Source: a virus (lineage: Duplodnaviria; Heunggongvirae; Uroviricota; Caudoviricetes). From it: a stretch of DNA of 42,367 nt. Positions within the stretch are counted from its first letter, which is position 1, and every line of letters begins with the position of its first letter. This document shows positions 1-42,367 of this stretch, piece by piece. The stretch is from IMG/VR virus record IMGVR_UViG_2563366848_000004; one strand, given 5' to 3'. Under the pieces are notes generated by a model. The model saw only the letters and a list, made by a program, of their open reading frames with translations. It did not search any database and was not told where the DNA came from. Position numbers and translations under genes: made by a program.

Positions 1-1194
1 ATGATCACCGACACAAAGCTCAGGAAGGCGCTCGGCAAGAAAAGAGATGATATCGAGATTATTTCTGATTCGCACGGGCTCAACGCCAGAATCAGCCAGG
101 CCGGAAAAATATCATTTTTCTATCGGTATCGCTGGGCCGGTAAAGCGGTAAAACTCAATGTTGGTGATTATCCTGCAATGAGTATCACCCAGGCAAGAGA
201 GCGTCGCCAACAATTCAGAAACTGGTTAACTGAGGGACTGGATCCGCGAGAGCAGGTGAAGCTGGATAAGCAGACCCGACAGGAAGCGATGTCCGTTGCC
301 GAAGCGTTCAATTACTGGATTGAAAGGCACTGTATCGCTAACGGGCTAGTTAAAGTCGATTACTATCGCCAGGTGTTTGAGAAACATATCGCCGAACCGA
401 TGAAGAATGTCAAAGTCGATAACACAGCGAAAATGCACTGGATCAACGTCTTCGATTCTATAGAAAGCAGGGTGATGGCTCATTACATGCTTTCGCTGTG
501 CAAACGGGCGTTTAGGTTCTGCGTTAACAGAAGTGTGATCGCCTCAAACCCACTCGAGGGATTACTGCCATCTGATGTCGGGCAAAAGCCTAAAAAGAGA
601 ACTCGCAGGATGGACGATGACGATCTGCGCAAAATCTATCAGTGGTTGAAAAGCCATATGTCGATAGAGTCCGTTTTCCTGGTGAAATTTATTATGCTTA
701 CCGGATGCCGTACGGCTGAGATTCGACTTAGTGAGAGATCATGGTTTCGATTGGATGATAATGAGTGGGTCGTGCCTGCGGGCAGTTATAAAACTCGGGT
801 ACATATTAGAAGGGGACTCTCAGACGCCGCCGTTAACCTGGTCAGAAATCACCTCAAGAAAATAAACACCAATCACCTGGTGACTTCACAACGTAAAATT
901 GATGGCGGGATCAAAGATTCGCCCGTTCATTCACCTGTGGCATCCAATTACGCCCGTTCTATTTGGAATGGAACAGGTATGGCAGAGTGGTCGCTTCATG
1001 ATATGAGGCGGACGATAGCCACAAATCTCTCTGAGTTAGGTTGCCCGCCGCACGTAATTGAAAAGCTGCTCGGGCATCAGATGGTGGGGGTTATGGCGCA
1101 TTACAACCTTCATGACTATATCGATGATCAGAAACACTGGCTCCGCGTTTGGCAGAGCCATCTTGAAGAGATCATCGGAGAGCCCTTCAGTTAA
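1..1194 (+). CDS. phage integrase, tyrosine recombinase (P4/CP4-57-like with N-terminal arm-type domain)
   Basis: 397-aa ORF beginning at base 1; N-terminus [10 protein letters not shown]...YRYRWAGK typical of this integrase group; C-terminal catalytic signature HDMRRT ... LLGHQ ... AHY (R..HxxR..Y); adjacent AlpA-like xis. Confidence 0.9.
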
Positions 1195-1433
1195 TTTATC
1201 TTCTTTTTATCCTCCCACTCTTTGATTGACTCAGAGCGCCAGCGGTTAGGGTTGCCGGGCCAGTCAGGGGGTGGGAACGGGCATACGAAGCCCCGAGGCA
1301 TTGTGTCTGCACTTTGCCATGACCAAAGGGTTTTGCGTGAAATTTTGTAGCGACTGGTCAGGTCTGACGTTACCAAAATATCATCCATAGCTCTCTCCAG
1401 TTGCCCGTTCGGGCCATTCAAAATCTTTTTCAA
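1191..1433 (-). CDS. AlpA/Xis-like excisionase (small HTH protein)
   Basis: 80-aa ORF convergent with int (4-nt overlap); segment [15 protein letters not shown] ... ESIKEW resembles AlpA-family HTH and C-terminal W..E.I.EW motif. Confidence 0.6.
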
Positions 1434-1672
1434 CCAACCTGCCCGGGCAGGGAGCGGAGACGGCGCATGCCGGTCATCGCTGTGGCCACGTAGCTCGCCT
1501 TTCGGTTCACCACCTCCACCCAGACTTTCACGCCTTCAACCTTCACCGTATAAGTCTCTTTCATCTTGCTTCGCCCATAGTCGCCATATGTTTGCAAGTG
1601 AGCTGCCAGCGCGATGTCGCATGCTTGGCGAGCTAAAGGTGATTGCTTACTTCCTCGATTGATCAGTCGCAT
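1430..1672 (-). CDS. hypothetical early protein (80 aa)
   Basis: ORF with AAGGAG 6 nt upstream of ATG; ATGA stop/start overlap with downstream xis-like gene; no family recognised. Confidence 0.5.
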   Translation of the reverse strand: MRLINRGSKQSPLARQACDIALAAHLQTYGDYGRSKMKETYTVKVEGVKVWVEVVNRKASYVATAMTGMRRLRSLPGQVG

Positions 1673-1710
1673 ATAATCTCCTTGAGGGAGGGTTACCCCT
1701 CCCGGTCTCG

Positions 1711-2823
1711 TCAGGCCACGTATTCCGGTTTCATATCCGCCAGGGTGATGCTGAATTGATCGTGCAGTTCATCGCCTAAGTGACGCTTTGAAGATGCAAG
1801 CATGCGCTCGGCTTCAGCGAACCGTTCGGCTGCATGCGGCTCGTCGGGCTGGGGCAGGGATTTAATAGCCTCCTCAACCTTGTTGCGTGCATCCACTAGG
1901 TAATAACGCTTTACGGCTTTGTTTTTCAGCTCGGTGAATAGTGCGGATCCCAGCGTAGCTTTCGCCGTTTCAATGTCGGCACGCAGCGATTTGGCGCTAT
2001 CCACGTCCTGAGCAGATTCGATGCGTTCGCGGAAATCATCGGCAAGAGAGTCGACATTTACCGACGATTCCTGTGCGCTTTGCGTGGTTGTGACGGTGTC
2101 ACCTGAGATATCAGCCAGGCTAACGCGTTGCGGCGTTGGGTTGATCTCTTTTTCTGTGCGCTGTTCAATCTCATCAGGGGTGTACACACCAAGAACAACT
2201 GCAGGGCAATACAGGCGCGCCCAGTATTTGAGTGCCAGATAAGCGATCTGCTGTTTCGGGTTTGATACCCAAAGTGGAGAATTACGTGTGATTACGCTGG
2301 AGAGGAAAACAGGCTCTCCCCAGGTGATATCACTTTCACCGCGAATAACGGCACCTACCCGTACCGACAGTCCTTGTTCATCAGCACTTTCCCAACCGCG
2401 TACCATTTCTTTCTTGTCGTACGTCCCGCCACCTTTCGCAGGCTTTTTAACGGTTATCTCGCGGCTGCTGGCACATTTCGACCAGTCGCCCTCGTACTCA
2501 TAGTGAAAGCGGCCAACGATGGCGTTTGAGCTGGAGATCACCGCATTAACCAGTTGCGCTTCGTATCCCAGGACACCGTTAACCAGGTGCGTCTTTTGCG
2601 CCACGGCGTAAGGGTTCATACCCCACTGCATCGCCTGCATGATGATGGCCATGCAGTCTGCCGGATTGCCGCGGAGGTGCTCAGGCACCGTTACGGCTGC
2701 CTGTGCCATCAACCCGGCGACAGACTGAAGCTGGGTTAAAGCCTGCACGTTGAAAATGGCATTGCTGGCTGAGATCGTGTTTGGAGTCTGCTGTTCAGCG
2801 GTTACGATATTCGTGTTTTCCAT
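1711..2823 (-). CDS. single-strand annealing protein, RecT/Bet family (tentative)
   Basis: 370-aa ORF immediately downstream of the RecE-like nuclease gene, the classic exonuclease-annealase pair; AAGGGGA SD before third ATG of MMM; core pattern A..I...Q.G.NP...NG loosely resembles Bet-like annealases (from memory). Confidence 0.55.
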   Translation of the reverse strand: MENTNIVTAEQQTPNTISASNAIFNVQALTQLQSVAGLMAQAAVTVPEHLRGNPADCMAIIMQAMQWGMNPYAVAQKTHLVNGVLGYEAQLVNAVISSSNAIVGRFHYEYEGDWSKCASSREITVKKPAKGGGTYDKKEMVRGWESADEQGLSVRVGAVIRGESDITWGEPVFLSSVITRNSPLWVSNPKQQIAYLALKYWARLYCPAVVLGVYTPDEIEQRTEKEINPTPQRVSLADISGDTVTTTQSAQESSVNVDSLADDFRERIESAQDVDSAKSLRADIETAKATLGSALFTELKNKAVKRYYLVDARNKVEEAIKSLPQPDEPHAAERFAEAERMLASSKRHLGDELHDQFSITLADMKPEYVA

Positions 2824-2834
2824 CATCATTCCCC

Positions 2835-5744
2835 TTATGCATGAGTACGCAGCGCTTCAAGGCGGCGCAGGTCGAAGTCGTTCAGTTCGTCGGTGTAGTC
2901 AGCAGTGATTGGCGCTGGCCATTCACCTGTGTCGAATCCGGTTGCGATATTGCGCATCGCTTTGCGGTACTCGAGCATACCCAGCTCCAGTAGTTCAGCG
3001 GATGCCTCGATGATGGCGATCCAGTGGTAGTTCTCGTCTTTGTTGACGAAAATCCAGAAGAACTGATCCAGCGCTGCGGTTTCGCAGTACATAGCCGCGC
3101 TCAGGTGATAATCACGTTCAATAATTTCCCGGTGTAGCCTGGCGCGCAGGCTTTCCTGCTTAACATTCCACATGCTGATGGTTTTCAGGTCAGCACCGAT
3201 ACGCACGCCGTCTAGGTCGATCTCAAGGTCAGGACGCACACGAACTTCCAGTCCCGTCTCCTCGTCAAAGCCAAAGTAGCTCACCTCAACGGCGCGGCTC
3301 GGGTGGGTTAGCAGCATGCCTGCGGTCGGGTGCGAGAGCAGTGCTGACTGAATTGCCTGCGCGGTGGCAAGTTGCTGGTGGGTAACCAGCACTTTCCCTT
3401 CCGGGTTGTTGCGCCAAGCATCGAGCAGCTCGTCGGCGAACACTGCATCTGGTTTGACTGCCTTCACGGCCTGAATCAGATCGGCCTTCGTGCCAGAGAC
3501 TTTCAGCGGTTGCAGCTTCTGAGCTTCCTGCGCGACCAGGTCAGGATTGATAATCGCAAGTTGTTCGAGTAGTGCGTCGCGGCTGCCGCTGGTTTTAATC
3601 TGCGCTGGCAGGGTGGCGTTGTACTCTTTGATGCACGCCTTCATTGCTGTTGCTGTCTTCTTCTGATCTGTATCGATACGTTGGAATTCAGCTGGCAGCG
3701 CCATATAGTTCTGCGCCGTTTCATCCAGGCTAGCGCCCAGCGGCACCAGCGCTGGCAGGGTGGCGTTGTATTCATCCAGCAAAGCTTTGATATCGTCTGC
3801 GCTCAGTTGCGCTGGCAGGCTGGCGTTGTACTCATCAATAAACGCGCGGATCGTTGCCGTGGTGGTAAATGCACCTTCCGGAATTACGGGTTCAACGCTA
3901 AATTCTTCATCGAGCTGTTCTGGCTGCAACGCCAGCGCATGTACCAGGTTTCCCATGTCCAGCACTGAGGAGCGCTCTTTGACGATGGTTTTCTCAACGT
4001 GGCGCGCATTGAAGTACATCAGCGAAACGCGCGCATCTTTTACCTGGGTGGAACTGATGCCGTTGGCAGCGTGGTAAACCTCGTTCGGCAGACCTTCATA
4101 GCGCCCAGGCTCGAAGTAATCGGGGTAAAAAACAGCTTGTTCGTCAGATTGCGCCTCTGGCTCGACGTGTGCCAAAACTGGTTCAGTCTGGTTTACAGAA
4201 TCGCTATTTTGAGCGACAGATTCCGTATTTTGGTTTACATCGGCCTGCTGGCCGGGATGTGACTCTTCACCAGTTTCCAGACTGCTTTCGCCTGACTGCA
4301 TTTCATTACCAACATTTTTTTCATCACTGACAGTTTCTTGAACCTGCACATTGCTGGTGGTTTCCGTAGCCTGTTTCGTGCCATGAGTTGCTGAGTTCTG
4401 CAGTAAAGCCGTAACATCGAATATTCCGTTGCCGACATTTTTAACCAGTTCTTGTTCGGCTTTATGTGGTTGTGCTGTCGCTTCCTCTGCGCGGCGGCGT
4501 GCTTCTTCTTCACGTACGCGTCGCAGGTTCTCTTCGTGAGTGCAGAAGGGTTTGCGTGGAGACTCCTTACTTTCAGGTTGGGGAATTTCCTGTGTTGCGG
4601 GCTCAGCTTCATGCAATGGCAATAACTCAACAGCAGCATTAAACGCAGCAGTCATGGTCCGGTTAACAAACTCCAGGTGAGCGACAGGAGTTAGATGAAT
4701 ATTTTCCGGCGCGATACGTATCAGGTTAAAAATAGCTGTGCGGTTAACGCCAAGAACGCCGGGTTGATTGCGCAGAATGCTGCTCCATGATTTCCACGGT
4801 TCTTCTTTTTTGGTCACGATTTCTTTAGCGCGACGAAGAATGCTGCCCGGGATCTCGAAGTGGTTGAAGTCCATAGGCAGAAGGGCACATGCAATCTCTA
4901 AATCGAGAGTGTCAAGGGTATGGTATGTATCAGGTCCACGGTCAGTGACGTAACCGCCGTTGGCATTGGTTCCGGAATCAGTACGCTGAACACTACTGAT
5001 GTGATTACCGGCAGCCCATTCACGCGCCAGGATGCCACGGTCAATGTAATCAGTAGCCGCCCACATTCTGGTGAAACGGAGTACCAGCGCGAGTTCGTGA
5101 CGCTTGTCCTGGCTGAACACTTTGCGAATGGCATCGGTGTAGCGCCACAGGTCTTTGGTGTCGTAACCCTTCACTTCCGGGCAGTTCTCAGCAGCTAACA
5201 GCAAGTTCTGGACGTAACTGTTATCAGTGTCCATCTCCAGCGCGCCGATAGCTTCGTACTCTTCGCGGGTTACGTGGTGGCGCAGTTCGTCGGCGGTGAA
5301 CTGGGAAAGCAGTTGCTTACGAAACGGCATCTGCACTACCGGGTAGAGGGTTGAGTCGTCGTCGTGTTCGTCCAGCGTGATGCCAGCGGTTTCTGGCAGC
5401 GTTGACTCAGTAGTTATGTGACTATCAACGGTCTGAGCTGTTTTCTCGTCAGAGTTTTCAGCTGTGACTTTTGGCAGCCAGGTGCGGTCATCGTTCTGCA
5501 GTTCGTAGCGTTCGCACCAGGTGTAATCCACTGCGCCTTCTTCCGGCAGGTCGTCATATACCGGGAAATCGGTGCGGATTGGTTTGGCATAATCTTTACC
5601 GCGGCCAGTTTCTTCAATTCCGGCTTCTTCCAGTGCCACATCGAGTTGGAGATTGGCGCGCGCTACACTTTTCGCAGTGAACCAAATCACTGCATCTTTC
5701 TTGCCAGACTTCTGACTGGCTTTTATCAGATGGAAAAATTCCAT
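2835..5744 (-). CDS. RecE-like exonuclease VIII (C-terminal PD-(D/E)xK nuclease domain)
   Basis: 969-aa ORF from internal ATG (MEFFHLIKAS) with AAGAGGA SD; C-terminal region carries RPDLEIDLDG...IGADLKT (PD...DxK nuclease motif); large acidic/low-complexity linker; positioned upstream of annealase as in Rac recE-recT. Confidence 0.65.
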   Translation of the reverse strand: MEFFHLIKASQKSGKKDAVIWFTAKSVARANLQLDVALEEAGIEETGRGKDYAKPIRTDFPVYDDLPEEGAVDYTWCERYELQNDDRTWLPKVTAENSDEKTAQTVDSHITTESTLPETAGITLDEHDDDSTLYPVVQMPFRKQLLSQFTADELRHHVTREEYEAIGALEMDTDNSYVQNLLLAAENCPEVKGYDTKDLWRYTDAIRKVFSQDKRHELALVLRFTRMWAATDYIDRGILAREWAAGNHISSVQRTDSGTNANGGYVTDRGPDTYHTLDTLDLEIACALLPMDFNHFEIPGSILRRAKEIVTKKEEPWKSWSSILRNQPGVLGVNRTAIFNLIRIAPENIHLTPVAHLEFVNRTMTAAFNAAVELLPLHEAEPATQEIPQPESKESPRKPFCTHEENLRRVREEEARRRAEEATAQPHKAEQELVKNVGNGIFDVTALLQNSATHGTKQATETTSNVQVQETVSDEKNVGNEMQSGESSLETGEESHPGQQADVNQNTESVAQNSDSVNQTEPVLAHVEPEAQSDEQAVFYPDYFEPGRYEGLPNEVYHAANGISSTQVKDARVSLMYFNARHVEKTIVKERSSVLDMGNLVHALALQPEQLDEEFSVEPVIPEGAFTTTATIRAFIDEYNASLPAQLSADDIKALLDEYNATLPALVPLGASLDETAQNYMALPAEFQRIDTDQKKTATAMKACIKEYNATLPAQIKTSGSRDALLEQLAIINPDLVAQEAQKLQPLKVSGTKADLIQAVKAVKPDAVFADELLDAWRNNPEGKVLVTHQQLATAQAIQSALLSHPTAGMLLTHPSRAVEVSYFGFDEETGLEVRVRPDLEIDLDGVRIGADLKTISMWNVKQESLRARLHREIIERDYHLSAAMYCETAALDQFFWIFVNKDENYHWIAIIEASAELLELGMLEYRKAMRNIATGFDTGEWPAPITADYTDELNDFDLRRLEALRTHA

Positions 5745-5882
5745 GTGAGATCCTCTTTTTTGAGTGTTAGAATCCCCGGGCCAGAGATAGCGCCCATTGG
5801 ATGTTTTTTGGTTTGGTATAAATTCCGGTGTAACTTTGGTCGGTGGCACCGGACGTGAATCCCGCCTTGCGCGGGTTTTACG

Positions 5883-6044
5883 TTAGCCTTCGTGAGCCAT
5901 CTGGTCGTGCGAAGCGCAACGTTTGGAGCAATACTCTTTTTCTTTGCGCGCCAGCTGTGAGCCGTTGCGATAGAGAAGGGTGCTCTTGATTACTTCCTCC
6001 GTTTTAACCGGCTTGCCGCAATATCCGCATTTCTTGTCTAACAT
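5883..6044 (-). CDS. small zinc-ribbon protein (53 aa)
   Basis: Hand-translated ORF below the track size cut-off: MLDKKCGYCGKPVKTEEVIKSTLLYRNGSQLARKEKEYCSKRCASHDQMAHEG; CxxC ... CxxxC; GGAGGA SD upstream. Confidence 0.4.
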   Translation of the reverse strand: MLDKKCGYCGKPVKTEEVIKSTLLYRNGSQLARKEKEYCSKRCASHDQMAHEG

Positions 6045-6055
6045 GACATCCTCCG

Positions 6056-6262
6056 CTAGTGGCTGAGTCCATGCCCCAGACCGTTCAGATAAACTTCAAC
6101 CAGCAAATCCTTGGTGTAAGTCATTTCTACGCCGCGATGCAGATACAAACGTCCGCGAGCGTTAGCTGATGCCGTCCAGGTTGAGTCTTTGTGTTTGACG
6201 AGCATCCCCGGCTGAACTGCGCCGCGGTTTACTGTCTGTGTACCGTAGTGCTGATGAACCAT
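6056..6262 (-). CDS. small hypothetical protein (68 aa) in the kil-gene position
   Basis: Internal ATG (MVHQHYG...) preceded by TGGAG; first gene downstream of the leftward early promoter, the position of kilR in Rac; no sequence-level identification. Confidence 0.4.
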   Translation of the reverse strand: MVHQHYGTQTVNRGAVQPGMLVKHKDSTWTASANARGRLYLHRGVEMTYTKDLLVEVYLNGLGHGLSH

Positions 6263-6509
6263 GATGTTCTCCAGTTTTTCTGAGTGAACTTCGCTGGTGG
6301 TGCCGCGGCGCTGATCTTCACGGTTGAGCGTTTTAACTCTGCAATTCACCACCGCGAAGCTCACTCTGTGCTTTGCCCTTGTCGCCAGGCTGGCGGAACG
6401 TTTCAAACCTACTGCGCGTTAATCTCACCACCTCATTCCGGTCTTCGTATGCCCCGGACGGCTACTTCGTGGGCTCCATGCCTGGGTGGTTCGTGGTGCG
6501 TCTTGGTGA

Positions 6510-6585
6510 TTGCATATTAAGCCTGAGACTTAAATCATGTCAAGCTCCAGGCGAAATGTGATTGTAAGTTTCAGGCTTAATCGTG
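6510..6585 (-). promoter_or_regulatory. leftward early promoter with operator sites (OL/pL-like)
   Basis: On minus strand TTGACA (6543..6538) - 17 nt - TTAATA (6520..6515); 17-bp site TTAAGCCTGAGACTTAA (6517..6533) overlaps spacer/-10 and is the inverted copy of the OR site; additional half-site TCAGGCTTAA at 6571..6580. Confidence 0.5.
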
Positions 6586-6684
6586 ATGTTCACCGAATTG
6601 CAGGCAAAAAAAATCCCGACGCTAAGGTCGAGATCGGGGACTTCGTGGCTGGGTGTTGGCGGCTGAGATGGTGGGTGAGGGTGT

Positions 6685-6715
6685 AAAAAACCCGGCGCTG
6701 TGGCCGGGTTTTTTC
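6685..6715 (-). terminator. rho-independent terminator (bidirectional-type hairpin)
   Basis: AAAAAA-CCCGGC-gctgtg-GCCGGG-TTTTTT immediately after the stop of the 34-aa ORF. Confidence 0.6.
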
Positions 6716-6716
6716 A

Positions 6717-6821
6717 TTACTGCTGGTTAAATCCTTTCGGCGAGTGCTGCTGTTCTTTATTACCAAATTTTTGATTTACAATGATTTTATAAGCGTTATT
6801 GAGAGCTTGCTTTATAGACAT
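6717..6821 (-). CDS. 34-aa hypothetical basic peptide, translationally coupled to the 435-aa gene
   Basis: Hand-translated: MSIKQALNNAYKIIVNQKFGNKEQQHSPKGFNQQ; arrangement TAA(stop of upstream gene)-cacat-AAGGAG-atatta-ATG; followed directly by the terminator. Confidence 0.4.
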   Translation of the reverse strand: MSIKQALNNAYKIIVNQKFGNKEQQHSPKGFNQQ

Positions 6822-6838
6822 TAATATCTCCTTATGTG

Positions 6839-8143
6839 TTATTGACGATTAAAGTAGTTAGAGTTTAGCTCTTTAGGGAAGTAGTGTTTACGATTTACCC
6901 AAACAAATCCATCAACTTTTGATATCACAGCGACATCAACAGGCCCACCGACAGTTTCATAATCATGTGATACTTTTCTTTTGAATGCAGTGATGTTCAC
7001 TAATGATTCGGCCATATACGCAAGATCTGCCTTCCCAAGTGATTGCAACATCGATATCATTTTATTTGTATGGTTATTAACAATATAGCTTTCAAGTTTA
7101 GTATCGTGATCTTGTAAAAGTACGTTTTTGAGTTCCTCAATTTCACTGGAGAAGTGATTGGCTAGTACTCCATTGTTCATTGCAGGGAAAATATTGCTAG
7201 AAACATAATGATTAAGCCGATCAAAAACTTCCTCTGTAAGAGTTCTGTTAAAATTAATGATGTTAGGGTTGCACCCATCAATGAAAGTTACTACTTCATC
7301 TTCTTGAGCAAATGGTATAACAAACCCCATATTGGTTACCTTATTATGGGATTTATCATCAATATTATGGATCATCAATTTGTTTTTAAAAATGCCGTAG
7401 ATATGAAGAGTGCAAATGGAAGGGTAATATTCTTCCTCTCCATAACCTGTTATAACAATCCCTGAATATGTACGACTAGCATGGACTTTGAAAATTAAAC
7501 AAGTGGAATATAATATGACTTTTTCCATAAGCTCTTGCTGTATATTTTCACAGTTATCAAGAACAATAATTGATGAAATGTATGGCGATATTAAATCTTG
7601 TATATATGCTAAAGCATCATTAAACTCTTCTGTATCAAACCCTTCGAAAAAGAGATTATTCCTTAAGATTCCTATCTCTAAATCAAAGGCTTGCTTAACT
7701 ATGTTTTGAAAAATAACATTGTCGAGTTCAACGGCGGGGTTCATTGTTAAATAGTTTACTACATTATTATCATTAATGTATCTCATCAAACCTTTGAGGT
7801 TATCAACAACAAGGTTTATAACGCAAGCCTCTCTCATTTCATTTGTTATAAGGTCTGAGTTACCATTGATGAATTTTACAAAGTCATTAACATATTCTTT
7901 AATGGTAGGGAAACTAGTTTTCCCCAATTGTTTTCTATAGGATTTAATTATAAGTTCCCACGGTGCGCCACCCAGTGTCGCATTATTATAAATCATGATC
8001 CCCACGGGATGGTGTTTAGATAGTTCGAATAGTTTTTCCGCACTATTATTTATTTTTACTAATCTATTATGCTCTGTGGTGACTGCAGAGTCAGCAGCAA
8101 GGGCGATTCCAGTATTATTTATTACAACAATCTCAGCTGTCAT
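6839..8143 (-). CDS. AT-rich 435-aa protein with proteasome-beta/HslV-like Ntn-hydrolase signature; candidate lysogen-expressed defence protein
   Basis: Long ORF in a markedly AT-rich island; start at ATG 8143 (MTAEIVV..., GGGA upstream) preferred over track start 8242, which has no SD; N-terminus T2-x15-D18 ... K30-I and C-terminus DYETVGGPVDVAVISKVDGFVWV resemble Ntn threonine-protease motifs (from memory); same strand as and downstream of the repressor. Confidence 0.75.
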   Translation of the reverse strand: MTAEIVVINNTGIALAADSAVTTEHNRLVKINNSAEKLFELSKHHPVGIMIYNNATLGGAPWELIIKSYRKQLGKTSFPTIKEYVNDFVKFINGNSDLITNEMREACVINLVVDNLKGLMRYINDNNVVNYLTMNPAVELDNVIFQNIVKQAFDLEIGILRNNLFFEGFDTEEFNDALAYIQDLISPYISSIIVLDNCENIQQELMEKVILYSTCLIFKVHASRTYSGIVITGYGEEEYYPSICTLHIYGIFKNKLMIHNIDDKSHNKVTNMGFVIPFAQEDEVVTFIDGCNPNIINFNRTLTEEVFDRLNHYVSSNIFPAMNNGVLANHFSSEIEELKNVLLQDHDTKLESYIVNNHTNKMISMLQSLGKADLAYMAESLVNITAFKRKVSHDYETVGGPVDVAVISKVDGFVWVNRKHYFPKELNSNYFNRQ

Positions 8144-8164
8144 TGCAAAACATCCCGTGTAGTA

Positions 8165-8201
8165 GTGATAAATATTAATTAAATTGATAGTTTTTTTCAA
8201 T
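8165..8201 (-). promoter_or_regulatory. putative sigma70 promoter for the 435-aa gene
   Basis: Minus-strand TTGAAA (8200..8195) - 17 nt - TAATAT (8177..8172), about 30 nt upstream of start codon 8143; AT-rich DNA raises the chance of spurious matches. Confidence 0.35.
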
Positions 8202-8284
8202 CTAACATAAATGGCGGAATCACCCCCCAGTAAAGACATCATTGTCTCATGGGAACTAAAAATTCAGGACAAACCTAAAGCGAT

Positions 8285-8671
8285 TCAGTCCCCCTGCGAG
8301 CGAATCCGCCCCTTCATGTACTTCTCATACAGCTCATCCAGTTCCTTAAGACGTATCGAAAAGATGCGGAGCATGTTCTGTTGCTCTTCTTCTGGCAGCT
8401 GGCGGTAGAGCTCAAGCAGGCGCTGTTCGTCCGGCTTAAGTCCGTCCTTCTCGCCGACATCCTCACCGAGTAACCAAGGCACAGACACGCCAGCTGCGTC
8501 AGCGACAGCGAGAGCTGATTTCTTGCTGATCACGCCTTTTTTAAACCAGCCGTTCACAGACTGCGGGGTTACCCCAGCAACCCTAGCCATATCGGATTTG
8601 GTCATACCGCGCCCGTTCAGCTCTGAAAGGCGTTCGACAAGTATCGGATTAAGTACGGTTTTCTCTTTCAT
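8285..8671 (-). CDS. prophage repressor, HTH XRE family (CI/RacR-like)
   Basis: 128-aa ORF; HTH segment MTKSDMARVAGVTPQSVNGWFKKG; divergent from the Cro-like gene across an operator-rich intergenic region. Confidence 0.8.
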   Translation of the reverse strand: MKEKTVLNPILVERLSELNGRGMTKSDMARVAGVTPQSVNGWFKKGVISKKSALAVADAAGVSVPWLLGEDVGEKDGLKPDEQRLLELYRQLPEEEQQNMLRIFSIRLKELDELYEKYMKGRIRSQGD

Positions 8672-8704
8672 GGTTAGAAGAATAAGCCTTTTTCTTAAAC
8701 TTGA

Positions 8705-8760
8705 AAATTCGCCTCAGGCTTGACAATAAATTAAGTCTCAGGCTTAATTTGATTGTATTC
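8705..8760 (+). promoter_or_regulatory. rightward early promoter with operator sites (OR/pR-like)
   Basis: TTGACA (8720..8725) - about 17 nt - CTTAAT; 17-bp site TTAAGTCTCAGGCTTAA (8731..8747, arms TTAAG/CTTAA) overlapping the -10; second CTCAGGCTT half-site at 8713..8721 overlapping the -35. Confidence 0.55.
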
Positions 8761-8775
8761 AAATCGGAGACAACG

Positions 8776-8994
8776 ATGAACGGGTTAACGAAAGCCATTA
8801 AGTCCGCTGGCACTGCAACAAATCTCGCAACCATGCTGGGCATCAAGCCGATGTCGGTCAGCCGCTGGAAAAACCGGTACCAGGGCGTGGTGCCTGCTGA
8901 TCGGGTCCTTCAAATCTACGCGGCTACCGGCGTAACTCCACACGAGCTGCGCCCTGATCTCTATCCAAACCCAAGTGACGGTTTACCAAAGTAA
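8776..8994 (+). CDS. Cro-like HTH regulator (YdaS family)
   Basis: 73-aa product from internal ATG with GGAGA SD; ...LATMLGIKPMSVSRWKNRYQGVVPADRVLQIYAATGVTPHELRPDLYP matches the YdaS/Cro-type pattern (HTH followed by P..RV..I...TG......LRPDL). Confidence 0.7.
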   Translation: MNGLTKAIKSAGTATNLATMLGIKPMSVSRWKNRYQGVVPADRVLQIYAATGVTPHELRPDLYPNPSDGLPK

Positions 8995-9005
8995 GGAATG
9001 TAACT

Positions 9006-9545
9006 ATGCAATCACTTACGTATCAACAGAGTAACGGGTTCATTTCAGCAGCGCTGATAAATCGCGCTCAACCAAAACCGGGCGTCAGTTGTGGTGCCCT
9101 CCGTGATGCTGTTCGCGCCTGGTCAGCAGTAGCCGGGCAGGACGTTGTAACGGCCCTGATCGTTGAAGAGTGGCACCGGATAGGTGGCGAAGGTATCGAC
9201 TTTCCGGCAGATCACAGCCGTGCCCGGCAGAAGCTGTTCCGCTTCCTGGATAACCATTTCAACAGCGAACGGTACCGCGAGAACGTCCGCCAGCTGACGC
9301 CGGCAATCCTCGCTGTCCTGCCGATTGAATACCGCAATCGTCTGCTACCAGAAGACAACGTAATGGCTCGTCTGGCAAGGCTGGAGAAGGAAACCAGCGA
9401 AGCGAAGATTGCTGTCGCAATGGATGCGCCACGTCATCAGAAGCTGAAAGAGTTGAGCGAGGGGATCGTGGAGATGTATCGCGTTGACCCTGGGTTAACC
9501 GGTCCGTTGATGGAAATGGTGCAGATTATGCTGGGGGCTATATGA
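9006..9545 (+). CDS. hypothetical early regulatory protein (YdaT/CII position)
   Basis: 179-aa ORF directly after the Cro-like gene; assignment by position only. Confidence 0.5.
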   Translation: MQSLTYQQSNGFISAALINRAQPKPGVSCGALRDAVRAWSAVAGQDVVTALIVEEWHRIGGEGIDFPADHSRARQKLFRFLDNHFNSERYRENVRQLTPAILAVLPIEYRNRLLPEDNVMARLARLEKETSEAKIAVAMDAPRHQKLKELSEGIVEMYRVDPGLTGPLMEMVQIMLGAI

Positions 9546-9629
9546 CCGGTTCAAAAATGGCGAAAGCCGCGGTGCTCGAACACCAACGGCTTTCAGGTGC
9601 AAAAACAGTGCGTAATTGCGGAGAACAGT

Positions 9630-10538
9630 ATGTCAAACACCGCTGAAATAATCAATTTCCCAAATAAAACCGAACAACCGGGAGGTCGTATGGCCGACCT
9701 GTCGAACGGGTATACCAAGGTCGCTAACGAGATCCAACAGCTTAAGCCTCGCCTGAGACTGTCAGGCCGGGAATGGCAATGTTTTGAGGCGGTGATCTGG
9801 CTTACCTACGGCTGGAACAAGAAACAGGACCGTGTGACAAATACGGTTATTGCCGAGCTTACGGGCCTGAGCGATACGCATGTATCGGACGCGCTTAAGT
9901 CTCTCGCAGAACGCAAAATCATCTTTTCACAGAAGCAGGGCATGATGAAAATCGTCGGTGTAAACACTGACCTTTCAGCATGGATTTTAGACAAACCGGA
10001 AACGGGAAGAAAATTCCCGAAAACGGGAAAATCCTTCCCGAAATCAGGAATAACCTTCCCGAAAACGGTAGACACCCAATACAAGAACAAGAACAGTATT
10101 AAAAGATCTTCGTCCGAGAATTCTGACGAATCCTCTGACGCACGTCTGAAGAAATTTTTATCAACTCATCCTGAAGCTGCGGTCTACACACCATCCGGTG
10201 CGAAGTGGGGCTCTGCTGAAGACCTCGAGACAGCTAAGTGGATTTCCTCCAGGGTGAAGCTGATTAACCCAACCTGCAAAGCCCCGGACATGACCTCCTG
10301 GTCTAACACTGTTCGCCTGATGCGCCAGATAGACAACCGGTCGCACCAGGACATCTGCGCGCTGTATGACTGGGCTAGCAAACACCACTTCTGGCAGACC
10401 AACATCCTGAGTCCCGAAAGCCTGCGTAAGCAGTGGGACAAGCTGACAATGCAGCGTAACGCCGGAGGTGAGCAGCGCGCTGTCAAGCCAGATCTGGACT
10501 TCAACAACACTGACTGGGCCTATGGGGTGATCCGATGA
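9630..10538 (+). CDS. replication initiator protein O-like
   Basis: Start at ATG with GGAGAA SD (track ORF begins earlier at GTG 9597); iteron repeats embedded in the coding sequence; 4-nt ATGA overlap with P gene as in lambda O-P. Confidence 0.8.
   Translation: MSNTAEIINFPNKTEQPGGRMADLSNGYTKVANEIQQLKPRLRLSGREWQCFEAVIWLTYGWNKKQDRVTNTVIAELTGLSDTHVSDALKSLAERKIIFSQKQGMMKIVGVNTDLSAWILDKPETGRKFPKTGKSFPKSGITFPKTVDTQYKNKNSIKRSSSENSDESSDARLKKFLSTHPEAAVYTPSGAKWGSAEDLETAKWISSRVKLINPTCKAPDMTSWSNTVRLMRQIDNRSHQDICALYDWASKHHFWQTNILSPESLRKQWDKLTMQRNAGGEQRAVKPDLDFNNTDWAYGVIR
10005..10070. repeat. origin iterons (about four direct repeats of TCCCGAAAACGGGAA-like units) inside the O gene
   Basis: ccggaaacgggaag / ttcccgaaaacgggaaa / ttcccgaaatcaggaa / ttcccgaaaacgg with an AT-rich stretch downstream; encoded as KFPKTGKSFPKSGITFPKT. 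Confidence 0.6.
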
Positions 10539-11224
10539 AATCTCTTGCAGAGCAGATGCGTAACCACGACCGCGAGCAGATGAGCCGCATGGCCCATAAC
10601 CTGCCAGAGCAGTACCAGGAGTGCGCGCCGGTCGAGCAGGTGGCGCAGGTATTCAACAAGCTGTTCAACGAGCTGCGCGCCGCGTTCCCGGCCAGCATGG
10701 CGAACTTCCGCACCCAGGAAGACCTGAACGAATTCCGCCGTCAGTGGCTGCTGGCGTTTCAGGAGAACGGGATCCACACCATGGCTCAGGTCGATGCCGG
10801 CATGCGCATTGCCCGCCGCCAGGAGCGCCCATTCCTGCCGTCGCCGGGCCAGTTCGTCGCCTGGTGCAAGCAGAGCGGCGGCGCGCTGGGCGTCAACGTT
10901 GACCAGGTGATCGCCGAATACTGGGACTGGCGTAACCGCTCGTTCGAATTCATCTCCAGCGAGCAATTTCCATGGTCGCAGCCGGTCATGTACCACATTT
11001 GCGTAGAATTGCGCCACCGCAGCACCGAGCGCCAGTTAACGCATGGTGAACTGGCACGCGAGGCAGGCGATCTGCTGGACATGTGGGAAAGGCGCGTCAC
11101 CGAGGGTAAGCCAGTGCCGCCGGTACGCCGGGCTATTGCCGCACCAGCTGCCGAGCAAGGGCCGACGCCGATCCAGCTGCTGCTGGCCAAGTACAACCGC
11201 AACAAGTCGAACGGGATGGTGTGA
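10535..11224 (+). CDS. P: replication protein P (DnaB helicase loader), lambda P-like
   Basis: 229-aa product MKSLAEQMRNHDREQMSRMAHNLPEQY...RRQERPFLPSPGQFVAWC closely parallels lambda P as remembered (MKNIAAQMVNFDREQMRRIANNMPEQY...RRQNRPFLPSPGQFVAWC). Confidence 0.9.
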   Translation: MKSLAEQMRNHDREQMSRMAHNLPEQYQECAPVEQVAQVFNKLFNELRAAFPASMANFRTQEDLNEFRRQWLLAFQENGIHTMAQVDAGMRIARRQERPFLPSPGQFVAWCKQSGGALGVNVDQVIAEYWDWRNRSFEFISSEQFPWSQPVMYHICVELRHRSTERQLTHGELAREAGDLLDMWERRVTEGKPVPPVRRAIAAPAAEQGPTPIQLLLAKYNRNKSNGMV

Positions 11225-11225
11225 C

Positions 11226-11426
11226 ATGAACATAACAATCCGTGAGCAGGTGCTGGCAGCCCTGCGCAACAACCCAGGGTTGAACAACGCCAAACTGGCA
11301 GGGCTTCCCGGAGTGGTACATCATCGATCAGGACTATCGGGGGCAGAAGTACGCGAAGGACAAGCAGGTTGCGCGTTGTGGCAACGCAGTTCCGCCGCCA
11401 TTCGCCGAGGCACTGGTGAGGGCTAA
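11226..11426 (+). CDS. hypothetical protein, probably a rearranged gene remnant
   Basis: ATG overlapping P stop (ren position); the +1 frame over its 3' half encodes ...CGNAVPPPFAEALVRANLPELCQQKEIAA with no start codon, ending at 11466. Confidence 0.3.
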   Translation: MNITIREQVLAALRNNPGLNNAKLAGLPGVVHHRSGLSGAEVREGQAGCALWQRSSAAIRRGTGEG

Positions 11427-11565
11427 TTTACCGGAGCTTTGTCAGCAGAAAGAGATCGCAGCTTAATGTCCGAGTTTCAGAACATGGTGTAACAAATCCT
11501 GCTACTTCAATGACGTAGATTCAAACCTGATATAATTAGGCTCTTCACAACACGAGGAGCCTAAA

Positions 11566-11802
11566 ATGCACCATTACATGATCCCTATCAACGGAACTGT
11601 TCACCTGATCAAGACTGACTCTCTAATCCCTGAAGGGACTGAGTATAGCTTTGAAGGAGAAAGTCTAATCTGCGCTCATGCCACTTTTAAATCTGGGACG
11701 TATGGCTTCCTGATACCAAAGGGAAATCAGTTGAATAGAGAGCATGCGTTCTGGCATGTAAGTGGAATTCACCCTAATCCCCTGGGAATGGATAAATCGT
11801 AA
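11566..11802 (+). CDS. hypothetical protein (78 aa) in AT-rich insert
   Basis: ORF with GAGGAG SD; lies between two roughly 83 percent identical 64-nt segments. Confidence 0.45.
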   Translation: MHHYMIPINGTVHLIKTDSLIPEGTEYSFEGESLICAHATFKSGTYGFLIPKGNQLNREHAFWHVSGIHPNPLGMDKS

Positions 11803-11913
11803 TCCATAATATGCATGCCATCGTCCTGAACATACGGTGGCATGCATCCGGCACTACAACAGAAACGTTAAAGTGCAAACAATACAATTCGAGCAATATT
11901 CAACCTGTCACAG

Positions 11914-12054
11914 ATGGCGAATACCACCGCCATTTCGTGCATTCTGTGGTTTCTATTACCCATTGCGTTAATGCTGTCCAATCATCAGCTCGCTGAGGCG
12001 CTGGTTAGGGCTAACCTACAGGAGCTTTGTCAGCAGAAACAAATAGCGGCGTAA
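11914..12054 (+). CDS. possible small hydrophobic protein (46 aa) sharing its C-terminal 20 aa with the upstream remnant
   Basis: Hand-translated MANTTAISCILWFLLPIALMLSNHQLAEALVRANLQELCQQKQIAA; no clear SD; overlaps a 61-aa track ORF in another frame. Confidence 0.25.
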   Translation: MANTTAISCILWFLLPIALMLSNHQLAEALVRANLQELCQQKQIAA

Positions 12055-12071
12055 TAAAACATCGCTAATTC

Positions 12072-12100
12072 AACCCGCTACGGCGGGTTTTCTTTTTTTA
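12072..12100 (+). terminator. rho-independent terminator
   Basis: CCCGC-tacg-GCGGG followed by TTTTCTTTTTTT. Confidence 0.45.
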
Positions 12101-12161
12101 CTACTGACAGAAAATTAACAATTTGTGCTCTTAAAGCGTTGATCATTTCCGCGCATAGGTA

Positions 12162-12181
12162 TACTGTATAAAAACACAGTA
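12162..12181 (+). promoter_or_regulatory. LexA (SOS) box overlapping the dinI-like promoter
   Basis: TACTGTATAAAAACACAGTA = CTGT-N8-ACAG with TA flanks, overlapping a TATACT -10-like hexamer, about 20 nt upstream of the DinI-family gene. Confidence 0.7.
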
Positions 12182-12199
12182 AATGCAATGGGGGCCATT

Positions 12200-12433
12200 A
12201 TGAAAGTTGAATTAACCATTGATCGCATGAAAGAACTTCCTAAAGGCGCAGTACCAGCACTGGAGAAAGAACTGCTTAAGCGCCTGAATGATCACTATGA
12301 CAATTGCAGGCTCACAATCCGCCGTGCCGGGGCCGATGGGTTAAGTGTTTTTGGTGGTGACAAGGACGATAAAAAGAAAATTGAATCAATCCTCCAGGAT
12401 ACCTGGGAAAGCGCTGACGACTGGTTTTATTAG
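12200..12433 (+). CDS. dinI: DinI-family DNA-damage-inducible protein
   Basis: MKVELTIDRMKELPKGAVPALEKEL...LSVFGGDKDDKKKIESILQDTWESADDWFY parallels E. coli DinI as remembered (MRIEVTIAKT...SVIGATKEDKQRISEILQETWESADDWF); LexA box upstream. Confidence 0.8.
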   Translation: MKVELTIDRMKELPKGAVPALEKELLKRLNDHYDNCRLTIRRAGADGLSVFGGDKDDKKKIESILQDTWESADDWFY

Positions 12434-12550
12434 AATTGCGCTTAAGGCTGGCGCGCATTTTTCAGAATACCGCAATTTGCGTAACCCTCTGATGCTGCTG
12501 CCGACAATCTTTAATCGCGTCTGTTAGTCGCTCGAAGGGAGAACATAAAT

Positions 12551-12799
12551 GTGAGTGATTCAGCTTTGCAAACGTCAGAAGACAACTGGTATGACATTGT
12601 AAGAAGGTCTGACGGCTGCGTGGTGTTTAGCTTTCCTTCATCGGGCAGGCATCTAATTTATCGCGTCAATGGCATGGTTTCTATGCGGCCTTTGCTGGAT
12701 GATGAAGAGGTCTTTACTCCTAATGGTTTTATGCAGTTTATTCACCGTCTCGGCTACCGGGTAACCCCACCTTCTGATAATATGAAATCAACGGTCTGA
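12551..12799 (+). CDS. hypothetical protein (82 aa)
   Basis: GTG start with AGGGAGA SD; no family recognised. Confidence 0.45.
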   Translation: MSDSALQTSEDNWYDIVRRSDGCVVFSFPSSGRHLIYRVNGMVSMRPLLDDEEVFTPNGFMQFIHRLGYRVTPPSDNMKSTV

Positions 12800-12833
12800 A
12801 CAACCGTAACCTACTGCGCCACGGAGAGAAACC

Positions 12834-13433
12834 ATGGCGCACGAACTACAACTCATCAAGCATTCCTCAGGAATCCTGATCCCCGCTACGCCGGAGACCA
12901 GTGATTTACTGCAATCAAAAATCAAACTCGGCTCCGTACTGGTGGCTGAGTTCCGGCAGGTACGCAACCCGGCCTTTCACCGTCGTTTCTTCGCGTTACT
13001 CAATCTCGGTTTCGAATACTGGGAACCCACCGGCGGGGCAATCTCCTCCAACGAACGCAAGCTGGTAACCGGCTATGCCAAGTTCCTTGCCTCATTCGCG
13101 GGAAGTGAAGCAGCACTCCTGGATGCTGCTGAGCAATATCTGGACCGCATCGCCGATAAGCGTACTGGTAGCATCTGCGCCTGTAAGTCATTCGATGCAT
13201 ATCGTGCATGGGTCACTATTGAGTCCGGCCATTACGACGCCATTCAGCTGCCTGACGGCACCCTCCGCAAACATCCCCGCAGTATCTCATTCGCAAATAT
13301 GGATGAAACTGAGTTCCAGCAGCTGTACAAAGCCGCGCTCGATGTTCTGTGGCGATGGATACTCTCCCGATCATTTCGCAGTTGTGAAGAGGCAGAAAAC
13401 GCCGCCGCCCAGCTGATGAGCTTTGCGGGGTGA
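12834..13433 (+). CDS. hypothetical nin-region protein (199 aa)
   Basis: ORF with GGAGAGA SD; position equivalent to the lambda nin region; no confident family call. Confidence 0.6.
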   Translation: MAHELQLIKHSSGILIPATPETSDLLQSKIKLGSVLVAEFRQVRNPAFHRRFFALLNLGFEYWEPTGGAISSNERKLVTGYAKFLASFAGSEAALLDAAEQYLDRIADKRTGSICACKSFDAYRAWVTIESGHYDAIQLPDGTLRKHPRSISFANMDETEFQQLYKAALDVLWRWILSRSFRSCEEAENAAAQLMSFAG

Positions 13434-13639
13434 TGGCGATGAAATTTTCCTGGTTCCACCATCACGAATGCACCACCGAACAGGCCGACGAGCTGGTGGA
13501 GAAATACCGGGCGCGCGGTGTAAAGACAGAGCGCAGCCTGAATCGCGACAACATCACCTGGACCGTCAGCGCGCAATTGCCGGAAGGCGATAACGCGCCT
13601 CGCCCGAGCCGGGTATGGCAAAGCAAGGCGTGGGGGTGA
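13433..13639 (+). CDS. small hypothetical nin-region protein
   Basis: Short ORF overlapping the stop of the upstream gene; start ambiguous (13430 GTG, 13433 or 13439 ATG). Confidence 0.4.
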   Translation: MAMKFSWFHHHECTTEQADELVEKYRARGVKTERSLNRDNITWTVSAQLPEGDNAPRPSRVWQSKAWG

Positions 13640-13641
13640 GC

Positions 13642-13932
13642 ATGGCAAATTTACGCAAAGAGGCTCGTGGTCGTGATTGTCAGGTTCGAATTCCCGGCGT
13701 CTGCAACGGTAACCCGGAAACGTCTGTACTGGCGCACATTCGCCTGGCCGGGTTATGTGGCACCGGAATCAAACCGCCTGATCTGATTGCCACCATTGCA
13801 TGCTCTGCCTGTCACGACGAGATCGACCGCCGTACACATTTTGTCGATGCTGAGTATGCTAAAGAATGCGCGCTGGAAGGTATGGCGAGAACGCAGGTTA
13901 TCTGGCTGAAAGAGGGGGTAATCAAGGCGTGA
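13642..13932 (+). CDS. YbcO-like protein (DUF1364-type, Cys/His-rich putative nuclease)
   Basis: Start at internal ATG ([28 protein letters not shown]...[10 protein letters not shown]) with GGGGGTGAG SD; immediately upstream of rusA as in DLP12. Confidence 0.7.
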
Positions 13933-14291
13933 ATACTTACAACATCACATTGCCCTGGCCGCCGAGCAATAACCGCTACTACCGCCATAATCGCGGGCGC
14001 ACGCACATCAGCGCAGAAGGGCAGGCATACCGCGATAACGTCGCCCGAATCATTAAAAACGCAATGCTGGATATCGGTCTGGCTATGCCTGTGAAAATCC
14101 GCATTGAGTGCCACATGCCGGATCGCCGTCGCCGTGACCTGGATAATCTGCAAAAGGCCGCTTTTGACGCACTCACCAAAGCAGGTTTCTGGCTGGACGA
14201 TGCTCAGGTCGTTGATTATCGCGTTGTGAAGATGCCCGTTACCAAAGGTGGAAAGCTGGAACTGACAATCACCGGGCTGGAGGCCGTATGA
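13929..14291 (+). CDS. rusA: Holliday junction resolvase RusA
   Basis: GTG start overlapping upstream stop; [108 protein letters not shown] matches E. coli RusA as remembered. Confidence 0.85.
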
Positions 14292-14424
14292 CATTTGAAT
14301 CCTGTTTTTCCGATCACCTCCGCGTTCGCTGGCAGCGGCTTCGCTTATACCACTTTCCCGGCTCTGTGCTAACGGACTACCGGATACTGAAGAATTACGT
14401 GAAAACTTATGCTGGAGAAGCACT

Positions 14425-15207
14425 ATGAACCTTGAAAACACAGTGAAATACCACTTCGCTAAATCCACACTGATTAGCGATTCTCCGCGCGCTACCGCCT
14501 CCGATTCACTGACCGGTACCGACATAATGGCTGCCATGGGCATGACGCAGGAACGCGCCGCAATGGGTTACAGCGCCTTCCTCGGCAAGATGGGCATAAG
14601 CAATAACGACCGGGATCGGGCGATCGGTCTGCTGGCTGAGTACGCGATGACAAAATGCGACAAGGTTGCCGCACTGCGTAAGCTCGGTGCCGCGGTTAAA
14701 CCTCAGGTGATGCACCAGTTGGCCACCTTCGCTTTTGAGGACTATTCCCGCAGCGCTGCCAGCGTGAAGCAGTGCGATTGTTGTGACGGTCAGGGCTTCA
14801 TTGAGGCTGACGTGTTTACCAATAAATTCCGTAAGCCAGAAGGGAAAATGACCGTGTCCGGGATGGTGAAGGTCAAAGAATCCATCAAAGTGCTATGCAA
14901 AAAGTGTAATGGCTCTGGTGTGGTTAGTGCTTCTTGCAGTGATTGCCATGGGCGCGGCAAGGCAGTGAACCAGGCTCTTACTGAGAAACAGGGCGTTCCT
15001 GTTCTGGCTGACTGTAAGCGCTGCGGAGGGCGTGGGTATGAACGACTTCCGTCGACTGAAGCCTATGCTGCTGTATGCCAGATTACTGACGCCATTAGCC
15101 TGGACACCTGGAAAAAGTCTGTTAAGCCATTCTACGACCTGCTGATCACGAAATTTGATATCGAAGAGTCCTGGGCCGAAAAACAGCTTAAGCAGATAAC
15201 GCGGTAA
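14425..15207 (+). CDS. late-gene antitermination protein Q-like
   Basis: 260-aa ORF with GGAGAAG SD; Cys-rich zinc-binding region (CDCCDGQG ... CKKCNGSG ... CSDCHGRG ... CKRCGGRG); immediately upstream of the lysis cassette. Confidence 0.75.
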   Translation: MNLENTVKYHFAKSTLISDSPRATASDSLTGTDIMAAMGMTQERAAMGYSAFLGKMGISNNDRDRAIGLLAEYAMTKCDKVAALRKLGAAVKPQVMHQLATFAFEDYSRSAASVKQCDCCDGQGFIEADVFTNKFRKPEGKMTVSGMVKVKESIKVLCKKCNGSGVVSASCSDCHGRGKAVNQALTEKQGVPVLADCKRCGGRGYERLPSTEAYAAVCQITDAISLDTWKKSVKPFYDLLITKFDIEESWAEKQLKQITR

Positions 15208-15306
15208 CGCCTATAGCGATAGCCTATGATTTTGTCTTGGGCTATTTACTTTTCCCGAATCTGTGTTAATTTTGTCCCAACGATGGGTTAATGCCTTCGT
15301 TTCAAG

Positions 15307-15340
15307 CCCTGCGGATAACACCGTGGGGTTTTTGCGTTTC
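15307..15340 (+). terminator. possible tR'-like terminator downstream of Q
   Basis: CCCTGCGG-ataaca-CCGTGGGG (stem with G-U pairs) followed by TTTTTGCGTTT; weak. Confidence 0.3.
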
Positions 15341-15410
15341 TGGAGACAGCAATACCAAGGTTCGAGACATTCAGGTAAAATTGATGCATTACAGGATGTG
15401 AGGTTGGGGA

Positions 15411-15980
15411 ATGAATAATCTACCCGATGATTACTTTTTGGATGCGGACGACGAACTCGTTGCTTTTCTGGAGAAGCAGGGCGAGGATTGTATACGCGAA
15501 ATTCACCAGTCCAACGCACTAAACAAAGAAAATGGCCAGAAGTTATTGAGTATACTCATTGCTGGCGTGGGCTCGTCATTTTTGTTATTAACGCAACGTA
15601 CAGGTTTTGATTACCTCACCGCTGGAATGTCTGTTTTTTTAGTCTACTGGGCAATGTGTGCGGCTTATCTTGTTCGCTGCGTCCTCGTTGTAAGGTCACG
15701 AGCTCTCGTGTCATCGACACCCTATGCGCTTTACCATGATGGCTATAAAGGGTTTACTGAAGATGATTACACTGGTTTTGAGTCGAAAGGATTTTCAGGA
15801 AAGCGTTCAACATTGAACGTCTTGCGGCGCTACCGGCTTGCGGATTTAACCAGAATGGCTGAAATGAGTAAAAAAGAGAATGCCAGAATAGGCCGAGAAC
15901 TAGAAAGGGTAAGGATCGCTACAATCCTCACCCCTGTTTGTGCACTTGTAATCTCAGTACTTACTTACCTTTTTTTCTGA
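15411..15980 (+). CDS. hypothetical membrane protein (189 aa) at the Q-lysis junction
   Basis: ORF with SD-like GAGGTTGGGGA; acidic N-terminus, two central and one C-terminal hydrophobic segments; occupies the classic moron site between Q and the holin. Confidence 0.55.
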   Translation: MNNLPDDYFLDADDELVAFLEKQGEDCIREIHQSNALNKENGQKLLSILIAGVGSSFLLLTQRTGFDYLTAGMSVFLVYWAMCAAYLVRCVLVVRSRALVSSTPYALYHDGYKGFTEDDYTGFESKGFSGKRSTLNVLRRYRLADLTRMAEMSKKENARIGRELERVRIATILTPVCALVISVLTYLFF

Positions 15981-16110
15981 TGTTTTCAGCAGAATCGGCA
16001 ACAAAGGTATAACCTGTCCTCAGATTTCTTTCGGCTGGCTGTGGAGCCGGTTTAGGCTGTGGTGCGGGTTGAGGCTTATTTTCTCCAGATGGTTTGTTTG
16101 ATTCACTCAT
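15961..16110 (-). CDS. possible proline-rich small protein (49 aa)
   Basis: Hand-translated MSESNKPSGENKPQPAPQPKPAPQPAERNLRTGYTFVADSAENIRKKGK with GGAGAA SD; convergent with and overlapping the end of the 189-aa gene; could be spurious. Confidence 0.25.
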   Translation of the reverse strand: MSESNKPSGENKPQPAPQPKPAPQPAERNLRTGYTFVADSAENIRKKGK

Positions 16111-16202
16111 ATAATTCTCCATGTTTGATAGGGTTATTTTTGGCGATTTAACGATATCAAATACAGTGATTTGCTGCTAGAGCATGCACTTATCTATAAC
16201 TC

Positions 16203-16230
16203 GCCCCGGCACCCGCTGGGGCTTTTTTAT
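16203..16230 (+). terminator. rho-independent terminator
   Basis: GCCCCGGC-accc-GCTGGGGC followed by TTTTTTATTT. Confidence 0.5.
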
Positions 16231-16344
16231 TTCCGGCTCACGGTAATCATCCGCTACGTGCTTTGTTGATAAATCCAACCCGTGAAGCCTGAGCCTATTT
16301 CCCCTCATACCTGAGAGGACTCACAGCAATTAAGAGGGGGCTAA

Positions 16345-16731
16345 ATGTCCGATCCAATTTCCGGTACTGGGCTGGCTGGTGGTGCCCTGACGGGTGCCAG
16401 TGTTTATGGACTGCTGACCGGAACTGATTACGGCGTTGTATTTGGCGCATTTGCAGGGGCTGTATTCTACATAGCAACAGCAGCGGATCTGAGCGCATCG
16501 CGCCGACTGGCATATTTTATCGTGTCGTATATTGCCGGGATCCTTTGCTCTGGGTTGGTTGGCTCCAAGCTGGCAAGCTTGACCGGATACAGTGATAAAC
16601 CTCTGGATGCCATTGGTGCCGTAATCGTATCTGCTTTAGCCGTTAAGATCCTGACGTTCCTGAATAATCAGGATATCGGGTCGCTGGTGGCGCTCATAAC
16701 GCGCCGGGGAGGTTCAGGTGGAGCTAAATGA
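16345..16731 (+). CDS. putative holin
   Basis: 128-aa Gly/Ala-rich membrane protein with several hydrophobic segments, first gene of the lysis cassette upstream of the endolysin. Confidence 0.6.
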   Translation: MSDPISGTGLAGGALTGASVYGLLTGTDYGVVFGAFAGAVFYIATAADLSASRRLAYFIVSYIAGILCSGLVGSKLASLTGYSDKPLDAIGAVIVSALAVKILTFLNNQDIGSLVALITRRGGSGGAK

Positions 16732-16999
16732 CCCGACAGCAACTATAAACGCGCTGTTATGTGCTTGTGTTGTTATTACTCTGATGTTTTATCGTCGTGG
16801 TGATTCGCGGCATCGTCCTTGGGTTTCACGTTTAGCCTGGCTGATTACTGTTACATACAGTGCTGTTCCGTTGGCCTATCTCTGTGGGATTTATCCCCAT
16901 TCCTCATGGCCCATTATCGTGGCGAATACTATTTTTCTTTCCGTGCTGGTGGCCGTCAGAGGCAACGTTGCACGCCTGGTTGATCATCTGAGGCACTAA
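16718..16999 (+). CDS. putative holin/antiholin-like membrane protein
   Basis: 93-aa ORF with three hydrophobic segments; GTG start with GGGAGG SD, overlapping the upstream gene; stop overlaps endolysin start. Confidence 0.5.
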   Translation: MELNDPTATINALLCACVVITLMFYRRGDSRHRPWVSRLAWLITVTYSAVPLAYLCGIYPHSSWPIIVANTIFLSVLVAVRGNVARLVDHLRH

Positions 17000-17613
17000 T
17001 GAACCAACAATTATTTCAAAAGGCGGCTGGTATCAGCGCCGGACTGGCTGTGCGCTGGTTTCAACCAGTAGATGCAGCGATGAAAGAATTCGGCATTACA
17101 GCACCCGCGGATCAGGCCATGTTCATCGCTCAGGTAGGTCATGAGTCTGGTGGCTTTAGCGCTGTAGTTGAAAATTTGAACTACACACCATCTGCGCTGG
17201 TGGCGACGTTCGGAAAGAGGATCACACAGCAGCAGGCTGATGCCCTTGGCAGAACATCCGGACATGCAGCTCGTCAGGATGCTATTGCCAATCTGGTGTA
17301 TAGCAACCGCCTGGGTAACAAAGCGCCCGGCGACGGCTGGAAATATCGCGGCAGAGGGTTAATTCAAATCACTGGCCTCGACAATTATCGCACCTGCGGG
17401 GCTGCTCTGAAGTTAGATTTGGTGACTTCACCTGAACAACTGGAACAGGAACTACAGGCTGCGCGCTCAGCTGCATGGTTCTACACCTCTAAAGGCTGCA
17501 TGATCTACGGTGCCGATATTAATCGTGTTACTCGCATCATTAACGGCGGTCTGAACGGTATTGAGGATCGTAAGGTCCGATACAACAAGGCGCGGGCGGC
17601 GCTGCTGGTATGA
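16999..17613 (+). CDS. endolysin, glycoside hydrolase family 19 (chitinase-like lysozyme)
   Basis: 204 aa; motifs FIAQVGHESGGF ... NRLGNKAPGDGWKYRGRGLIQITG ... RIINGG typical of GH19 phage endolysins. Confidence 0.85.
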   Translation: MNQQLFQKAAGISAGLAVRWFQPVDAAMKEFGITAPADQAMFIAQVGHESGGFSAVVENLNYTPSALVATFGKRITQQQADALGRTSGHAARQDAIANLVYSNRLGNKAPGDGWKYRGRGLIQITGLDNYRTCGAALKLDLVTSPEQLEQELQAARSAAWFYTSKGCMIYGADINRVTRIINGGLNGIEDRKVRYNKARAALLV

Positions 17614-18002
17614 AGATGAGTTATTGGGCGCTTATTTTAACGTTTATTGCTTGTATTGCTGGTGGTCTTGTCTGGTCAGCGAATCATTACCATGGAAAGT
17701 TTCTGGAGGAACAGCGGCGCGCTGACGATGCAGAACAGCGCGCTGATTCCTTTGAGACCATCACCGCGAATGTCCTGCGCACCGTAGCAATAACGAACAT
17801 CATTCTGGAGACAAATCAATATGCCAGGCAGCAGATCGCACTGGAGTCACAGAGAACCGAGAACGATATCAAGGCTGCTGTTGCGGATGATGATTGTGCT
17901 GTTCGTTTTGTGCCTTCTGGCGCAGTTAAGCGGCTGCACGACTACGCGAACGGTCTACGTTCCAGTTCCGGTGGTTCCGTTACCAGCCAACCTGACGGCT
18001 GA
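17610..18002 (+). CDS. i-spanin (Rz-like)
   Basis: 130-aa ORF with N-terminal transmembrane segment and charged coiled-coil-like periplasmic part; follows the endolysin. Confidence 0.7.
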   Translation: MKMSYWALILTFIACIAGGLVWSANHYHGKFLEEQRRADDAEQRADSFETITANVLRTVAITNIILETNQYARQQIALESQRTENDIKAAVADDDCAVRFVPSGAVKRLHDYANGLRSSSGGSVTSQPDG

Positions 18003-18165
18003 AACACCCCAGCCAGATTTACCCGATCCGTTTACGTGGGGAGCAAGCCTTAACCTGAATGTTGCGTTGTTGTCAGCGTTAGCACAGTGCAACAGGGATA
18101 AGGCTGATATCAGGACTTTCGAGAACAACAGGGCAGGACAAACAGATGGCACGATTAAACGTTGA
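17887..18165 (+). CDS. o-spanin (Rz1-like lipoprotein), +1 frame overlapping the Rz-like gene
   Basis: MMIVLFVLCLLAQLSGC lipobox followed by a proline-rich sequence; begins inside the Rz-like gene and extends past its stop. Confidence 0.5.
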   Translation: MMIVLFVLCLLAQLSGCTTTRTVYVPVPVVPLPANLTAETPQPDLPDPFTWGASLNLNVALLSALAQCNRDKADIRTFENNRAGQTDGTIKR

Positions 18166-18331
18166 AGTTATCCCACCAGACAGCGAGGTGCTGAACGGGA
18201 TTTTTGCAGAGATTGAGCGCAAATATGCGCGTCAGCCGCTGACGCCAAAAGTAATTGATGAAATGCAACGCGAAGCGACGCGCCTTGTACGGCGAATGAT
18301 AACCACAAAGGTTACGTTCGTCCGGGACTGA
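18146..18331 (+). CDS. small hypothetical protein (61 aa)
   Basis: Track ORF beginning within the Rz1 3' end; weak SD. Confidence 0.3.
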   Translation: MARLNVEVIPPDSEVLNGIFAEIERKYARQPLTPKVIDEMQREATRLVRRMITTKVTFVRD

Positions 18332-18385
18332 CATTACAGAAGCCCTTCACTGAGGGGCTTCGATAATGGAGCACTGGGATTATTC

Positions 18386-19006
18386 ATGAACAGACCACAC
18401 CCACCAGCGCATTTTACGATGCCACCTGACCCGAAGCCTTACATCAGCATAATGCCCGCCATTGACGTTGGCGAGTGGCTGAATCAGCACATCCTGAGCG
18501 ATGAGGGTGACCTCTACAACCCTGACCACCAGCATTTGCTTGAAGCGGATCTGTGCTTTCTCTGGGCGTCGAACACTTTCGAGAAGAAAGGGCGGTCCGT
18601 GCTGGGGCAGGCGGAAGAAGTGGCAATGCGGGCTGGAGGCTGGCAGAAAGCGCGGATGGAGCAGCAGATGTATGAATGGTTCGGCAGGGTGCCGCAGTTC
18701 ATCATCACGCTGGCCGCCGATTACTGCTCGCAATGTTCCGATCTGGAATTCTGCGCGCTGATAGAGCACGAGCTTTATCACATCTGCCAAGCGACAGATG
18801 AATTTGGTGTGCCGAAGTTCACGCAGGAAGGGCAGCCAAAGCTGAAGCTGCGCGGCCATGACGTGGAAGAGTTTGTGGGCGTGGTTCGCCGTTACGGTGC
18901 GAGCCGTGATGTGCAGGAAATGATTGATGCGGCGAATCAGCCAGCGGAGGTTGCTCATCTCGATATTGCCAGAGCTTGCGGGACGTGCATGCTGCGACTG
19001 GCTTAA
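18386..19006 (+). CDS. hypothetical protein with HExxH motif (possible metallopeptidase-like)
   Basis: 206-aa ORF; IEHELYHICQ contains HELYH; located between lysis and terminase genes. Confidence 0.55.
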   Translation: MNRPHPPAHFTMPPDPKPYISIMPAIDVGEWLNQHILSDEGDLYNPDHQHLLEADLCFLWASNTFEKKGRSVLGQAEEVAMRAGGWQKARMEQQMYEWFGRVPQFIITLAADYCSQCSDLEFCALIEHELYHICQATDEFGVPKFTQEGQPKLKLRGHDVEEFVGVVRRYGASRDVQEMIDAANQPAEVAHLDIARACGTCMLRLA

Positions 19007-19036
19007 AACTGGACTGAATAAGACGAATGGTGATTT

Positions 19037-19510
19037 ATGGCTGCATTAAAACCTGATGTGAAAGCCTTCATCATTCAGTCGCTTGCGTGCTATGACACGC
19101 CGACGCAGGTGGTTGAGGCTGTCCAAAAAGAATTCGGGATCAAGATCACCCGCCAGCAGGCTGAATCTCACGACCCCACGAAGGCCAGCGGTAAGACGCT
19201 CGCCAAAAAGTGGATCGAGATGTTCCACGCTACGCGCGAACGGTTCCTGACCGAAACCAGCGACATTCCGATCGCGAACAAATCCTATCGCCTCCGCGTG
19301 CTTGACCGCATGGCAACCAAAACCGAGGGGATGAAAAACTTCTCCCTGACGGCGCAGCTGATTGAACAGGCCGCGAAAGAGGTTGGCGACGCTTACACCA
19401 ATAAGCTGAAGGTTGAAAGCACTGGCAAGGATGGCGGCCCGATCAAGACCGAGACGACCAACCTCACCGCAGATCAGGCCGCAGAGATTTACCGCAAGAT
19501 GATGGGGTGA
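19037..19510 (+). CDS. putative terminase small subunit
   Basis: 157-aa ORF immediately upstream of the terminase large subunit; assignment mainly positional. Confidence 0.5.
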   Translation: MAALKPDVKAFIIQSLACYDTPTQVVEAVQKEFGIKITRQQAESHDPTKASGKTLAKKWIEMFHATRERFLTETSDIPIANKSYRLRVLDRMATKTEGMKNFSLTAQLIEQAAKEVGDAYTNKLKVESTGKDGGPIKTETTNLTADQAAEIYRKMMG

Positions 19511-19535
19511 TAGCCGCATGTTGCGGCTATGGATT

Positions 19536-19748
19536 CTAGGCTTGTTTTGGTCGAGTAATACGGCCAAGAGCTTTAATTGCAGCGACTTTGACGTTGTGAT
19601 TTAGATCCGAAGATAAATCAAGTAAGCGATTTACATGAGCTGGCGTTGCTGAAGCACTCTCGCCGAGAGCATAAATTGCAGACAATTTTACTTCGTTGTT
19701 AAGGTCGTTGGTTAATTCCAACAACTTAGCGCTAACTGCTGGTGTCAT
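19536..19748 (-). CDS. hypothetical HEAT-like repeat protein (70 aa), antisense between terminase genes
   Basis: Internal ATG preceded by AGGAGG; two repeats of N.VK.AAI.ALG type (NEVKLSAIYALGE / NHNVKVAAIKALGR); comparatively AT-rich. Confidence 0.4.
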   Translation of the reverse strand: MTPAVSAKLLELTNDLNNEVKLSAIYALGESASATPAHVNRLLDLSSDLNHNVKVAAIKALGRITRPKQA

Positions 19749-19819
19749 AAAACCTCCTGTAATTGGTACATAAACAATATCAACTTTGTTACGCAAAAAC
19801 TCAATGCCTGGAATTGTTT

Positions 19820-21442
19820 ATGCCTCTTCCGTTTGAATTCGATTTCAGAAACCCTGATTACCAGATGGTTTTTGAATGGCGGATGGAGCGCTTACAGCGC
19901 ATTCGCCAGAACCCTGAAATGCTGCCAGCACTAAAGCAGTTTTACCGCACCAACCCGGCACAGTTCATCATCGACTGGGGTATGACTACTGACCCGCGTA
20001 ACATCGATTATGGCCTGCCGGTCACAATCCCTTTTCTGCTGTTCCCGAAACAGGAAGAGTGGATTCACTGGATCATTGAGCGGCGCGAACGACTGGAGAA
20101 CGGCATCACCGAAAAGAGCCGCGAAATGGGGCTCAGTTGGACCGCGATCGGGCTGGCCTGCTCGCTTTGTCTCTTCAACAAAGAAATGGTTATCGGTTTC
20201 GGCTCCCGTAAAGAGGAATACGTCGACAGCACCGGTGACCCGAAGGCGCTGTTCTGGAAGGCGCGAAAGTTCGTGGAAACACTGCCCATCGAGTTTCGTG
20301 GTTCGTGGGACGAGAAGAAGCATGCGCCGTATATGCGCGTTGAGTTTCCAGATACTGGCGCGGTTATCAAAGGCGAGGCTGGCGACAATATCGGACGTGG
20401 TGACCGTACCACGCTCTACCTGGTGGATGAAGCTGCATTCCTCCAGCGTCCTCTGTTGATTGATGCGGCGCTGTCGCAAACCACCCGTTGCCGTATTGAC
20501 CTGAGCTCGGTTAATGGCATGGCGAACCCGTTCGCGCAGAAGCGCCACGGCGGAAAAATACCAGTATTCACATTCCACTGGCGAGATGACCCGCGCAAGG
20601 ATGAAGAGTGGTATCGCAGGGAGTGCGAGAAAATCGATAATCCGGTGGTGGTGGCGCAGGAACTTGACCTGAACTACAGCGCATCTGCGGAAGGCGTCCT
20701 GATCCCGTCCGACTGGGTACAGGCTGCCGTCGACGCGCATATCAAACTTGGTATTCAGCCAACGGGCAAGCGACTGGGCGCGATGGACGTCGCCGACGAA
20801 GGCCGGGACAAAAATGCCTTTTCGACCCGTCACGGCTTCCTTCTGGAGAACGTGCGTGAATGGTCCGGCGTTGGCAGCGACATTTACCAGTCTGTTGAGA
20901 AGGTCTTCGGCTTTTGCGAACAGGACAACCTCGAAGAGTTTCGCTTCGACGAGGACGGCCTGGGTGCTGGCGTTCGCGGCGATGCGCGCGCCATCAACGA
21001 ACTGCGTTACGTAGCGCGCCGACCGTCAATACTCGCCACACCGTTTCGTGGTAGCGGCGCGGTATTTGATCCGGACGATGAAGCGGTGCGCGGGGACAAC
21101 GGACAGGCCGCACGCCTGAACAAGGACTTCTTCGCCAACGCCAAGGCCCAGAGCTGGTGGTGGCTACGCAAGCTTTTCCAGAACACCTATCGCGCCGTGG
21201 TTGAGGGCATGGCCTACAACCCGGACGAAATCATCTCAATCAGCAGCGCCATGGCGAGCAAAGACAAACTCATCATTGAGCTGTCGCAGCCGACCTACTC
21301 CATTAATGGCGTGGGGAAAATCGTTGTTGATAAACAGCCTGATGGCACCAAGTCGCCGAACCTCGCCGACTCGGTGATGATCAGCTACGCGCCAATGAAT
21401 TCAGCCCTGAACATCTGGGAGCTGCTAGGGAGACAGGCCTGA
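19820..21442 (+). CDS. terminase large subunit
   Basis: 541 aa from ATG 19820 (track ORF starts at TTG 19763); ATPase Walker-B-like [10 protein letters not shown] and C-terminal nuclease-type region; followed by portal with ATGA overlap. Confidence 0.8.
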
Positions 21443-22911
21443 TGGCACGAAACAAGCAATCCTCTCAGCGAACGGCACAGGCCACCGCTGACGGCTACGA
21501 GAACTTCGTCGCCCGCGTTGGGATGCAGACGCCTAACCAGCATTCAGCATCGACCTACCGGGCGAACTTCACCAGCCGCAACCGCATGCTGGTGGAATGG
21601 TCATATCGCGGTTCGTGGGTTATCGGTGAAGCGGTCGACGCTATCCCGGACGATATGACCCGAAAGGGCATTCGCATCACTTCGGAGATTGACGCCAAAG
21701 ACCGTGGCACCCTCGAAGCGCAACTGGATGAGTTGCAGATCTGGGATGCGCTGAACGACGTGCTGAAATGGTCGCGCCTCTACGGCGGCGCGGTCGGCTT
21801 CATCATGATCGAGGGGCAAGCACCAATGACCCCGCTGCGACTCGAAACCATTGGCGAGGGCAAGTTTAAGGGCATTCTCCCGCTCGACCGCTGGATGATT
21901 AACCCGGTGCTGACACGCCGCATTAAAGAGATGGGGCCGGACCTCGGCAAGCCTGAGTTTTACGACGTGGTGACCACCGCAACGGGCATTCCGGCCTGGC
22001 GCATCCATCACAGCCGCCTGATCCGCTTTGATGGCGTCACGCTGCCATTCCAGCAGAAGATGACCGAAAACGAATGGGGAATGTCGGTTGTAGAGCGTAT
22101 CTGGGATCGGCTTACTGCGTTCGATAGCGCTACTGTCGGCGCGGCGCAGCTGGTCTATAAAGCGCATCTGCGTACCTATAGCGTGGAGAAGTTGCGCGAG
22201 CTTATCGCGCTTGGAGGCCCGGCGTTCGAAGCGTTGCTGAAGAACATCGACCTGATCCGCCAGTTCCAGAGCAATGAAGGTATGACGCTCATGGACTCGC
22301 GGGATAAGTTCGAAACCCACCAGTACAGCTTTAGTGGTCTGGATGACATTCTTTCGCAGTTTGCTGAGCAGATCAGCGGTGCCGTTGGTATCCCGCTGGT
22401 ACGCCTGTTCGGTCAATCCCCGAAAGGCTTCTCTACTGGTGATGCAGACCTCGCCAACTATTACGACCGGGTGAGCTCATTGCAGGAGCGCCGCTTACGG
22501 CTGCCGATGCGCCGGATACTGGACATTATGCACCGCTCGGAACTCGGAAAGCCGCTGCCGGACGATTTCACGTTTGAGTTTAACCCGCTATGGCAAATGT
22601 CAGACGTTGACCGATCAACGGTGGCCGTAAACACCACCAACGCGATCAGTACCGCGCTGGGCGACGGATTGATGACGCGTAAGGCGGCGATGACCGACCT
22701 GCGCGAAAACTCTGACGTCACCGGCATCGGGGCATCCATTACCGACGAGGATATCGAGAATGCCGAAGACGAAGCGCCGCCAGGCATCGGCGAACTTGGC
22801 GACAAACCGCCAGAGCCGCCAGGCGGAGATCCGATATCGAACGAGCCTACGGCAGATAGCGCGGGCGGTCGGGGATATCGTAAATGGTCGCTACGATGGT
22901 TCAAACGATAG
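21442..22911 (+). CDS. portal protein
   Basis: 489-aa ORF immediately after terL; size and position typical; acidic C-terminal tail. Confidence 0.7.
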   Translation: MARNKQSSQRTAQATADGYENFVARVGMQTPNQHSASTYRANFTSRNRMLVEWSYRGSWVIGEAVDAIPDDMTRKGIRITSEIDAKDRGTLEAQLDELQIWDALNDVLKWSRLYGGAVGFIMIEGQAPMTPLRLETIGEGKFKGILPLDRWMINPVLTRRIKEMGPDLGKPEFYDVVTTATGIPAWRIHHSRLIRFDGVTLPFQQKMTENEWGMSVVERIWDRLTAFDSATVGAAQLVYKAHLRTYSVEKLRELIALGGPAFEALLKNIDLIRQFQSNEGMTLMDSRDKFETHQYSFSGLDDILSQFAEQISGAVGIPLVRLFGQSPKGFSTGDADLANYYDRVSSLQERRLRLPMRRILDIMHRSELGKPLPDDFTFEFNPLWQMSDVDRSTVAVNTTNAISTALGDGLMTRKAAMTDLRENSDVTGIGASITDEDIENAEDEAPPGIGELGDKPPEPPGGDPISNEPTADSAGGRGYRKWSLRWFKR

Positions 22912-23533
22912 CGTCACCGAAATAATGGATGCGCTGGAGCGCTACAGCGAAATCATCACCCCCTGGGCGACTAAGGTTGCTGAGAGCTTCACCGCCGACA
23001 TTGCGCGCCAGAATGAAAAGCAGTGGCGTCAGCACAGTCGGAACATCAGCGCAGAACTACGCAACATGGTCGACCGCGCCCCGGTAGGCCAGGTGATGAA
23101 ATCCATCGTCGCCGAGCAAATTAAGTACATCAAATCTCTGCCTCTTGAGGCCGCCGATCGGGTGTATGACATTCAGAACAAGGCCATCGAGGCTGTAGTA
23201 ACTGGTGGCCGCGCTGAGCCATTCGCGAAAGAGATAGCTGCTTCCGGTGACGTGTCACGCTCACGAGCGAACCTTATCTCCCGGACTGAGCTTGGGCGCG
23301 CAACCGGTGCATTGGATCAGGCGCGTGCGCTGTCAATCGGCTCGAATGGTTATATCTGGCGTACAGCCGAAGATGGCGACGTCCGGCATTCTCATCGAGA
23401 GATGGAAGGGAAGTTTGTCGAATGGGGCCGACCTCCAACGCTTGACGGCATGACCGGTCACGCTGGCGAGCTCCCGAACTGCCGCTGTTACAAAGAAATC
23501 GTCTTCCCCAACCCTCATTCTTATCTCGCCTGA
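22760..23533 (+). CDS. head morphogenesis protein (Mu F / SPP1 gp7-like minor head protein)
   Basis: C-terminal region RTELGRATGALDQARALSIGSNGYIWRTAEDGDVRHSHREMEGKFVEW typical of this family; track start overlaps the portal 3' end by about 150 nt, next in-frame ATG is 22925. Confidence 0.65.
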   Translation: MPKTKRRQASANLATNRQSRQAEIRYRTSLRQIARAVGDIVNGRYDGSNDSVTEIMDALERYSEIITPWATKVAESFTADIARQNEKQWRQHSRNISAELRNMVDRAPVGQVMKSIVAEQIKYIKSLPLEAADRVYDIQNKAIEAVVTGGRAEPFAKEIAASGDVSRSRANLISRTELGRATGALDQARALSIGSNGYIWRTAEDGDVRHSHREMEGKFVEWGRPPTLDGMTGHAGELPNCRCYKEIVFPNPHSYLA

Positions 23534-23547
23534 ATCGCAGGTAAACC

Positions 23548-24780
23548 ATGAAATATTTTTTCAATACCCGGCTGGGGGAAACCCGTTATCAGCTGGCTGA
23601 CGGCTCGCTGCTGTGCAAAGACGTGCCGATAGGTCGAACGGGTAAGCAGCTTTACGGCGCTGCCGATCTGCCAAACCTCAAACCCGACAAGCTCGGCGAG
23701 ATAGTCGTAACGCGCTCTCCTGATCAGGTATTCCATCCGGCCACGCTCGCCTCATTCGAAGGGATGAGCATCACGATCCTGCATCCTGAAGATGAAAACG
23801 GGAATGTGCGGCTGGTCAACCCCGAGAACTGGAAAGAGCTTGCGGTCGGGCATCTTCAGAACGTTCGGCGCGGGACTGGTGATCAGTCTGATTTGATGCT
23901 GGCTGACCTTATCGTCAAAGACGAAAGCGCCATTCAGCTGATCGAAGATGGTCTGCGCGAAGTGTCGTGCGGCTATGACGCTGAGTACGAGCAGACCGAA
24001 CCCGGAAAAGCCGAGCAGGTCGATATTACCGGAAACCATGTGGCTCTTGTCCCTAAAGGCAGAGCCGGAAATCGTTGTGCAATTGGAGACAGAGACACAA
24101 TGGCAAATCAAAAGAAAAGCTGGTGGACCCGCATGCGCACGGCCATCAAAACGGGTGACGCTGACACCATGAACGAACTGCTGGACTCTGCGCCAGCGGC
24201 GGTAACGGGTGACGAAGGGGATCTGCCGAGCGGCGTTAACCTCAACATTAACCTTTCACCGCAGCAACCATTGCCGGACAAAAAGCCGGAAATGGGCGGA
24301 GAGCCAACCGGCGACGGCGAGGACGATATCAAAACCTTGCTCAAAGCCCTGCTGGCTAAGCTCGAAGGAACTGCGACGGGCGATAACGACAATAAGCCTG
24401 ACGAAAAAGACAAAAAAGATCCGACCTGCGACGGCGAGGACGGCGAAGAGGAAACCACGATTACCGGTGACTCTGCCTATCGTGCCGAGGTTATCGTCCC
24501 GGGTATCGATCTGAGCCGTAAGGTGAAACCGACCGCGTTCAAACGTGATGTGCTGGCTGCCGCTGACAAAACACTGGTTCGCCAGGTTGTCGGTGATGCG
24601 GATATCCGCAAATTGCCCAAGCAATCGGTAGATATGGCGTTTAACGCCGTGTCAGAGATTGCCAAAGGGCGAAACACCCGCAGCACCACGGGCGATGCAC
24701 AACGTCCAAATATGGGCATGACCAGCATCGCTTCCCTGAACAAACAAAACGCCGACTTCTGGTCTAACCGCAAAGGATAA
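23548..24780 (+). CDS. putative capsid scaffolding/maturation protein
   Basis: 410-aa ORF upstream of the major capsid gene with an acidic low-complexity central region; assignment positional. Confidence 0.5.
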   Translation: MKYFFNTRLGETRYQLADGSLLCKDVPIGRTGKQLYGAADLPNLKPDKLGEIVVTRSPDQVFHPATLASFEGMSITILHPEDENGNVRLVNPENWKELAVGHLQNVRRGTGDQSDLMLADLIVKDESAIQLIEDGLREVSCGYDAEYEQTEPGKAEQVDITGNHVALVPKGRAGNRCAIGDRDTMANQKKSWWTRMRTAIKTGDADTMNELLDSAPAAVTGDEGDLPSGVNLNINLSPQQPLPDKKPEMGGEPTGDGEDDIKTLLKALLAKLEGTATGDNDNKPDEKDKKDPTCDGEDGEEETTITGDSAYRAEVIVPGIDLSRKVKPTAFKRDVLAAADKTLVRQVVGDADIRKLPKQSVDMAFNAVSEIAKGRNTRSTTGDAQRPNMGMTSIASLNKQNADFWSNRKG

Positions 24781-24784
24781 TCCA

Positions 24785-25288
24785 ATGACTGCATATCTGT
24801 ACCGGATGCCTGTTGGCATTGCCGGGGCTATCTCTCGCCCGCAGGACTTAACCGTCGAACCGGTGATCCTTAAATCCGCTAACGCCTTCGCTGCCTATGG
24901 TCTGGCTGGCAAATACGACGCTGACGGCTTTTTCGTGCCGCTGGCGGACGGTGACACCGCCGACAAGGTGAAGGGGATCTACGTTCGTCCGTATCCGACC
25001 ACATCACAGCCAGACATGGTTCGCCAGGTGGGGACGGATAAGAACTTCCCGGGTGACGCCATGAAGCGTGGCTACATGACCGTTAACCTTGGTTCTGACT
25101 TTGATGCCAGCACCATCAAAAAAGGTGACCCGGTATACGTTGTTGTCTCCACTGATGAATCTATTAAAGTGCCGCTGGGTGGTTTCTGCTCTTCAAGCGT
25201 GGAAGGGAAAACTGTCGTACTCGCGAATGCTGAATTTACTGGTGCCGGTGACGCTAACGGTAATGCAGAAATCTCCTGGAAGATTTAA
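24785..25288 (+). CDS. putative head structural/decoration protein
   Basis: 167-aa ORF between scaffold-like and major capsid genes. Confidence 0.45.
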   Translation: MTAYLYRMPVGIAGAISRPQDLTVEPVILKSANAFAAYGLAGKYDADGFFVPLADGDTADKVKGIYVRPYPTTSQPDMVRQVGTDKNFPGDAMKRGYMTVNLGSDFDASTIKKGDPVYVVVSTDESIKVPLGGFCSSSVEGKTVVLANAEFTGAGDANGNAEISWKI

Positions 25289-25299
25289 GGAACAGACAA

Positions 25300-26241
25300 A
25301 TGATTACTTTTGATCAGGCAACCGTAGATAGCTCCGGTGCCTTTCTCATCGGGGAGCTGGAGCGACTCGACCAGACGCTGAACCTGCCTCTGGTGGGGTA
25401 CACCTGGACCCGAGATATTCAACTGCGTGAAGACGTGTCTATCGCAGATGACATTTCCAGCTGGACGAATACCAGCTTCGCCGCTGCGGGTACTGGTGCA
25501 AATCCGAATGGTAAAAACTGGGTAGGCAAAGACTCCACCGCTATTGCTGGCGTGAACGTGGATATCAGCAAAGACGGCAATCCACTGAACCTCTGGGGTA
25601 TGGAACTGGGCTGGACCGTTGTAGAGCTGGCAGCTGCTCAGCAGGTAGGCCGCCCGATTGATACCCAGAAGTACGACGGGATGCAGCTCAAATGGCAGAT
25701 GGACAACGACGAGCAGGTTTACATCGGTGATGACGCACTCGGCCTGAAAGGTCTGGCAAACCTCGTCGGTGTGACGCTGAACAACGCGCCGAAGACCTGG
25801 GCGAACTCAACCAACGACGAGATCCTCGATAGCGTGAACAGCATTCTGTCTAATGCCTGGGCAGCATCCGGTTATTCCATCGTGCCTTCTGATCTGCGCA
25901 TTCCGCCAGAGCAGTATTCACTGCTGGCGAGCCGTAAGGTTTCCGAAGCGGGTAACCAGTCACTGCTGACCTATCTGGCTGTGAACACTATCGCTTTCCA
26001 CCAGAACGGCGTTCCGCTTGAAATCAAAGCGGTCAAATGGCTGAAAGGGCGTGGGGTTGGCGGTAAAGACCGTATGATCGCCTACACCAACGACAAGAAA
26101 TACGTGCGCTATCCGCTGGTGCCGTTGCAGAGCGTTCCTGTCCAGTATCGCGGTCTGTATCAGATTGCGACCTACTACGGCAAGCTCGGTGCGGTTGAGC
26201 CAGTGTACAAAGAAACCCTGTCCTACGTGGACGGTATCTGA
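25300..26241 (+). CDS. major capsid protein (putative)
   Basis: 313-aa ORF with strong codon usage in the head-gene block after scaffold-like and decoration-like genes. Confidence 0.6.
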   Translation: MITFDQATVDSSGAFLIGELERLDQTLNLPLVGYTWTRDIQLREDVSIADDISSWTNTSFAAAGTGANPNGKNWVGKDSTAIAGVNVDISKDGNPLNLWGMELGWTVVELAAAQQVGRPIDTQKYDGMQLKWQMDNDEQVYIGDDALGLKGLANLVGVTLNNAPKTWANSTNDEILDSVNSILSNAWAASGYSIVPSDLRIPPEQYSLLASRKVSEAGNQSLLTYLAVNTIAFHQNGVPLEIKAVKWLKGRGVGGKDRMIAYTNDKKYVRYPLVPLQSVPVQYRGLYQIATYYGKLGAVEPVYKETLSYVDGI

Positions 26242-26282
26242 TAACCAGAACGGCCCCGAAAGGGGCCAGAAGGGAACTGAAA

Positions 26283-26672
26283 ATGGCGAAAGAAAAGCTG
26301 GTTACCATCCATGTTCACACCCCGTTTACGCTGACGCTCGGCGATCAGTCAAAAAGGGAGTTTGGCCGGGGACGGCATAACGTACCGGAAGAGGTCGCGT
26401 CGCACTGGTTCACCCAGGCGCACTCCGAGCTTTCCGAAAGCGTGATTAGCGACACCGATGATCTGCAACCCATTATCGACAGCCTGCAAGCTCAGATTGC
26501 CGACAAAGATAAGCAGATTATCGATAAAGATCAGTTGATTGCCGATCTGCGAGAAGCGCTGCTTAAGCTGCAAGAGCAGAACGACAGCCTGCAAGCGCAG
26601 ATTGCTGCCGCCCAGACTGGCGGTAATGGGGCGAAAGATGCCAAAGAATCAAAGCCTGCCAACAGTAAGTGA
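26283..26672 (+). CDS. hypothetical head-associated protein with C-terminal coiled coil
   Basis: 129-aa ORF; heptad-like [44 protein letters not shown]. Confidence 0.5.
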
Positions 26673-36564: not shown

Positions 36565-36702
36565 GTGATTAATTTTAGCAAACTGATACGGGAGTTGCGA
36601 GTCATGGGCGAAAAACTACCCAACTGGAAATTCTTCCTCATCTGGGCCGTGTTCTTTTTATTCGGTCTGTCAAGCGTTATTAGCGCTATACGCTGGTGGT
36701 GA
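36565..36702 (+). CDS. small membrane protein (45 aa)
   Basis: Hand-translated (below track cut-off) MINFSKLIRELRVMGEKLPNWKFFLIWAVFFLFGLSSVISAIRWW; GTG start with AGGGAGA SD; stop 3 nt before the next gene's ATG. Confidence 0.35.
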   Translation: MINFSKLIRELRVMGEKLPNWKFFLIWAVFFLFGLSSVISAIRWW

Positions 36703-36705
36703 TTT

Positions 36706-37059
36706 ATGCGATACCGACGCGAAGATGCTGACGGCGATTACACTTTCGGGCAGGGTGACAACACCTTCCTTATCGACAGCCCGGAGTGCGTTGCCCAGGC
36801 CGTAAAAACCCGTTTCGAGCTGTGGCGAGGTCAGTGGTTTCTCGACCTGACAGAAGGCACGCCGTATGTCCAGTCAGTGCTGGGTAAGCAGCGTTCTGAC
36901 GTCTACATCCTGGCTATACGCGAACGCATACAGGACACACCGGGCGTTCTGTCGATTCTTTCCTTTGATACCAATTATGACGGCACCAGTCGCCGCGTTA
37001 CCTTCACCTCCTCCATTGACACAATCTACGGCCAGACGACTGTAACAAGCGAGGCATAA
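36706..37059 (+). CDS. baseplate protein (gpW/gp25-like, putative)
   Basis: 117-aa ORF immediately upstream of the baseplate J-like gene. Confidence 0.55.
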   Translation: MRYRREDADGDYTFGQGDNTFLIDSPECVAQAVKTRFELWRGQWFLDLTEGTPYVQSVLGKQRSDVYILAIRERIQDTPGVLSILSFDTNYDGTSRRVTFTSSIDTIYGQTTVTSEA

Positions 37060-38259
37060 ATGGCTTTGAACCTCGACACGCTGGGGCTATCGGCAACGGT
37101 AACCGCCCAGGGGATTAGTGCGCCTGATTACCAGACAATCCTAGATACACTGACCAGCTATTTCAGGCAGATTTACGGTAGTGATGCCTACCTCGAACCA
37201 GACAGCAAAGACGGGCAGATGGTCGCGCTGGTGGCTCTTGCCGTGCATGACGCTAACAACACCGCTATCGGGATCTACAACTCTTTTTCACCGACGACAG
37301 CGCAGGCCGCAGCGCTTAGCAGCAATGTAAAAATTAACGGGATCACGCGAAAAGTAGCGACAAACTCTACAGCTGACCTTCTGTTAACCGGTACGGCAGG
37401 CACGACTATCTCGAATGGTTCTGCACGGGATAAAAACGGCATAATCTGGAATTTTCCAGCGAGTGTAGCGATCGGCGTTGATGGTACTGTGCTGGTGACG
37501 GCCACATGTGCGAATAGCGGTTCGGTTGCGGCGATGGCCGGGACTATCACCACCATTAACACACCGACTCGCGGCTGGGTGTCGGTAACCAACCCGGCTG
37601 CGGCTACTGTCGGTTCACCAGCAGAAACCGACGCAGAGCTGCGCATTCGGCAGGGGCAAAGCGTAGCGCTATCATCGATCACACCGTTTGAAGGCGTCGA
37701 CGGTGCGATCGCCAACGTTGCGGGCGTGACACGTCACAAGCTCTACGAAAATGATACTGGAGCAACCGACAGCAACGGGTTGCCACCGCATTCAATTTCC
37801 GCCATCGTTGAGGGAGGGGATGTTACTGAAATAGCCCAGACCATCAGGGGGAATAAAGGGCAGGGAACCGCAACTTACGGTACAACTTCTGTCACCGTGC
37901 CGGATACTTACGGTAATCCTCACGTCATCAGTTTTTCGCGTTCTACCGATGTGCCAATTTTTGTAGCCATTACCCTGAAAGTTTTTACCGGGTATACATC
38001 TCAAATCGGCGAGCAGATAAAACAGGCTGTTGCCGATTATATAAATGGCCTGGCAATTGGCGATGACGTTCTGCTGAGTCGCATTTACTCACCGGCGAAT
38101 CTTGGCGTGGTGAGTGGCGGGAATGCACGCTATTACGATATTCAGGAACTGACGATTGGGAAATCCCCGGGGGCTTTGTCGTCATCAAACATTGATATCA
38201 GATACAACGAATCTGCGTCCTGTACACCGGAAAATATCGTTATAACGGTGGAGTCATGA
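37060..38259 (+). CDS. baseplate J-like protein
   Basis: 399-aa ORF; size and position between W-like and I-like genes typical of baseplate J. Confidence 0.7.
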   Translation: MALNLDTLGLSATVTAQGISAPDYQTILDTLTSYFRQIYGSDAYLEPDSKDGQMVALVALAVHDANNTAIGIYNSFSPTTAQAAALSSNVKINGITRKVATNSTADLLLTGTAGTTISNGSARDKNGIIWNFPASVAIGVDGTVLVTATCANSGSVAAMAGTITTINTPTRGWVSVTNPAAATVGSPAETDAELRIRQGQSVALSSITPFEGVDGAIANVAGVTRHKLYENDTGATDSNGLPPHSISAIVEGGDVTEIAQTIRGNKGQGTATYGTTSVTVPDTYGNPHVISFSRSTDVPIFVAITLKVFTGYTSQIGEQIKQAVADYINGLAIGDDVLLSRIYSPANLGVVSGGNARYYDIQELTIGKSPGALSSSNIDIRYNESASCTPENIVITVES

Positions 38260-38936
38260 GCAAATACACCGAACTGATCACGAACTACCACGCCACCAAA
38301 CCTAAATTTCTTGCACATGTTGATCTGATGACCCGGCCGCTTATTGATGTTGCGGCTGCCACCAGAGGGCTGATTACTGCATTTGATATTGACTCTGCGG
38401 TTGGTGTGCAACTTGACATTCTGGGATTGTGGATCGGACGCAGCCGTGTTGTCAGCCAGCCTATCTCAGGTGTTTATTTCAGCTGGGATACCGACGGGCT
38501 TGGATATGATCAGGGTGTATGGCAGGGGCCATACGATCCTGATTCCGGATACATGTACCTCAGCGATGAAACTTATCGTGTCATCCTTAAAGCGAAGATT
38601 GCGATTAATAACTGGGACGGACGGAATGATTCGCTTCCAGCAATTCTTGACGCGGCGACAGCAGGATCCGGACTGCGAATGCAGATAGTCGATAACCAGG
38701 ACATGACGATATCGGTCTGGCTCTTTCCTGATACTGATATTTCAGATGTATCGCGTGAGTTAATTGCTGCAATTAAACAGGGCTATCTCACAGTAAAAGC
38801 CGCTGGCGTCTGGGCCGGTGGCATTGAAATACCCTCGGTGGAAACGCCCAGCGAGGGCACCCGATTCTTTGGGTTCGACATGGACAATGACTATATCGTC
38901 GGTTTCGACGCCGGCGCATGGGGGAAATTACTCTGA
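38256..38936 (+). CDS. tail protein I-like (baseplate wedge/fibre attachment, putative)
   Basis: 226-aa ORF with ATGA-type overlap with neighbours, directly upstream of the tail fibre. Confidence 0.55.
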   Translation: MSKYTELITNYHATKPKFLAHVDLMTRPLIDVAAATRGLITAFDIDSAVGVQLDILGLWIGRSRVVSQPISGVYFSWDTDGLGYDQGVWQGPYDPDSGYMYLSDETYRVILKAKIAINNWDGRNDSLPAILDAATAGSGLRMQIVDNQDMTISVWLFPDTDISDVSRELIAAIKQGYLTVKAAGVWAGGIEIPSVETPSEGTRFFGFDMDNDYIVGFDAGAWGKLL

Positions 38937-39838
38937 TGGCTAAAAATGAATTTAAACCATTTGCAACTGGCTCTGGTGCTAACGTAACAACTCAGACAGA
39001 CTGGGAATCATTACCTGTCCTATCTGCTGGCTTTACATCGGGGAAGGCATCAAGTGCTCAGGTGAACAAAGGTCTGAGGCAAGGAACGGCAATGGCGGCT
39101 GCTGTGGGGCAGTTTATCGCAGATAATACCAATGAGGATGTGAAAGATAATGGTGATATTGCGGGGCTCTCTGCGCAATTAGCGAGTGCGGTAGAGCAGG
39201 CTGCAACAGGACGGCTTATTGGTGTTCGCACAATAACGATATCCGGGACTTATACGCCAACCCCAGGAACGAAAAGCATTATTGTTGAAGTCCAAGGCGC
39301 AGGCGGAGGAGGGGGCGGGGTTGGTACAACTAACTCTACCAGTGTTGCAGTTGGGTGTGGGGGGGGAAGTGGCGCCTACGCTAAATCCCGTATCGCCAAT
39401 TTAGACTCAGCATACACCGTAATTATTGGTGCTGGTGGTGCTGGTGGAGTAAATGGTAATGGAGGGAATGGAGGTAGCACTTCTTTTGGAACGATTACCG
39501 CAGGTGGCGGATATGGTGGTGGTTCAAGTAACTCCGTTCCTCCAATTATCCAGAATGCTTCTGGAATTCCTACAGCCACTGGTGGGAATATCATAAACTT
39601 ATCTGGAAATAACCCTAGCATAGGCATGGCATTTTCTGCCAACGTCATTATTTCGGGAGGAGGTGCTAGTAGTATATTAGGGGCTGGTGGTAGCCCACAC
39701 GGTACAGCAGGCATTGGTAGAGAAGCTACCGGCTATGGTGCTGGAGGTGGTGGCGCAAATGCATATCAAAATAGCAGCGCACAATACAATGGTGCATCTG
39801 GTAGCAGTGGGGTTGTTATTGTCTGGGAGTATGCATAA
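38936..39838 (+). CDS. tail fibre protein with glycine-rich C-terminal domain
   Basis: Start at ATG overlapping upstream stop (MAKNEFKPFATGSGANVTTQTDWESL..., a conserved fibre N-terminus); C-terminal half is Gly-rich repeats (GAGGGGGGVG, GAGGAGGVNGNGGNGG) with lower GC. Confidence 0.75.
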   Translation: MAKNEFKPFATGSGANVTTQTDWESLPVLSAGFTSGKASSAQVNKGLRQGTAMAAAVGQFIADNTNEDVKDNGDIAGLSAQLASAVEQAATGRLIGVRTITISGTYTPTPGTKSIIVEVQGAGGGGGGVGTTNSTSVAVGCGGGSGAYAKSRIANLDSAYTVIIGAGGAGGVNGNGGNGGSTSFGTITAGGGYGGGSSNSVPPIIQNASGIPTATGGNIINLSGNNPSIGMAFSANVIISGGGASSILGAGGSPHGTAGIGREATGYGAGGGGANAYQNSSAQYNGASGSSGVVIVWEYA

Positions 39839-40026
39839 TGAAATACGCTATTATTGAAAATAACATCGTAAAGAATTTGGTTTTATGGAACGGTAAAGGA
39901 GATTTACTTGGTGTGTCACAGCGTTATAAAGTCGATGATGACATAACTGTAAATATCGGAGATGAAGTTAGAGTCAATAATGGAGTGTTAGAAATTGTAA
40001 GTAAATATCCATTTTTCCCATTGTAA
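39838..40026 (+). CDS. small protein coupled to the tail fibre (possible fibre assembly chaperone)
   Basis: 62-aa AT-rich ORF whose ATG overlaps the fibre stop (TAATG). Confidence 0.45.
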   Translation: MKYAIIENNIVKNLVLWNGKGDLLGVSQRYKVDDDITVNIGDEVRVNNGVLEIVSKYPFFPL

Positions 40027-40077
40027 TTTAAAAGATGGGGGTGTCTTCATAGTTGCCCCCACATAGATATCACTATT

Positions 40078-41124
40078 TTATTTGTTATTTTCTTCTAACG
40101 TTATATGTTTGATTGATTCTCTGTTGTAAGTATAAGTTATATGTATTTTCCCATTTGAGCTTTGTATAATCGCAGGATAGGAGAACTCTTTTCCCTCTTG
40201 TGATTCCAGCGTTAACACATTACCCCATGTTTTCCCGTTATCATTAGATCTGGAAATAGACAAGATGCTTCTGTCTTTCCCTGGGTTATGCACAATTAAC
40301 CCTGTACCATCTCGTAATACGATGCCGTCAACACCACTATTAGTTGAGGGTATCGTGCTTTTTCTTAGCGTAGTCCATGAGTGACCACTATCTGATGACT
40401 GAGATTCCATTAATACTCCTTGATCGCTGCGAGTATACATTTTTATCTCATTATCACGGAATTTTAATAGCGTTGGTTGTATAGCTGAGGTGCCTGTAGG
40501 TTTCGATACTTCTATCTTATTAAAATTCTTCATGTTACTGGTTGTTTCTATGTGAACAAACCATCCCTTATCATTCTCCTCACTGGAAGGGAACAAAACG
40601 TTCTTTCCAGAAAGAATTGGCTTGTTTTTTATTGGCCCGTAAATTCCGTTTGGCAATGCTTGTTTTTTACTCCAACTTAACCCATTGTTGGTCGAAGTAA
40701 TATATTTACCTTCCCATGTGCTAGGTGTTTTTCCTACTTTATAGAAAAGGTATGTTTTATTATGTATATTGAATAAAACTGGATTCCATGTAGGAAGCGG
40801 CTTGCCATCCTCACTGCCATAGGCAACAACGCGCGGTTTTGACCATCCGGATTCAGTCATGGAGGATTGCCAAATCTTTACGTCATCATCACCCTCTTTT
40901 GTCCCACCAAACCATGAGACAAGGATGGTTCCATTACTCATCTCTGCAATAGTGCTTGCGTGAGATTCTTTTATCAACCCCAGTGGGAAGATCAATTCTT
41001 GCTTTATAATTTTAAATGTGCTTTCAGCGTGTGCTAATAGTGATAGCTGAAAAGTTAGAAAGCCTAAAATGAAATAAACATATTTACGCATCTTTGCCAT
41101 TCTATAAAAATTTAACATTATCAT
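40078..41124 (-). CDS. secreted BNR/Asp-box repeat protein (sialidase/glycosidase-like), moron
   Basis: 348-aa ORF with AGGGAG SD; N-terminal signal-peptide-like segment ending LLAHA; three Asp-box-like motifs (STNNGLSWS, SSDSGHSWT, SRSNDNGKTWG); AT-rich; opposite strand to the tail genes. Confidence 0.7.
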   Translation of the reverse strand: MIMLNFYRMAKMRKYVYFILGFLTFQLSLLAHAESTFKIIKQELIFPLGLIKESHASTIAEMSNGTILVSWFGGTKEGDDDVKIWQSSMTESGWSKPRVVAYGSEDGKPLPTWNPVLFNIHNKTYLFYKVGKTPSTWEGKYITSTNNGLSWSKKQALPNGIYGPIKNKPILSGKNVLFPSSEENDKGWFVHIETTSNMKNFNKIEVSKPTGTSAIQPTLLKFRDNEIKMYTRSDQGVLMESQSSDSGHSWTTLRKSTIPSTNSGVDGIVLRDGTGLIVHNPGKDRSILSISRSNDNGKTWGNVLTLESQEGKEFSYPAIIQSSNGKIHITYTYNRESIKHITLEENNK

Positions 41125-41192
41125 ATGGTAACACTCCCTGATCTAAAAAAAAACGCTACGTATGGAAACACGCAACGAGCATGCATAGTCTC

Positions 41193-41502
41193 GTCATCAT
41201 GAATCGCCACGGGTTTAACAGACACCTCAGAGTCATTTAAGATGGCTTAAAGAGAGGTGCCCATGAGCGGTAAGCGTTATCCCGAAGAGTTTAAAACTGA
41301 AGCAGTCAAACAGGTTGTTGATCGCGGTTATTCTGTTGCCAGCGTTGCAACACGTCTCGATATCACCACCCACAGCCTTTATGCCTGGATAAAGAAGTAC
41401 GGTCCGGATTCTTCCACTAATAAAGAACAGTCAGATGCTCAGGCCGAGATCCGCCGTCTCCAGAAAGAGCTGAAACGGGTTTGTAGCTTCCTGCCAGCTT
41501 AA
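41193..41502 (+). mobile_element. IS3-family insertion sequence remnant (left end with truncated orfA)
   Basis: TGAATCGCCACGGG... resembles an IS3-family terminal repeat start; followed by an orfA-like HTH ORF that ends prematurely; no orfB or right end present. Confidence 0.45.
41263..41502 (+). pseudogene. IS3-family transposase OrfA fragment
   Basis: MSGKRYPEEFKTEAVKQVVDRGYSVASVATRLDITTHSLYAWIKKYG...EIRRLQKELKRV resembles IS3-family OrfA (HTH plus start of leucine zipper), then diverges into a short non-homologous tail and stops. Confidence 0.5.
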
Positions 41503-41733
41503 TAATTCGCGACCACCATCGGCACCTCGCCCGTCATCCCAGATACGAATGAAATCACCGCGGGCTTCAGGTAATACCAGTGAAGGAAACACTTTCGCCA
41601 GCACAGGGTAATCAGAGGCAGAAAATTTCGCCACGTTGAACTTCAAAAACACCATACTGGACCAGCTGTCGATTACAGTATTTGGCATTGCAGCGGACGG
41701 CCAGAAGAACGGAACGCCAATAGCTGGAGCACC

Positions 41734-41759
41734 TTCTCCCAAACCAACCTTTTTTATAA
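41734..41759. other. hix/gix-like invertase crossover site (degenerate)
   Basis: TTCTCCCAAACCAACCTTTTTTATAA matches hixL (TTCTTGAAAACCAAGGTTTTTGATAA, from memory) at 20 of 26 positions including the AA core; about 60 bp upstream of the invertase start. Confidence 0.35.
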
Positions 41760-41818
41760 CCATCAAAAATCTGGTGATGCTTCGCCGTTTCTCCTGTTTT
41801 CATAACAGGAGAAATCCC

Positions 41819-42367
41819 ATGATTTACGGTTATGCCCGAGTATCAACAAACCACCAGGACACTGAATTGCAACTAACGGCGCTCAAGTCAGCGGGTTGTG
41901 AGAAAATTTTTGAAGAGCATGCCAGCGGGAGGAAATCGAATCGGCCGGTTCTAAAACGGCTGATCGCCACTATGCAGCCGGGGGATGAACTGGTGGTCTG
42001 GAAGCTGGACAGGATAGGCCGCAACGTTCTGCATGCGCTGTTGATGTTCCAGCAGTTACAGGAAAAGGGTATCAACTTCCGCAGTATTACCGATGGCGTG
42101 GATCTCAAAACAGCCAGCGGCCGCTATAACTTTCGTAACATCCTTTCCGCAGCACAATATGAATCTGATCTTAATAGCGGACGTACCTTAGCAGGGCTGG
42201 CCGTAGCCAGGGCAAAAGGGCGAGTTGGTGGTCGCAGGCCTAAGTTCACGGATGAGCAATGGCGGGAAATGGGGGAGCGGATGGCAACCGGTGAATCACG
42301 ACAAAGCGTATCAAAAACGTATGGAGTAGGGCTCTCAACTCTGTATAAAAAGTTTCCAGCTAGTTGA
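41819..42367 (+). CDS. serine recombinase, DNA invertase (Pin/Gin/Hin family)
   Basis: Start at ATG 41819 with AGGAGAAA SD (track ORF has a spurious 61-codon N-terminal extension); MIYGYARVSTNHQDTELQ catalytic-serine N-terminus, resolvase core and C-terminal HTH (SVSKTYGVGLSTLYKKF). Confidence 0.85.
   Translation: MIYGYARVSTNHQDTELQLTALKSAGCEKIFEEHASGRKSNRPVLKRLIATMQPGDELVVWKLDRIGRNVLHALLMFQQLQEKGINFRSITDGVDLKTASGRYNFRNILSAAQYESDLNSGRTLAGLAVARAKGRVGGRRPKFTDEQWREMGERMATGESRQSVSKTYGVGLSTLYKKFPAS

Follow-up and report, generated by a model that had tools for sequence, protein, structure and literature searches.

A PF18894 putative metallopeptidase gene accompanies the DUF2280 small terminase gene in diverse phages

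The HExxH-motif protein encoded between the lysis and packaging genes of a lambdoid-type temperate phage belongs to the Pfam family PF18894, and its gene (MP) is coupled to the adjoining gene for a DUF2280 protein, which acts as the small terminase (TerS). This genetic coupling is near-obligate across diverse phages. The assignment of the protein to the zincin-type metal hydrolases is well supported. The chances are about even that this hydrolase, with a presumed zinc ion and through a presumed interaction, works with the DUF2280 small terminase at the initiation of packaging. The link between the two genes was not noticed in an earlier note on this DNA.

Gene and genomic context

The window, i.e., the whole 42,367-nt stretch of viral DNA that was analysed, had its closest relative in the phage collection in the Citrobacter phage Omnitron (98%). 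The coordinates of all features are given in Table 1. The translation of the 206-aa open reading frame (ORF), which includes CALIEHELYHICQ and FCALIEHELYHICQ, was taken from the ORF list and agreed with the DNA; together with the gene order, this confirmed the lysis/packaging boundary position that the earlier note had given for the protein. The gene is a real, expressed-looking late gene, and public assemblies contain the identical protein in 608 indexed blocks. A promoter and terminator scan around it gave nothing above the shuffled expectation. A reverse-strand ORF with HEAT repeats is inserted just downstream.

Table 1. Positions of genes, protein motifs and repeats in the window
Feature	Position	Strand	Details
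Two holins	16345–16731, 16718–16999		Upstream of the MP gene
GH19-type endolysin	16999–17613
Rz/Rz1 spanins	17610–18002, 17821–18165
61-aa ORF	18146–18331		Function unknown; between the spanins and the MP gene
MP gene	18386–19006	+	206-aa PF18894 protein, putative zinc hydrolase; ATG start; from ORF list and DNA read
RPxPP motif, R3-P4-H-P6-P7	18392–18406	+	N-terminal; P4 and P6 each 90%
N-P-D-H48-x-H50-L motif	18518–18538	+	Second conserved His pair; H48 98%, H50 95%, L51 97%
Cys114, Cys117, Cys123	18725–18754	+	Upstream of the active-site helix
HELYH, H128-E129-L-Y-H132	18767–18781	+	Residues 128–132; presumed catalytic metal site
G-H158-D-V-E-E-F block	18854–18874	+	Candidate third metal ligand; H158 99%, D159 92%, E161 96%
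C198-G-T-C201	18977–18988	+	C-terminal; C198 98%, G199 97%, C201 89%
MP-DUF2280 spacer	19007–19036		30 nt; tandem direct repeat, then Shine-Dalgarno region
Repeat copy 1, AACTGGACTG	19007–19016
Repeat copy 2, AATAAGACGA	19017–19026
DUF2280 protein gene	19037–19510	+	157 aa, acting as small terminase (TerS); Pfam DUF2280 E 9e-50
Inverted third copy, GTCCAAAA (reverse complement TTTTGGAC)	19121–19128		+84 in the DUF2280 gene; Val29 codon GTC
Large terminase (TerL) gene	19820–21442	+	540-aa form starting MPLPFEF; PHROG 2; 540 aa in public assemblies
Portal gene	21442–22911		Followed by a MuF-like head protein

Protein family and conserved residues

The only Pfam match of the protein was PF18894 (PhageMetallopep, "Putative phage metallopeptidase"), obtained over model positions 2–134 of 134 with an E-value of 5.9e-43 and 146.6 bits (curated gathering cut-off, 23.7 bits). 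The same model was matched by 90/90 aligned relatives. A match to PHROG 513, which is labelled "transposase", was also obtained (E 4.5e-96), and proteins 98–100% identical to the window protein are already annotated as "putative metallopeptidase" in many Enterobacterales genomes. The metallopeptidase idea of the earlier note is an existing database name, and the protein is a catalogued, uncharacterised member of its family. In the literature searched, PF18894, DUF2280, phage SprT-like proteins and phage metalloproteases appeared as passing annotations only, and no functional study of PF18894 was found, in agreement with the earlier note, which had called the function unknown. NCBIfam had no model for the protein and the PDB sequences included no relative of it, when both the single sequence and the family profile were searched.

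Relatives numbered 3246 in the word-indexed search and 885 in an exhaustive search of 50%-identity representatives. Conservation was calculated from 131 representatives at 35–55% identity, and a second alignment (A2) contained 90 sequences. H128, E129 and G171 were conserved in all 131 representatives and H132 and H158 in 130/131 (99%) each, and the HExxH was invariant in A2; the motif seen in the earlier note is thus conserved among homologues. A lone HExxH is mildly unusual and proves little: it appeared in 2.9% of shuffles of the protein's own residues (about 0.6% expected with generic residue frequencies) and in one of the window's 114 stop-free stretches that are 100 aa or longer. Its conservation is taken as the decisive evidence. 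As H128, E129, H132 and H158 are 99–100% conserved at 35–55% identity, catalysis appears to be under selection, and such strong purifying selection on enzyme-like residues points to PF18894 being an active enzyme family, its activity putative, rather than the bearer of a chance motif. Candidates for a third metal ligand downstream of the HExxH are H158, D159 and E161.

Several further residues are conserved outside the presumed metal site. In the set of paired MP/DUF2280 sequences, R3, P4 and P6 of the N-terminal motif were invariant, and the H48/H50 motif was found in a short helix of the model (residues 46–51). C114 and C117 were invariant in the enterobacterial clade, yet present in only about 20% of the family, and C123 was present in 76%. 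The commonest cysteine pattern was C123/C133/C198/C201 (51/131 representatives); the window's clade lacks C133 and has the invariant C114-x-x-C117 instead. The C-terminal and upstream cysteines probably form a structural metal or disulfide cluster, the position of which is shifted between clades. The C-terminal tail was modelled with low confidence (pLDDT 57 for the last residues).

N-terminal fusions

At least 40 extra N-terminal residues were found in 35/130 representatives. One domain (…AL…GD…AAK…VP…L..W…) is shared by 22 of these long forms, a second type by six, and the other seven are singletons. The first domain gave sub-threshold matches to HTH_Tnp_1, HTH_8, MerR and HTH_28, and is read as a DNA-binding helix-turn-helix (HTH) placed ahead of the RPxPP motif, which in the long forms marks the junction of the fused HTH and the catalytic domain. 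An N-terminal HTH is fused to about 22% of the family representatives, and the window protein is without it. The long-form HTH and the HTH of DUF2280 were unrelated (hhalign E 0.53).

The fusions bear on the suggestion that the HExxH protein is a transposase, as the PHROG 513 label and the GenBank records of ZF40, phiPSA1 and others have it. There is virtually no chance of this being correct. No catalytic domain of the DDE, HUH, serine or tyrosine type was found beside PF18894, the sole Pfam match, and the only transposase signal is the sub-threshold HTH_Tnp_1 match of the long forms, which is absent from the window protein. The domain content already refutes the reading. A fused HTH with an HTH_Tnp_1-like signal explains the "transposase" annotations, and the label of PHROG 513 is judged wrong, apparently mis-transferred from the fused HTH.

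Predicted fold and relation to known peptidases

The AlphaFold2 model of the HExxH protein, built from the 90-sequence alignment, had a pLDDT of 95.2 and a pTM of 0.88. According to DSSP, a four-stranded sheet (residues 56–78) is followed by a helix (85–99), a strand (105–110), a short helix, and the helix 119–131, which has HELYH at its C-terminal end. After HELYH, the model has a hairpin (133–135/153–155), a loop with H158, and three C-terminal helices. Judged from the secondary structure of the model, the HExxH helix coming after a sheet, a backing helix and a strand corresponds to the zincin order of elements.

The best Foldseek match of the model in the PDB had an E-value of 0.39 and was no peptidase, and the sole zincins listed were Ste24p (E 2.6–2.8) and HtpX (E 2.8). 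In the BFVD viral library, nothing significant was found beyond the family's own viral members. The protein had no match to the Pfam SprT-like family (PF10263) at E-values up to 1, and no Pfam match to M48 or M78. Among the 90 relatives, secondary Pfam signals were obtained for SprT-like in four (sub-threshold, best E 0.012) and for DUF5700 in two. When the family profile was aligned with E. coli SprT (YggI/SprT) in hhalign, the E-value was 0.011 and the probability 3.9%, with the alignment of 33 columns limited to the strand and the HExxH helix. With Pfam and hhalign signals as weak as these, the protein is not assigned to the SprT family.

The earlier note had proposed a possible zinc metallopeptidase and a search for a metzincin or SprT-like fold. 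Neither fold was recovered by structure prediction, Foldseek or profiles. The metal-site part of the proposal is upheld by the full-length PF18894 match, the invariant HExxH, H158 and the zincin order of elements; its peptidase part is more conditional, with peptidase activity as the likeliest, inferred chemistry and the SprT-like relation as a lead.

Partnership of MP and DUF2280

A genome scan of one-genome-per-species bacteria with a narrow DUF2280 alignment yielded 80 loci at 56–99% identity; they belong to Enterobacterales, Pseudomonas, Stenotrophomonas, Ralstonia and Comamonadaceae. The MP gene was directly upstream of DUF2280 in 77 of them, and the gap between the two ranged from −22 to 33 nt, mostly 13–33 nt. 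Two of the three exceptions were contig ends and were left out, so that MP was present in 77/78 assessable loci. In the third (L145), DUF2280 was located after a tail-spike gene with no TerL-sized ORF downstream, and the locus looks like a rearranged prophage. Being present in nearly every such locus, MP behaves as a core gene and not as a moron.

From the MP side, 128 ORFs were grouped into 24 clusters at 70% identity, with DUF2280 adjacent in 14, further downstream in four and absent in six. The 18 clusters with DUF2280 downstream include relatives at 35–49% identity that have different head modules, and two of the six clusters without it precede a Terminase_3 TerL. Distant relatives have the order MP, DUF2280, TerL, in one case with DUF2280 and TerL 4 kb downstream. 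In some lineages, MP is 0.4–4 kb from DUF2280 or beside other terminase types.

The numbers of phage database records with MP and with DUF2280, respectively, were 62 and 62 for Acinetobacter, 44 and 44 for Pseudomonas, eight and eight for Vibrio, seven and seven for Burkholderia, and eight and nine for Klebsiella. In Acinetobacter phage vB_AbaS_SA1, the record origin falls between the two genes: MP is the last gene of the record, and the first is an annotated TerS matching DUF2280 (E 5.6e-39). A terminator-like hairpin is found between the two genes in Acinetobacter phages. Across 190 pairs, the downstream TerL belonged to at least 14 families and the upstream neighbours to about 82; with both flanks varying in this way, the MP-DUF2280 pair is the constant unit. 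The Salinibacter phages (181 records) have a distant DUF2280 (33% identity) beside TerL, with no MP homologue, divergent ones included, within 5 kb of it.

DUF2280 as the small terminase

Escherichia phage vB_EcoM-689R2 has a TerL 96% identical to that of the window and the same lysis-to-packaging layout. Its small terminase is of the Terminase_2 type (E 5.9e-31), and it has no MP gene. Over the last 39 residues, this TerS and the window DUF2280 protein are 64% identical. The shared tail and the 96%-identical TerL argue that DUF2280 fills the small-terminase role, and the common 39-aa tail is presumably TerL-docking. As in small terminases, the gene is directly upstream of TerL and the protein combines an HTH, a helical core and a C-terminal tail. 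Its model (pLDDT 74.6) has an HTH at the N-terminus and a helix at the C-terminus, with long helices and a disordered stretch in between. The top PDB matches of the monomer model were G20c TerS (6ejq, 4xvn), at E-values of 1.7–2.4 and a TM of about 0.3.

Read as a module swap, the comparison with 689R2 shows a lone Terminase_2 body in the place of MP and the DUF2280 body, which are exchanged as one. From this joint exchange, MP would go with the TerS type and not with TerL or the head.

Repeats around the small-terminase start codon

The MP-DUF2280 spacer was 30–33 nt long in 111/127 unique loci. The spacers have two direct copies of a 7–10 nt unit ending in AC, with a period of 10 nt in 67/88 unique spacers. 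At least 7/8 repeat matches were found in 55% of the spacers; shuffles reached this score in 1.5% of cases and chimeric spacers in 9.9%. Among phages, 52 types of the unit were seen, with its two copies varying in step; the window's copies are a weak example (5/8 matches). Where the genes are apart, the repeat remains just upstream of DUF2280, and it was not found after MP in the loci without DUF2280. In L145, where DUF2280 occurs without MP, a degenerate copy (CTTTTAT…CTTTGTC) was seen by eye, and none passed the 7-of-8 cutoff.

An inverted third copy was located at +82 to +85 of the DUF2280 gene, around the invariant Val29 codon. With at most one mismatch, it was found at +78 to +89 in 34.6% of the 52 repeat types (cross-locus control, 4.75%), and matches in eight other 12-nt windows of the DUF2280 coding region amounted to 0–3.8%. 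The window's inverted copy has only TGGAC in common with copy 1. Within 1.5 kb on either side, no forward-strand copies were found beyond the two in the spacer.

A reading in which the leader and coding repeats pair as RNA was set aside: nothing favours it, the G-U-compatible share of repeat mismatches (13–23%) being near the estimated chance value (about 17%), and an RNA role is still conceivable. With no G-U enrichment and with the direct copies spaced by one helical turn, a DNA site bound by protein is the favoured reading, and the repeat is proposed as a candidate pac or TerS recognition site.

Proposed role and alternative explanations

In the proposed mechanism, the HExxH protein would be a small, soluble enzyme with zinc coordinated by His128, His132 and probably His158, with Glu129 serving as the catalytic base and with a second, structural metal probably bound by the cysteine cluster. 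Its gene would be expressed from the late operon just ahead of that of TerS, and the protein would act with the DUF2280 TerS as packaging begins at the pac-like repeats bracketing the terminase start codon. Its likeliest action would be to cleave a protein on or near the pac DNA, and the target would be TerS or else a protein of host or phage origin that is bound there. Zinc binding, peptidase chemistry, the terminase interaction and the substrate are all points that we infer. A DNA-associated protease would fit both the HTH fusions and the faint resemblance to SprT.

Several observations weigh against this mechanism. Neither structure nor sequence gave a significant match to any solved peptidase. 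DUF2280 can exist without MP, as in the Salinibacter phages, and 6/24 MP clusters have no DUF2280 nearby. The co-varying repeat follows DUF2280 and not MP, and the Acinetobacter hairpin separates the two genes. Tight adjacency can also stem from recombination-module linkage without joint function. A stronger version, in which PF18894 would join the small and large terminases of the DUF2280 type as their obligate third, enzymatic component and act on the TerS/pac nucleoprotein complex, is tentative and on the doubtful side; that complex would assemble on the two direct and one inverted repeats bracketing the TerS start codon.

In the main competing explanation, the protein would be a protease aimed at the host or its defences, or have another accessory function; MP would then be co-inherited with the DUF2280 cassette as the first gene of the packaging operon, with no part in packaging. 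This explanation is unlikely, if still worth serious consideration. Accessory genes are commonly found where lysis or regulatory genes meet the terminase, the HEAT-repeat ORF is inserted just downstream, and one paper names the MP gene among "accessory genes"; the Salinibacter DUF2280 phages without MP and the lineages in which MP stands away from DUF2280 or beside other terminases are also in its favour. Such genes are patchy, however, whereas MP occupies all but one of the assessable loci at a fixed gap of 13–33 nt with both flanks varying, and in 689R2 it is missing together with the DUF2280 body. PADLOC gave no match for the HExxH protein or DUF2280 at E-values up to 0.01, which also speaks against an anti-defence function.

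It is improbable that the protein is instead a metal-dependent nuclease, another hydrolase or a DNA-binding factor assisting pac cleavage, much as the HNH protein helps HK97-type terminases. Zincin-like folds can be nucleases (YbeY), and this explanation gains from the further conserved residues of metal-ligand type (H48, H50, H158-D159 and E161), from the lack of a solved peptidase resembling the model, from the HTH fusions of some members and from the position beside the terminase genes, which is like that of HNH accessory genes. Yet peptidases classically have such an HExxH helix and an invariant Glu, the sole weak homology signals are to peptidase families (SprT-like and DUF5700), TerL has its own nuclease, and the Acinetobacter phages already have an HNH gene beside MP. 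A protease for virion or prohead maturation, acting on head, scaffold or portal proteins, is very improbable. A late gene that opens the morphogenesis region, in a family found in phages with several head types, would suit such a function, but two relatives (L090 and L094) already encode a prohead protease (Peptidase_S78), and 689R2 is without MP despite the same TerL and downstream order (a portal-sized ORF and a head-morphogenesis gene). The presence of MP tracks the TerS type and not the head type. The preferred reading is still that of a zincin-type hydrolase acting with the DUF2280 small terminase.

Significance

The MP-DUF2280 partnership, the evidence from the module swap and the co-varying repeat architecture appear to be unreported in the literature searched. 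PF18894 emerges as a near-constant partner of one small-terminase family in temperate phages of Gamma- and Betaproteobacteria, and the pair is found in common prophages of Klebsiella, Enterobacter, Pseudomonas and Acinetobacter. A widespread uncharacterised family thereby gains a testable hypothesis, that of an accessory enzyme for packaging initiation, and DUF2280 gains a functional assignment as a small terminase via the tail it has in common with a Terminase_2 TerS. In the co-varying repeats, the DUF2280 terminase type has a candidate pac site, and the PHROG 513 label calls for an annotation correction. If a protease is truly needed for packaging, a well-studied process would gain a requirement not recognised before.

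Comparison with known systems

Within PF18894/PHROG 513, the HExxH protein is a full member with the same invariant HExxH and no difference from the family, the function of which is putative. Like the DNA-dependent zincin proteases SprT, Spartan and Wss1, it has a strand followed by the HExxH helix, as well as Cys-rich elements. As in SprT, a downstream His is found in an H-[GD]-x-E-[FW]-type block (PHGKEW in E. coli SprT, GHDVEEF here), and the association of SprT-like proteases with DNA has a counterpart in the HTH fusions and the terminase context. Unlike in E. coli SprT, where about 12 residues separate the HExxH from this His, the distance here is about 25 residues and includes a beta-hairpin; no Spartan or Wss1 structure was recovered by Foldseek with the HExxH model. 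The HExxH zincin core is also common to the M48 zincins Ste24p and HtpX, to which the local Foldseek matches were not significant. ImmA/IrrE (M78) is likewise a zincin paired with an HTH protein, but its genes are beside repressors and not terminases.

The neighbouring DNA element, as distinct from the HExxH protein, resembles the pac region of SPP1/SF6, in which pacL, pacC and pacR, with boxA/B/C direct repeats, extend across the start codon of TerS (PMC4737164). In both, short repeated boxes are found upstream of the TerS gene and within its 5' end. Unlike in SPP1/SF6, the present element, a site proposed from sequence comparison, has two direct copies one helical turn apart and an inverted copy about 104 bp away, all co-varying.

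For the protein and its gene, there is a parallel with HK97-type terminases, which reportedly have HNH endonucleases as accessory proteins. Like these HNH proteins, the HExxH protein is a small presumed metal-dependent enzyme whose gene is kept beside the terminase and travels with the terminase type. It differs from them in fold and presumed chemistry, MP is located upstream of TerS in pac-type (headful-like) contexts, and its packaging role is putative; in the Acinetobacter phages, the MP and HNH genes coexist. If PF18894 is indeed a third component of DUF2280-type terminases, it would represent an unrecognised class of accessory enzymes for packaging, with a standing comparable to that of the HK97-like HNH proteins.

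Repeats around the DUF2280 gene start

The spacer upstream of the DUF2280 gene, which is taken as the small terminase gene (TerS), was 30–33 nt long and filled by a co-varying tandem direct repeat with a period of 10–11 nt (the window and comparison loci L009–L209). The repeat went along with DUF2280 and not with the gene of the HExxH protein, a putative phage metallopeptidase (PF18894, PHROG 513), and the repeat set around the DUF2280 start is a candidate packaging-start (pac) or small-terminase binding site. In loci where the PF18894 relative is fused to an N-terminal HTH, the spacer was longer (83–118 nt) and the repeats were larger: three 15-nt copies of TGGACCACC(G/A)TTTAG in L090 (2292–2386), the first overlapping the HExxH gene stop codon, and two copies of CCGGCGCTTAGA in L094 (5985–6102). 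In Acinetobacter phage vB_AbaS_SA1, an HNH endonuclease gene was directly upstream of the HExxH gene, which was followed by a hairpin resembling a terminator and carrying a T run, then by two copies of the repeat GCTGTACG and DUF2280 (L001, 4630–4654; L128, 1–40).

A distant DUF2280 (33% identity) adjoined a 540-aa large terminase (TerL) in 181 Salinibacter phage records (Salinibacter phage 2_3, L129, 4432–7099). No PF18894 homologue was found within 5 kb of the Salinibacter phage DUF2280, and no obvious tandem repeat was seen by it. This lineage is a break in the partnership in which the HExxH gene lies directly upstream of DUF2280.

Features of the window flanking the HExxH and DUF2280 genes
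Feature	Position (nt)	Strand	Location	Remarks
61-aa ORF	18146–18331			phrog_12811, function unknown
Hairpin	18332–18368		Between 61-aa ORF and HExxH gene start	−21.9 kcal/mol, z −3.7
Spacer with tandem direct repeat	19007–19036		Upstream of DUF2280 gene	
Third repeat copy, inverted	19121–19128		Inside DUF2280 gene, ~+84	
Small ORF, 70–86 aa	19536–19796	−	Inserted between DUF2280 and TerL	HEAT_2 repeats

Neighboring features and annotation

The 61-aa ORF overlapped the end of Rz1, lay just upstream of the HExxH gene, and was kept in the closest prophages, not family-wide. The hairpin that follows it was stable and had no U tract; it may serve as a terminator that allows readthrough or may affect RNA stability. 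The HEAT_2 ORF, matched weakly to HEAT-ARM_XIII by PADLOC (E 1.6e-4), looks like a moron. It would be overlapped by the longest TerL ORF, which starts at TTG 19763 (559 aa; region of the two starts, 19763–19822); the ATG at 19820 (540 aa, MPLPFEF...) is used in public gene calls and in phage 689R2.

The family is widely labelled "transposase", both in PHROG 513 and in GenBank records (ZF40, phiPSA1, YMC11/02/R656, and others). The source of the label is the HTH_Tnp_1-like N-terminal domain of some members, present in ~17% of family representatives (fusions ~22% with a second HTH-like type) and absent from the window HExxH protein, and the annotation was rejected as an error.

Small-terminase tail

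Over its C-terminal 39 aa, the DUF2280 protein was 64% identical to the tail of the Terminase_2 small terminase of phage vB_EcoM-689R2 (window 19391–19507; L210, 4361–4477), and the TerL proteins of the two were 96% identical. The two unrelated TerS bodies therefore have a tail in common, which is domain-level mosaicism, and this tail presumably docks TerL.

What the first reader, a model, noticed from the sequence alone, without database searches (positions are those of the whole stretch)
19536..19748. Antisense 70-aa HEAT-like repeat ORF wedged between the terminase subunit genes
Terminase small and large subunit genes are normally adjacent or overlapping. Here they are separated by about 300 bp of comparatively AT-rich DNA carrying a minus-strand ORF with an AGGAGG SD and two HEAT/PBS-like repeats (NEVKLSAIYALGE, NHNVKVAAIKALGR). 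It may be an inserted accessory gene or, alternatively, a chance ORF.
Basis: seen in the sequence. Interest (0 to 1): 0.45.

Follow-up and report, generated by a model that had tools for sequence, protein, structure and literature searches.

The report
Antisense mini-HEAT moron between terminase genes
The small backwards-facing gene between the two DNA-packaging genes of this E. coli prophage is real: it is a self-contained add-on cassette for a 70-residue two-HEAT-repeat protein of unknown function, whose relatives sit in other enterobacterial prophages and in more than a thousand IncI conjugative plasmids.

Summary
Window 19536-19748 (-) is a 70-aa ORF with AGGAGG 4 nt upstream. It passes Pfam's HEAT_2 and HEAT cut-offs and models as four helices (pLDDT 92).

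It lies in a 309-bp, 41% GC insert (19511-19819) that exactly fills the terS stop / terL start junction. Of the 80 closest terL relatives, 73 have a 2-bp gap there and 4 carry this cassette. Phage Omnitron is collinear for 12.9 kb at 97.4% identity, with this as the only gap.

Alleles 50-66% identical occupy the same junction in Salmonella, Yersinia, Proteus and other prophages. All keep the SD, a TTGAnn-17-(C/G)ATATT promoter and a hairpin after the terS stop. Synonymous sites are saturated while pN is 0.21-0.38.

More distant 66-72-aa relatives sit head-to-head with terS in other prophages, and next to excA in about 1,200 IncI plasmids, where hha is the alternative occupant.

So it is a mobile moron, not a chance ORF and not a packaging component. 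Function is untested. My best guess (about 0.35) is a resident-state protein binder that excludes competing phages, like Tab of Pseudomonas phage JBD26. Tab has the same architecture but is not homologous. The main rival is a host-protein modulator.

The parts
19037..19510 (+). terS (DUF2280-type small terminase), the left flank of the insert. Its last ~39 codons (about 19391-19507) are a tail shared with otherwise unrelated TerS families that pair with this TerL.
   Evidence: Pfam DUF2280, E = 9e-50. 2-bp coupling to terL in 73 of 80 relatives. Tail 64-77% identical in Terminase_2-type and 190-aa TerS proteins.
19511..19819 (.). 309-bp inserted cassette (moron). It replaces the dinucleotide TC found in empty-site relatives.
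   Evidence: Alignment with Citrobacter phage Omnitron. It is the only gap in a 12.9-kb block at 97.4% identity. GC is 0.411 against 0.55-0.57 in the flanks. Present in 4 of 80 closest terL relatives and in 5 of 347 terL-positive complete E. coli genomes.
19511..19529 (.). GC-rich hairpin TAGCCGCA-tgt-TGCGGCTA between the convergent terS and HEAT stop codons. Presumed terminator or 3'-end stabiliser of the leftward transcript.
   Evidence: RNA fold on the minus strand gives -13.3 kcal/mol, z = -5.1. A hairpin with a different stem sequence sits at the same place in every divergent allele. It has no good U-tract, so terminator function is inferred.
19536..19748 (-). CDS of the 70-aa two-HEAT-repeat protein: MTPAVSAKLLELTNDLNNEVKLSAIYALGESASATPAHVNRLLDLSSDLNHNVKVAAIKALGRITRPKQA
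   Evidence: RefSeq annotates it as 'HEAT repeat domain-containing protein' (WP_032214630.1 and WP_136769304.1).
19753..19758 (-). Shine-Dalgarno sequence AGGAGG, 4 nt upstream of the ATG.
   Evidence: A GGAGG-type SD is conserved at the same place in all eight group-1 alleles.
19776..19804 (-). Predicted sigma-70 promoter for the HEAT gene: -35 TTGAGT (19799-19804), 17-nt spacer, -10 GATATT (19776-19781). Expected start is near 19769.
   Evidence: It matches 8 of 12 consensus positions, below the generic scan threshold. However, TTGAnn-17-(C/G)ATATT ending 27-30 nt before the ATG recurs in six of the seven other divergent alleles, in otherwise unalignable DNA. L020 has the variant TTGAAT-17-CAAATT ending 24 nt before the ATG.
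19820..21442 (+). terL (large terminase), the right flank of the insert. Its ribosome-binding region is now supplied by the cassette.
   Evidence: PHROG_2 terminase large subunit, E = 3.5e-31. RefSeq 'TerL protein'.

Best explanation
Established (about 0.9): this is a real gene carried on an autonomous moron cassette. The cassette comprises a promoter, SD, 70-codon ORF and hairpin. It was dropped precisely between the terS stop and the terL start and points against the late operon.

Committed mechanism (about 0.35, which is the confidence given for this entry), in four steps.
1. Host sigma-70 RNA polymerase transcribes the cassette leftwards from about 19769 to the hairpin at 19511-19529, independently of late transcription. 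The protein is therefore made in the lysogen. This is inferred from the conserved promoter.
2. After induction, late transcription runs head-on through the cassette and damps it. This is inferred by analogy.
3. The product is a four-helix, two-HEAT-repeat module, a natural miniature of the artificial alphaRep binders. The fold is predicted with high confidence. It would bind a partner protein stoichiometrically through its conserved helix-B face (Y26, E30, K59, R63, plus R66). The binding is inferred.
4. The partner is a protein of a competing, superinfecting phage, so the prophage excludes rivals. Tab of Pseudomonas phage JBD26 does this from the same genomic position. This step is inferred.

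The protein is not part of this phage's own packaging machinery.
For: Insertion polymorphism with exact boundaries. Foreign base composition.

Conserved SD, promoter and hairpin across alleles that share only 50-66% protein identity.

Purifying selection on the protein: dN/dS 0.04-0.39 where measurable.

Allele divergence is uncoupled from the backbone, as expected for a swappable conflict gene. L018 has TerL at 95.6% identity but HEAT at 62%.

HEAT fold, with the best structural and sequence matches in the PDB all alphaRep protein binders.

Positions equivalent to the alphaRep binding face are the most conserved. Mean column entropy is 1.0 there, against 1.76 for helix A and 1.89 for the inter-repeat loop.

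Relatives sit on IncI conjugative plasmids, which have no terminase. That rules out a packaging-specific role.

Direct precedent: Tab is 83 aa, on the minus strand, has its own promoter, lies between terS and terL, is expressed from the prophage and blocks rival phages (PMC10884400). IncI plasmids are known carriers of phage-inhibition genes (PMC8004404).
Against: There is no expression or phenotype data of any kind.

No match to any defence model beyond a generic HEAT-ARM repeat hit.

Not homologous to Tab (hhalign probability 0.3%). There is no anti-Tab-like plus-strand partner. The only plus-strand ORF in the insert is 28 aa and not conserved.

The binding face is conserved from Escherichia to Tatumella and from phage to plasmid. 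That fits a conserved host target at least as well as a variable phage target.

The promoter is only an 8 of 12 consensus match. The hairpin lacks a U-tract.
Confidence: 0.35

Rival explanations
1. Host-protein modulator, with an Hha-like role. The mini-HEAT protein binds a conserved enterobacterial protein, for example a nucleoid or regulatory protein. It tunes host or element gene expression for the benefit of the resident element, and has no direct anti-phage activity.
For: In IncI plasmids the slot next to excA holds either the HEAT cassette (about 1,114-1,215 plasmids) or hha (303 plasmids), with near-identical flanks. One or the other fills about 99% of the 1,437 plasmids that share the flank.

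In my searches the family is restricted to Enterobacterales. From my own knowledge, the Hha/YmoA family has the same restriction.

The putative binding face is conserved across genera and across phage and plasmid carriers.
Against: No homology to Hha (hhalign probability 0.4%; no Hha Pfam hit).

The trbA-excA region is a known variable region, so the alternation may be hitch-hiking (PMC8004404).

In prophages the usual alternative is an empty site (73 of 80) or unrelated DUF genes. No host-tuning function is therefore required at that position.
Confidence: 0.25
2. Anti-defence protein. The constitutive promoter fires as soon as the DNA enters a cell. The binder then neutralises a host immune sensor, or shields a phage protein from one.
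For: A sigma-70 promoter on incoming DNA would act early, whatever strand it lies on. Small single-domain binders are typical anti-defence proteins (my own knowledge). TerL, the neighbouring gene product, is a known trigger of Avs-type sensors (PMC13601566, title and abstract only).
Against: In IncI plasmids the gene lies at the far end of the tra region. The known anti-restriction genes ardA and klcA and the SOS inhibitor psiB lie elsewhere on the plasmid (gene table of PMC4288162).

In phages it lies in the late region, head-on to late transcription. That orientation is unfavourable for shielding late proteins.
Confidence: 0.12
3. Accessory or regulatory factor of this phage's own terminase. 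It would bind the TerS tail or TerL, or its antisense transcription would set terS/terL expression.
For: In every prophage locus examined it lies beside terS, either between terS and terL or head-to-head with terS.
Against: About 95% of the closest relatives package DNA without it.

Its geometry relative to terS differs between groups, convergent in one and divergent in the other.

It is found with at least six different terminase modules. It also lies beside decayed terS fragments and on plasmids that have no terminase.

HEAT divergence does not track TerL divergence.

The head-to-head terS slot is a general hot spot for unrelated small antisense ORFs.
Confidence: 0.05
4. Chance ORF in a non-coding AT-rich spacer that holds, for example, a pac or cos site or a regulatory region.
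For: The ORF is short and the DNA is AT-rich. The generic promoter scan found nothing.
Against: Pfam hits above the curated cut-offs. pLDDT 92. A family of at least 141 clusters, 66-72 aa long. Saturated synonymous sites against constrained non-synonymous sites. A conserved SD. No Rfam match.
Confidence: 0.01

Closest known systems
Tab (tail assembly blocker, gp31) of Pseudomonas phage JBD26 (PMC10884400)
   Same: A small protein (83 aa against 70 aa) encoded between terS and terL of a temperate phage. It is on the strand opposite the late operon, has its own promoter, and is absent from close relatives (a moron). Tab is experimentally shown to be expressed from the prophage and to block rival phages by protein binding, without an enzymatic domain.
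   Different: No sequence or profile similarity (hhalign probability 0.3%). Tab has no Pfam domain. Tab always comes with a plus-strand anti-Tab gene after terS, and none is present here. The paper reports Tab homologues only in close relatives of JBD26, whereas this family spans many Enterobacterales prophages and IncI plasmids. The function of the HEAT protein is untested.
alphaRep artificial repeat binders, and the natural HEAT_2 / PBS-type HEAT repeats they were designed from
   Same: The same 31-residue helix-turn-helix repeat. Foldseek TM-scores of 0.78-0.83 to alphaRep chains. The top 21 PDB sequence hits are all alphaRep. Pfam HEAT_2 and HEAT are above their cut-offs.
   Different: Only two repeats and no cap repeats. 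It is a natural gene on mobile elements. The positions randomised in alphaRep libraries are here the most conserved. The Pfam HEAT_PBS model itself is below its cut-off.
Classical lambdoid morons
   Same: A self-contained unit of promoter, ORF and hairpin, inserted between two late genes. It has deviant base composition and a patchy distribution, and runs opposite to late transcription.
   Different: It is cytoplasmic by inference, as I saw no signal-peptide-like N-terminus (not tested with a predictor). It sits at the terS/terL junction, which is otherwise translationally coupled. The same cassette family also occurs on conjugative plasmids.
Hha/YmoA of IncI plasmids
   Same: A helical protein of about 69 aa. 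It occupies exactly the same slot beside excA in the IncI plasmids that lack the HEAT cassette.
   Different: Not homologous. It lies on the opposite strand. I found no evidence that hha occurs in the prophage slots.

Membership tests
HEAT repeat proteins (Pfam HEAT_2 PF13646, HEAT PF02985) | Profile score at or above the curated gathering cut-off. | tested here: met
   HEAT_2 scores 35.1 bits against a cut-off of 27.7. HEAT scores 31.0 against 23.5.
HEAT repeat proteins (Pfam HEAT_2 PF13646, HEAT PF02985) | Tandem repeats of about 30-40 residues, each a pair of antiparallel helices. | tested here: met
   The AF2 model (pLDDT 92) has helices at residues 3-12, 18-29, 36-45 and 51-65. TM-score is about 0.8 to alphaRep HEAT-like repeats.
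PBS-lyase HEAT-like repeat (Pfam HEAT_PBS PF03130) | Profile score at or above the gathering cut-off. | tested here: not met
15.6 bits against a cut-off of 20.9.
Phage moron | Present in one genome and absent, with precise boundaries, from close relatives. | tested here: met
   The 309 bp correspond to 'TC' in Omnitron. 73 of 80 relatives have a 2-bp gap. It is the only gap in 12.9 kb at 97.4% identity.
Phage moron | Own promoter and terminator flanking the ORF. | tested here: inconclusive
   A TTGAnn-17-(C/G)ATATT motif and a post-stop hairpin are conserved across divergent alleles. The promoter is only an 8 of 12 consensus match, the hairpin has no U-tract, and there is no transcript data.
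Phage moron | Base composition different from the surrounding genes. | tested here: met
   GC 0.41 against 0.55-0.57. GC3 0.33 against 0.68.
Phage moron | Expressed from the repressed prophage. | not testable with these tools
   Needs strand-specific RNA-seq or a reporter in a lysogen.
Tab / anti-Tab defence system (JBD26) | Sequence homology to Tab. | tested here: not met
   hhalign probability 0.3%.
Tab / anti-Tab defence system (JBD26) | Minus-strand gene with its own promoter between terS and terL. | tested here: met
   compared with JBD26 gp29-gp32.
Tab / anti-Tab defence system (JBD26) | Cognate anti-Tab gene on the late strand directly after terS. | tested here: not met
   The only plus-strand ORF in the insert is 28 aa (19518-19604), and it is absent from divergent alleles.
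Tab / anti-Tab defence system (JBD26) | Blocks assembly of superinfecting phages. | not testable with these tools
   Needs plaque assays.
Hha/YmoA family | Sequence homology to Hha. | tested here: not met
   hhalign probability 0.4%. No Hha-family Pfam hit at E <= 1.
Known anti-phage defence proteins (PADLOC-DB v2) | Match to a defence-protein model. | tested here: not met
   Only an 18-bit match to repeats inside a 1,972-residue HEAT-ARM model. The plasmid homologue P0193 has no hit.

The most novel reading that the evidence does not exclude
The cassette encodes a new class of mobile-element effector. It would be a minimal natural alphaRep-like binder that travels with its own promoter between prophage terminase junctions and IncI conjugative plasmids. 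It would act either as a single-protein exclusion factor against rival phages (Tab-like but unrelated), or as a functional substitute for Hha that targets a conserved enterobacterial protein such as an H-NS-type nucleoid protein.
Probability: 0.2. Interest if true: 0.7.

Novelty: new variant of a known kind. Interest (0 to 1): 0.45.

Why it matters
If the protein is an exclusion factor or a host modulator, it would be a second, unrelated example of the Tab-type arrangement: a small antisense gene wedged between the terminase genes. It would also be the first with a recognisable binding scaffold.

It would assign a function to an unnamed ORF present in the archetypal plasmid ColIb-P9 and about 1,200 other IncI plasmids, many from clinical and food-animal isolates. 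A two-repeat natural binder is also easy to test, because the candidate binding residues are predictable.

Even without a function, the locus is a clean case of one promoter-bearing cassette moving between phages and plasmids. The plasmid copy still carries a decayed fragment of a phage terS gene.

Tried and rejected
- **PHROGs:** only a marginal partial hit (phrog_3609, E = 0.0011, 21 residues). The family is effectively absent from PHROGs v4.
- **NCBIfam:** nothing meaningful.
- **PADLOC:** only generic repeat similarity.
- **Exhaustive profile search of 1.84 billion representatives:** swamped by long multi-repeat HEAT proteins and uninformative for function.
- **tblastn against 50,697 GenBank phage records:** no match. 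The gene is so far seen only in prophages, IMG/VR contigs and plasmids.
- **tblastn of the window allele against plasmids at 1e-8:** no match. Only the distant subfamily is plasmid-borne.
- **Rfam on the window and on L052:** no match.
- **BFVD fold search:** nothing better than generic HEAT or LRV repeat proteins, all with E > 0.1.
- **A plus-strand partner gene like anti-Tab:** rejected.
- **Homology to Tab or Hha:** rejected.
- **Guilt by slot at the head-to-head terS position:** the alternative cargo is DUF2158, DUF6953, DUF6173 and unknowns, so it gives no functional hint.
- **Literature:** no paper mentions this protein, its RefSeq accession, or HEAT repeats together with morons or superinfection exclusion.
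- **Generic promoter scan:** found no promoter. The promoter call rests on cross-allele conservation.
- **Plus-strand terminator-like site at 19545-19569:** at chance level (1 found, 0.8 expected).
- **Fused-chain AlphaFold complex model:** considered but not attempted.

Full report
**1. The observation**

The window carries a minus-strand ORF at 19536-19748.
- It has an ATG start, 70 codons and a TAG stop. AGGAGG lies at 19753-19758, 4 nt upstream.
- It sits in the 309 bp between the stop of a DUF2280-type small terminase gene (19037-19510) and the ATG of terL (19820-21442).
- The DUF2280 hit has Pfam E = 9e-50. terL matches PHROG_2 at E = 3.5e-31.
- The spacer is 41% GC against 55-57% for the flanks. 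GC3 is 0.33 for the ORF against 0.68 for terL.
- The ORF passes Pfam's curated cut-offs for HEAT_2 (35.1 bits against 27.7) and HEAT (31 against 23.5). It does not pass HEAT_PBS.
- AlphaFold2 gives a confident model of four helices (pLDDT 92, pTM 0.80).

**2. It is an insertion**

Citrobacter phage Omnitron matches the flanks at about 98%. It has only 'TC' between the terS TGA and the terL ATG. Across the whole window, Omnitron shares one collinear block (18332-31246, 97.4% identity). Its only gap is 19512-19819.

Of the 80 closest terL relatives in IMG/VR (at least 95% aa identity):

| State of the terS/terL junction | Loci |
|---|---|
| 2-bp gap | 73 |
| 4-bp gap | 2 |
| Identical-length 309-bp HEAT cassette | 4 |
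| Unrelated 176-bp non-coding insert (L052) | 1 |

In complete E. coli genomes this terL family occurs in 347 of 5,426 genomes. This HEAT allele occurs in 5 of them, in two different terS backgrounds. RefSeq annotates it 'HEAT repeat domain-containing protein'. There are no flanking direct repeats. The cassette simply replaces two bases and is bounded by the conserved terS 3' end and terL 5' end.

**3. The cassette is a conserved functional unit**

Alleles only 50-66% identical in protein occupy the same junction, always antisense. They occur in prophages of Salmonella, Yersinia and Proteus, in IMG/VR contigs, and, judging from a near-identical protein, in Serratia. Their TerL is 59-96% identical to the window's. 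Their TerS belongs to at least three families: DUF2280, Terminase_2 and a 190-aa type.

All eight alleles examined keep these features:
- a GGAGG-type SD;
- a promoter motif with a 17-nt spacer. It is TTGAnn-17-(C/G)ATATT ending 27-30 nt before the ATG in seven alleles. L020 has TTGAAT-17-CAAATT ending 24 nt before the ATG;
- a GC-rich hairpin directly after the terS stop, whose stem sequence differs from allele to allele. The window hairpin folds at -13.3 kcal/mol, z = -5.

The DNA between these elements is not alignable, so their persistence is a phylogenetic footprint.

In the window the promoter is -35 TTGAGT (19799-19804) and -10 GATATT (19776-19781). The alternative TTG start used in one RefSeq record (19796) lies inside the spacer, so the 70-aa form is correct.

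Between alleles, synonymous sites are saturated (pS 0.6-0.9) while pN is 0.21-0.38. For the one close pair, dN/dS is 0.04. HEAT divergence does not track backbone divergence: L018 has TerL at 95.6% identity but HEAT at 62%. Alleles are therefore swapped as cassettes.

**4. The protein**

The protein has two 31-residue HEAT repeats.
- The best structural matches in the PDB are the artificial alphaRep binders (TM-score 0.78-0.83).
- A family profile finds alphaRep chains as its top 21 PDB sequence hits.
- Positions equivalent to the alphaRep binding face are the most conserved in the family. These lie on helix B and include Y26, E30, K59 and R63; R66 is also invariant.
- Mean column entropy on that face is 1.0. 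It is 1.76 for helix A and 1.89 for the inter-repeat loop.

The mapping onto alphaRep positions rests on my reading of the repeat register, not on a superposition.

**5. The family is wider than this junction**

A profile search finds at least 141 clusters of 66-72-aa proteins, all in Enterobacterales. Genera include Escherichia, Salmonella, Enterobacter, Citrobacter, Pantoea, Serratia, Proteus, Yersinia, Rahnella, Erwinia and Tatumella. None has a name beyond 'HEAT repeat domain-containing protein'.

A second prophage arrangement places the gene head-to-head with a Terminase_2-type terS. There are about 27 nt between the two start codons, and the gene is again antisense to the late operon. 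Several prophages with a different functional terS keep a decayed 5' fragment of that Terminase_2 terS upstream of the HEAT gene.

The most abundant members are not in phages at all.
- 1,215 of 72,556 PLSDB plasmids carry the gene, and 1,201 of those are conjugative. The loci inspected are IncI-type and include ColIb-P9.
- In those loci it is convergent with excA at the end of traV-W-X-Y-excA.
- The plasmid copy also keeps the decayed terS start ('MALTYKQESTIASDST*' against the intact 'MALTDKQEMFCREYLIDL'). The cassette therefore moved from phage to plasmid with its upstream region.
- In 303 other IncI plasmids, such as pESBL-EA11, the same slot holds hha on the other strand, between near-identical flanks.
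- One or the other fills about 99% of the 1,437 plasmids that share the flank.

The head-to-head terS slot in prophages is a hot spot for other small antisense ORFs: DUF2158, DUF6953, DUF6173 and unknowns. HEAT is present in only 2 of 76 such loci.

**6. How it most likely works**

Shown:
- the anatomy and the insertion polymorphism;
- selection on the protein;
- the predicted fold;
- mobility between element types.

Inferred:
- leftward sigma-70 transcription, independent of the late operon and ending at the hairpin;
- expression in the lysogen and damping by head-on late transcription after induction;
- stoichiometric binding of a partner through the conserved helix-B face.

The plasmid copies and the decayed-terS contexts exclude a role in this phage's own packaging. 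So do the 95% of siblings that lack the gene.

The closest precedent is Tab of Pseudomonas phage JBD26. Tab is 83 aa, lies on the minus strand between terS and terL, has its own promoter, is expressed from the prophage and blocks tail assembly of rival phages (PMC10884400). Antisense placement as an on/off device tied to the phage life cycle has also been shown for ith/tha in staphylococcal phages (PMC11087260).

My probabilities for the function:

| Reading | Probability |
|---|---|
| Tab-like exclusion of competing phages (committed) | about 0.35 |
| Host-protein modulator (suggested by the hha alternation and the conserved face) | about 0.25 |
| Anti-defence | about 0.12 |
| Own-terminase role | about 0.05 |
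| Chance ORF | about 0.01 |
| Unassigned | remainder |

**7. Comparison with known families**

- It is a member of the HEAT repeat superfamily, by both score and fold.
- It fits the moron definition in three of four features. Expression in the lysogen is untested.
- It is not a Tab family member. There is no homology and no anti-Tab partner. It resembles Tab in architecture only.
- It is not an Hha family member.
- No defence-model match.
- No PHROG family.
- No GenBank phage record carries it.
- No literature mentions it.

**8. Verdict**

The gene's existence is already in RefSeq annotation. What appears new relative to the literature I could search:
- its cassette nature;
- its conserved expression signals;
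- its Tab-like placement;
- its spread between prophages and IncI plasmids;
- its alternation with hha.

Function is unknown and readily testable. Interest is moderate.

Noticed in passing
L125-L129, L136 and L139 (IncI plasmids, e.g. ColIb-P9 NC_002122.1 49647-49856), compared with L137 and L138 (pESBL-EA11 NC_018659.1 81319-81528): A 68-69-aa relative of the window protein (about 42% identity) sits convergent with excA in about 1,200 IncI-complex conjugative plasmids. In 303 others the same slot, with near-identical flanks, holds hha on the other strand. Almost every plasmid that shares the flank has one or the other.
   Followed up: yes
L136:4860-5000, L125:3860-4000, and upstream of the HEAT gene in L026, L029, L031, L035 and L118: A decayed 5' fragment of a Terminase_2-type terS gene persists upstream of the HEAT gene. 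The intact form begins 'MALTDKQEMFCREYLIDL'. The IncI copy reads 'MALTYKQESTIASDST*'. It persists on plasmids and in prophages that use a different terS. This suggests the cassette moved with this fragment, perhaps because it holds the promoter.
   Followed up: partly
window 19391-19507 (TerS residues 119-157): The last 35-39 residues of this DUF2280 TerS are 64-77% identical to the C-terminal tails of otherwise unrelated TerS proteins that pair with the same TerL family. Those are a 340-aa Terminase_2 type and a 190-aa type. It looks like a swappable TerL-docking tail and supports calling DUF2280 a small terminase.
   Followed up: partly
L052:2325-2500: One close relative has a different 176-bp insert at the same terS/terL junction. 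It is 51% GC, has no ORF and no Rfam match, and ends in a plus-strand terminator-like hairpin (GGCTCGCTTAGGCGGGCC followed by TTTTTATTT) just before the terL ATG.
   Followed up: partly
L140-L219, the 17-28 nt upstream of the terS start: The head-to-head slot in front of Terminase_2-type terS genes is a hot spot for small antisense ORFs. These are DUF2158 (15 loci), an unknown 78-aa protein (9), DUF6173 (5), an unknown 112-aa protein (5) and an unknown 150-aa protein (5). DUF6953 lies about 275 nt away in 12 loci. All are uncharacterised.
   Followed up: partly
window 6839-8242 (-): A 467-aa ORF in a strongly AT-rich island (GC 0.32-0.36 against 0.52 for the window). It lies next to an HTH_3 repressor-like gene (8285-8671). 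It has no Pfam or PADLOC match and may be another accessory gene in the immunity region.
   Followed up: partly
window 40078-41124 (-): A 348-aa BNR_2 (sialidase-like) protein, Pfam E = 4e-70. It is encoded antisense in a low-GC island (0.36-0.40) downstream of the plus-strand structural genes, and looks like a second antisense moron.
   Followed up: partly
window 34802-35692 (+): A GC dip (0.41-0.45) over two ORFs of 114 and 181 aa with no Pfam match, within the plus-strand late region. Omnitron lacks 35147-35711.
   Followed up: no
L130:4001-8219 (Proteus mirabilis): In one Proteus locus no terS is called beyond the HEAT gene. Unrelated genes (a response regulator and a hydrolase) follow instead. 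The HEAT gene may therefore mark the edge of a prophage remnant there.
   Followed up: no

Follow-up and report, generated by a model that had tools for sequence, protein, structure and literature searches.

A 62-residue protein encoded directly behind a glycine-rich tail fiber is most likely a Tfa pared down to the N-terminal domain

The tail fiber gene at positions 38936 to 39838 and the 62-codon open reading frame (ORF) that follows it at 39838 to 40026 probably form a two-gene host-recognition module, in which the 62-aa protein would serve as a coupled, minimal chaperone or clamp of the fiber tip. Both genes lie in a 42,367-nucleotide stretch of viral DNA (IMG/VR record IMGVR_UViG_2563366848_000004), which we call the window. 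There is nothing unusual about the fiber, which is of a type with a solved structure, that of gp24 from cyanophage Pam3 (PF21722); it is useful mainly for annotation and for predicting or engineering host range in E. coli prophages. Judging from its sequence, the small ORF is most likely a Tfa pared down to the N-terminal domain, within a large family that public resources have left unnamed. A widespread family of ~60-aa "hypothetical" phage proteins is now tied both to glycine-rich fiber tips and to a known chaperone domain.

The tail module and its fiber

A myovirus tail module occupies the plus strand at the end of the window, where the genes for baseplate J, the DUF2612 protein, the fiber, and the 62-aa protein follow one another with overlapping junctions throughout. 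The module appears to belong to an SfII/SfV-like myovirus prophage. The features of the region are listed here, with the evidence for each in parentheses.

37060-38259, plus strand: baseplate J gene
38256-38936, plus strand: DUF2612 wedge protein gene
38915/38916, no strand: left breakpoint of the fiber cassette, 20 nt upstream of the fiber ATG (mismatch pattern against ET776, PI24, and E89)
38936-39838, plus strand: tail fiber gene of the Pam3 gp24/Gly_rich_2 type, 300 aa plus stop (ORF, homologue starts, RefSeq, PF21722)
38936-39211, plus strand: N-terminal helical anchor domain, fiber residues 1 to 92 (predicted helices, its own N-domain HMM, tblastn)
39212-39835, plus strand: TNF-like beta-sandwich with interleaved glycine-rich motifs, fiber residues 93 to 300, the presumed receptor-binding tip (27% Gly, AF2 strands, Pam3 gp24 alignment)
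39395-39415, no strand: breakpoint inside the glycine-rich domain, at fiber residues ~154 to 160, relative to strain PI24 (mismatch density)
39826-39829, plus strand: Shine-Dalgarno (SD)-like GGAG for the small ORF, within the conserved W-E-Y codons of the fiber (read from the sequence)
39838-40026, plus strand: 62-aa ORF, short form without Caudo_TAP, predicted stand-alone beta-sandwich module (leave-one-out HMM, context, hhalign, AF2)
40078-41124, minus strand: BNR_2 sialidase-family gene (Pfam BNR_2, E value of 4e-70)

The fiber ORF as listed by the program runs from 38918 to 39838 on the plus strand, which gives a 306-aa reading. The ATG at 38936 overlaps the stop of the DUF2612 gene as TGATG, homologues of the fiber begin at MAKNEF, and the gene is 903 nt long in RefSeq for near-identical prophages; we therefore place the true start at 38936, giving a protein of 300 aa. 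At the other end of the gene, the start of the 62-aa ORF at 39838 lies inside the fiber stop, confirming the TAATG overlap that a first-pass annotation of this DNA had described, and the GGAG stands 8 nt upstream of its ATG. A spacer of 51 nt separates the small ORF from the convergent sialidase-family gene, beyond which lie an IS3 orfA fragment, a fiber C-terminal fragment, and a Hin/Pin-type invertase. NCBIfam had no matching model for any of four products: the DUF2612 protein, the fiber, the 62-aa protein, and the sialidase-family protein. An Rfam scan of 38800 to 41400 returned no match, and a scan for promoters and terminators near the small ORF found none above shuffle expectation. A Pro-rich ORF of 112 aa on the minus strand (39376 to 39714) was rejected as a gene, being the mirror image of the glycine codons.

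The fiber matched Pfam PF21722 (Gly_rich_2) at 34.8 bits (cutoff, 24.3) over residues 109 to 302 of the 306-aa reading, and we detected 682 relatives, mostly of ~300 aa, from Enterobacteriaceae, Pseudomonas, Burkholderia, and others. A fiber-family profile built from 57 sequences matched Pam3 gp24 (7YFW, 7YPX) with an E value of 4e-8; the match spans gp24 residues 63 to 275, beginning where the helices end and running to the C terminus, and takes in the whole C-terminal domain. In the AF2 model of the fiber (pLDDT of 91.9), N-terminal helices at residues 40 to 65 and 75 to 89 are followed by beta strands interleaved with Gly stretches, in a three-domain plan made up of the helices, a beta-sandwich of the TNF-like kind, and a lattice rich in glycine. 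Foldseek ranked 7ypx_A best for this model (E value of 5e-11, TM of 0.52 to 0.62), with 7yfw_a at an E value of 6e-9; further matches were to tail-tip chains of mycobacteriophage Bxb1 and, weakly, to the glycine-rich domain of ALK. Pam3 gp24 (~280 aa, compared with 300 aa here) follows the same plan of helical anchor, TNF-like domain, and domain rich in glycine. Residues 93 to 300 of our fiber are 27% Gly (56/208), which is below the 39% reported for Pam3, and the N-terminal anchor, unlike that of Pam3, is of the enterobacterial prophage type.

That anchor recurs in fibers with other tips. Its N-domain HMM matched 73 ORFs (one per locus, from ~70 of 84 sources), ~50 of which have a C terminus that is not glycine rich, and tblastn matches of the fiber in phages were limited to residues 1 to about 90-125. 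In prophages with other fiber types, the anchor (residues ~1 to 90) is recognizable and divergence is complete after it.

In Pam3, the N-terminal helices of the fiber dock on the baseplate, and the TNF-like/glycine-rich domain bears hypervariable distal loops that are thought to bind the receptor (PMC9608196). Fibers of the gp24 type from Klebsiella myoviruses (~29 kDa) bind LPS, and mutations that alter their host range fall within the glycine-rich domain (PMC12671077). By description, the gp24 homologues Klebsiella SCNJ1-Y TFP_Y and phage MMNM gp27 (PMC12671077) are like our fiber in being small enterobacterial myovirus fibers with a Pam3-like TNF and glycine-rich tip. According to PMC9608196, the T-even adhesin gp38 (Salmonella phage S16, PDB 6F45) also presents a lattice of glycine-rich motifs with variable distal loops as its receptor-binding tip. 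Unlike the fiber here, gp38 is a separate tip protein on gp37; its lattice has three layers, its middle domain is of another kind, and it was absent from the Foldseek matches of the fiber model.

The first-pass annotation had taken the C-terminal half of the fiber to be its receptor-binding, host-range-variable part. This agrees with our results: by homology to Pam3 gp24, residues 93 to 300 are presumed to have that role, and among 533 E. coli records with the upstream baseplate DNA in common, just 3 also have this C terminus at the DNA level. The annotation had further described the region as Gly-rich repeats of lower GC content beginning at 39250. Glycine richness holds (residues 1 to 92 contain only 11% Gly), with motifs such as GAGGGGGG and GAGGGGA, but the repeats do not; the sole find of Tandem Repeats Finder was a 9-bp unit in 2.3 copies (39427 to 39447), and we dropped the repeat reading in favor of glycine-rich motifs separated by short strands. 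The glycine-rich/TNF-like domain also starts earlier than proposed, near 39212. As for composition, total GC is 0.496 in the C-terminal part versus 0.486 in the N-terminal part, and GC3 is low over the whole gene (0.37 in the N-terminal and 0.31 in the C-terminal part, compared with 0.51 to 0.54 for the baseplate genes). GC drops abruptly at the start of the small ORF (0.31, uniform across the ORF) and stays low in the sialidase gene (0.37), against 0.49 for the fiber. The variability that the annotation had assigned to the C-terminal domain sits in the loops between the motifs; the glycine-rich scaffold forms a conserved domain family in its own right.

A family of short proteins linked to glycine-rich fibers

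The 62-aa protein had no Pfam match, tblastn with it against 50,697 phage records found no match, and a direct homologue search returned just close relatives of at least 84% identity. Strain PI24, however, has at the same position a 59-aa ORF with the common N-terminal motif MKYA(I/L)(I/V)EN..V.N..LWNG, and via this homologue we reached a wider family, using an iterated two-sequence HMM and locus-derived HMMs. When 1.84 billion representatives were searched exhaustively with the HMM, 7090 proteins matched at an E value of ≤1e-3 and 1202 at ≤1e-10, and the family comprises ~7,000 clusters counted at 50% identity; the best 150 of the 7090 matches are mostly 55 to 75 aa long. When the window and its closest allele were left out of the family HMM, the 62-aa protein scored 33.3 bits, compared with at most 10.5 bits for 2000 shuffles. 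The confident alignment of the 62-aa protein to the family covers residues 1 to 41 only, and its C-terminal hairpin is divergent and lacks the family signature GW.Y..G.F.P. The PHROGs family phrog_14370 (63-aa profile, function unknown) matched 59 of 61 aligned family members, with E values down to 4e-20; its match to the 62-aa protein itself is weak (E value of 0.0065) and covers the N-terminal 18 residues, 3 to 20. This PHROG has the same length and N-terminal motif as the family and carries no functional annotation or context description. A Pfam search with 61 short-form members found no match, and the family has neither a Pfam nor an NCBIfam model.

Among 144 family ORFs, one and the same module of ~55 aa stands alone in 59 (41%; 57 to 74 aa), is followed by a helical tail of ~35 aa in 33, and is followed by a C-terminal domain of ~75 aa in 52. 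The C terminus of the long form (130 to 170 aa) is Pfam Caudo_TAP, with E values of 1e-14 to 6e-34, except for a single case of DUF4376, and the long-form profile matched Mu Tfa U (5YVQ_B) with an E value of 2.4e-16. In an hhalign comparison, the short and long families aligned with a probability of 99.9% (E value of 3e-31) over the N-terminal 64 columns, which makes the N-terminal module of the family homologous to that of Caudo_TAP proteins paired with glycine-rich fibers. Tfa-type proteins (Caudo_TAP PF02413: Mu U, P2 G, and lambda Tfa; PDB 5YVQ) are encoded immediately after the fiber and in the same orientation, as here, and are modular, with a fiber-binding N-terminal domain; the 62-aa protein appears to consist of this module alone. 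It differs from them in lacking the defining Caudo_TAP domain and in having about one-third of the usual length, which bears out the earlier remark that it is far shorter than typical fiber chaperones. A search of the whole 42-kb window for a Caudo_TAP-like ORF found none, the 62-aa protein ending right after the N-terminal module, and a separate Caudo_TAP-like ORF was found in none of the 59 short-form loci. Taken on its sequence, the 62-aa ORF is predicted to encode the N-terminal domain of a Tfa-type assembly protein by itself. The short form also occurs in isolated phages, among them PY223 and Bordetella phage PBb001, the latter with the order baseplate J, hypothetical gene, 293-aa fiber, and 63-aa ORF, and phage Goslar has the long form, annotated as a tail fiber assembly protein.

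Linkage was assessed in 80 loci retrieved by fiber alignment from one-genome-per-species contigs, and the count was restricted to the 74 loci with an intact fiber ORF and at least 400 nt downstream. A family ORF lay directly downstream of 14 of the 20 clearly glycine-rich fibers, compared with 3 of the 54 others (Fisher P value of 4e-8). Those three exceptions are low-scoring or frameshifted glycine-rich fibers, and the six glycine-rich loci scored as negative mostly have, at the same place, an ORF of a sister subfamily (M.TYARI..G.V.E...HPD). At the non-glycine-rich loci, an ordinary Caudo_TAP-like ORF was present instead in 33 of 54. The reciprocal search, a degenerate DNA motif scan of IMG/VR, found 123 family ORFs, nearly all of which adjoin an upstream ORF that has a fiber-type C terminus and is 21 to 43% Gly over its final 200 aa. 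Family members occur after glycine-rich fibers only and after no other fiber type. At the junctions of 112 nonredundant fiber/partner pairs, a 1-nt overlap was present in 61, the spacing fell within -4 to +13 nt in 104, and an SD-like motif was found in 90.

A putative lateral clamp and its alternatives

Pam3 gp24/gp25 and the locus described here have in common a partner gene directly downstream of the fiber. Residues 1 to 55 of gp25 form a beta-sandwich that attaches to every gp24 subunit laterally, at its TNF-like/glycine-rich junction; residues 64 to 162 form a helical bundle that trimerizes the chaperone, and the N-terminal helices of gp24 provide most of the trimer interface and can trimerize without the chaperone (PMC9608196). 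AF2 modeled the 62-aa protein (pLDDT of 85.3) with five strands and no helix, and the protein has no counterpart of gp25 residues 64 to 162, the C-terminal helical trimerization domain. In a Foldseek search of 350,542 PDB chains, the best match of this model was 7ypx_a (gp25), with a TM of 0.52 and an rmsd of 3.1 Å over 56 columns at a nonsignificant E value of 5.4. BFVD matches were to uncharacterized small phage proteins and a few annotated tail fiber assembly proteins or chaperones, none of them significant. The 62-aa protein has no detectable sequence similarity to the N-terminal domain of gp25, to which its fold match is suggestive only, and the family profile found nothing credible among PDB sequences and did not match Pam3 gp25.

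With the structural precedent of gp25 in view, we propose a lateral clamp that is made in step with the fiber. The 300-aa protein would be a simplified trimeric tail fiber of the Pam3 gp24 type, whose N-terminal helical domain would dock on the baseplate and whose TNF-like and glycine-rich domain would form the receptor-binding tip, with LPS as the probable receptor. Translation of the small ORF would occur by coupling, through the TAATG overlap and the SD inside the last codons of the fiber. Its product, which would correspond to the fiber-gripping "tentacle" of a Tfa-type chaperone without the oligomerization domain, most likely clamps each nascent fiber subunit laterally at the TNF-like/glycine-rich junction. 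Such clamping would shield the glycine lattice during folding, and trimerization would be left to the N-terminal helical bundle of the fiber itself. Homology, exclusive genomic linkage, partner architectures, and the coupled junction are the observations from which we infer binding, chaperone activity, and fate after assembly.

The same small ORF could be read as a decaying, nonfunctional remnant of a full-length Tfa, whose Caudo_TAP half was lost when the sialidase cassette or the IS was inserted. Consistent with this, the downstream region is rearranged (IS3 orfA fragment, fiber C-terminal fragment, and invertase), the C-terminal hairpin lacks the aromatic signature of the family, and all 4 differences between the ORF and its nearest alleles are nonsynonymous, with 0 synonymous, although these counts, like those for the fiber (2/8) and the sialidase gene (1/4; both synonymous/nonsynonymous), are too few to inform on recent purifying selection. 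We nevertheless consider a remnant quite unlikely. The end of the ORF coincides with that of short-form members, these forms account for 41% of the family with no nearby Caudo_TAP ORF in any of them, and the 51-nt spacer before the sialidase gene contains no trace of Caudo_TAP. In addition, GC is uniformly low along the whole ORF, clusters found on 144 and 222 contigs have kept the length of 62 aa, PI24 has its own, independent short form of 59 aa at this position, and the protein is modeled by AF2 as a complete, confidently predicted fold. A functional tie to the low-GC sialidase gene, as a lysogenic-conversion or regulatory peptide, or a chance ORF in an incidental position, is very improbable. 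The GC content of the small ORF is nearer to that of the sialidase gene than to that of the fiber, and the three genes move together, but the family follows glycine-rich fibers in many genera and on viral contigs with no sialidase nearby, and the PI24 homologue is paired with an acyltransferase instead. The small ORF lies on the fiber strand, coupled to the fiber and convergent with the sialidase gene, and its leave-one-out score of 33 bits, well clear of the shuffles, argues against a chance ORF.

A different possibility concerns what becomes of the protein after assembly: it might be a permanent accessory of the mature fiber (a cap, stabilizer, or coadhesin) that is kept on the virion and joins in or masks receptor binding. 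TfaMu reportedly stays bound to the Mu fiber and possibly binds LPS, and the chaperones of Alteromonas phages have been proposed to be transient caps (PMC10579305). A lateral 7-kDa module without the bulky trimeric C-terminal domain need not block the distal loops, and in the comparison with PI24 the partner and the distal half of the fiber change together. However, Pam3 gp25 was undetected in virions (PMC9608196), and the linkage data fit a permanent accessory and a chaperone alike; we regard the former as rather unlikely.

Our preferred reading therefore remains that of a minimal chaperone or clamp coupled to the fiber. Whether it extends to the large unannotated class as a whole (the ~7,000 clusters given above, from phages that infect Proteobacteria and Actinobacteria) is a more tentative matter, but these proteins could plausibly be single-module minimal fiber chaperones or clamps without an oligomerization domain. 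If so, the Caudo_TAP or helical C-terminal domain would be dispensable for Pam3-type glycine-rich fibers, and what a chaperone essentially does for them would be to clamp every subunit from the side. In published models, as quoted in PMC9608196, the C-terminal domain is the key conserved element of Tfa function. If the short form works as a chaperone, it would be a natural minimal construct for testing which half of Tfa is needed and a compact helper when receptor-binding proteins of the glycine-rich kind are to be engineered or expressed recombinantly. The Klebsiella phage TFP_Y was purified when expressed alone (PMC12671077), and some fibers of this type may therefore not strictly need the partner.

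Exchange of the fiber cassette

Compared with ET776, PI24, and E89, the window has dense mismatches from 38804 to 38915 and none directly after. The DUF2612 gene is 65 to 87% identical to that of E89, while identity is ~99% from 38916 through the sialidase gene; in ET776 and E89, the fiber, small ORF, and sialidase-family gene are all ~99% identical. Considering the divergent DUF2612 gene of E89 followed by ~99% identity from 38916, the fiber, small ORF, and sialidase gene are passed as one low-GC3 cassette from one prophage backbone to another. The sialidase-family gene has no functional part in the fiber system, though it is in the same cassette.

The comparison with PI24 gave a second breakpoint. 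Only 4 mismatches were found from 38916 to 39394 (~100% identity), after which mismatches are dense to the end of the fiber (63 to 85% identity). Downstream, PI24 has the 59-aa small ORF, which is 38% identical to ours, then an acyltransferase gene and intS, and the partner ORF changes along with the distal half of the fiber. From the mismatch patterns in E89 and PI24, breakpoints lie upstream of the fiber start and inside the tip, not at the anchor/tip boundary. The first-pass annotation had suggested aligning related fibers to locate the recombination breakpoint; such alignment did reveal breakpoints, at 38915/38916 and ~39395 to 39415, but not where the N-terminal part meets the glycine-rich part. 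Fiber and partner are exchanged as a unit, and the breakpoints can fall within the receptor-binding domain.

Forms of the small ORF and the last residues of the fibre

The small ORFs that follow glycine-rich fibres occur not only in the short form found in the window and the long form that carries Caudo_TAP but also in a third architecture, a medium form in which the N-terminal module continues into a roughly 35-aa tail marked by the motif AEQ...KL.ALGLT.EE..AFG. Examples from IMG/VR loci (locus-internal positions) are as follows:

L108, 4102-4383: medium form
L092, 7468-7749: medium form
L149, 4082-4363: medium form

The fibres upstream of the medium form are mostly short (about 250 aa), glycine rich, and end in ...EYK. 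In raw counts that ignore kinship, the type of partner correlates with the last residues of the fibre: fibres ending in EE[YF]A have a long-form partner in 22/23 cases, 16 of the 17 ending in K have a medium-form partner, and those ending in WE[YF] have a short-form partner in 22 of 34.

A sister subfamily, undetected by the family HMM, occupies the same position directly 3' of glycine-rich fibres and is recognized by the motif M.TYARI..G.V.E...(Y)HPD.... It likewise comes in a short form (68 to 74 aa) and a long form (130 to 136 aa), and the 130-aa protein of L028 contains a Caudo_TAP-like motif.

L012, 3930-4136: sister-subfamily ORF
L064, 3951-4175: sister-subfamily ORF
L069, 3658-4068: sister-subfamily ORF
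L028, 3978-4370: sister-subfamily ORF

A member of the main family is also present in an actinobacteriophage, the siphovirus Microbacterium phage Damascus, where gene 22 follows gene 21, which encodes a 455-aa hypothetical protein:

L208 (Damascus), 1137-2803: family member (gene 22) and upstream gene 21

Because gene 21 is flanked by the major tail protein genes on one side and the tape measure gene on the other, the putative fibre/partner pair may serve at a different structural position in this phage.

The wedge gene boundary and the antisense strand of the fibre

38804-38915: 3'-terminal patch of the DUF2612 wedge gene, about 110 nt long and divergent
39376-39714, minus strand: proline-rich ORF of 112 aa, antisense to the glycine-rich region of the fibre

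Identity to strains ET776, PI24, and E89 is 63 to 80% within the patch, and the divergence stops abruptly at 38915/38916, shortly before the fibre start. The patch looks like either a recombination scar or a stretch coadapted to the fibre N terminus. The antisense ORF is unsupported as a gene; its proline codons (NCC) mirror the GGN glycine codons of the fibre.

The sialidase-family gene and the end of the window

40036-40061: inverted repeat TGGGGG(14 nt)CCCCCA
40078-41124, minus strand: sialidase-family gene (Pfam BNR_2, E = 4e-70)
41257-41502: IS3-family orfA fragment
41431-41766, minus strand: tail-fibre C-terminal fragment
to 42367 (window end): Hin/Pin-type invertase

The small ORF and the sialidase-family gene are convergent, and the inverted repeat in their 51-nt spacer may act as a bidirectional terminator; a consensus terminator scan did not report it because the plus strand has no T-run directly after the stem. 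The sialidase-family gene has a low GC content (0.37), and its product has an N terminus resembling a signal peptide; the relationship of the protein to sialidases of solved structure is remote (E of about 3e-6). This gene, the fibre, and the small ORF move together, with about 99% identity in ET776 and E89. In the related prophage of PI24 the corresponding slot holds an O-antigen-type acyltransferase gene beside intS. Since sialidase is usually said to be absent from E. coli, a prophage-borne one may merit separate study.

A fibre fragment/invertase pair adjoining the sialidase gene was found in no complete genome. Pairing of such a fragment with an invertase is itself common in E. coli. The pair in the window appears to be left over from a different element, in which it would have formed part of an invertible fibre segment.

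What the first reader, a model, noticed from the sequence alone, without database searches (positions are those of the whole stretch)
40078..41124. Opposite-strand, AT-rich secreted BNR/Asp-box protein after the tail fibre: lysogenic-conversion candidate
This 348-aa protein has its own SD, a signal-peptide-like N-terminus and three Asp-box motifs (S-x-D/N-x-G-x-S/T-W) as found in sialidases and related glycosidases. It is strongly AT-rich and transcribed against the late operon, so it is likely expressed from the prophage independently of the lytic programme. It could modify host surface glycans (receptor masking) or act on host glycoconjugates.
Basis: partly seen in the sequence, partly recalled or inferred. 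Interest (0 to 1): 0.65.

Follow-up and report, generated by a model that had tools for sequence, protein, structure and literature searches.

The report
Exported sialidase-fold prophage cargo gene
An intact, AT-rich gene at the tail-fibre end of an E. coli prophage encodes an exported six-bladed "sialidase-like" propeller enzyme from a very large uncharacterised family; it sits where sister phages carry surface-sugar-modifying genes, but it lacks two residues that define true sialidases, so its substrate is unknown.

The parts
40078..41124 (-). CDS, 348 aa, BNR_2 / sialidase-superfamily six-bladed beta-propeller
41029..41124 (-). Codons 1-32: Sec-type signal peptide (n-region K11/R13/K14, h-region Y15-L30, c-region AHA, predicted cleavage A32|E33). 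Alternative starts M9 and M12 are used by some annotators.
   Evidence: Sequence and hydropathy; helix 3-31 in the model; 340- and 337-aa versions in databases. By inspection only.
41134..41139 (-). Shine-Dalgarno AGGGAG, 9 nt before the ATG
40672..40695 (-). Asp-box 1 (aa 144-151, STNNGLSW)
40375..40398 (-). Asp-box 2 (aa 243-250, SSDSGHSW)
40225..40248 (-). Asp-box 3 (aa 293-300, SNDNGKTW)
40036..40061 (.). GC-rich hairpin (TGGGGG...CCCCCA) between the convergent 62-aa ORF and the BNR_2 stop. On the minus strand it is followed by UCUUUU, a likely terminator of the BNR_2 transcript.
   Evidence: Fold -14 kcal/mol, z -2.3; the 51-nt spacer is 100% identical in all six other copies
41125..41201 (-). 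The 77 nt of native upstream sequence retained in this window. It includes a terminator-like hairpin plus T9 (41145-41177) of uncertain meaning.
   Evidence: Homology to the intact loci stops at 41201; consensus terminator hit, but the fold is not better than shuffles
41201..41480 (+). Truncated IS3-family element (left end plus partial orfA, HTH_Tnp_1), inserted 77 nt upstream of the BNR_2 start
   Evidence: IS3 family transposase hits; Pfam HTH_Tnp_1 E 1.2e-19; same junction in metagenome contig L007
39838..40026 (+). 62-aa ORF whose start overlaps the fibre stop (TAATG); it belongs to the fibre module, not to the cargo
   Evidence: Homologue (44% id, E 6e-11) follows the related fibre in E. 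coli PI24, where the cargo is different; always adjacent to BNR_2 in databases
38918..39838 (+). Tail fibre with a Gly_rich_2 distal domain. From about 39121 it is part of the mosaic segment (39121-41201) absent from the otherwise near-identical prophage of strain LR-33 and from phage Omnitron.
   Evidence: Pfam PF21722; PHROG tail-fibre hits; blastn junctions

Best explanation
The gene is a horizontally acquired prophage accessory gene (a moron). It encodes a Sec-exported, stand-alone six-bladed beta-propeller enzyme of the BNR_2 / 'predicted neuraminidase' clade of the sialidase superfamily. Shown: the gene is intact and lies inside the prophage next to the att end. The protein has the sialidase fold. 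It keeps all putative active-site residues of its own family: His55, Glu77/Asp81, Gln216, Arg232, Arg285, Tyr316, Arg335. Inferred: after export to the periplasm it acts as an exo-glycosidase. It would remove a terminal sugar, most plausibly an acidic 2-keto-3-deoxy (sialic-acid/KDN/Kdo-like) sugar, from oligosaccharides or glycoconjugates. It would use Tyr316 with two canonical arginines, plus Arg335 substituting for the missing FRIP arginine. The benefit would go to the lysogen as a fitness or nutritional conversion function, in the way Fels-1 NanH is cargo in Salmonella. It is not a canonical GH33 sialidase, and Neu5Ac specificity should not be assumed. In this window the native upstream region has been cut by an IS3-family insertion, so expression may be altered.
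For: Fold and family. Residue mapping: an HMM alignment to NanB gives R232=R557, Y316=Y653, Q216=E541 and E77=D270, with R285 within two residues of the third triad arginine (R619 in my recollection). The same spacings appear in NanH, whose catalytic residues I confirmed in its sequence: E-R 15 against 16, R-Y 33 against 31, Y-E/R 19 against 19. The query keeps 56 of 59 residues invariant in 42 homologues, including all of these. Export. Catabolic context of homologues at 38-46% identity: of 70 metagenome loci with a callable gene, 8 have a Na+/solute symporter (SSF) next to or near the gene, mostly abutting or overlapping it on the same strand; 3 have a DHDPS/NanA-type aldolase; others have MFS transporters, GH92, GH78, GH3 or GH29. 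Two further loci lie in clusters of GH29 fucosidases with GH3, plus GH35 in one and GH2 and sulfatases in the other. Phage cargo status: last gene before the thrW att core in intact copies; present in IMG/VR contigs. Precedent: Fels-1 has NanH (identical to PDB 1DIL over its 381 residues) in the same fibre - assembly protein - opposite-strand gene - transposase fragment - attP layout, also AT-rich.
Against: No member of this clade has a demonstrated activity that I could find. Gln in place of the Glu that activates the Tyr nucleophile, and His in place of Arg1, could mean a different chemistry or substrate. Most homologue loci (about 80%) show no informative neighbours. The E. coli copy has no adjacent transporter or aldolase. 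It has lost two otherwise invariant residues of the NPNSG motif (N260S, P261T) and 9 of 36 near-invariant ones. The six other copies show 1 synonymous and 4 non-synonymous differences from the window copy, too few to show purifying selection. No promoter was identified.
Confidence: 0.45

Rival explanations
1. Lysogenic conversion in the strict sense. The periplasmic enzyme trims a sugar from the lysogen's own LPS core, O-antigen, capsule or ECA during assembly. That would change the receptor used by the co-inherited Gly-rich tail fibre and by related phages, giving superinfection exclusion and serotype change.
For: The same opposite-strand, AT-rich slot after the fibre module holds Acyl_transf_3 genes in Salmonella phage SEN34 and in the E. 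coli PI24 prophage. This is the Pfam family I recall as containing the O-antigen acetyltransferases Oac and OafA. The two genes are unrelated in sequence, so they were acquired independently. Where the fibre gene is present (six of the seven copies) the BNR_2 gene travels with the same fibre tip; the segment is 95-100% identical while the flanking baseplate genes are 69-94%. The protein is exported to the compartment where these glycans are assembled. A sialidase-like enzyme that edits LPS from the periplasmic side exists: Kdo hydrolase (PMC3573668, PMC4402001). One homologue lies about 3 kb from heptosyltransferase and HldE-type LPS genes.
Against: The evidence is purely positional. Att-proximal slots also carry non-envelope cargo, such as NanH in Fels-1. 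The known converting enzymes I recall are membrane transferases, not soluble hydrolases. Kdo hydrolase needs a 7-TM partner and none is present here. Family contexts are mostly catabolic or uninformative. No PADLOC or PHROG match.
Confidence: 0.25
2. A bona fide exo-alpha-sialidase acting on Neu5Ac glycoconjugates, as PGAP names it. It would give E. coli, which I recall as lacking a sialidase, direct access to host sialoglycans.
For: PGAP names are 'exo-alpha-sialidase' and 'sialidase family protein'. The best structural neighbours are all sialidases. Tyr and two of the three Arg are at canonical positions. SSF plus NanA-like operons occur in some homologues.
Against: The FRIP motif is absent (S-H-A-S). 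The catalytic Glu is an invariant Gln. Sequence similarity to solved sialidases is marginal (E 3e-6; profile E 8e-12). There is no NCBIfam hit. The relatives that carry an organism name are from soil, water, marine or plant organisms, where Neu5Ac should be scarce.
Confidence: 0.12
3. A functionally neutral or decaying passenger, captured with flanking DNA and carried along by recombination and IS activity, with no role in E. coli.
For: The gene is very rare (2 of 5,426 complete genomes). There are no relatives between 47% and 99% identity. It has lost NPNSG residues that are invariant elsewhere. IS elements abut it in the window and in L007. Differences among copies are mostly non-synonymous.
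Against: The reading frame is intact in all seven full copies examined, and the protein is present on a few hundred contigs from E. coli, Citrobacter and Enterobacter. All putative catalytic residues are retained. In L007 it survives, with the 62-aa ORF, in an otherwise destroyed prophage end.
Confidence: 0.15
4. A virion-associated depolymerase or receptor-destroying enzyme of the tail.
For: Sialidase-fold domains occur in many phage tail fibres and spikes.
Against: It lies on the opposite strand to the late operon. It has a cleavable Sec leader. It is a bare 316-residue propeller with no fibre-attachment domain. The viral matches are large multidomain fibres at 17% identity or less.
Confidence: 0.02

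Closest known systems
NanH sialidase of Salmonella prophage Fels-1 (GH33; PDB 1DIL/3SIL)
   Different: NanH has the full canonical set R37/D62/E231/R246/R309/Y342/E361 and, by inspection of its N-terminus, no Sec-type hydrophobic leader. The window protein has H55/E77/Q216/R232/R285/Y316/R335 and a Sec leader. Profile comparison finds no meaningful sequence alignment. The phage types differ: Fels-1's tail genes are annotated as lambda homologues (gpL, gpK, gpI, gpJ), whereas this prophage has the baseplate genes of the SEN34-like contractile-tail group.
Pfam PF13088 (BNR_2) / COG4692 'predicted neuraminidase' clade of Bacteroidota, Acidobacteriota, Planctomycetota and plants
   Same: Full-length match (E 4e-70). 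Same size (about 345 aa), same N-terminal leader, and 56 of 59 invariant residues, including the H/E/Q/R/R/Y/R set.
   Different: The best identity is only 44-47%. The host is an enterobacterial phage rather than an environmental bacterium. The NPNSG motif is altered. There is no neighbouring transporter, aldolase or GH genes.
Acyl_transf_3 (O-acetyltransferase-type) cargo of phage SEN34 (SEN34_29) and of the E. coli PI24 prophage
   Same: Same slot, same opposite-strand orientation and, for SEN34, the same low GC, in phages with the same baseplate and, for PI24, a homologous fibre and small ORF.
   Different: These are integral-membrane acyltransferases. The protein family and chemistry are entirely different.
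Two-component Kdo hydrolase KdhAB / KdoH1-KdoH2 of Francisella, Helicobacter and Legionella
   Same: A sialidase-like catalytic protein that edits a 2-keto-3-deoxy sugar of LPS from the periplasmic side (PMC3573668, PMC4402001).
   Different: Activity requires a co-transcribed 7-TM partner, and the catalytic subunit is membrane-anchored. No such partner is near the window gene. The sequence relationship could not be tested because I failed to retrieve kdhA.
Phage endosialidases and sialidase-domain tail fibres (e.g. phi92 endosialidase 4HIZ)
   Different: These are large, virion-attached proteins. I recall them as late-operon proteins without signal peptides.

Membership tests
GH33 exo-alpha-sialidase | Six-bladed beta-propeller catalytic domain | tested here: met
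GH33 exo-alpha-sialidase | Asp-box (S-x-D-x-G-x-T-W) repeats | tested here: met
   Three exact boxes at aa 144, 243 and 293
GH33 exo-alpha-sialidase | FRIP motif supplying the first arginine of the triad | tested here: not met
   The equivalent strand reads E-S-H55-A-S-T (family consensus C-H-A-S-T, invariant His). H55-E77 spacing is 22, against R37-D62 25 in NanH.
GH33 exo-alpha-sialidase | Second and third arginines of the triad | tested here: met
   R232 aligns with NanB R557; R285 aligns within two residues of an Arg in the NSRSGRK stretch that I take to hold NanB R619. Spacings match NanH. Both are invariant in the family.
GH33 exo-alpha-sialidase | Nucleophilic tyrosine | tested here: met
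   Y316 (E-F-S-Y-P) aligns with NanB Y653; invariant
GH33 exo-alpha-sialidase | Glutamate that activates the tyrosine | tested here: not met
   The position 16 residues before R232 is the invariant Q216, aligned to NanB E541. The Glu-Arg spacing is 15 in NanH and 16 in NanB.
GH33 exo-alpha-sialidase | Acid/base aspartate about 25 residues after Arg1 | tested here: inconclusive
   Invariant E77 aligns with NanB D270 (GGTxE against GGTHD). Invariant D81 is an alternative. Neither is an Asp at the exact position.
GH33 exo-alpha-sialidase | Hydrolysis of sialosides | not testable with these tools
   Needs an enzyme assay
Pfam BNR_2 (PF13088) | Score above the gathering threshold over the whole model | tested here: met
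   236.8 bits against a 31.4 cutoff, profile 1-277/277
Pfam BNR_2 (PF13088) | Retention of clade-invariant residues | tested here: met
   56 of 59 kept; lost N260S, P261T, V268I
Prophage moron / lysogenic-conversion gene | Lies inside the prophage boundaries, next to att | tested here: met
   In L006 and L009 the 3' half of tRNA-Thr lies 200-246 nt upstream of the ATG; L001 and L002 share only its last ~18 nt (GACCTTCGCATTACGAAT) at the same point. The gene is in IMG/VR viral contigs. In the window it lies between the fibre gene and the invertase gene.
Prophage moron / lysogenic-conversion gene | Own translation and termination signals, opposite orientation, deviant composition | tested here: met
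   Shine-Dalgarno, convergent hairpin, GC 0.374 against 0.540
Prophage moron / lysogenic-conversion gene | Own promoter, expressed in the lysogen | tested here: inconclusive
   Only weak sigma-70-like matches, no more than in shuffles. The native upstream region is truncated at -77 by IS3 in this window.
Prophage moron / lysogenic-conversion gene | Changes a host phenotype | not testable with these tools
   Needs a lysogen-against-deletion comparison
Sec-exported protein | n/h/c-region signal peptide with an A-x-A cleavage site | tested here: met
   K11/R13/K14, hydrophobic 15-30, AHA|E. Inspection only; no SignalP was available.
Two-component Kdo hydrolase (KdhAB) | Adjacent co-transcribed polytopic (7-TM) partner required for activity | tested here: not met
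   The neighbours are a 62-aa soluble ORF on the other strand and an IS3 fragment. The requirement is from PMC4402001.
Two-component Kdo hydrolase (KdhAB) | Sequence similarity to KdhA/KdoH1 | not tested
   Two attempts to fetch Francisella kdhA by published primer sequences found nothing

The most novel reading that the evidence does not exclude
A 'subtractive' lysogenic conversion. The phage exports a soluble sialidase-superfamily hydrolase that clips an acidic keto-sugar (Kdo- or sialic-acid-like) or another terminal residue from the lysogen's own LPS, capsule or ECA in the periplasm. This would erase the receptor recognised by the Gly-rich tail fibre it is inherited with. It would be a conversion mechanism based on a glycosidase rather than on the acetyl- or glucosyl-transferases that I know as the usual converting enzymes. 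It would also give the first function for the huge H/Q/R variant clade of BNR_2 proteins.
Probability: 0.12. Interest if true: 0.75.

Novelty: new member of a known kind. Interest (0 to 1): 0.42.

Why it matters
As I recall, E. coli is regarded as lacking a sialidase and relying on other gut bacteria to free sialic acid. A phage-delivered exported sialidase-fold enzyme, even if rare, would change that picture for the strains that carry it, or would show that the 'exo-alpha-sialidase' label in genome annotation is misleading. More broadly, the protein belongs to a clade of many thousands of 'predicted neuraminidases' that share a non-canonical active site (His for the FRIP Arg, Gln for the catalytic Glu, Arg where sialidases have a Glu). 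I found no characterised activity for this clade. The enterobacterial copy sits in a tractable host and is a convenient handle for assigning that function. The locus also marks a well-defined cargo slot in SEN34-like myoviruses, filled by acyltransferase in some and by this propeller in others.

Tried and rejected
(1) NCBIfam, PHROGs and PADLOC scans of the protein gave no hits.

(2) I tried to test kinship with Kdo hydrolase by fetching Francisella kdhA with two published primer sequences. Both genome-contig scans were empty, which exhausted that collection. The Zhao & Raetz paper is not held.

(3) The afdb50 fold library was not available.

(4) hhalign of the family profile against NanH gave only a blade-shifted 45-column match. 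The residue mapping therefore rests on the HMMER alignment to NanB and on conserved spacings. Model coordinates are not exposed, so I could not check the geometry of the pocket.

(5) tblastn of the 62-aa ORF and of the fibre tip against 50,697 phage genomes found nothing. The Gly-rich query may have been masked.

(6) I first read the cassette as an IS3 composite transposon and rejected that. The IS on the other side in L007 is a different element.

(7) The 'phage' record ECO95 1-6-1, with a 34% relative, is an UNVERIFIED_ORG wastewater contig and was ignored.

(8) The terminator-like hairpin plus T9 just upstream of the Shine-Dalgarno does not fold better than shuffles, and one such hit is expected by chance. 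An Rfam scan of the native leader was empty.

(9) A dN/dS estimate is not possible with five variable sites.

(10) Literature searches for BNR_2, PF13088, COG4692 and prophage sialidases found no characterisation of this clade or gene.

Full report
OBSERVATION. The ORF at 40078-41124 on the minus strand is real and intact: 348 aa with an ATG start. An AGGGAG Shine-Dalgarno lies 9 nt upstream. The N-terminus has basic residues (K11, R13, K14), a hydrophobic core (Y15-L30) and an AHA|ES c-region. AlphaFold models residues 3-31 as a helix ahead of the globular domain. All 42 aligned homologues carry a comparable leader, some with lipobox-like cysteines. Three exact Asp-boxes lie at aa 144, 243 and 293. 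GC is 0.374 for the CDS, against 0.540 for the late region (profile). The gene is convergent with the plus-strand late operon. A GC-rich hairpin (40036-40061) sits in the 51-nt spacer, which is identical in every other copy.

It is not a canonical GH33 sialidase. An HMM alignment of the family to pneumococcal NanB aligns R232 with R557, Y316 with Y653 and E77 with D270. R285 falls within two residues of an arginine in the stretch I take to hold R619. The same alignment places the invariant Gln216 on E541, the Glu that activates the tyrosine. The FRIP strand reads S-H55-A-S-T, with the His invariant.

I confirmed the recalled NanH catalytic residues (R37, D62, E231, R246, R309, Y342, E361) in the Fels-1 sequence. 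The spacings are parallel: Glu/Gln to Arg2 15 against 16, Arg3 to Tyr 33 against 31, and Tyr to Glu361/Arg335 19 against 19. So where sialidases pair Arg1 with a Glu, this family has His55 and an invariant Arg335. That looks like a swap that could rebuild an arginine cluster from another strand. These features are family-wide. The window protein retains 56 of 59 residues invariant in the other 42 sequences, including all of the above. It has changed N260, P261 and V268 (the NPNSG motif) and 9 of 36 near-invariant positions.

DISTRIBUTION. More than 7,500 relatives were found. After the 99-100% identical copies, the next best are only 44-47% identical. The few that carry an organism name are Bacteroidota (Zunongwangia, Daejeonella, Spirosoma, Adhaeribacter), Acidobacteriota, Planctomycetota and a soybean protein. 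They are mostly labelled 'predicted neuraminidase'. An independent metagenome scan also found nothing above 46%. The gene occurs in 2 of 5,426 complete E. coli genomes, E89 and ET776. It occurs in 2 IMG/VR contigs. In 50,697 phage genomes only two distant relatives turned up, and one of them is an unverified wastewater contig. In the large protein collection it is on a few hundred contigs of E. coli, Citrobacter and Enterobacter. Those entries are already named 'sialidase family protein' or 'exo-alpha-sialidase' (e.g. WP_077249864.1). The low GC and the identity gap indicate an old or unsampled cross-lineage acquisition, followed by recent spread among enterobacterial prophages.

GENOMIC SETTING. 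The window is a SEN34/Omnitron-like prophage with contractile-tail baseplate genes, running from its integrase to a DNA invertase. Compared with the near-identical LR-33 prophage and phage Omnitron, window 39121-41732 is replaced. Within that stretch, 39121-41201 holds the distal Gly_rich_2 part of the fibre, the 62-aa ORF and the BNR_2 gene. That segment is shared at 95-100% identity with six other loci whose neighbouring baseplate genes are only 69-94% identical, so it is a recombining module.

In undisturbed copies (E89, ET776 and contigs L006 and L009) 217-246 nt upstream of the ATG are conserved. In L006 and L009 they end in the 3' half of tRNA-Thr (thrW). In E89 and ET776 only the last ~18 nt of that tRNA fragment are shared at the same point. 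The gene is therefore the last one before the prophage att end. In the window, and in contig L007, a truncated IS3-family element is inserted 77 nt upstream of the ATG. Beyond it lie a remnant of the alternative fibre segment and the invertase. The native upstream region is thus largely missing here. Only weak sigma-70-like matches were found anywhere. Independent expression is plausible but not shown, and is particularly uncertain in this window.

THE SLOT. E. coli PI24 carries a sister prophage with the same baseplate, a fibre tip 82% identical in DNA, and a homologue of the 62-aa ORF (44% identity, E 6e-11). That places the small ORF in the fibre module. In the same opposite-strand position PI24 has an Acyl_transf_3 gene, followed by intS and tRNA-Arg. 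Salmonella phage SEN34 likewise has an opposite-strand, AT-rich Acyl_transf_3 'O-acetyltransferase' after its fibre and assembly genes. The two acyltransferases are unrelated in sequence, so they were acquired independently. Salmonella prophage Fels-1 shows an equivalent layout: fibre, assembly protein, opposite-strand NanH (identical to PDB 1DIL over its 381 residues), transposase fragment, attP. The position is therefore a recognised cargo or conversion slot, and a phage-borne sialidase-fold gene there has a direct precedent.

WHAT IT PROBABLY DOES. Neighbours of homologues give the only functional hints. The metagenome scan kept 80 loci, and the homologue could be called as a gene in 70 of them. 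In 8 of those 70 a Na+/solute symporter (SSF) lies next to or near the gene, mostly abutting or overlapping it on the same strand. Three loci have a DHDPS/NanA-type aldolase. Four loci have neutral-ceramidase-like genes and four have MFS transporters. Scattered loci have GH92, GH78, GH3 or GH29. Two further loci lie in clusters of GH29 fucosidases with GH3, plus GH35 in one and GH2 and sulfatases in the other. One is about 3 kb from LPS heptosyltransferase and HldE genes, and two are among housekeeping genes.

The arrangement of exported hydrolase, symporter and aldolase is the logic of sialic-acid-type catabolism. With the retained Tyr and arginines, it favours an exo-hydrolase for a terminal acidic keto-sugar, though not necessarily Neu5Ac. 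I therefore rank a periplasmic exo-glycosidase serving lysogen fitness first (0.45). Receptor or surface-glycan editing comes second (0.25); it is supported by the slot analogy and by co-inheritance with the fibre, and the Kdo hydrolase of Francisella and Helicobacter is a mechanistic precedent. That enzyme needs a 7-TM partner, which is absent here. A neutral passenger (0.15) and a true Neu5Ac sialidase (0.12) follow. A virion enzyme is essentially excluded.

VERDICT. The fold, export signal and cargo status hold. 'Sialidase' and 'independently expressed' are not established, and receptor masking is one of two comparably weighted readings. The gene is already annotated in public genomes, and a phage-borne sialidase in an equivalent slot is known (Fels-1), so this is a new member of a known kind. 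The remaining interest lies in the uncharacterised, non-canonical active site and the unknown substrate. Interest 0.42.

Noticed in passing
window 6839-8242 (-): A 467-aa ORF in the most AT-rich stretch of the window (GC 0.33), directly downstream of and co-oriented with the 128-aa HTH repressor-like gene (8285-8671). It has no Pfam or PADLOC match. Its position suggests a lysogen-expressed exclusion or defence gene.
   Followed up: partly
window 41201-41480 (+): A truncated IS3-family element (left end plus partial orfA) joins the BNR_2 upstream region to a remnant of the invertible fibre segment. The identical junction occurs in metagenome contig L007. There a different IS3-family element has also replaced the fibre gene, leaving only the 62-aa ORF and BNR_2.
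   Followed up: yes
window 41431-42367: A remnant of an alternative tail-fibre C-terminus (41431-41766, minus strand) and a Pin/Gin-type DNA invertase (from about 41820, plus strand; it runs off the window). The intact invertible fibre switch seen in strain LR-33 and phage Omnitron has been partly deleted here.
   Followed up: partly
window 39838-40026 (+): A 62-aa ORF (GC 0.31) overlaps the fibre stop codon (TAATG). It has no Pfam match, only a marginal PHROG hit (E 0.0065), and no match in 50,697 phage genomes. It has a 44% homologue after the related fibre in E. coli PI24. It is probably a fibre accessory or chaperone.
   Followed up: partly
window 41145-41177 (-): A terminator-like hairpin followed by T9, about 5 nt before the Shine-Dalgarno of the BNR_2 gene, conserved (T8 or T9) in all copies. 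The fold is not better than shuffles, so its meaning (attenuator, insulator across attP, or nothing) is open.
   Followed up: partly
L001 / L006 / L009, 80-140 nt upstream of the BNR_2 start (cut by IS3 in the window at 41201): Two direct repeats, ATGGCACATGATG, lie between the gene and the thrW att core. They are likely integrase arm-type sites of attP. The IS3 insertion in the window falls inside the second repeat.
   Followed up: no
window 35147-35692 (+): A second variable slot, between the baseplate genes and gpV. It holds a 181-aa ORF here, a YafO toxin in ET776, Fic plus Phd in contig L006, and a different small ORF in E89.
   Followed up: no
L034, L060, L069, L087 (metagenome loci): In several environmental homologue loci the BNR_2 gene abuts one or two neutral-ceramidase-like genes. 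This hints that part of the clade acts on glycosphingolipids.
   Followed up: no
literature: PMC12928451 (E. coli BEN2908 GR6): ExPEC and AIEC strains carry a different COG4692 gene (1170 bp) in a cluster with NanQ/EbgC-like, DapA-like, Fe-ADH, OtnK and PdxA2 genes. This is a separate, apparently metabolic, sialidase-like locus in E. coli.
   Followed up: no

What the first reader, a model, noticed from the sequence alone, without database searches (positions are those of the whole stretch)
41193..41502. IS3-family element reduced to about 300 bp between the BNR gene and the invertase
Only a putative left end and a prematurely terminated OrfA-like HTH ORF remain, with no orfB. This indicates past IS insertion and deletion at the fibre-invertase junction, which may have disrupted an invertible segment.
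Basis: partly seen in the sequence, partly recalled or inferred. Interest (0 to 1): 0.35.

Follow-up and report, generated by a model that had tools for sequence, protein, structure and literature searches.

The report
IS3 fragment scar in prophage
A dead 282-bp stub of a common insertion sequence marks where a phi80-like E. coli prophage lost its invertible tail-fibre switch to a different fibre-plus-sialidase-like cassette; it is an ordinary recombination scar.

Summary
Window 41200-41481 is 282/282 identical to the first 282 nt of a 1,229-bp IS3-family element that is common in Enterobacterales. It holds the left inverted repeat, a promoter-like site and orfA codons 1-73. There is no frameshift site, no orfB and no right end anywhere in the window. 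The IS interior is fused through a 3-bp microhomology (GTT, 41479-41481) to codon ~90 of a minus-strand alternative tail-fibre C-terminus (Sv'). Sv' is followed by one Din-type crossover site (41734-41759) and an intact Gin/Pin-like invertase (41819-42367, 93% identical to phi80 pinL). The prophage sits in the phi80 attachment site (kch-int ... pinL-yciI). Relatives at the same site (E. coli G3/10, AR_0119) keep the whole switch: fibre, tfa, tfa', Sv', invertase and two inverted sites. Here everything from the fibre constant part to Sv' codon ~90 has been replaced by a glycine-rich fibre, orf62, a BNR sialidase-like gene and the IS stub. The invertase is therefore orphaned and inversion is impossible. 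The identical junction occurs in 16 independent records. This is an ordinary scar of a known element.

The parts
38918..39838 (+). Current tail-fibre gene with a glycine-rich C-terminus. Its first ~70-95 codons are homologous to the constant N-terminal part of invertible fibres in related phages. DNA homology to switch-bearing relatives ends at ~39120-39157, which is the left edge of the swapped cassette.
   Evidence: Pfam Gly_rich_2; PHROG tail-fibre families; 58% identity over aa 1-89 to the vB_EcoM-611R5 Stf; blastn breakpoints
39838..40026 (+). orf62, a small gene that always accompanies the glycine-rich fibre. It is part of the imported cassette.
   Evidence: Same gene order in all BNR-carrying loci; no family hit
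40078..41124 (-). BNR-repeat, sialidase-family gene (a moron, 37% GC). In IS-free relatives it is the last gene of the cassette-donor phage type.
   Evidence: Pfam BNR_2, E = 4e-70; PGAP names 'sialidase family protein' and 'exo-alpha-sialidase'; contexts; GC content
41125..41199 (.). 75 bp of donor-phage DNA upstream of the BNR gene, holding a promoter-like site and an intrinsic-terminator-like hairpin. In IS-free relatives this DNA continues ~150 bp further to the phage att end.
   Evidence: Alignment with L004, L005, L008 and L012; consensus scan
41200..41481 (+). IS3-family fragment, nt 1-282 of a 1,229-bp element. It comprises the left inverted repeat (about 41200-41237), a promoter-like site (41215-41243) and orfA codons 1-73 (41263-41481).
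   Evidence: 282/282 identity to the E. coli HS copy; inverted repeats and target duplication of the reference; promoter-like site
41263..41502 (+). Chimeric 79-aa ORF made of OrfA residues 1-73 (HTH) plus 6 codons and a stop read from the antisense of the fibre fragment.
   Evidence: Pfam HTH_Tnp_1; NCBIfam IS3 model positions 1-70; alignment; found only in this context, in 32 collection blocks
41479..41481 (.). GTT microhomology at the IS/fibre joint. It is the last 3 bases shared with the IS and the first 3 shared with the fibre fragment.
   Evidence: Alignments to the IS and to intact Sv'
41479..41759 (-). Remnant of the alternative tail-fibre C-terminal segment (Sv'), about the first 90 of 152 codons. 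It has no start codon of its own and is normally expressed only after inversion.
   Evidence: 96% identity to E. coli 21AR0133 Sv'; 89% aa identity to residues 108-202 of the 611R5 Stf; PHROG 3100 positions 208-291 of 382
41734..41759 (+). Single surviving Din-type crossover site, TTCTCCCAAACCAACCTTTTTTATAA. No partner exists in the window.
   Evidence: intact relatives have two inverted copies; homology to phi80, HK225 and G3/10 begins here
41787..41815 (+). Hairpin with a 12-bp stem covering the invertase Shine-Dalgarno sequence. It corresponds to 'IR3' of the phi80 record.
   Evidence: Fold of -25.1 kcal/mol, z = -4.4; phi80 annotation
41819..42367 (+). Intact serine DNA invertase (pinL-like, 182 aa, catalytic Ser9 present). 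It is now orphaned.
   Evidence: Pfam Resolvase + HTH_7; Gin 3uj3 at E = 1.3e-55 over the full length; 93% nt identity to phi80 pinL and 99.5% to HK225

Best explanation
The feature is a non-functional scar. It is the first 282 bp of a 1,229-bp IS3-family insertion sequence, sitting at the right-hand joint of a tail-fibre cassette replacement inside a phi80-type prophage.

Presumed ancestor (inferred from relatives at the same site): baseplate J, wedge, fibre (constant plus variable part), tfa, tfa' (-), Sv' (-), crossover site, pinL, attR in yciI.

Inferred sequence of events:
1. A related phage type ends in a glycine-rich fibre, orf62 and a BNR sialidase-like gene. It had an IS copy inserted 75 bp upstream of the BNR gene. 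This joint is shown: the left inverted repeat is intact, and donor DNA continues past that point in IS-free relatives.
2. Recombination replaced the resident switch with this cassette.
3. The left crossover lies in the conserved fibre N-terminus, around 39120-39157.
4. The right joint is an illegitimate, 3-bp-microhomology join between IS nt 282 and Sv' codon ~90 (shown). Whether that join was made between two molecules or by deletion within one molecule is not resolved.

Consequences:
- The IS stub cannot transpose, because it has one end only and no transposase.
- The fibre switch cannot invert, because one crossover site remains and there are no alternative fibre or tfa genes.
- The invertase survives intact as an orphan.
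For: - IS identity and extent.
- Full-length reference with inverted repeats, target duplication and frameshifted transposase.
- True left-end insertion joint, with donor DNA continuing ~150 bp in IS-free relatives.
- Donor module shared with the E. coli E89 prophage up to 41201 at 93% identity.
- Joint to Sv' with GTT overlap.
- Sv' identity and truncation.
- Single crossover site.
- Invertase intact and Gin/pinL-like.
- att core repeat between kch and int and again at the yciI 3' end, so the scar lies inside one att-bounded prophage. This matches the phi80 layout (GenBank annotation; junctions kch-int and pinL-tonB in PMC5727415).
- Ancestral layout with two inverted sites at the same locus in E. 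coli G3/10 and AR_0119, and in phages Omnitron and vB_EcoM-611R5.
- Single origin: identical junction and 0 SNPs in the IS and Sv' parts across 16 records.
Against: - No intermediate was found. None of the BNR-carrying loci examined has a full-length IS at this position, and the one metagenome contig with the left-end joint breaks inside the IS.
- The order of events is therefore inferred. It is not known whether the IS was complete when the joint formed, or whether the join was inter- or intramolecular.
- The left boundary of the swap is only mapped to where ~80-89% nucleotide homology fades, not to a sharp breakpoint.
- The IS could not be named, because ISfinder is not available here.
Confidence: 0.85

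Rival explanations
1. Deletion in cis. A donor-type prophage carrying the IS and a switch-bearing prophage lay next to each other on one chromosome, for example as a tandem or double lysogen at yciI. One deletion from IS nt 282 to Sv' codon ~90 then removed everything between them.
For: The joint is a simple microhomology deletion-type junction. Both prophage types occur at or near this locus. This gives the same end product as the best explanation.
Against: IS-free donor-type prophages end in a different, tRNA-like att and sit at other chromosomal sites. No tandem arrangement was seen among the loci examined.
Confidence: 0.25
2. The remnant is a domesticated small regulator. The 79-aa HTH protein would be expressed from the retained IS promoter and would act in trans on full-length copies of the same IS or on neighbouring genes. 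Alternatively, the IS promoter would drive pinL.
For: A promoter-like site, the ribosome-binding site and the complete HTH are retained. The orientation is the same as pinL. The module is conserved without SNPs in 16 records.
Against: The absence of SNPs reflects recent origin, not selection: the fragment is 100% identical to active IS copies. The C-terminal 19 residues of OrfA, which I take to include a leucine-zipper-like part, are lost. A terminator-like hairpin and the IR3 hairpin lie before pinL. There are no expression data.
Confidence: 0.05
3. Assembly artefact. A full IS, or unrelated DNA, was collapsed by the assembler into a chimeric joint.
For: IS copies are repeats and often break assemblies. 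One metagenome contig ends inside the IS.
Against: The identical junction occurs in 16 independent records from NCBI, ENA and Logan, including multi-megabase and complete chromosomes, always with the same spacing.
Confidence: 0.01
4. Invertase-mediated deletion. PinL would have recombined its crossover site with a pseudo-site in the IS.
For: Elsewhere the crossover site is clearly a mosaic boundary: homology to phi80, HK225 and L030 breaks exactly at it.
Against: The IS/Sv' joint lies 255 bp away from the crossover site, which is itself intact. The IS sequence at the break does not resemble a Din site (only AAAC matches), and no second site scores well.
Confidence: 0.01

Closest known systems
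The 1,229-bp IS3-family insertion sequence found in E. coli HS (12 places in the HS chromosome) and on many Enterobacterales plasmids. PGAP calls it only 'IS3 family transposase'. From my memory the size and host range fit ISEhe3/IS1222-like elements, but this was not verified.
   Same: nt 1-282 are 100% identical: same left inverted repeat, same orfA start and same HTH. The element is in 2,213 of 5,426 complete E. coli genomes and 2,744 plasmid records.
   Different: Only 23% of the element is present. There is no frameshift site, orfB/DDE domain, right inverted repeat or detectable target duplication, so it is a dead fragment.
The phage phi80 pinL region (GenBank JX871397): fibre pseudogene fragment, IR3 hairpin, pinL, attP, int
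   Same: Same integration site (yciI), and the same order of fibre fragment (-), hairpin and invertase next to att. The DNA is 93% identical from the crossover site through pinL. phi80 also carries only an 'internal fragment' of a tail-collar fibre gene, so an orphaned pinL is already on record.
   Different: In phi80 the DNA left of the site is a different fragment followed by dinL and a siphovirus fibre, with no IS. Here the fragment is a longer Sv' remnant cut off by an IS stub and preceded by a myovirus-type module.
Din-family invertible tail-fibre switches (Mu Gin/G segment, e14 Pin/P segment, P1 Cin). Nearest intact examples are the E. coli G3/10 and AR_0119 prophages at yciI, Citrobacter phage Omnitron and Escherichia phage vB_EcoM-611R5.
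   Same: Gin-like serine invertase (E = 1.3e-55), a 26-bp crossover site of the Din type, and an alternative fibre C-terminus in inverted orientation next to the invertase.
   Different: Only one crossover site, one truncated variable segment and no tfa genes remain, so the switch cannot operate.

Membership tests
IS3-family insertion sequence | Terminal inverted repeats beginning 5'-TG and ending CA-3' | tested here: inconclusive
   The left repeat is present and identical to the reference (TGAATCGCCACGG..., 41200 onward). The right repeat is absent from the window. This fits a fragment of a member, not a complete element.
IS3-family insertion sequence | orfA encoding an HTH (HTH_Tnp_1) protein | tested here: met
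   Pfam HTH_Tnp_1, E = 1.1e-19; NCBIfam transpos_IS3 positions 1-70. The ORF is truncated after residue 73 of 92.
IS3-family insertion sequence | Programmed -1 frameshift site and orfB with a DDE (rve) catalytic domain | tested here: not met
   Present in the full reference (A7G at IS nt ~304-311; PGAP note 'programmed frameshift'). Absent from the window, because the break at nt 282 lies before the site and no orfB similarity exists anywhere.
IS3-family insertion sequence | Short (3-bp) target-site duplication | not testable with these tools
   Only one end survives. The reference copy has a TTC duplication.
Din-family (Gin/Pin/Hin/Cin) invertible tail-fibre switch | Serine invertase with an N-terminal catalytic Ser and a C-terminal HTH | tested here: met
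   Resolvase + HTH_7 domains; full-length alignment to Gin; the motif YARVST carries Ser9.
Din-family (Gin/Pin/Hin/Cin) invertible tail-fibre switch | Two 26-bp crossover sites in inverted orientation flanking the segment | tested here: not met
   Only one site (41734-41759). The next-best candidates have at least 7 of 20 mismatches. Intact relatives have two.
Din-family (Gin/Pin/Hin/Cin) invertible tail-fibre switch | Two alternative fibre C-termini with their assembly (tfa) genes in opposite orientation | tested here: not met
   Only ~90 codons of one variable segment remain and there are no tfa genes. Compare.
Din-family (Gin/Pin/Hin/Cin) invertible tail-fibre switch | Fis-dependent recombinational enhancer within the 5' part of the invertase gene | not tested
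   No Fis-site model was applied. The gene is 99.5-99.7% identical to those of HK225 and G3/10.
phi80-type prophage (integration module) | Integration at yciI, with int next to kch, pinL next to yciI/tonB, and an att core repeat at both ends | tested here: met
   The 17-bp repeat AGAACACTTTCTTAAAT lies between kch and int and again at the yciI 3' end. Flanks. phi80 record and PMC5727415.

The most novel reading that the evidence does not exclude
The scar-bearing right end is not inert. Either the truncated OrfA (complete HTH, own promoter) acts as a trans-acting modulator of the many full-length copies of this IS. Or the orphan PinL, kept intact with a solo site in phi80, HK225 and this lineage, has a retained role, such as acting in trans on invertible segments of other prophages or promoting mosaic exchange at its crossover site.
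Probability: 0.06. Interest if true: 0.4.

Novelty: already known. Interest (0 to 1): 0.12.

Why it matters
It matters mainly for annotation. The 79-aa 'transposase' ORF and the overlapping 110-aa ORF that gene callers report here are a chimeric pseudogene and a promoterless fibre fragment. The invertase should be flagged as orphaned.

The locus is also a clean, datable example of how phage host-range modules are swapped. An invertible Stf/Tfa switch was replaced by a glycine-rich fibre plus a sialidase-like gene, with an illegitimate joint inside an IS. The scar has apparently not hindered spread of the phage. The same end, with no differences over the 6.3 kb compared (8.5 kb inferred from identical gene coordinates), sits in E. 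coli and in an Enterobacter-like chromosome. The scar could serve as a lineage marker for this prophage.

Tried and rejected
1. Transposable (Mu-like) phage inserted into an IS. I considered this when the BNR gene turned up next to many different chromosomal flanks. Rejected: IS-free relatives share a common ~150-bp end with a tRNA-like att and carry tyrosine integrases.

2. The invertase and fibre fragment as a fossil of an older element lying outside the current prophage. Rejected: the att core repeat lies beyond the invertase, at the yciI 3' end, as in phi80.

3. Pin-mediated deletion. Rejected because of the position and sequence of the joint.

4. Assembly artefact. Rejected because the junction occurs in 16 independent records.

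5. Search for an intermediate with a full IS.
   - No complete E. coli genome covers either joint.
   - One metagenome contig with the left-end joint breaks inside the IS.
   - There was no hit in the species-representative genomes.

6. Naming the IS. PGAP and PLSDB give only 'IS3 family transposase'. Literature searches for candidate names or for the length gave nothing usable. The phi80 genome paper (PMC3510586) is not held.

7. tRNA scans of the window and the att flanks found nothing.

Full report
**1. What is at the coordinates**

The sequence from 41200 (TGAATCGCCACGG...) to 41481 (...GAAACGGGTT) matches an element annotated 'IS3 family transposase' in 2,213 of 5,426 complete E. coli genomes at 99-100% identity.

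I took the copy in E. coli HS (L001) as reference. It has these properties:
- It is 1,229 bp long (L001 2508-3736).
- It has 38-nt imperfect terminal inverted repeats.
- It is flanked by a 3-bp duplication (TTC).
- It encodes a 92-aa OrfA and an orfB reached by programmed frameshift.

The window holds exactly nt 1-282 of this element, 282/282 identical. Nothing else of the element is in the window: no A7G slippery site (which lies just beyond the break), no orfB and no right inverted repeat.

The ORF at 41263-41502 is OrfA residues 1-73 followed by six unrelated codons and a stop. It hits Pfam HTH_Tnp_1 (E = 1.1e-19) and positions 1-70 of the NCBIfam IS3 model.

The 41193-41199 similarity seen by megablast is flank.

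**2. The two joints**

*Left joint.* The left inverted repeat abuts DNA 75 bp upstream of the BNR-repeat gene (40078-41124, minus strand). In four independent IS-free relatives (L004, L005, L008, L012) that DNA runs straight through the insertion point (...GTCTCGTCATCA|TGTGCCATTTTTG...). It continues for about 150 bp to a shared end with a tRNA-like att. The left joint is therefore an ordinary transposition joint.

*Right joint.* IS identity stops at ...AAACGGGTT. From GTTTGTAGC... onward the window is 96% identical to E. coli 21AR0133 over 41479-42367. Over the Sv' part it is near-identical in the alignment to E. coli Z1323 and 95.6% identical to phage vB_EcoM-611R5. The matched gene is a minus-strand 'phage tail protein, missing N-terminus' lying next to a recombinase gene. 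The two parents overlap by 3 bp (GTT, 41479-41481), the signature of illegitimate recombination.

**3. What lies to the right**

The minus-strand fragment (41479-41759) is about the first 90 of 152 codons of an alternative tail-fibre C-terminus (Sv').
- It matches PHROG 3100 'tail fiber protein' at positions 208-291 of 382.
- It is 89% identical to residues 108-202 of the expressed Stf of phage vB_EcoM-611R5.

At 41734-41759 sits TTCTCCCAAACCAACCTTTTTTATAA, a Din-type crossover site. It is the only one in the window: the next-best candidates have at least 7 mismatches in 20 specified positions.

The gene at 41819-42367 is an intact 182-aa serine invertase.
- It has Resolvase and HTH_7 domains.
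- It aligns over its full length to Mu Gin (3uj3, E = 1.3e-55).
- Ser9 is present.
- At DNA level it is 99.5% identical to phage HK225 and 93% identical to phi80 pinL.

**4. Which prophage this is**

The window runs from the start codon of a tyrosine integrase to the stop codon of the invertase.
- In public assemblies the integrase is always next to kch.
- The invertase is always next to yciI-tonB.
- A 17-bp direct repeat (AGAACACTTTCTTAAAT) lies between kch and int and again at the 3' end of yciI.

This is the phi80 layout. The phi80 GenBank record places pinL, an IHF site, the attP core and int in that order. A published diagnostic PCR for phi80 lysogens uses the kch-int and pinL-tonB junctions at yciI (PMC5727415). 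So the IS stub, the fibre fragment and the invertase all lie inside one att-bounded prophage.

The phi80 record already annotates an 'internal fragment, phage tail collar domain protein (pseudogene)' and an 'IR3' hairpin in front of pinL. An orphaned pinL is therefore not new.

**5. What was lost**

At the same yciI site, E. coli G3/10 and AR_0119 carry this order: baseplate V, a 117-aa protein, baseplate J, DUF2612 wedge, fibre, tfa, tfa' (-), Sv' (-), recombinase, yciI. In G3/10 two inverted crossover sites lie ~1.85 kb apart. Phages Omnitron and vB_EcoM-611R5 have the same module with an intact switch.

Compared with G3/10 and AR_0119, the window behaves as follows:
- It is homologous from ~35700 to 39120-39157 at 86-93% identity. 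This stretch ends in the constant N-terminal part of the fibre gene, ~80-95 bp before the position of the left crossover site in G3/10.
- It is homologous again from 41731-41734 to the end at 99.7% identity.

Between these points the window instead carries the glycine-rich fibre C-terminus, orf62, the BNR gene and 75 bp of upstream DNA. This block is 93% identical to the end of a different prophage type (E. coli E89, window 36706-41201), which has no invertase. After it come the IS stub and the Sv' remnant.

The switch has thus lost its left site, its expressed variable part, both tfa genes and the last third of Sv'.

**6. Most likely history**

Shown:
- an IS copy inserted 75 bp upstream of the BNR gene in cassette-donor DNA;
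- an illegitimate 3-bp-microhomology join between IS nt 282 and Sv' codon ~90.

Inferred:
- the join was the right-hand crossover of a cassette exchange between a donor phage and a resident switch-bearing phi80-type prophage;
- the left crossover fell in the homologous fibre N-terminus or baseplate genes.

A deletion in cis within a tandem arrangement would give the same product and cannot be excluded.

The event happened once. The identical 32-nt junction is in 16 distinct records, with no SNP in the IS or Sv' parts and 0-5 SNPs over the 2.29 kb from the BNR gene to the invertase.

Upstream tail genes differ by ~8% between some carriers. One carrier (CP095180.1) has a chromosomal flank only 74-79% identical to E. 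coli, with a TonB 91% identical to an Enterobacter sp. Yet its prophage end shows no differences from an E. coli copy over the 6.3 kb compared, and the gene coordinates are identical out to 8.5 kb. The scar-bearing phage end has therefore spread recently, which argues that the scar is harmless.

**7. Function**

The stub cannot transpose. It keeps a promoter-like site (TTAACA-17-TAAGAT, 41215-41243) and a complete HTH, so a 79-aa protein might be made. Nothing here shows that it is, and the identity to active copies reflects youth rather than selection.

The BNR gene keeps its own promoter-like site and an upstream terminator-like hairpin within the retained 75 bp, so the IS probably does not affect it.

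The invertase is intact but has only one substrate site in cis. A 12-bp-stem hairpin covers its ribosome-binding site.

**8. Verdict**

This is an ordinary truncated copy of a known, very common IS, marking a phage mosaic joint. Novelty: already known. Interest: low.

Noticed in passing
window 40078-41124 (-), with 41125-41199: BNR-repeat sialidase-family gene at the prophage end. It is 37% GC against 52% for the window and has its own promoter-like site and an upstream terminator-like hairpin (41177-41154). It has no PHROG or NCBIfam family. It is present in only 2 of 5,426 complete E. coli genomes but in 218 blocks of the assembly collection. It looks like a moron of unknown role.
   Followed up: partly
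window 41787-41815: A 12-bp-stem hairpin (-25 kcal/mol, z = -4.4) covers the Shine-Dalgarno sequence of the invertase. It is conserved in relatives and annotated as 'IR3' in the phi80 record. It may be a translational brake on pinL.
   Followed up: partly
window 41731-41759; L030 3561; L042 (phi80) 5366; L062 5501: Homology between this window and phi80, HK225, L030, G3/10 and Omnitron begins exactly at the crossover site, with unrelated DNA to its left in each lineage. The site behaves as a mosaic boundary between phage modules.
   Followed up: partly
L028 (CP095180.1) 1-8549 versus 8550-16549: The prophage end carrying the scar shows no differences from an E. coli copy over the 6.3 kb compared. 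The chromosomal flank is only 74-79% identical to E. coli, and its TonB is 91% identical to an Enterobacter sp. This points to recent inter-genus transfer into the same yciI site.
   Followed up: partly
L012 about 9064-9790: In another carrier of the BNR phage type, an IS1 copy abuts the att end just beyond the BNR gene. This phage end seems to collect IS insertions.
   Followed up: no
window 1-1194 and 42365-42367: The window starts at the first base of the integrase start codon and ends at the last base of the invertase stop codon. Both att sites and the host flanks are therefore cut off and had to be recovered from other assemblies.
   Followed up: yes
window 1-19800 versus 19838-41201: The prophage is a mosaic. 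The structural genes from the terminase to the BNR gene are 88-97% identical to the E. coli E89 prophage, which sits between dacD and sbcB. The integrase and early region are unrelated to E89 and are of the phi80/Rac-like lambdoid type (RecT, exonuclease VIII, KilR, YdaS/YdaT in relatives).
   Followed up: partly

Follow-up and report, generated by a model that had tools for sequence, protein, structure and literature searches.

The window analysed here is a stretch of 42,367 nucleotides from a tailed phage of the Caudoviricetes, which opens at the ATG of a tyrosine integrase gene (1-1194) and closes at the stop codon of a DNA invertase gene (42365-42367). These limits suggest a predicted prophage that was trimmed to gene boundaries, with neither att site inside. 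Its right end carries a glycine-rich tail fibre gene, a short ORF and a sialidase-family gene, followed by a fragment of an insertion sequence (IS), the stub of an inverted alternative fibre tip (Sv'), a 26-bp crossover site and the invertase gene (Table 1). Further to the left, a 467-aa ORF on the minus strand (6839-8242) lies between recombination genes (RecT, RecE-like) and the repressor; this ORF has no Pfam or PADLOC match, and in PHROG it matches phrog_5990 (function unknown; 3.7e-178). PADLOC likewise returned nothing for the invertase or the sialidase-like gene, and Rfam matched nothing in 39800-42367.

Table 1. Features at the right end of the window, in window coordinates
Feature	Position	Strand	Basis and details
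Glycine-rich tail fibre without crossover site	38936..39838	+	Pfam Gly_rich_2, PHROG tail fibre families
62-aa ORF after the fibre	39838..40026	+	no family match; conserved with the fibre in E89
BNR/sialidase-family gene	40078..41124	-	Pfam BNR_2, 4e-70
IS3-family 5' fragment, 282 bp of ~1.23 kb	41200..41481	+	left inverted repeat and truncated orfA
Sv' stub (inverted alternative tail-fibre tip), ~85 codons after the site	41482..41733	-	PHROG and DNA homology
pix-type invertase-proximal 26-bp crossover site	41734..41759	+	inner half TTCTCCCAAACC, core AA (41746-41747), outer half CCTTTTTTATAA
12-bp hairpin in the invertase leader, burying the Shine-Dalgarno AGGAG (41808-41812)	41787..41815	+	RNA fold
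182-aa DNA invertase, Hin/Gin/Cin/Pin (Din) serine-recombinase subfamily, E121G	41819..42367	+	Pfam, PHROG, Gin alignment

Only the N-terminal ~90 aa of the glycine-rich fibre are homologous to switchable tail fibres. DNA homology to L003, a prophage of E. coli WEM25 with an intact fibre switch, stops at 38962, and the stretch that holds the distal crossover site in the relatives is absent from the window; the glycine-rich fibre stands in for their constant-plus-variable fibre. The sialidase-like gene has a signal-like N-terminus, lies in a low-GC stretch (~35-41%) and, from its sequence, looks like a prophage cargo gene. As a whole, the module of fibre, 62-aa ORF and sialidase-like gene has a counterpart of 93% identity at the right end of an E. 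coli E89 prophage, which is located beside dacD and contains no invertase. The sialidase-like gene is the last gene that this prophage has in common with the window, and the homology ends at 41201, exactly at the end of the IS. Among the complete-genome matches listed, only E89 and ET776 carried the sialidase gene together with the fibre module.

The left inverted repeat of the IS fragment, TGAATCGCCACGG, is the reverse complement of the right end of the element and hence a genuine terminus. The fragment is 99.3% identical to E. coli HS copies annotated as IS3 family transposase with a programmed frameshift; of the two inverted repeats and the orfA/orfB frameshift of a complete IS3 element, the window retains the left repeat within the first 282 bp only. 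The orfA remnant carries an HTH_Tnp_1 domain. The right break lies inside orfA, where the fragment is joined to Sv' through a shared GTT microhomology (41479-41481), and a 79-aa fusion ORF containing the HTH domain only spans the join (41263-41502). On the opposite strand, the open frame of Sv' runs from 41766 down to 41431, through the crossover site and into the IS fragment, and the stub matches the tail fibre family phrog_3100 (1.4e-39) over profile positions 208-291 of 382. From 41479 to 42367, the DNA is 96% identical to the inverted fibre-tip pseudogene and invertase of L001 (strain 21AR0133). The C-terminal ~63 codons of Sv', the alternative tip Sv, both tfa genes and the distal site are missing from the window, so that the alternative C-termini with tfa genes, present in L001, L003 and L012, are represented here by an 85-codon stub and no tfa. 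An earlier note on this DNA had recorded neither the minus-strand stub nor the IS3-family fragment that marks the breakpoint, nor the glutamate-to-glycine substitution in the invertase.

The crossover site and the search for its partner

The 26-mer at 41734-41759, TTCTCCCAAACCAACCTTTTTTATAA on the plus strand, occurs as a single copy in a search of the whole window and ends 59 nt before the invertase ATG (41819). At three mismatches or fewer, it was matched in 0 of 100 shuffled sequences. It consists of two 12-bp half-sites and a 2-bp core beside an invertase gene, as is characteristic of dix-type sites. The window 26-mer shares 20 of 26 positions with hixL, TTCTTGAAAACC AA GGTTTTTGATAA (PMC3241671, Table 3), and has CC at positions 15-16 where hixL has GG; the description in the earlier note, of a 26-mer about 60 bp upstream of the invertase with these very features, was thus reproduced in full. 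However, its reading of the site as degenerate is contradicted by three lines of comparison. Base for base, the 26-mer equals the site next to the invertase in L003, L012 and L013, which are intact two-site switches. Its left half and core are those of the published pixL and pixR, with the whole site matching pixR at 22 of 26 positions. Finally, GG at positions 15-16 is absent from the working sites pixR (CG), mix (CG), nix (CC) and hixR: from the core onward, pixR and mix read AA CGTTT... and nix reads AA CCTT..., while one half of hixR ends in GG (PMC3241671). On the strength of these comparisons, the window site is to be regarded as native rather than degenerate, an imperfect proximal half being normal in these switches.

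When the sites are compared as outer half, core and inner half, the core TT and the inner half GGTTTGGGAGAA are common to all of them. The outer halves of the distal sites are consensus-like and end in ACC, whereas those of the proximal sites are not: the window has TTATAAAAAAGG in this place, L001 and L017 have ATATTTGAAAGG, and the K-12 prophage e14 shares TTTTCATAAACG with the P2-like prophages of strains C10 and C11. In many E. coli genomes, homology to the window, at 99.5-99.7% identity, begins at 41731-41734 and continues to the window end, with unrelated DNA further left; a homology boundary at this position is as expected from a recombination site.

In the intact relatives, the two sites are paired by a 15-nt perfect inverted repeat, TTGGTTTGGGAGAAG. 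This repeat has no second match in the window at fewer than three mismatches, and three mismatches correspond to the level of chance; the three such matches, at 5579, 5808 and 10388, were rejected accordingly, those at 5579 and 5808 lying in or beside the RecE-like gene without a proper 26-mer. The 26-mer of the relatives' distal site is unmatched in the window. A half-site scan with mismatches, extended over the window and 9.1 kb beyond it, found the site at 41734 alone. Over the same span, a half-site weight matrix gave this site a score of 25.0 and the next-best 26-mer 9.1, where shuffled sequence reaches up to 14.7 and genuine sites range from 15 to 33; the matrix was built from published sites and from sites found here, the window site included, which makes for a minor circularity in these scores. 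The sequence past the window was recovered via the 79-aa ORF that is specific to the IS/Sv' junction, and it is chromosomal (yciI, tonB, yciA, yciB, yciC, ompW and onward) and contains no site.

A second, inverted site with the same core, which a Din-type switch has, was therefore not found in the 42.4-kb window or in the 9.1 kb beyond. The mismatch-tolerant search for 26-mers that the earlier note had called for returns one site only in this combined span, and the repeat, 26-mer, half-site and weight-matrix scans all agree with its statement that no inverted partner lies in or near the fibre gene. Of the two explanations offered there, a decayed or reorganised switch holds up, whereas a partner beyond the window is rejected for the stretch covered, the next 9.1 kb, which is chromosomal and devoid of sites. 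Since there is a single site, the invertase would be left without a substrate in cis, and the locus is predicted to be unable to invert.

Intact switches and the spread of the junction

The intact relatives share one order of elements: the constant part of the fibre, the distal site, Sv, tfa, the inverted tfa', the inverted Sv', the proximal site and the invertase. L003 has the same baseplate genes as the window, then the full switch and then yciI, and its distal partner site, inside the fibre gene, reads TTCTCACATACC TT GGTTTGGGAGAA. L012 (strain LR-33) and L013 (strain Z22-6) also combine the window-type proximal site with a distal site, which in L013 was found by the weight-matrix scan and carries one mismatch. 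A synthetic flipped isomer of L003 is colinear with several natural genomes, across the site and into the invertase, and the unflipped form is colinear with others; the fibre tip found at the distal site in L003 sits at the proximal site in L012. The P2-like prophages of E. coli C11 (L018) and C10 (L019) form a natural pair of inversion isomers. Their flanking proteins are identical, the 1.85-kb fibre segment lies in opposite orientations, and the flanks are swapped exactly at the TT core. Sites of the window family are, by these genome comparisons, evidently used in nature. Matches to the fibre-switch segment are present in 3,201 of 5,426 complete E. coli genomes, at up to 8 places per genome.

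L001, L003, L013 and the window all lie beside yciI, with invertase genes that differ by 0-3 nt. Prophages that end in a near-identical invertase carry a lambdoid tail tip, a contractile-tail baseplate or an e14-like baseplate. The invertase end seems to persist at the yciI position while the upstream phage DNA is exchanged.

The closest known system is the Pin/P segment of e14 in E. coli K-12 (pixL/pixR), whose layout is that of the window's intact relatives. The inner half and core are identical in e14 and the window (TTCTCCCAAACC AA), and the proximal outer half of e14 is also imperfect (CGTTTATGAAAA). However, the window invertase and PinE share only 54% identity, the outer half of the window site reads CCTTTTTTATAA, its distal partner and the segment have been lost, and the element lies beside yciI, whereas e14 is at icd. 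The invertase of the Mu Gin/G segment (gixL/gixR) aligns with that of the window over its full length without gaps (50% identity). In Mu, as here, the invertase gene occupies the right end; it follows the inverted S'/U' genes, and a site lies immediately before it. In Mu, gixL and gixR are the same 26-mer, with a GA core, inside a 34-bp perfect repeat; in contrast, the window core is AA, the perfect repeat of the relatives is 15 nt long, and the window holds one site. The Salmonella Hin system (hixL/hixR) has a 26-bp site with an AA core like the window; besides the 20 of 26 positions shared with hixL, hixR resembles the window site in having one non-consensus half, ending in GG (CC in the orientation of the window site), and residue 121 of the window invertase is the counterpart of Hin E122. 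The hin gene lies inside its segment and the system acts on a flagellin promoter, while in the relatives of the window a phage fibre is switched and the invertase gene is outside. E. coli K-12 also has cryptic-prophage invertase genes without an invertible segment, e.g., pinQ, pinR and pinH. As here, these are serine invertases left at a decayed prophage end beside fibre remnants, although they belong to another invertase lineage, and the breakpoint, IS fragment and site of the window are defined to the nucleotide.

Public assemblies (NCBI, ENA, Logan) contain the 79-aa protein specific to the junction in 32 indexed blocks. The 8 junction loci listed agree in gene order, with yciI and tonB coming next, and all have E121G; two of them are 100% identical to the tail of the window. 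The IS/Sv' junction is unchanged in at least 15 inspected contigs and occurs with identical sequence in a 4.95-Mb scaffold and in the complete chromosome CP095180.1. Because it recurs unchanged in so many contigs, the junction is, on sequence grounds, real and of single origin. The module from fibre to invertase (38.9-42.4 kb, ~3.4 kb) differs by at most 1-2 nt in 7 of the 8 loci; in the eighth (L007), 18 mismatches and one gap are spread over the fibre, the 62-aa ORF, the sialidase gene and the invertase. Divergence across the same 8 loci is 7-22% in baseplate genes W, J and I and up to 1.2% in the chromosomal flank. A near-identical module next to divergent baseplate genes points to a single origin of the module and to its recent spread or recombination into differing backgrounds. 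Since the module is undiverged, the open frame of the invertase is no evidence of selection. The window arrangement was found in none of the 5,426 complete E. coli genomes searched, nor was an intermediate with the full IS found among them, and a scan for the exact junction in one-genome-per-species contigs gave no match.

The invertase, its leader and residue 121

The invertase has a Pfam Resolvase domain (5.5e-38) and an HTH_7 domain over residues 138-181 (1.5e-09), and it matches the DNA invertase family of PHROG at 1e-73. Residues 1-181 align without gaps to the Gin structures 3uj3 and 4m6f (E ~1e-55). In the Gin alignment, Y5, R7, S9, Q13, Q18, R42, D64, R65 and R68 occupy the catalytic positions, with residue roles taken from PMC2794168. 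The C-terminal HTH_7 and the length of 182 aa fit the Din subfamily (~180-195 aa).

The gene had been called intact in the earlier note, and the frame is indeed open and of full length; however, the protein carries E121G at an otherwise invariant residue. This substitution (codon 121, nt 42179-42181) is the sole difference from WP_000639140.1 of the intact switches. Position 121 is Glu in all 120 homologue cluster representatives (at least 78% identity) and at four intact-switch loci, and it is the only position at which the window invertase leaves a consensus of 90% or more. The residue, equivalent to E121 in Gin, E122 in Hin and E124 in resolvase, is the helix-E glutamate of these enzymes, in place of which the window has glycine. 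In Tn3 and gamma-delta resolvase, the equivalent glutamate is conserved but catalytically non-essential, and its role is regarded as a regulatory or structural one rather than a catalytic one. E124Q ranks among the secondary activating mutations of resolvase, and E122C in Hin, in the H107Y background, reduces cleavage. Judged from this comparison, the G121 enzyme is probably impaired or altered, weakened rather than null.

The exact G121 protein is found in 121 blocks, of which ~15 contigs were examined and at least 10 checked for sites. All 10 listed contexts are without a partner site, 8 of them having the sialidase/IS arrangement and 2 (L020 and L025) a different prophage end, while the E121 loci examined have two sites in 4 of 4 cases. 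The association between E121G and the loss of the partner is suggestive, but it is not phylogenetically independent, since the invertase copies differ by 0-1 nt only.

In L020 and L025, the G121 invertase also lies beside yciI, and the end of a lambdoid prophage (tfa, DinI, 99-aa ORF) meets the site, through which the 99-aa ORF reads. The site of these two contigs, at 3416-3441 (equivalent to window 41734-41759), is CCCTCCCAAACC AA CCTTTTTTATAA; its first two bases are changed, and unrelated DNA joins it 2 nt within the inner edge. The left half CCCTCCCAAACC had prompted the idea that this arrangement arose by invertase action at a pseudo-site. That origin is unsupported: the neighbouring ORF already parts from its native homologues ~41 nt short of the site, and a native pseudo-site was not found.

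The leader of the invertase gene folds into a hairpin of -25.5 kcal/mol (z = -4.2), a stability equalled in 0 of 200 shuffles, and the predicted structure may hold translation of the invertase low. The hairpin is identical in the intact-switch relatives, and the leaders of e14 and Mu have no obvious equivalent by eye. DNA invertase systems usually have a Fis-bound recombinational enhancer ~100 bp from the site, within the 5' part of the invertase coding sequence. The gin gene has two G-N13-C 15-mers at a distance of 48 bp, with centres at +53 and +101. At the homologous positions, the window shows weaker candidate matches, G...G over +46 to +60 and, over +94 to +108, a GC-rich core, to a Fis motif that is too degenerate to be decisive. 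The 5' 360 nt of the invertase gene are identical to those of the intact switches. Between the site and the invertase, no consensus sigma-70 promoter was detected in a promoter scan. The sole plus-strand candidate is the promoter region of IS orfA (41215-41243), transcription from which would cross the stub, in antisense, and the site toward the invertase.

Origin of the remnant and alternative readings

The region at the right end of the window is very probably the right-hand remnant of a Pin/Gin-type tail-fibre inversion switch, located at a prophage end beside yciI. It is a known kind of system in a decayed state, and the decay is of a kind ordinary for prophages. In the intact relatives, the invertase would bind the two inverted 26-bp sites, cut at the central TT/AA dinucleotides and rotate the strands. 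Strand exchange would flip ~1.85 kb, and the constant part of the fibre would thereby gain one of two tips that have separate assembly proteins. In the yciI-linked prophage, the fibre region would have been replaced by the E89-type module of glycine-rich fibre, 62-aa ORF and sialidase-like gene, with one homologous exchange in the baseplate region or the N-terminal region of the fibre as the first of two crossovers. An IS3-family element would have inserted downstream of the sialidase gene, and the other crossover would be an illegitimate join, through the GTT microhomology, of the IS to the interior of Sv'. The order of these events (IS insertion, module replacement, deletion) is a reconstruction that we infer from the arrangement.

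The alternative that survives best, although it is clearly the less probable account, is that the orphan invertase is kept in order to flip the pix-type fibre segments of other prophages in trans, its own site serving for binding or autoregulation only. The sequence TTCTCCCAAACC AA is identical in e14, in P2-like prophages and in other prophage switches that are served by different invertases, and candidate targets abound, given how common fibre-switch segments are among the complete E. coli genomes (3,201 of 5,426). Gin, Cin, Pin and Hin cross-complement one another, and the 5' part of the gene is unchanged with respect to the intact switches. The enzyme may retain some activity in trans on other prophage switches. 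However, the module is essentially undiverged, so that the open frame is no sign of selection, and the sole amino-acid change falls on an invariant residue at which the equivalent Hin E122C cleaves less.

That the G121 invertase is a functionally altered orphan, either deregulated in the manner of resolvase E124Q, so that it helped to destroy its own switch, or maintained for action in trans, is on the present comparisons unlikely. Deregulation in itself, in which E121G acts like E124Q of Tn3 and gamma-delta resolvase, relaxes the need for enhancer and topology and so promotes rearrangements that destroy the switch, is a very improbable account. It draws on the catalytic dispensability of the equivalent glutamate, on the contribution of E124Q to an activated resolvase that is independent of accessory sites, and on the occurrence of G121 only in partnerless contexts, of two kinds, against two sites at the four E121 loci. 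On the other hand, E124Q alone does not activate Tn3 resolvase, and a glycine in a long helix is likelier to be harmful. The breakpoint lies inside the IS and Sv', ~265 nt from the crossover dinucleotide and not at the site, and in L020 the homology of the neighbouring ORF ends ~41 nt before the site, which places that junction away from the core as well. The association of G121 with partnerless loci, with copies that differ by 0-1 nt, is moreover not phylogenetically independent.

It is more improbable still that the switch remains active by means of a cryptic and highly divergent partner site, be it in the fibre region or at another place in the prophage. Proximal outer half-sites do tolerate much variation, and Cin is known to use secondary sites. 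However, the next-ranking 26-mer, at 9.1 compared with 25.0 for the window site, is within the range of shuffled sequence and below the 15-33 of genuine sites; the glycine-rich fibre is without the region that holds the distal site in the relatives; and inversion of a stub that has neither its C-terminus nor tfa would give no working fibre. Mis-assembly of the IS/Sv' junction, which would be conceivable because IS elements often break or mis-join short-read assemblies, has a negligible probability in view of the identical junction in 32 NCBI, ENA and Logan blocks, including the 4.95-Mb scaffold and CP095180.1.

Read as the remnant of a tail-fibre inversion switch, the region shows at the nucleotide level how a phage host-range switch can be lost, with the fibre module replaced and the rest removed by an IS-associated illegitimate join. 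The prophage should accordingly have a single, fixed fibre, and a 'recombinase family protein' annotated beside yciI in such strains would be an orphan. The imperfect invertase-proximal site is the native state here and should not be taken for decay. The significance of the region beyond annotation is small, and the link between E121G and partnerless loci offers a small, testable lead on the regulation of DNA invertases through helix E.
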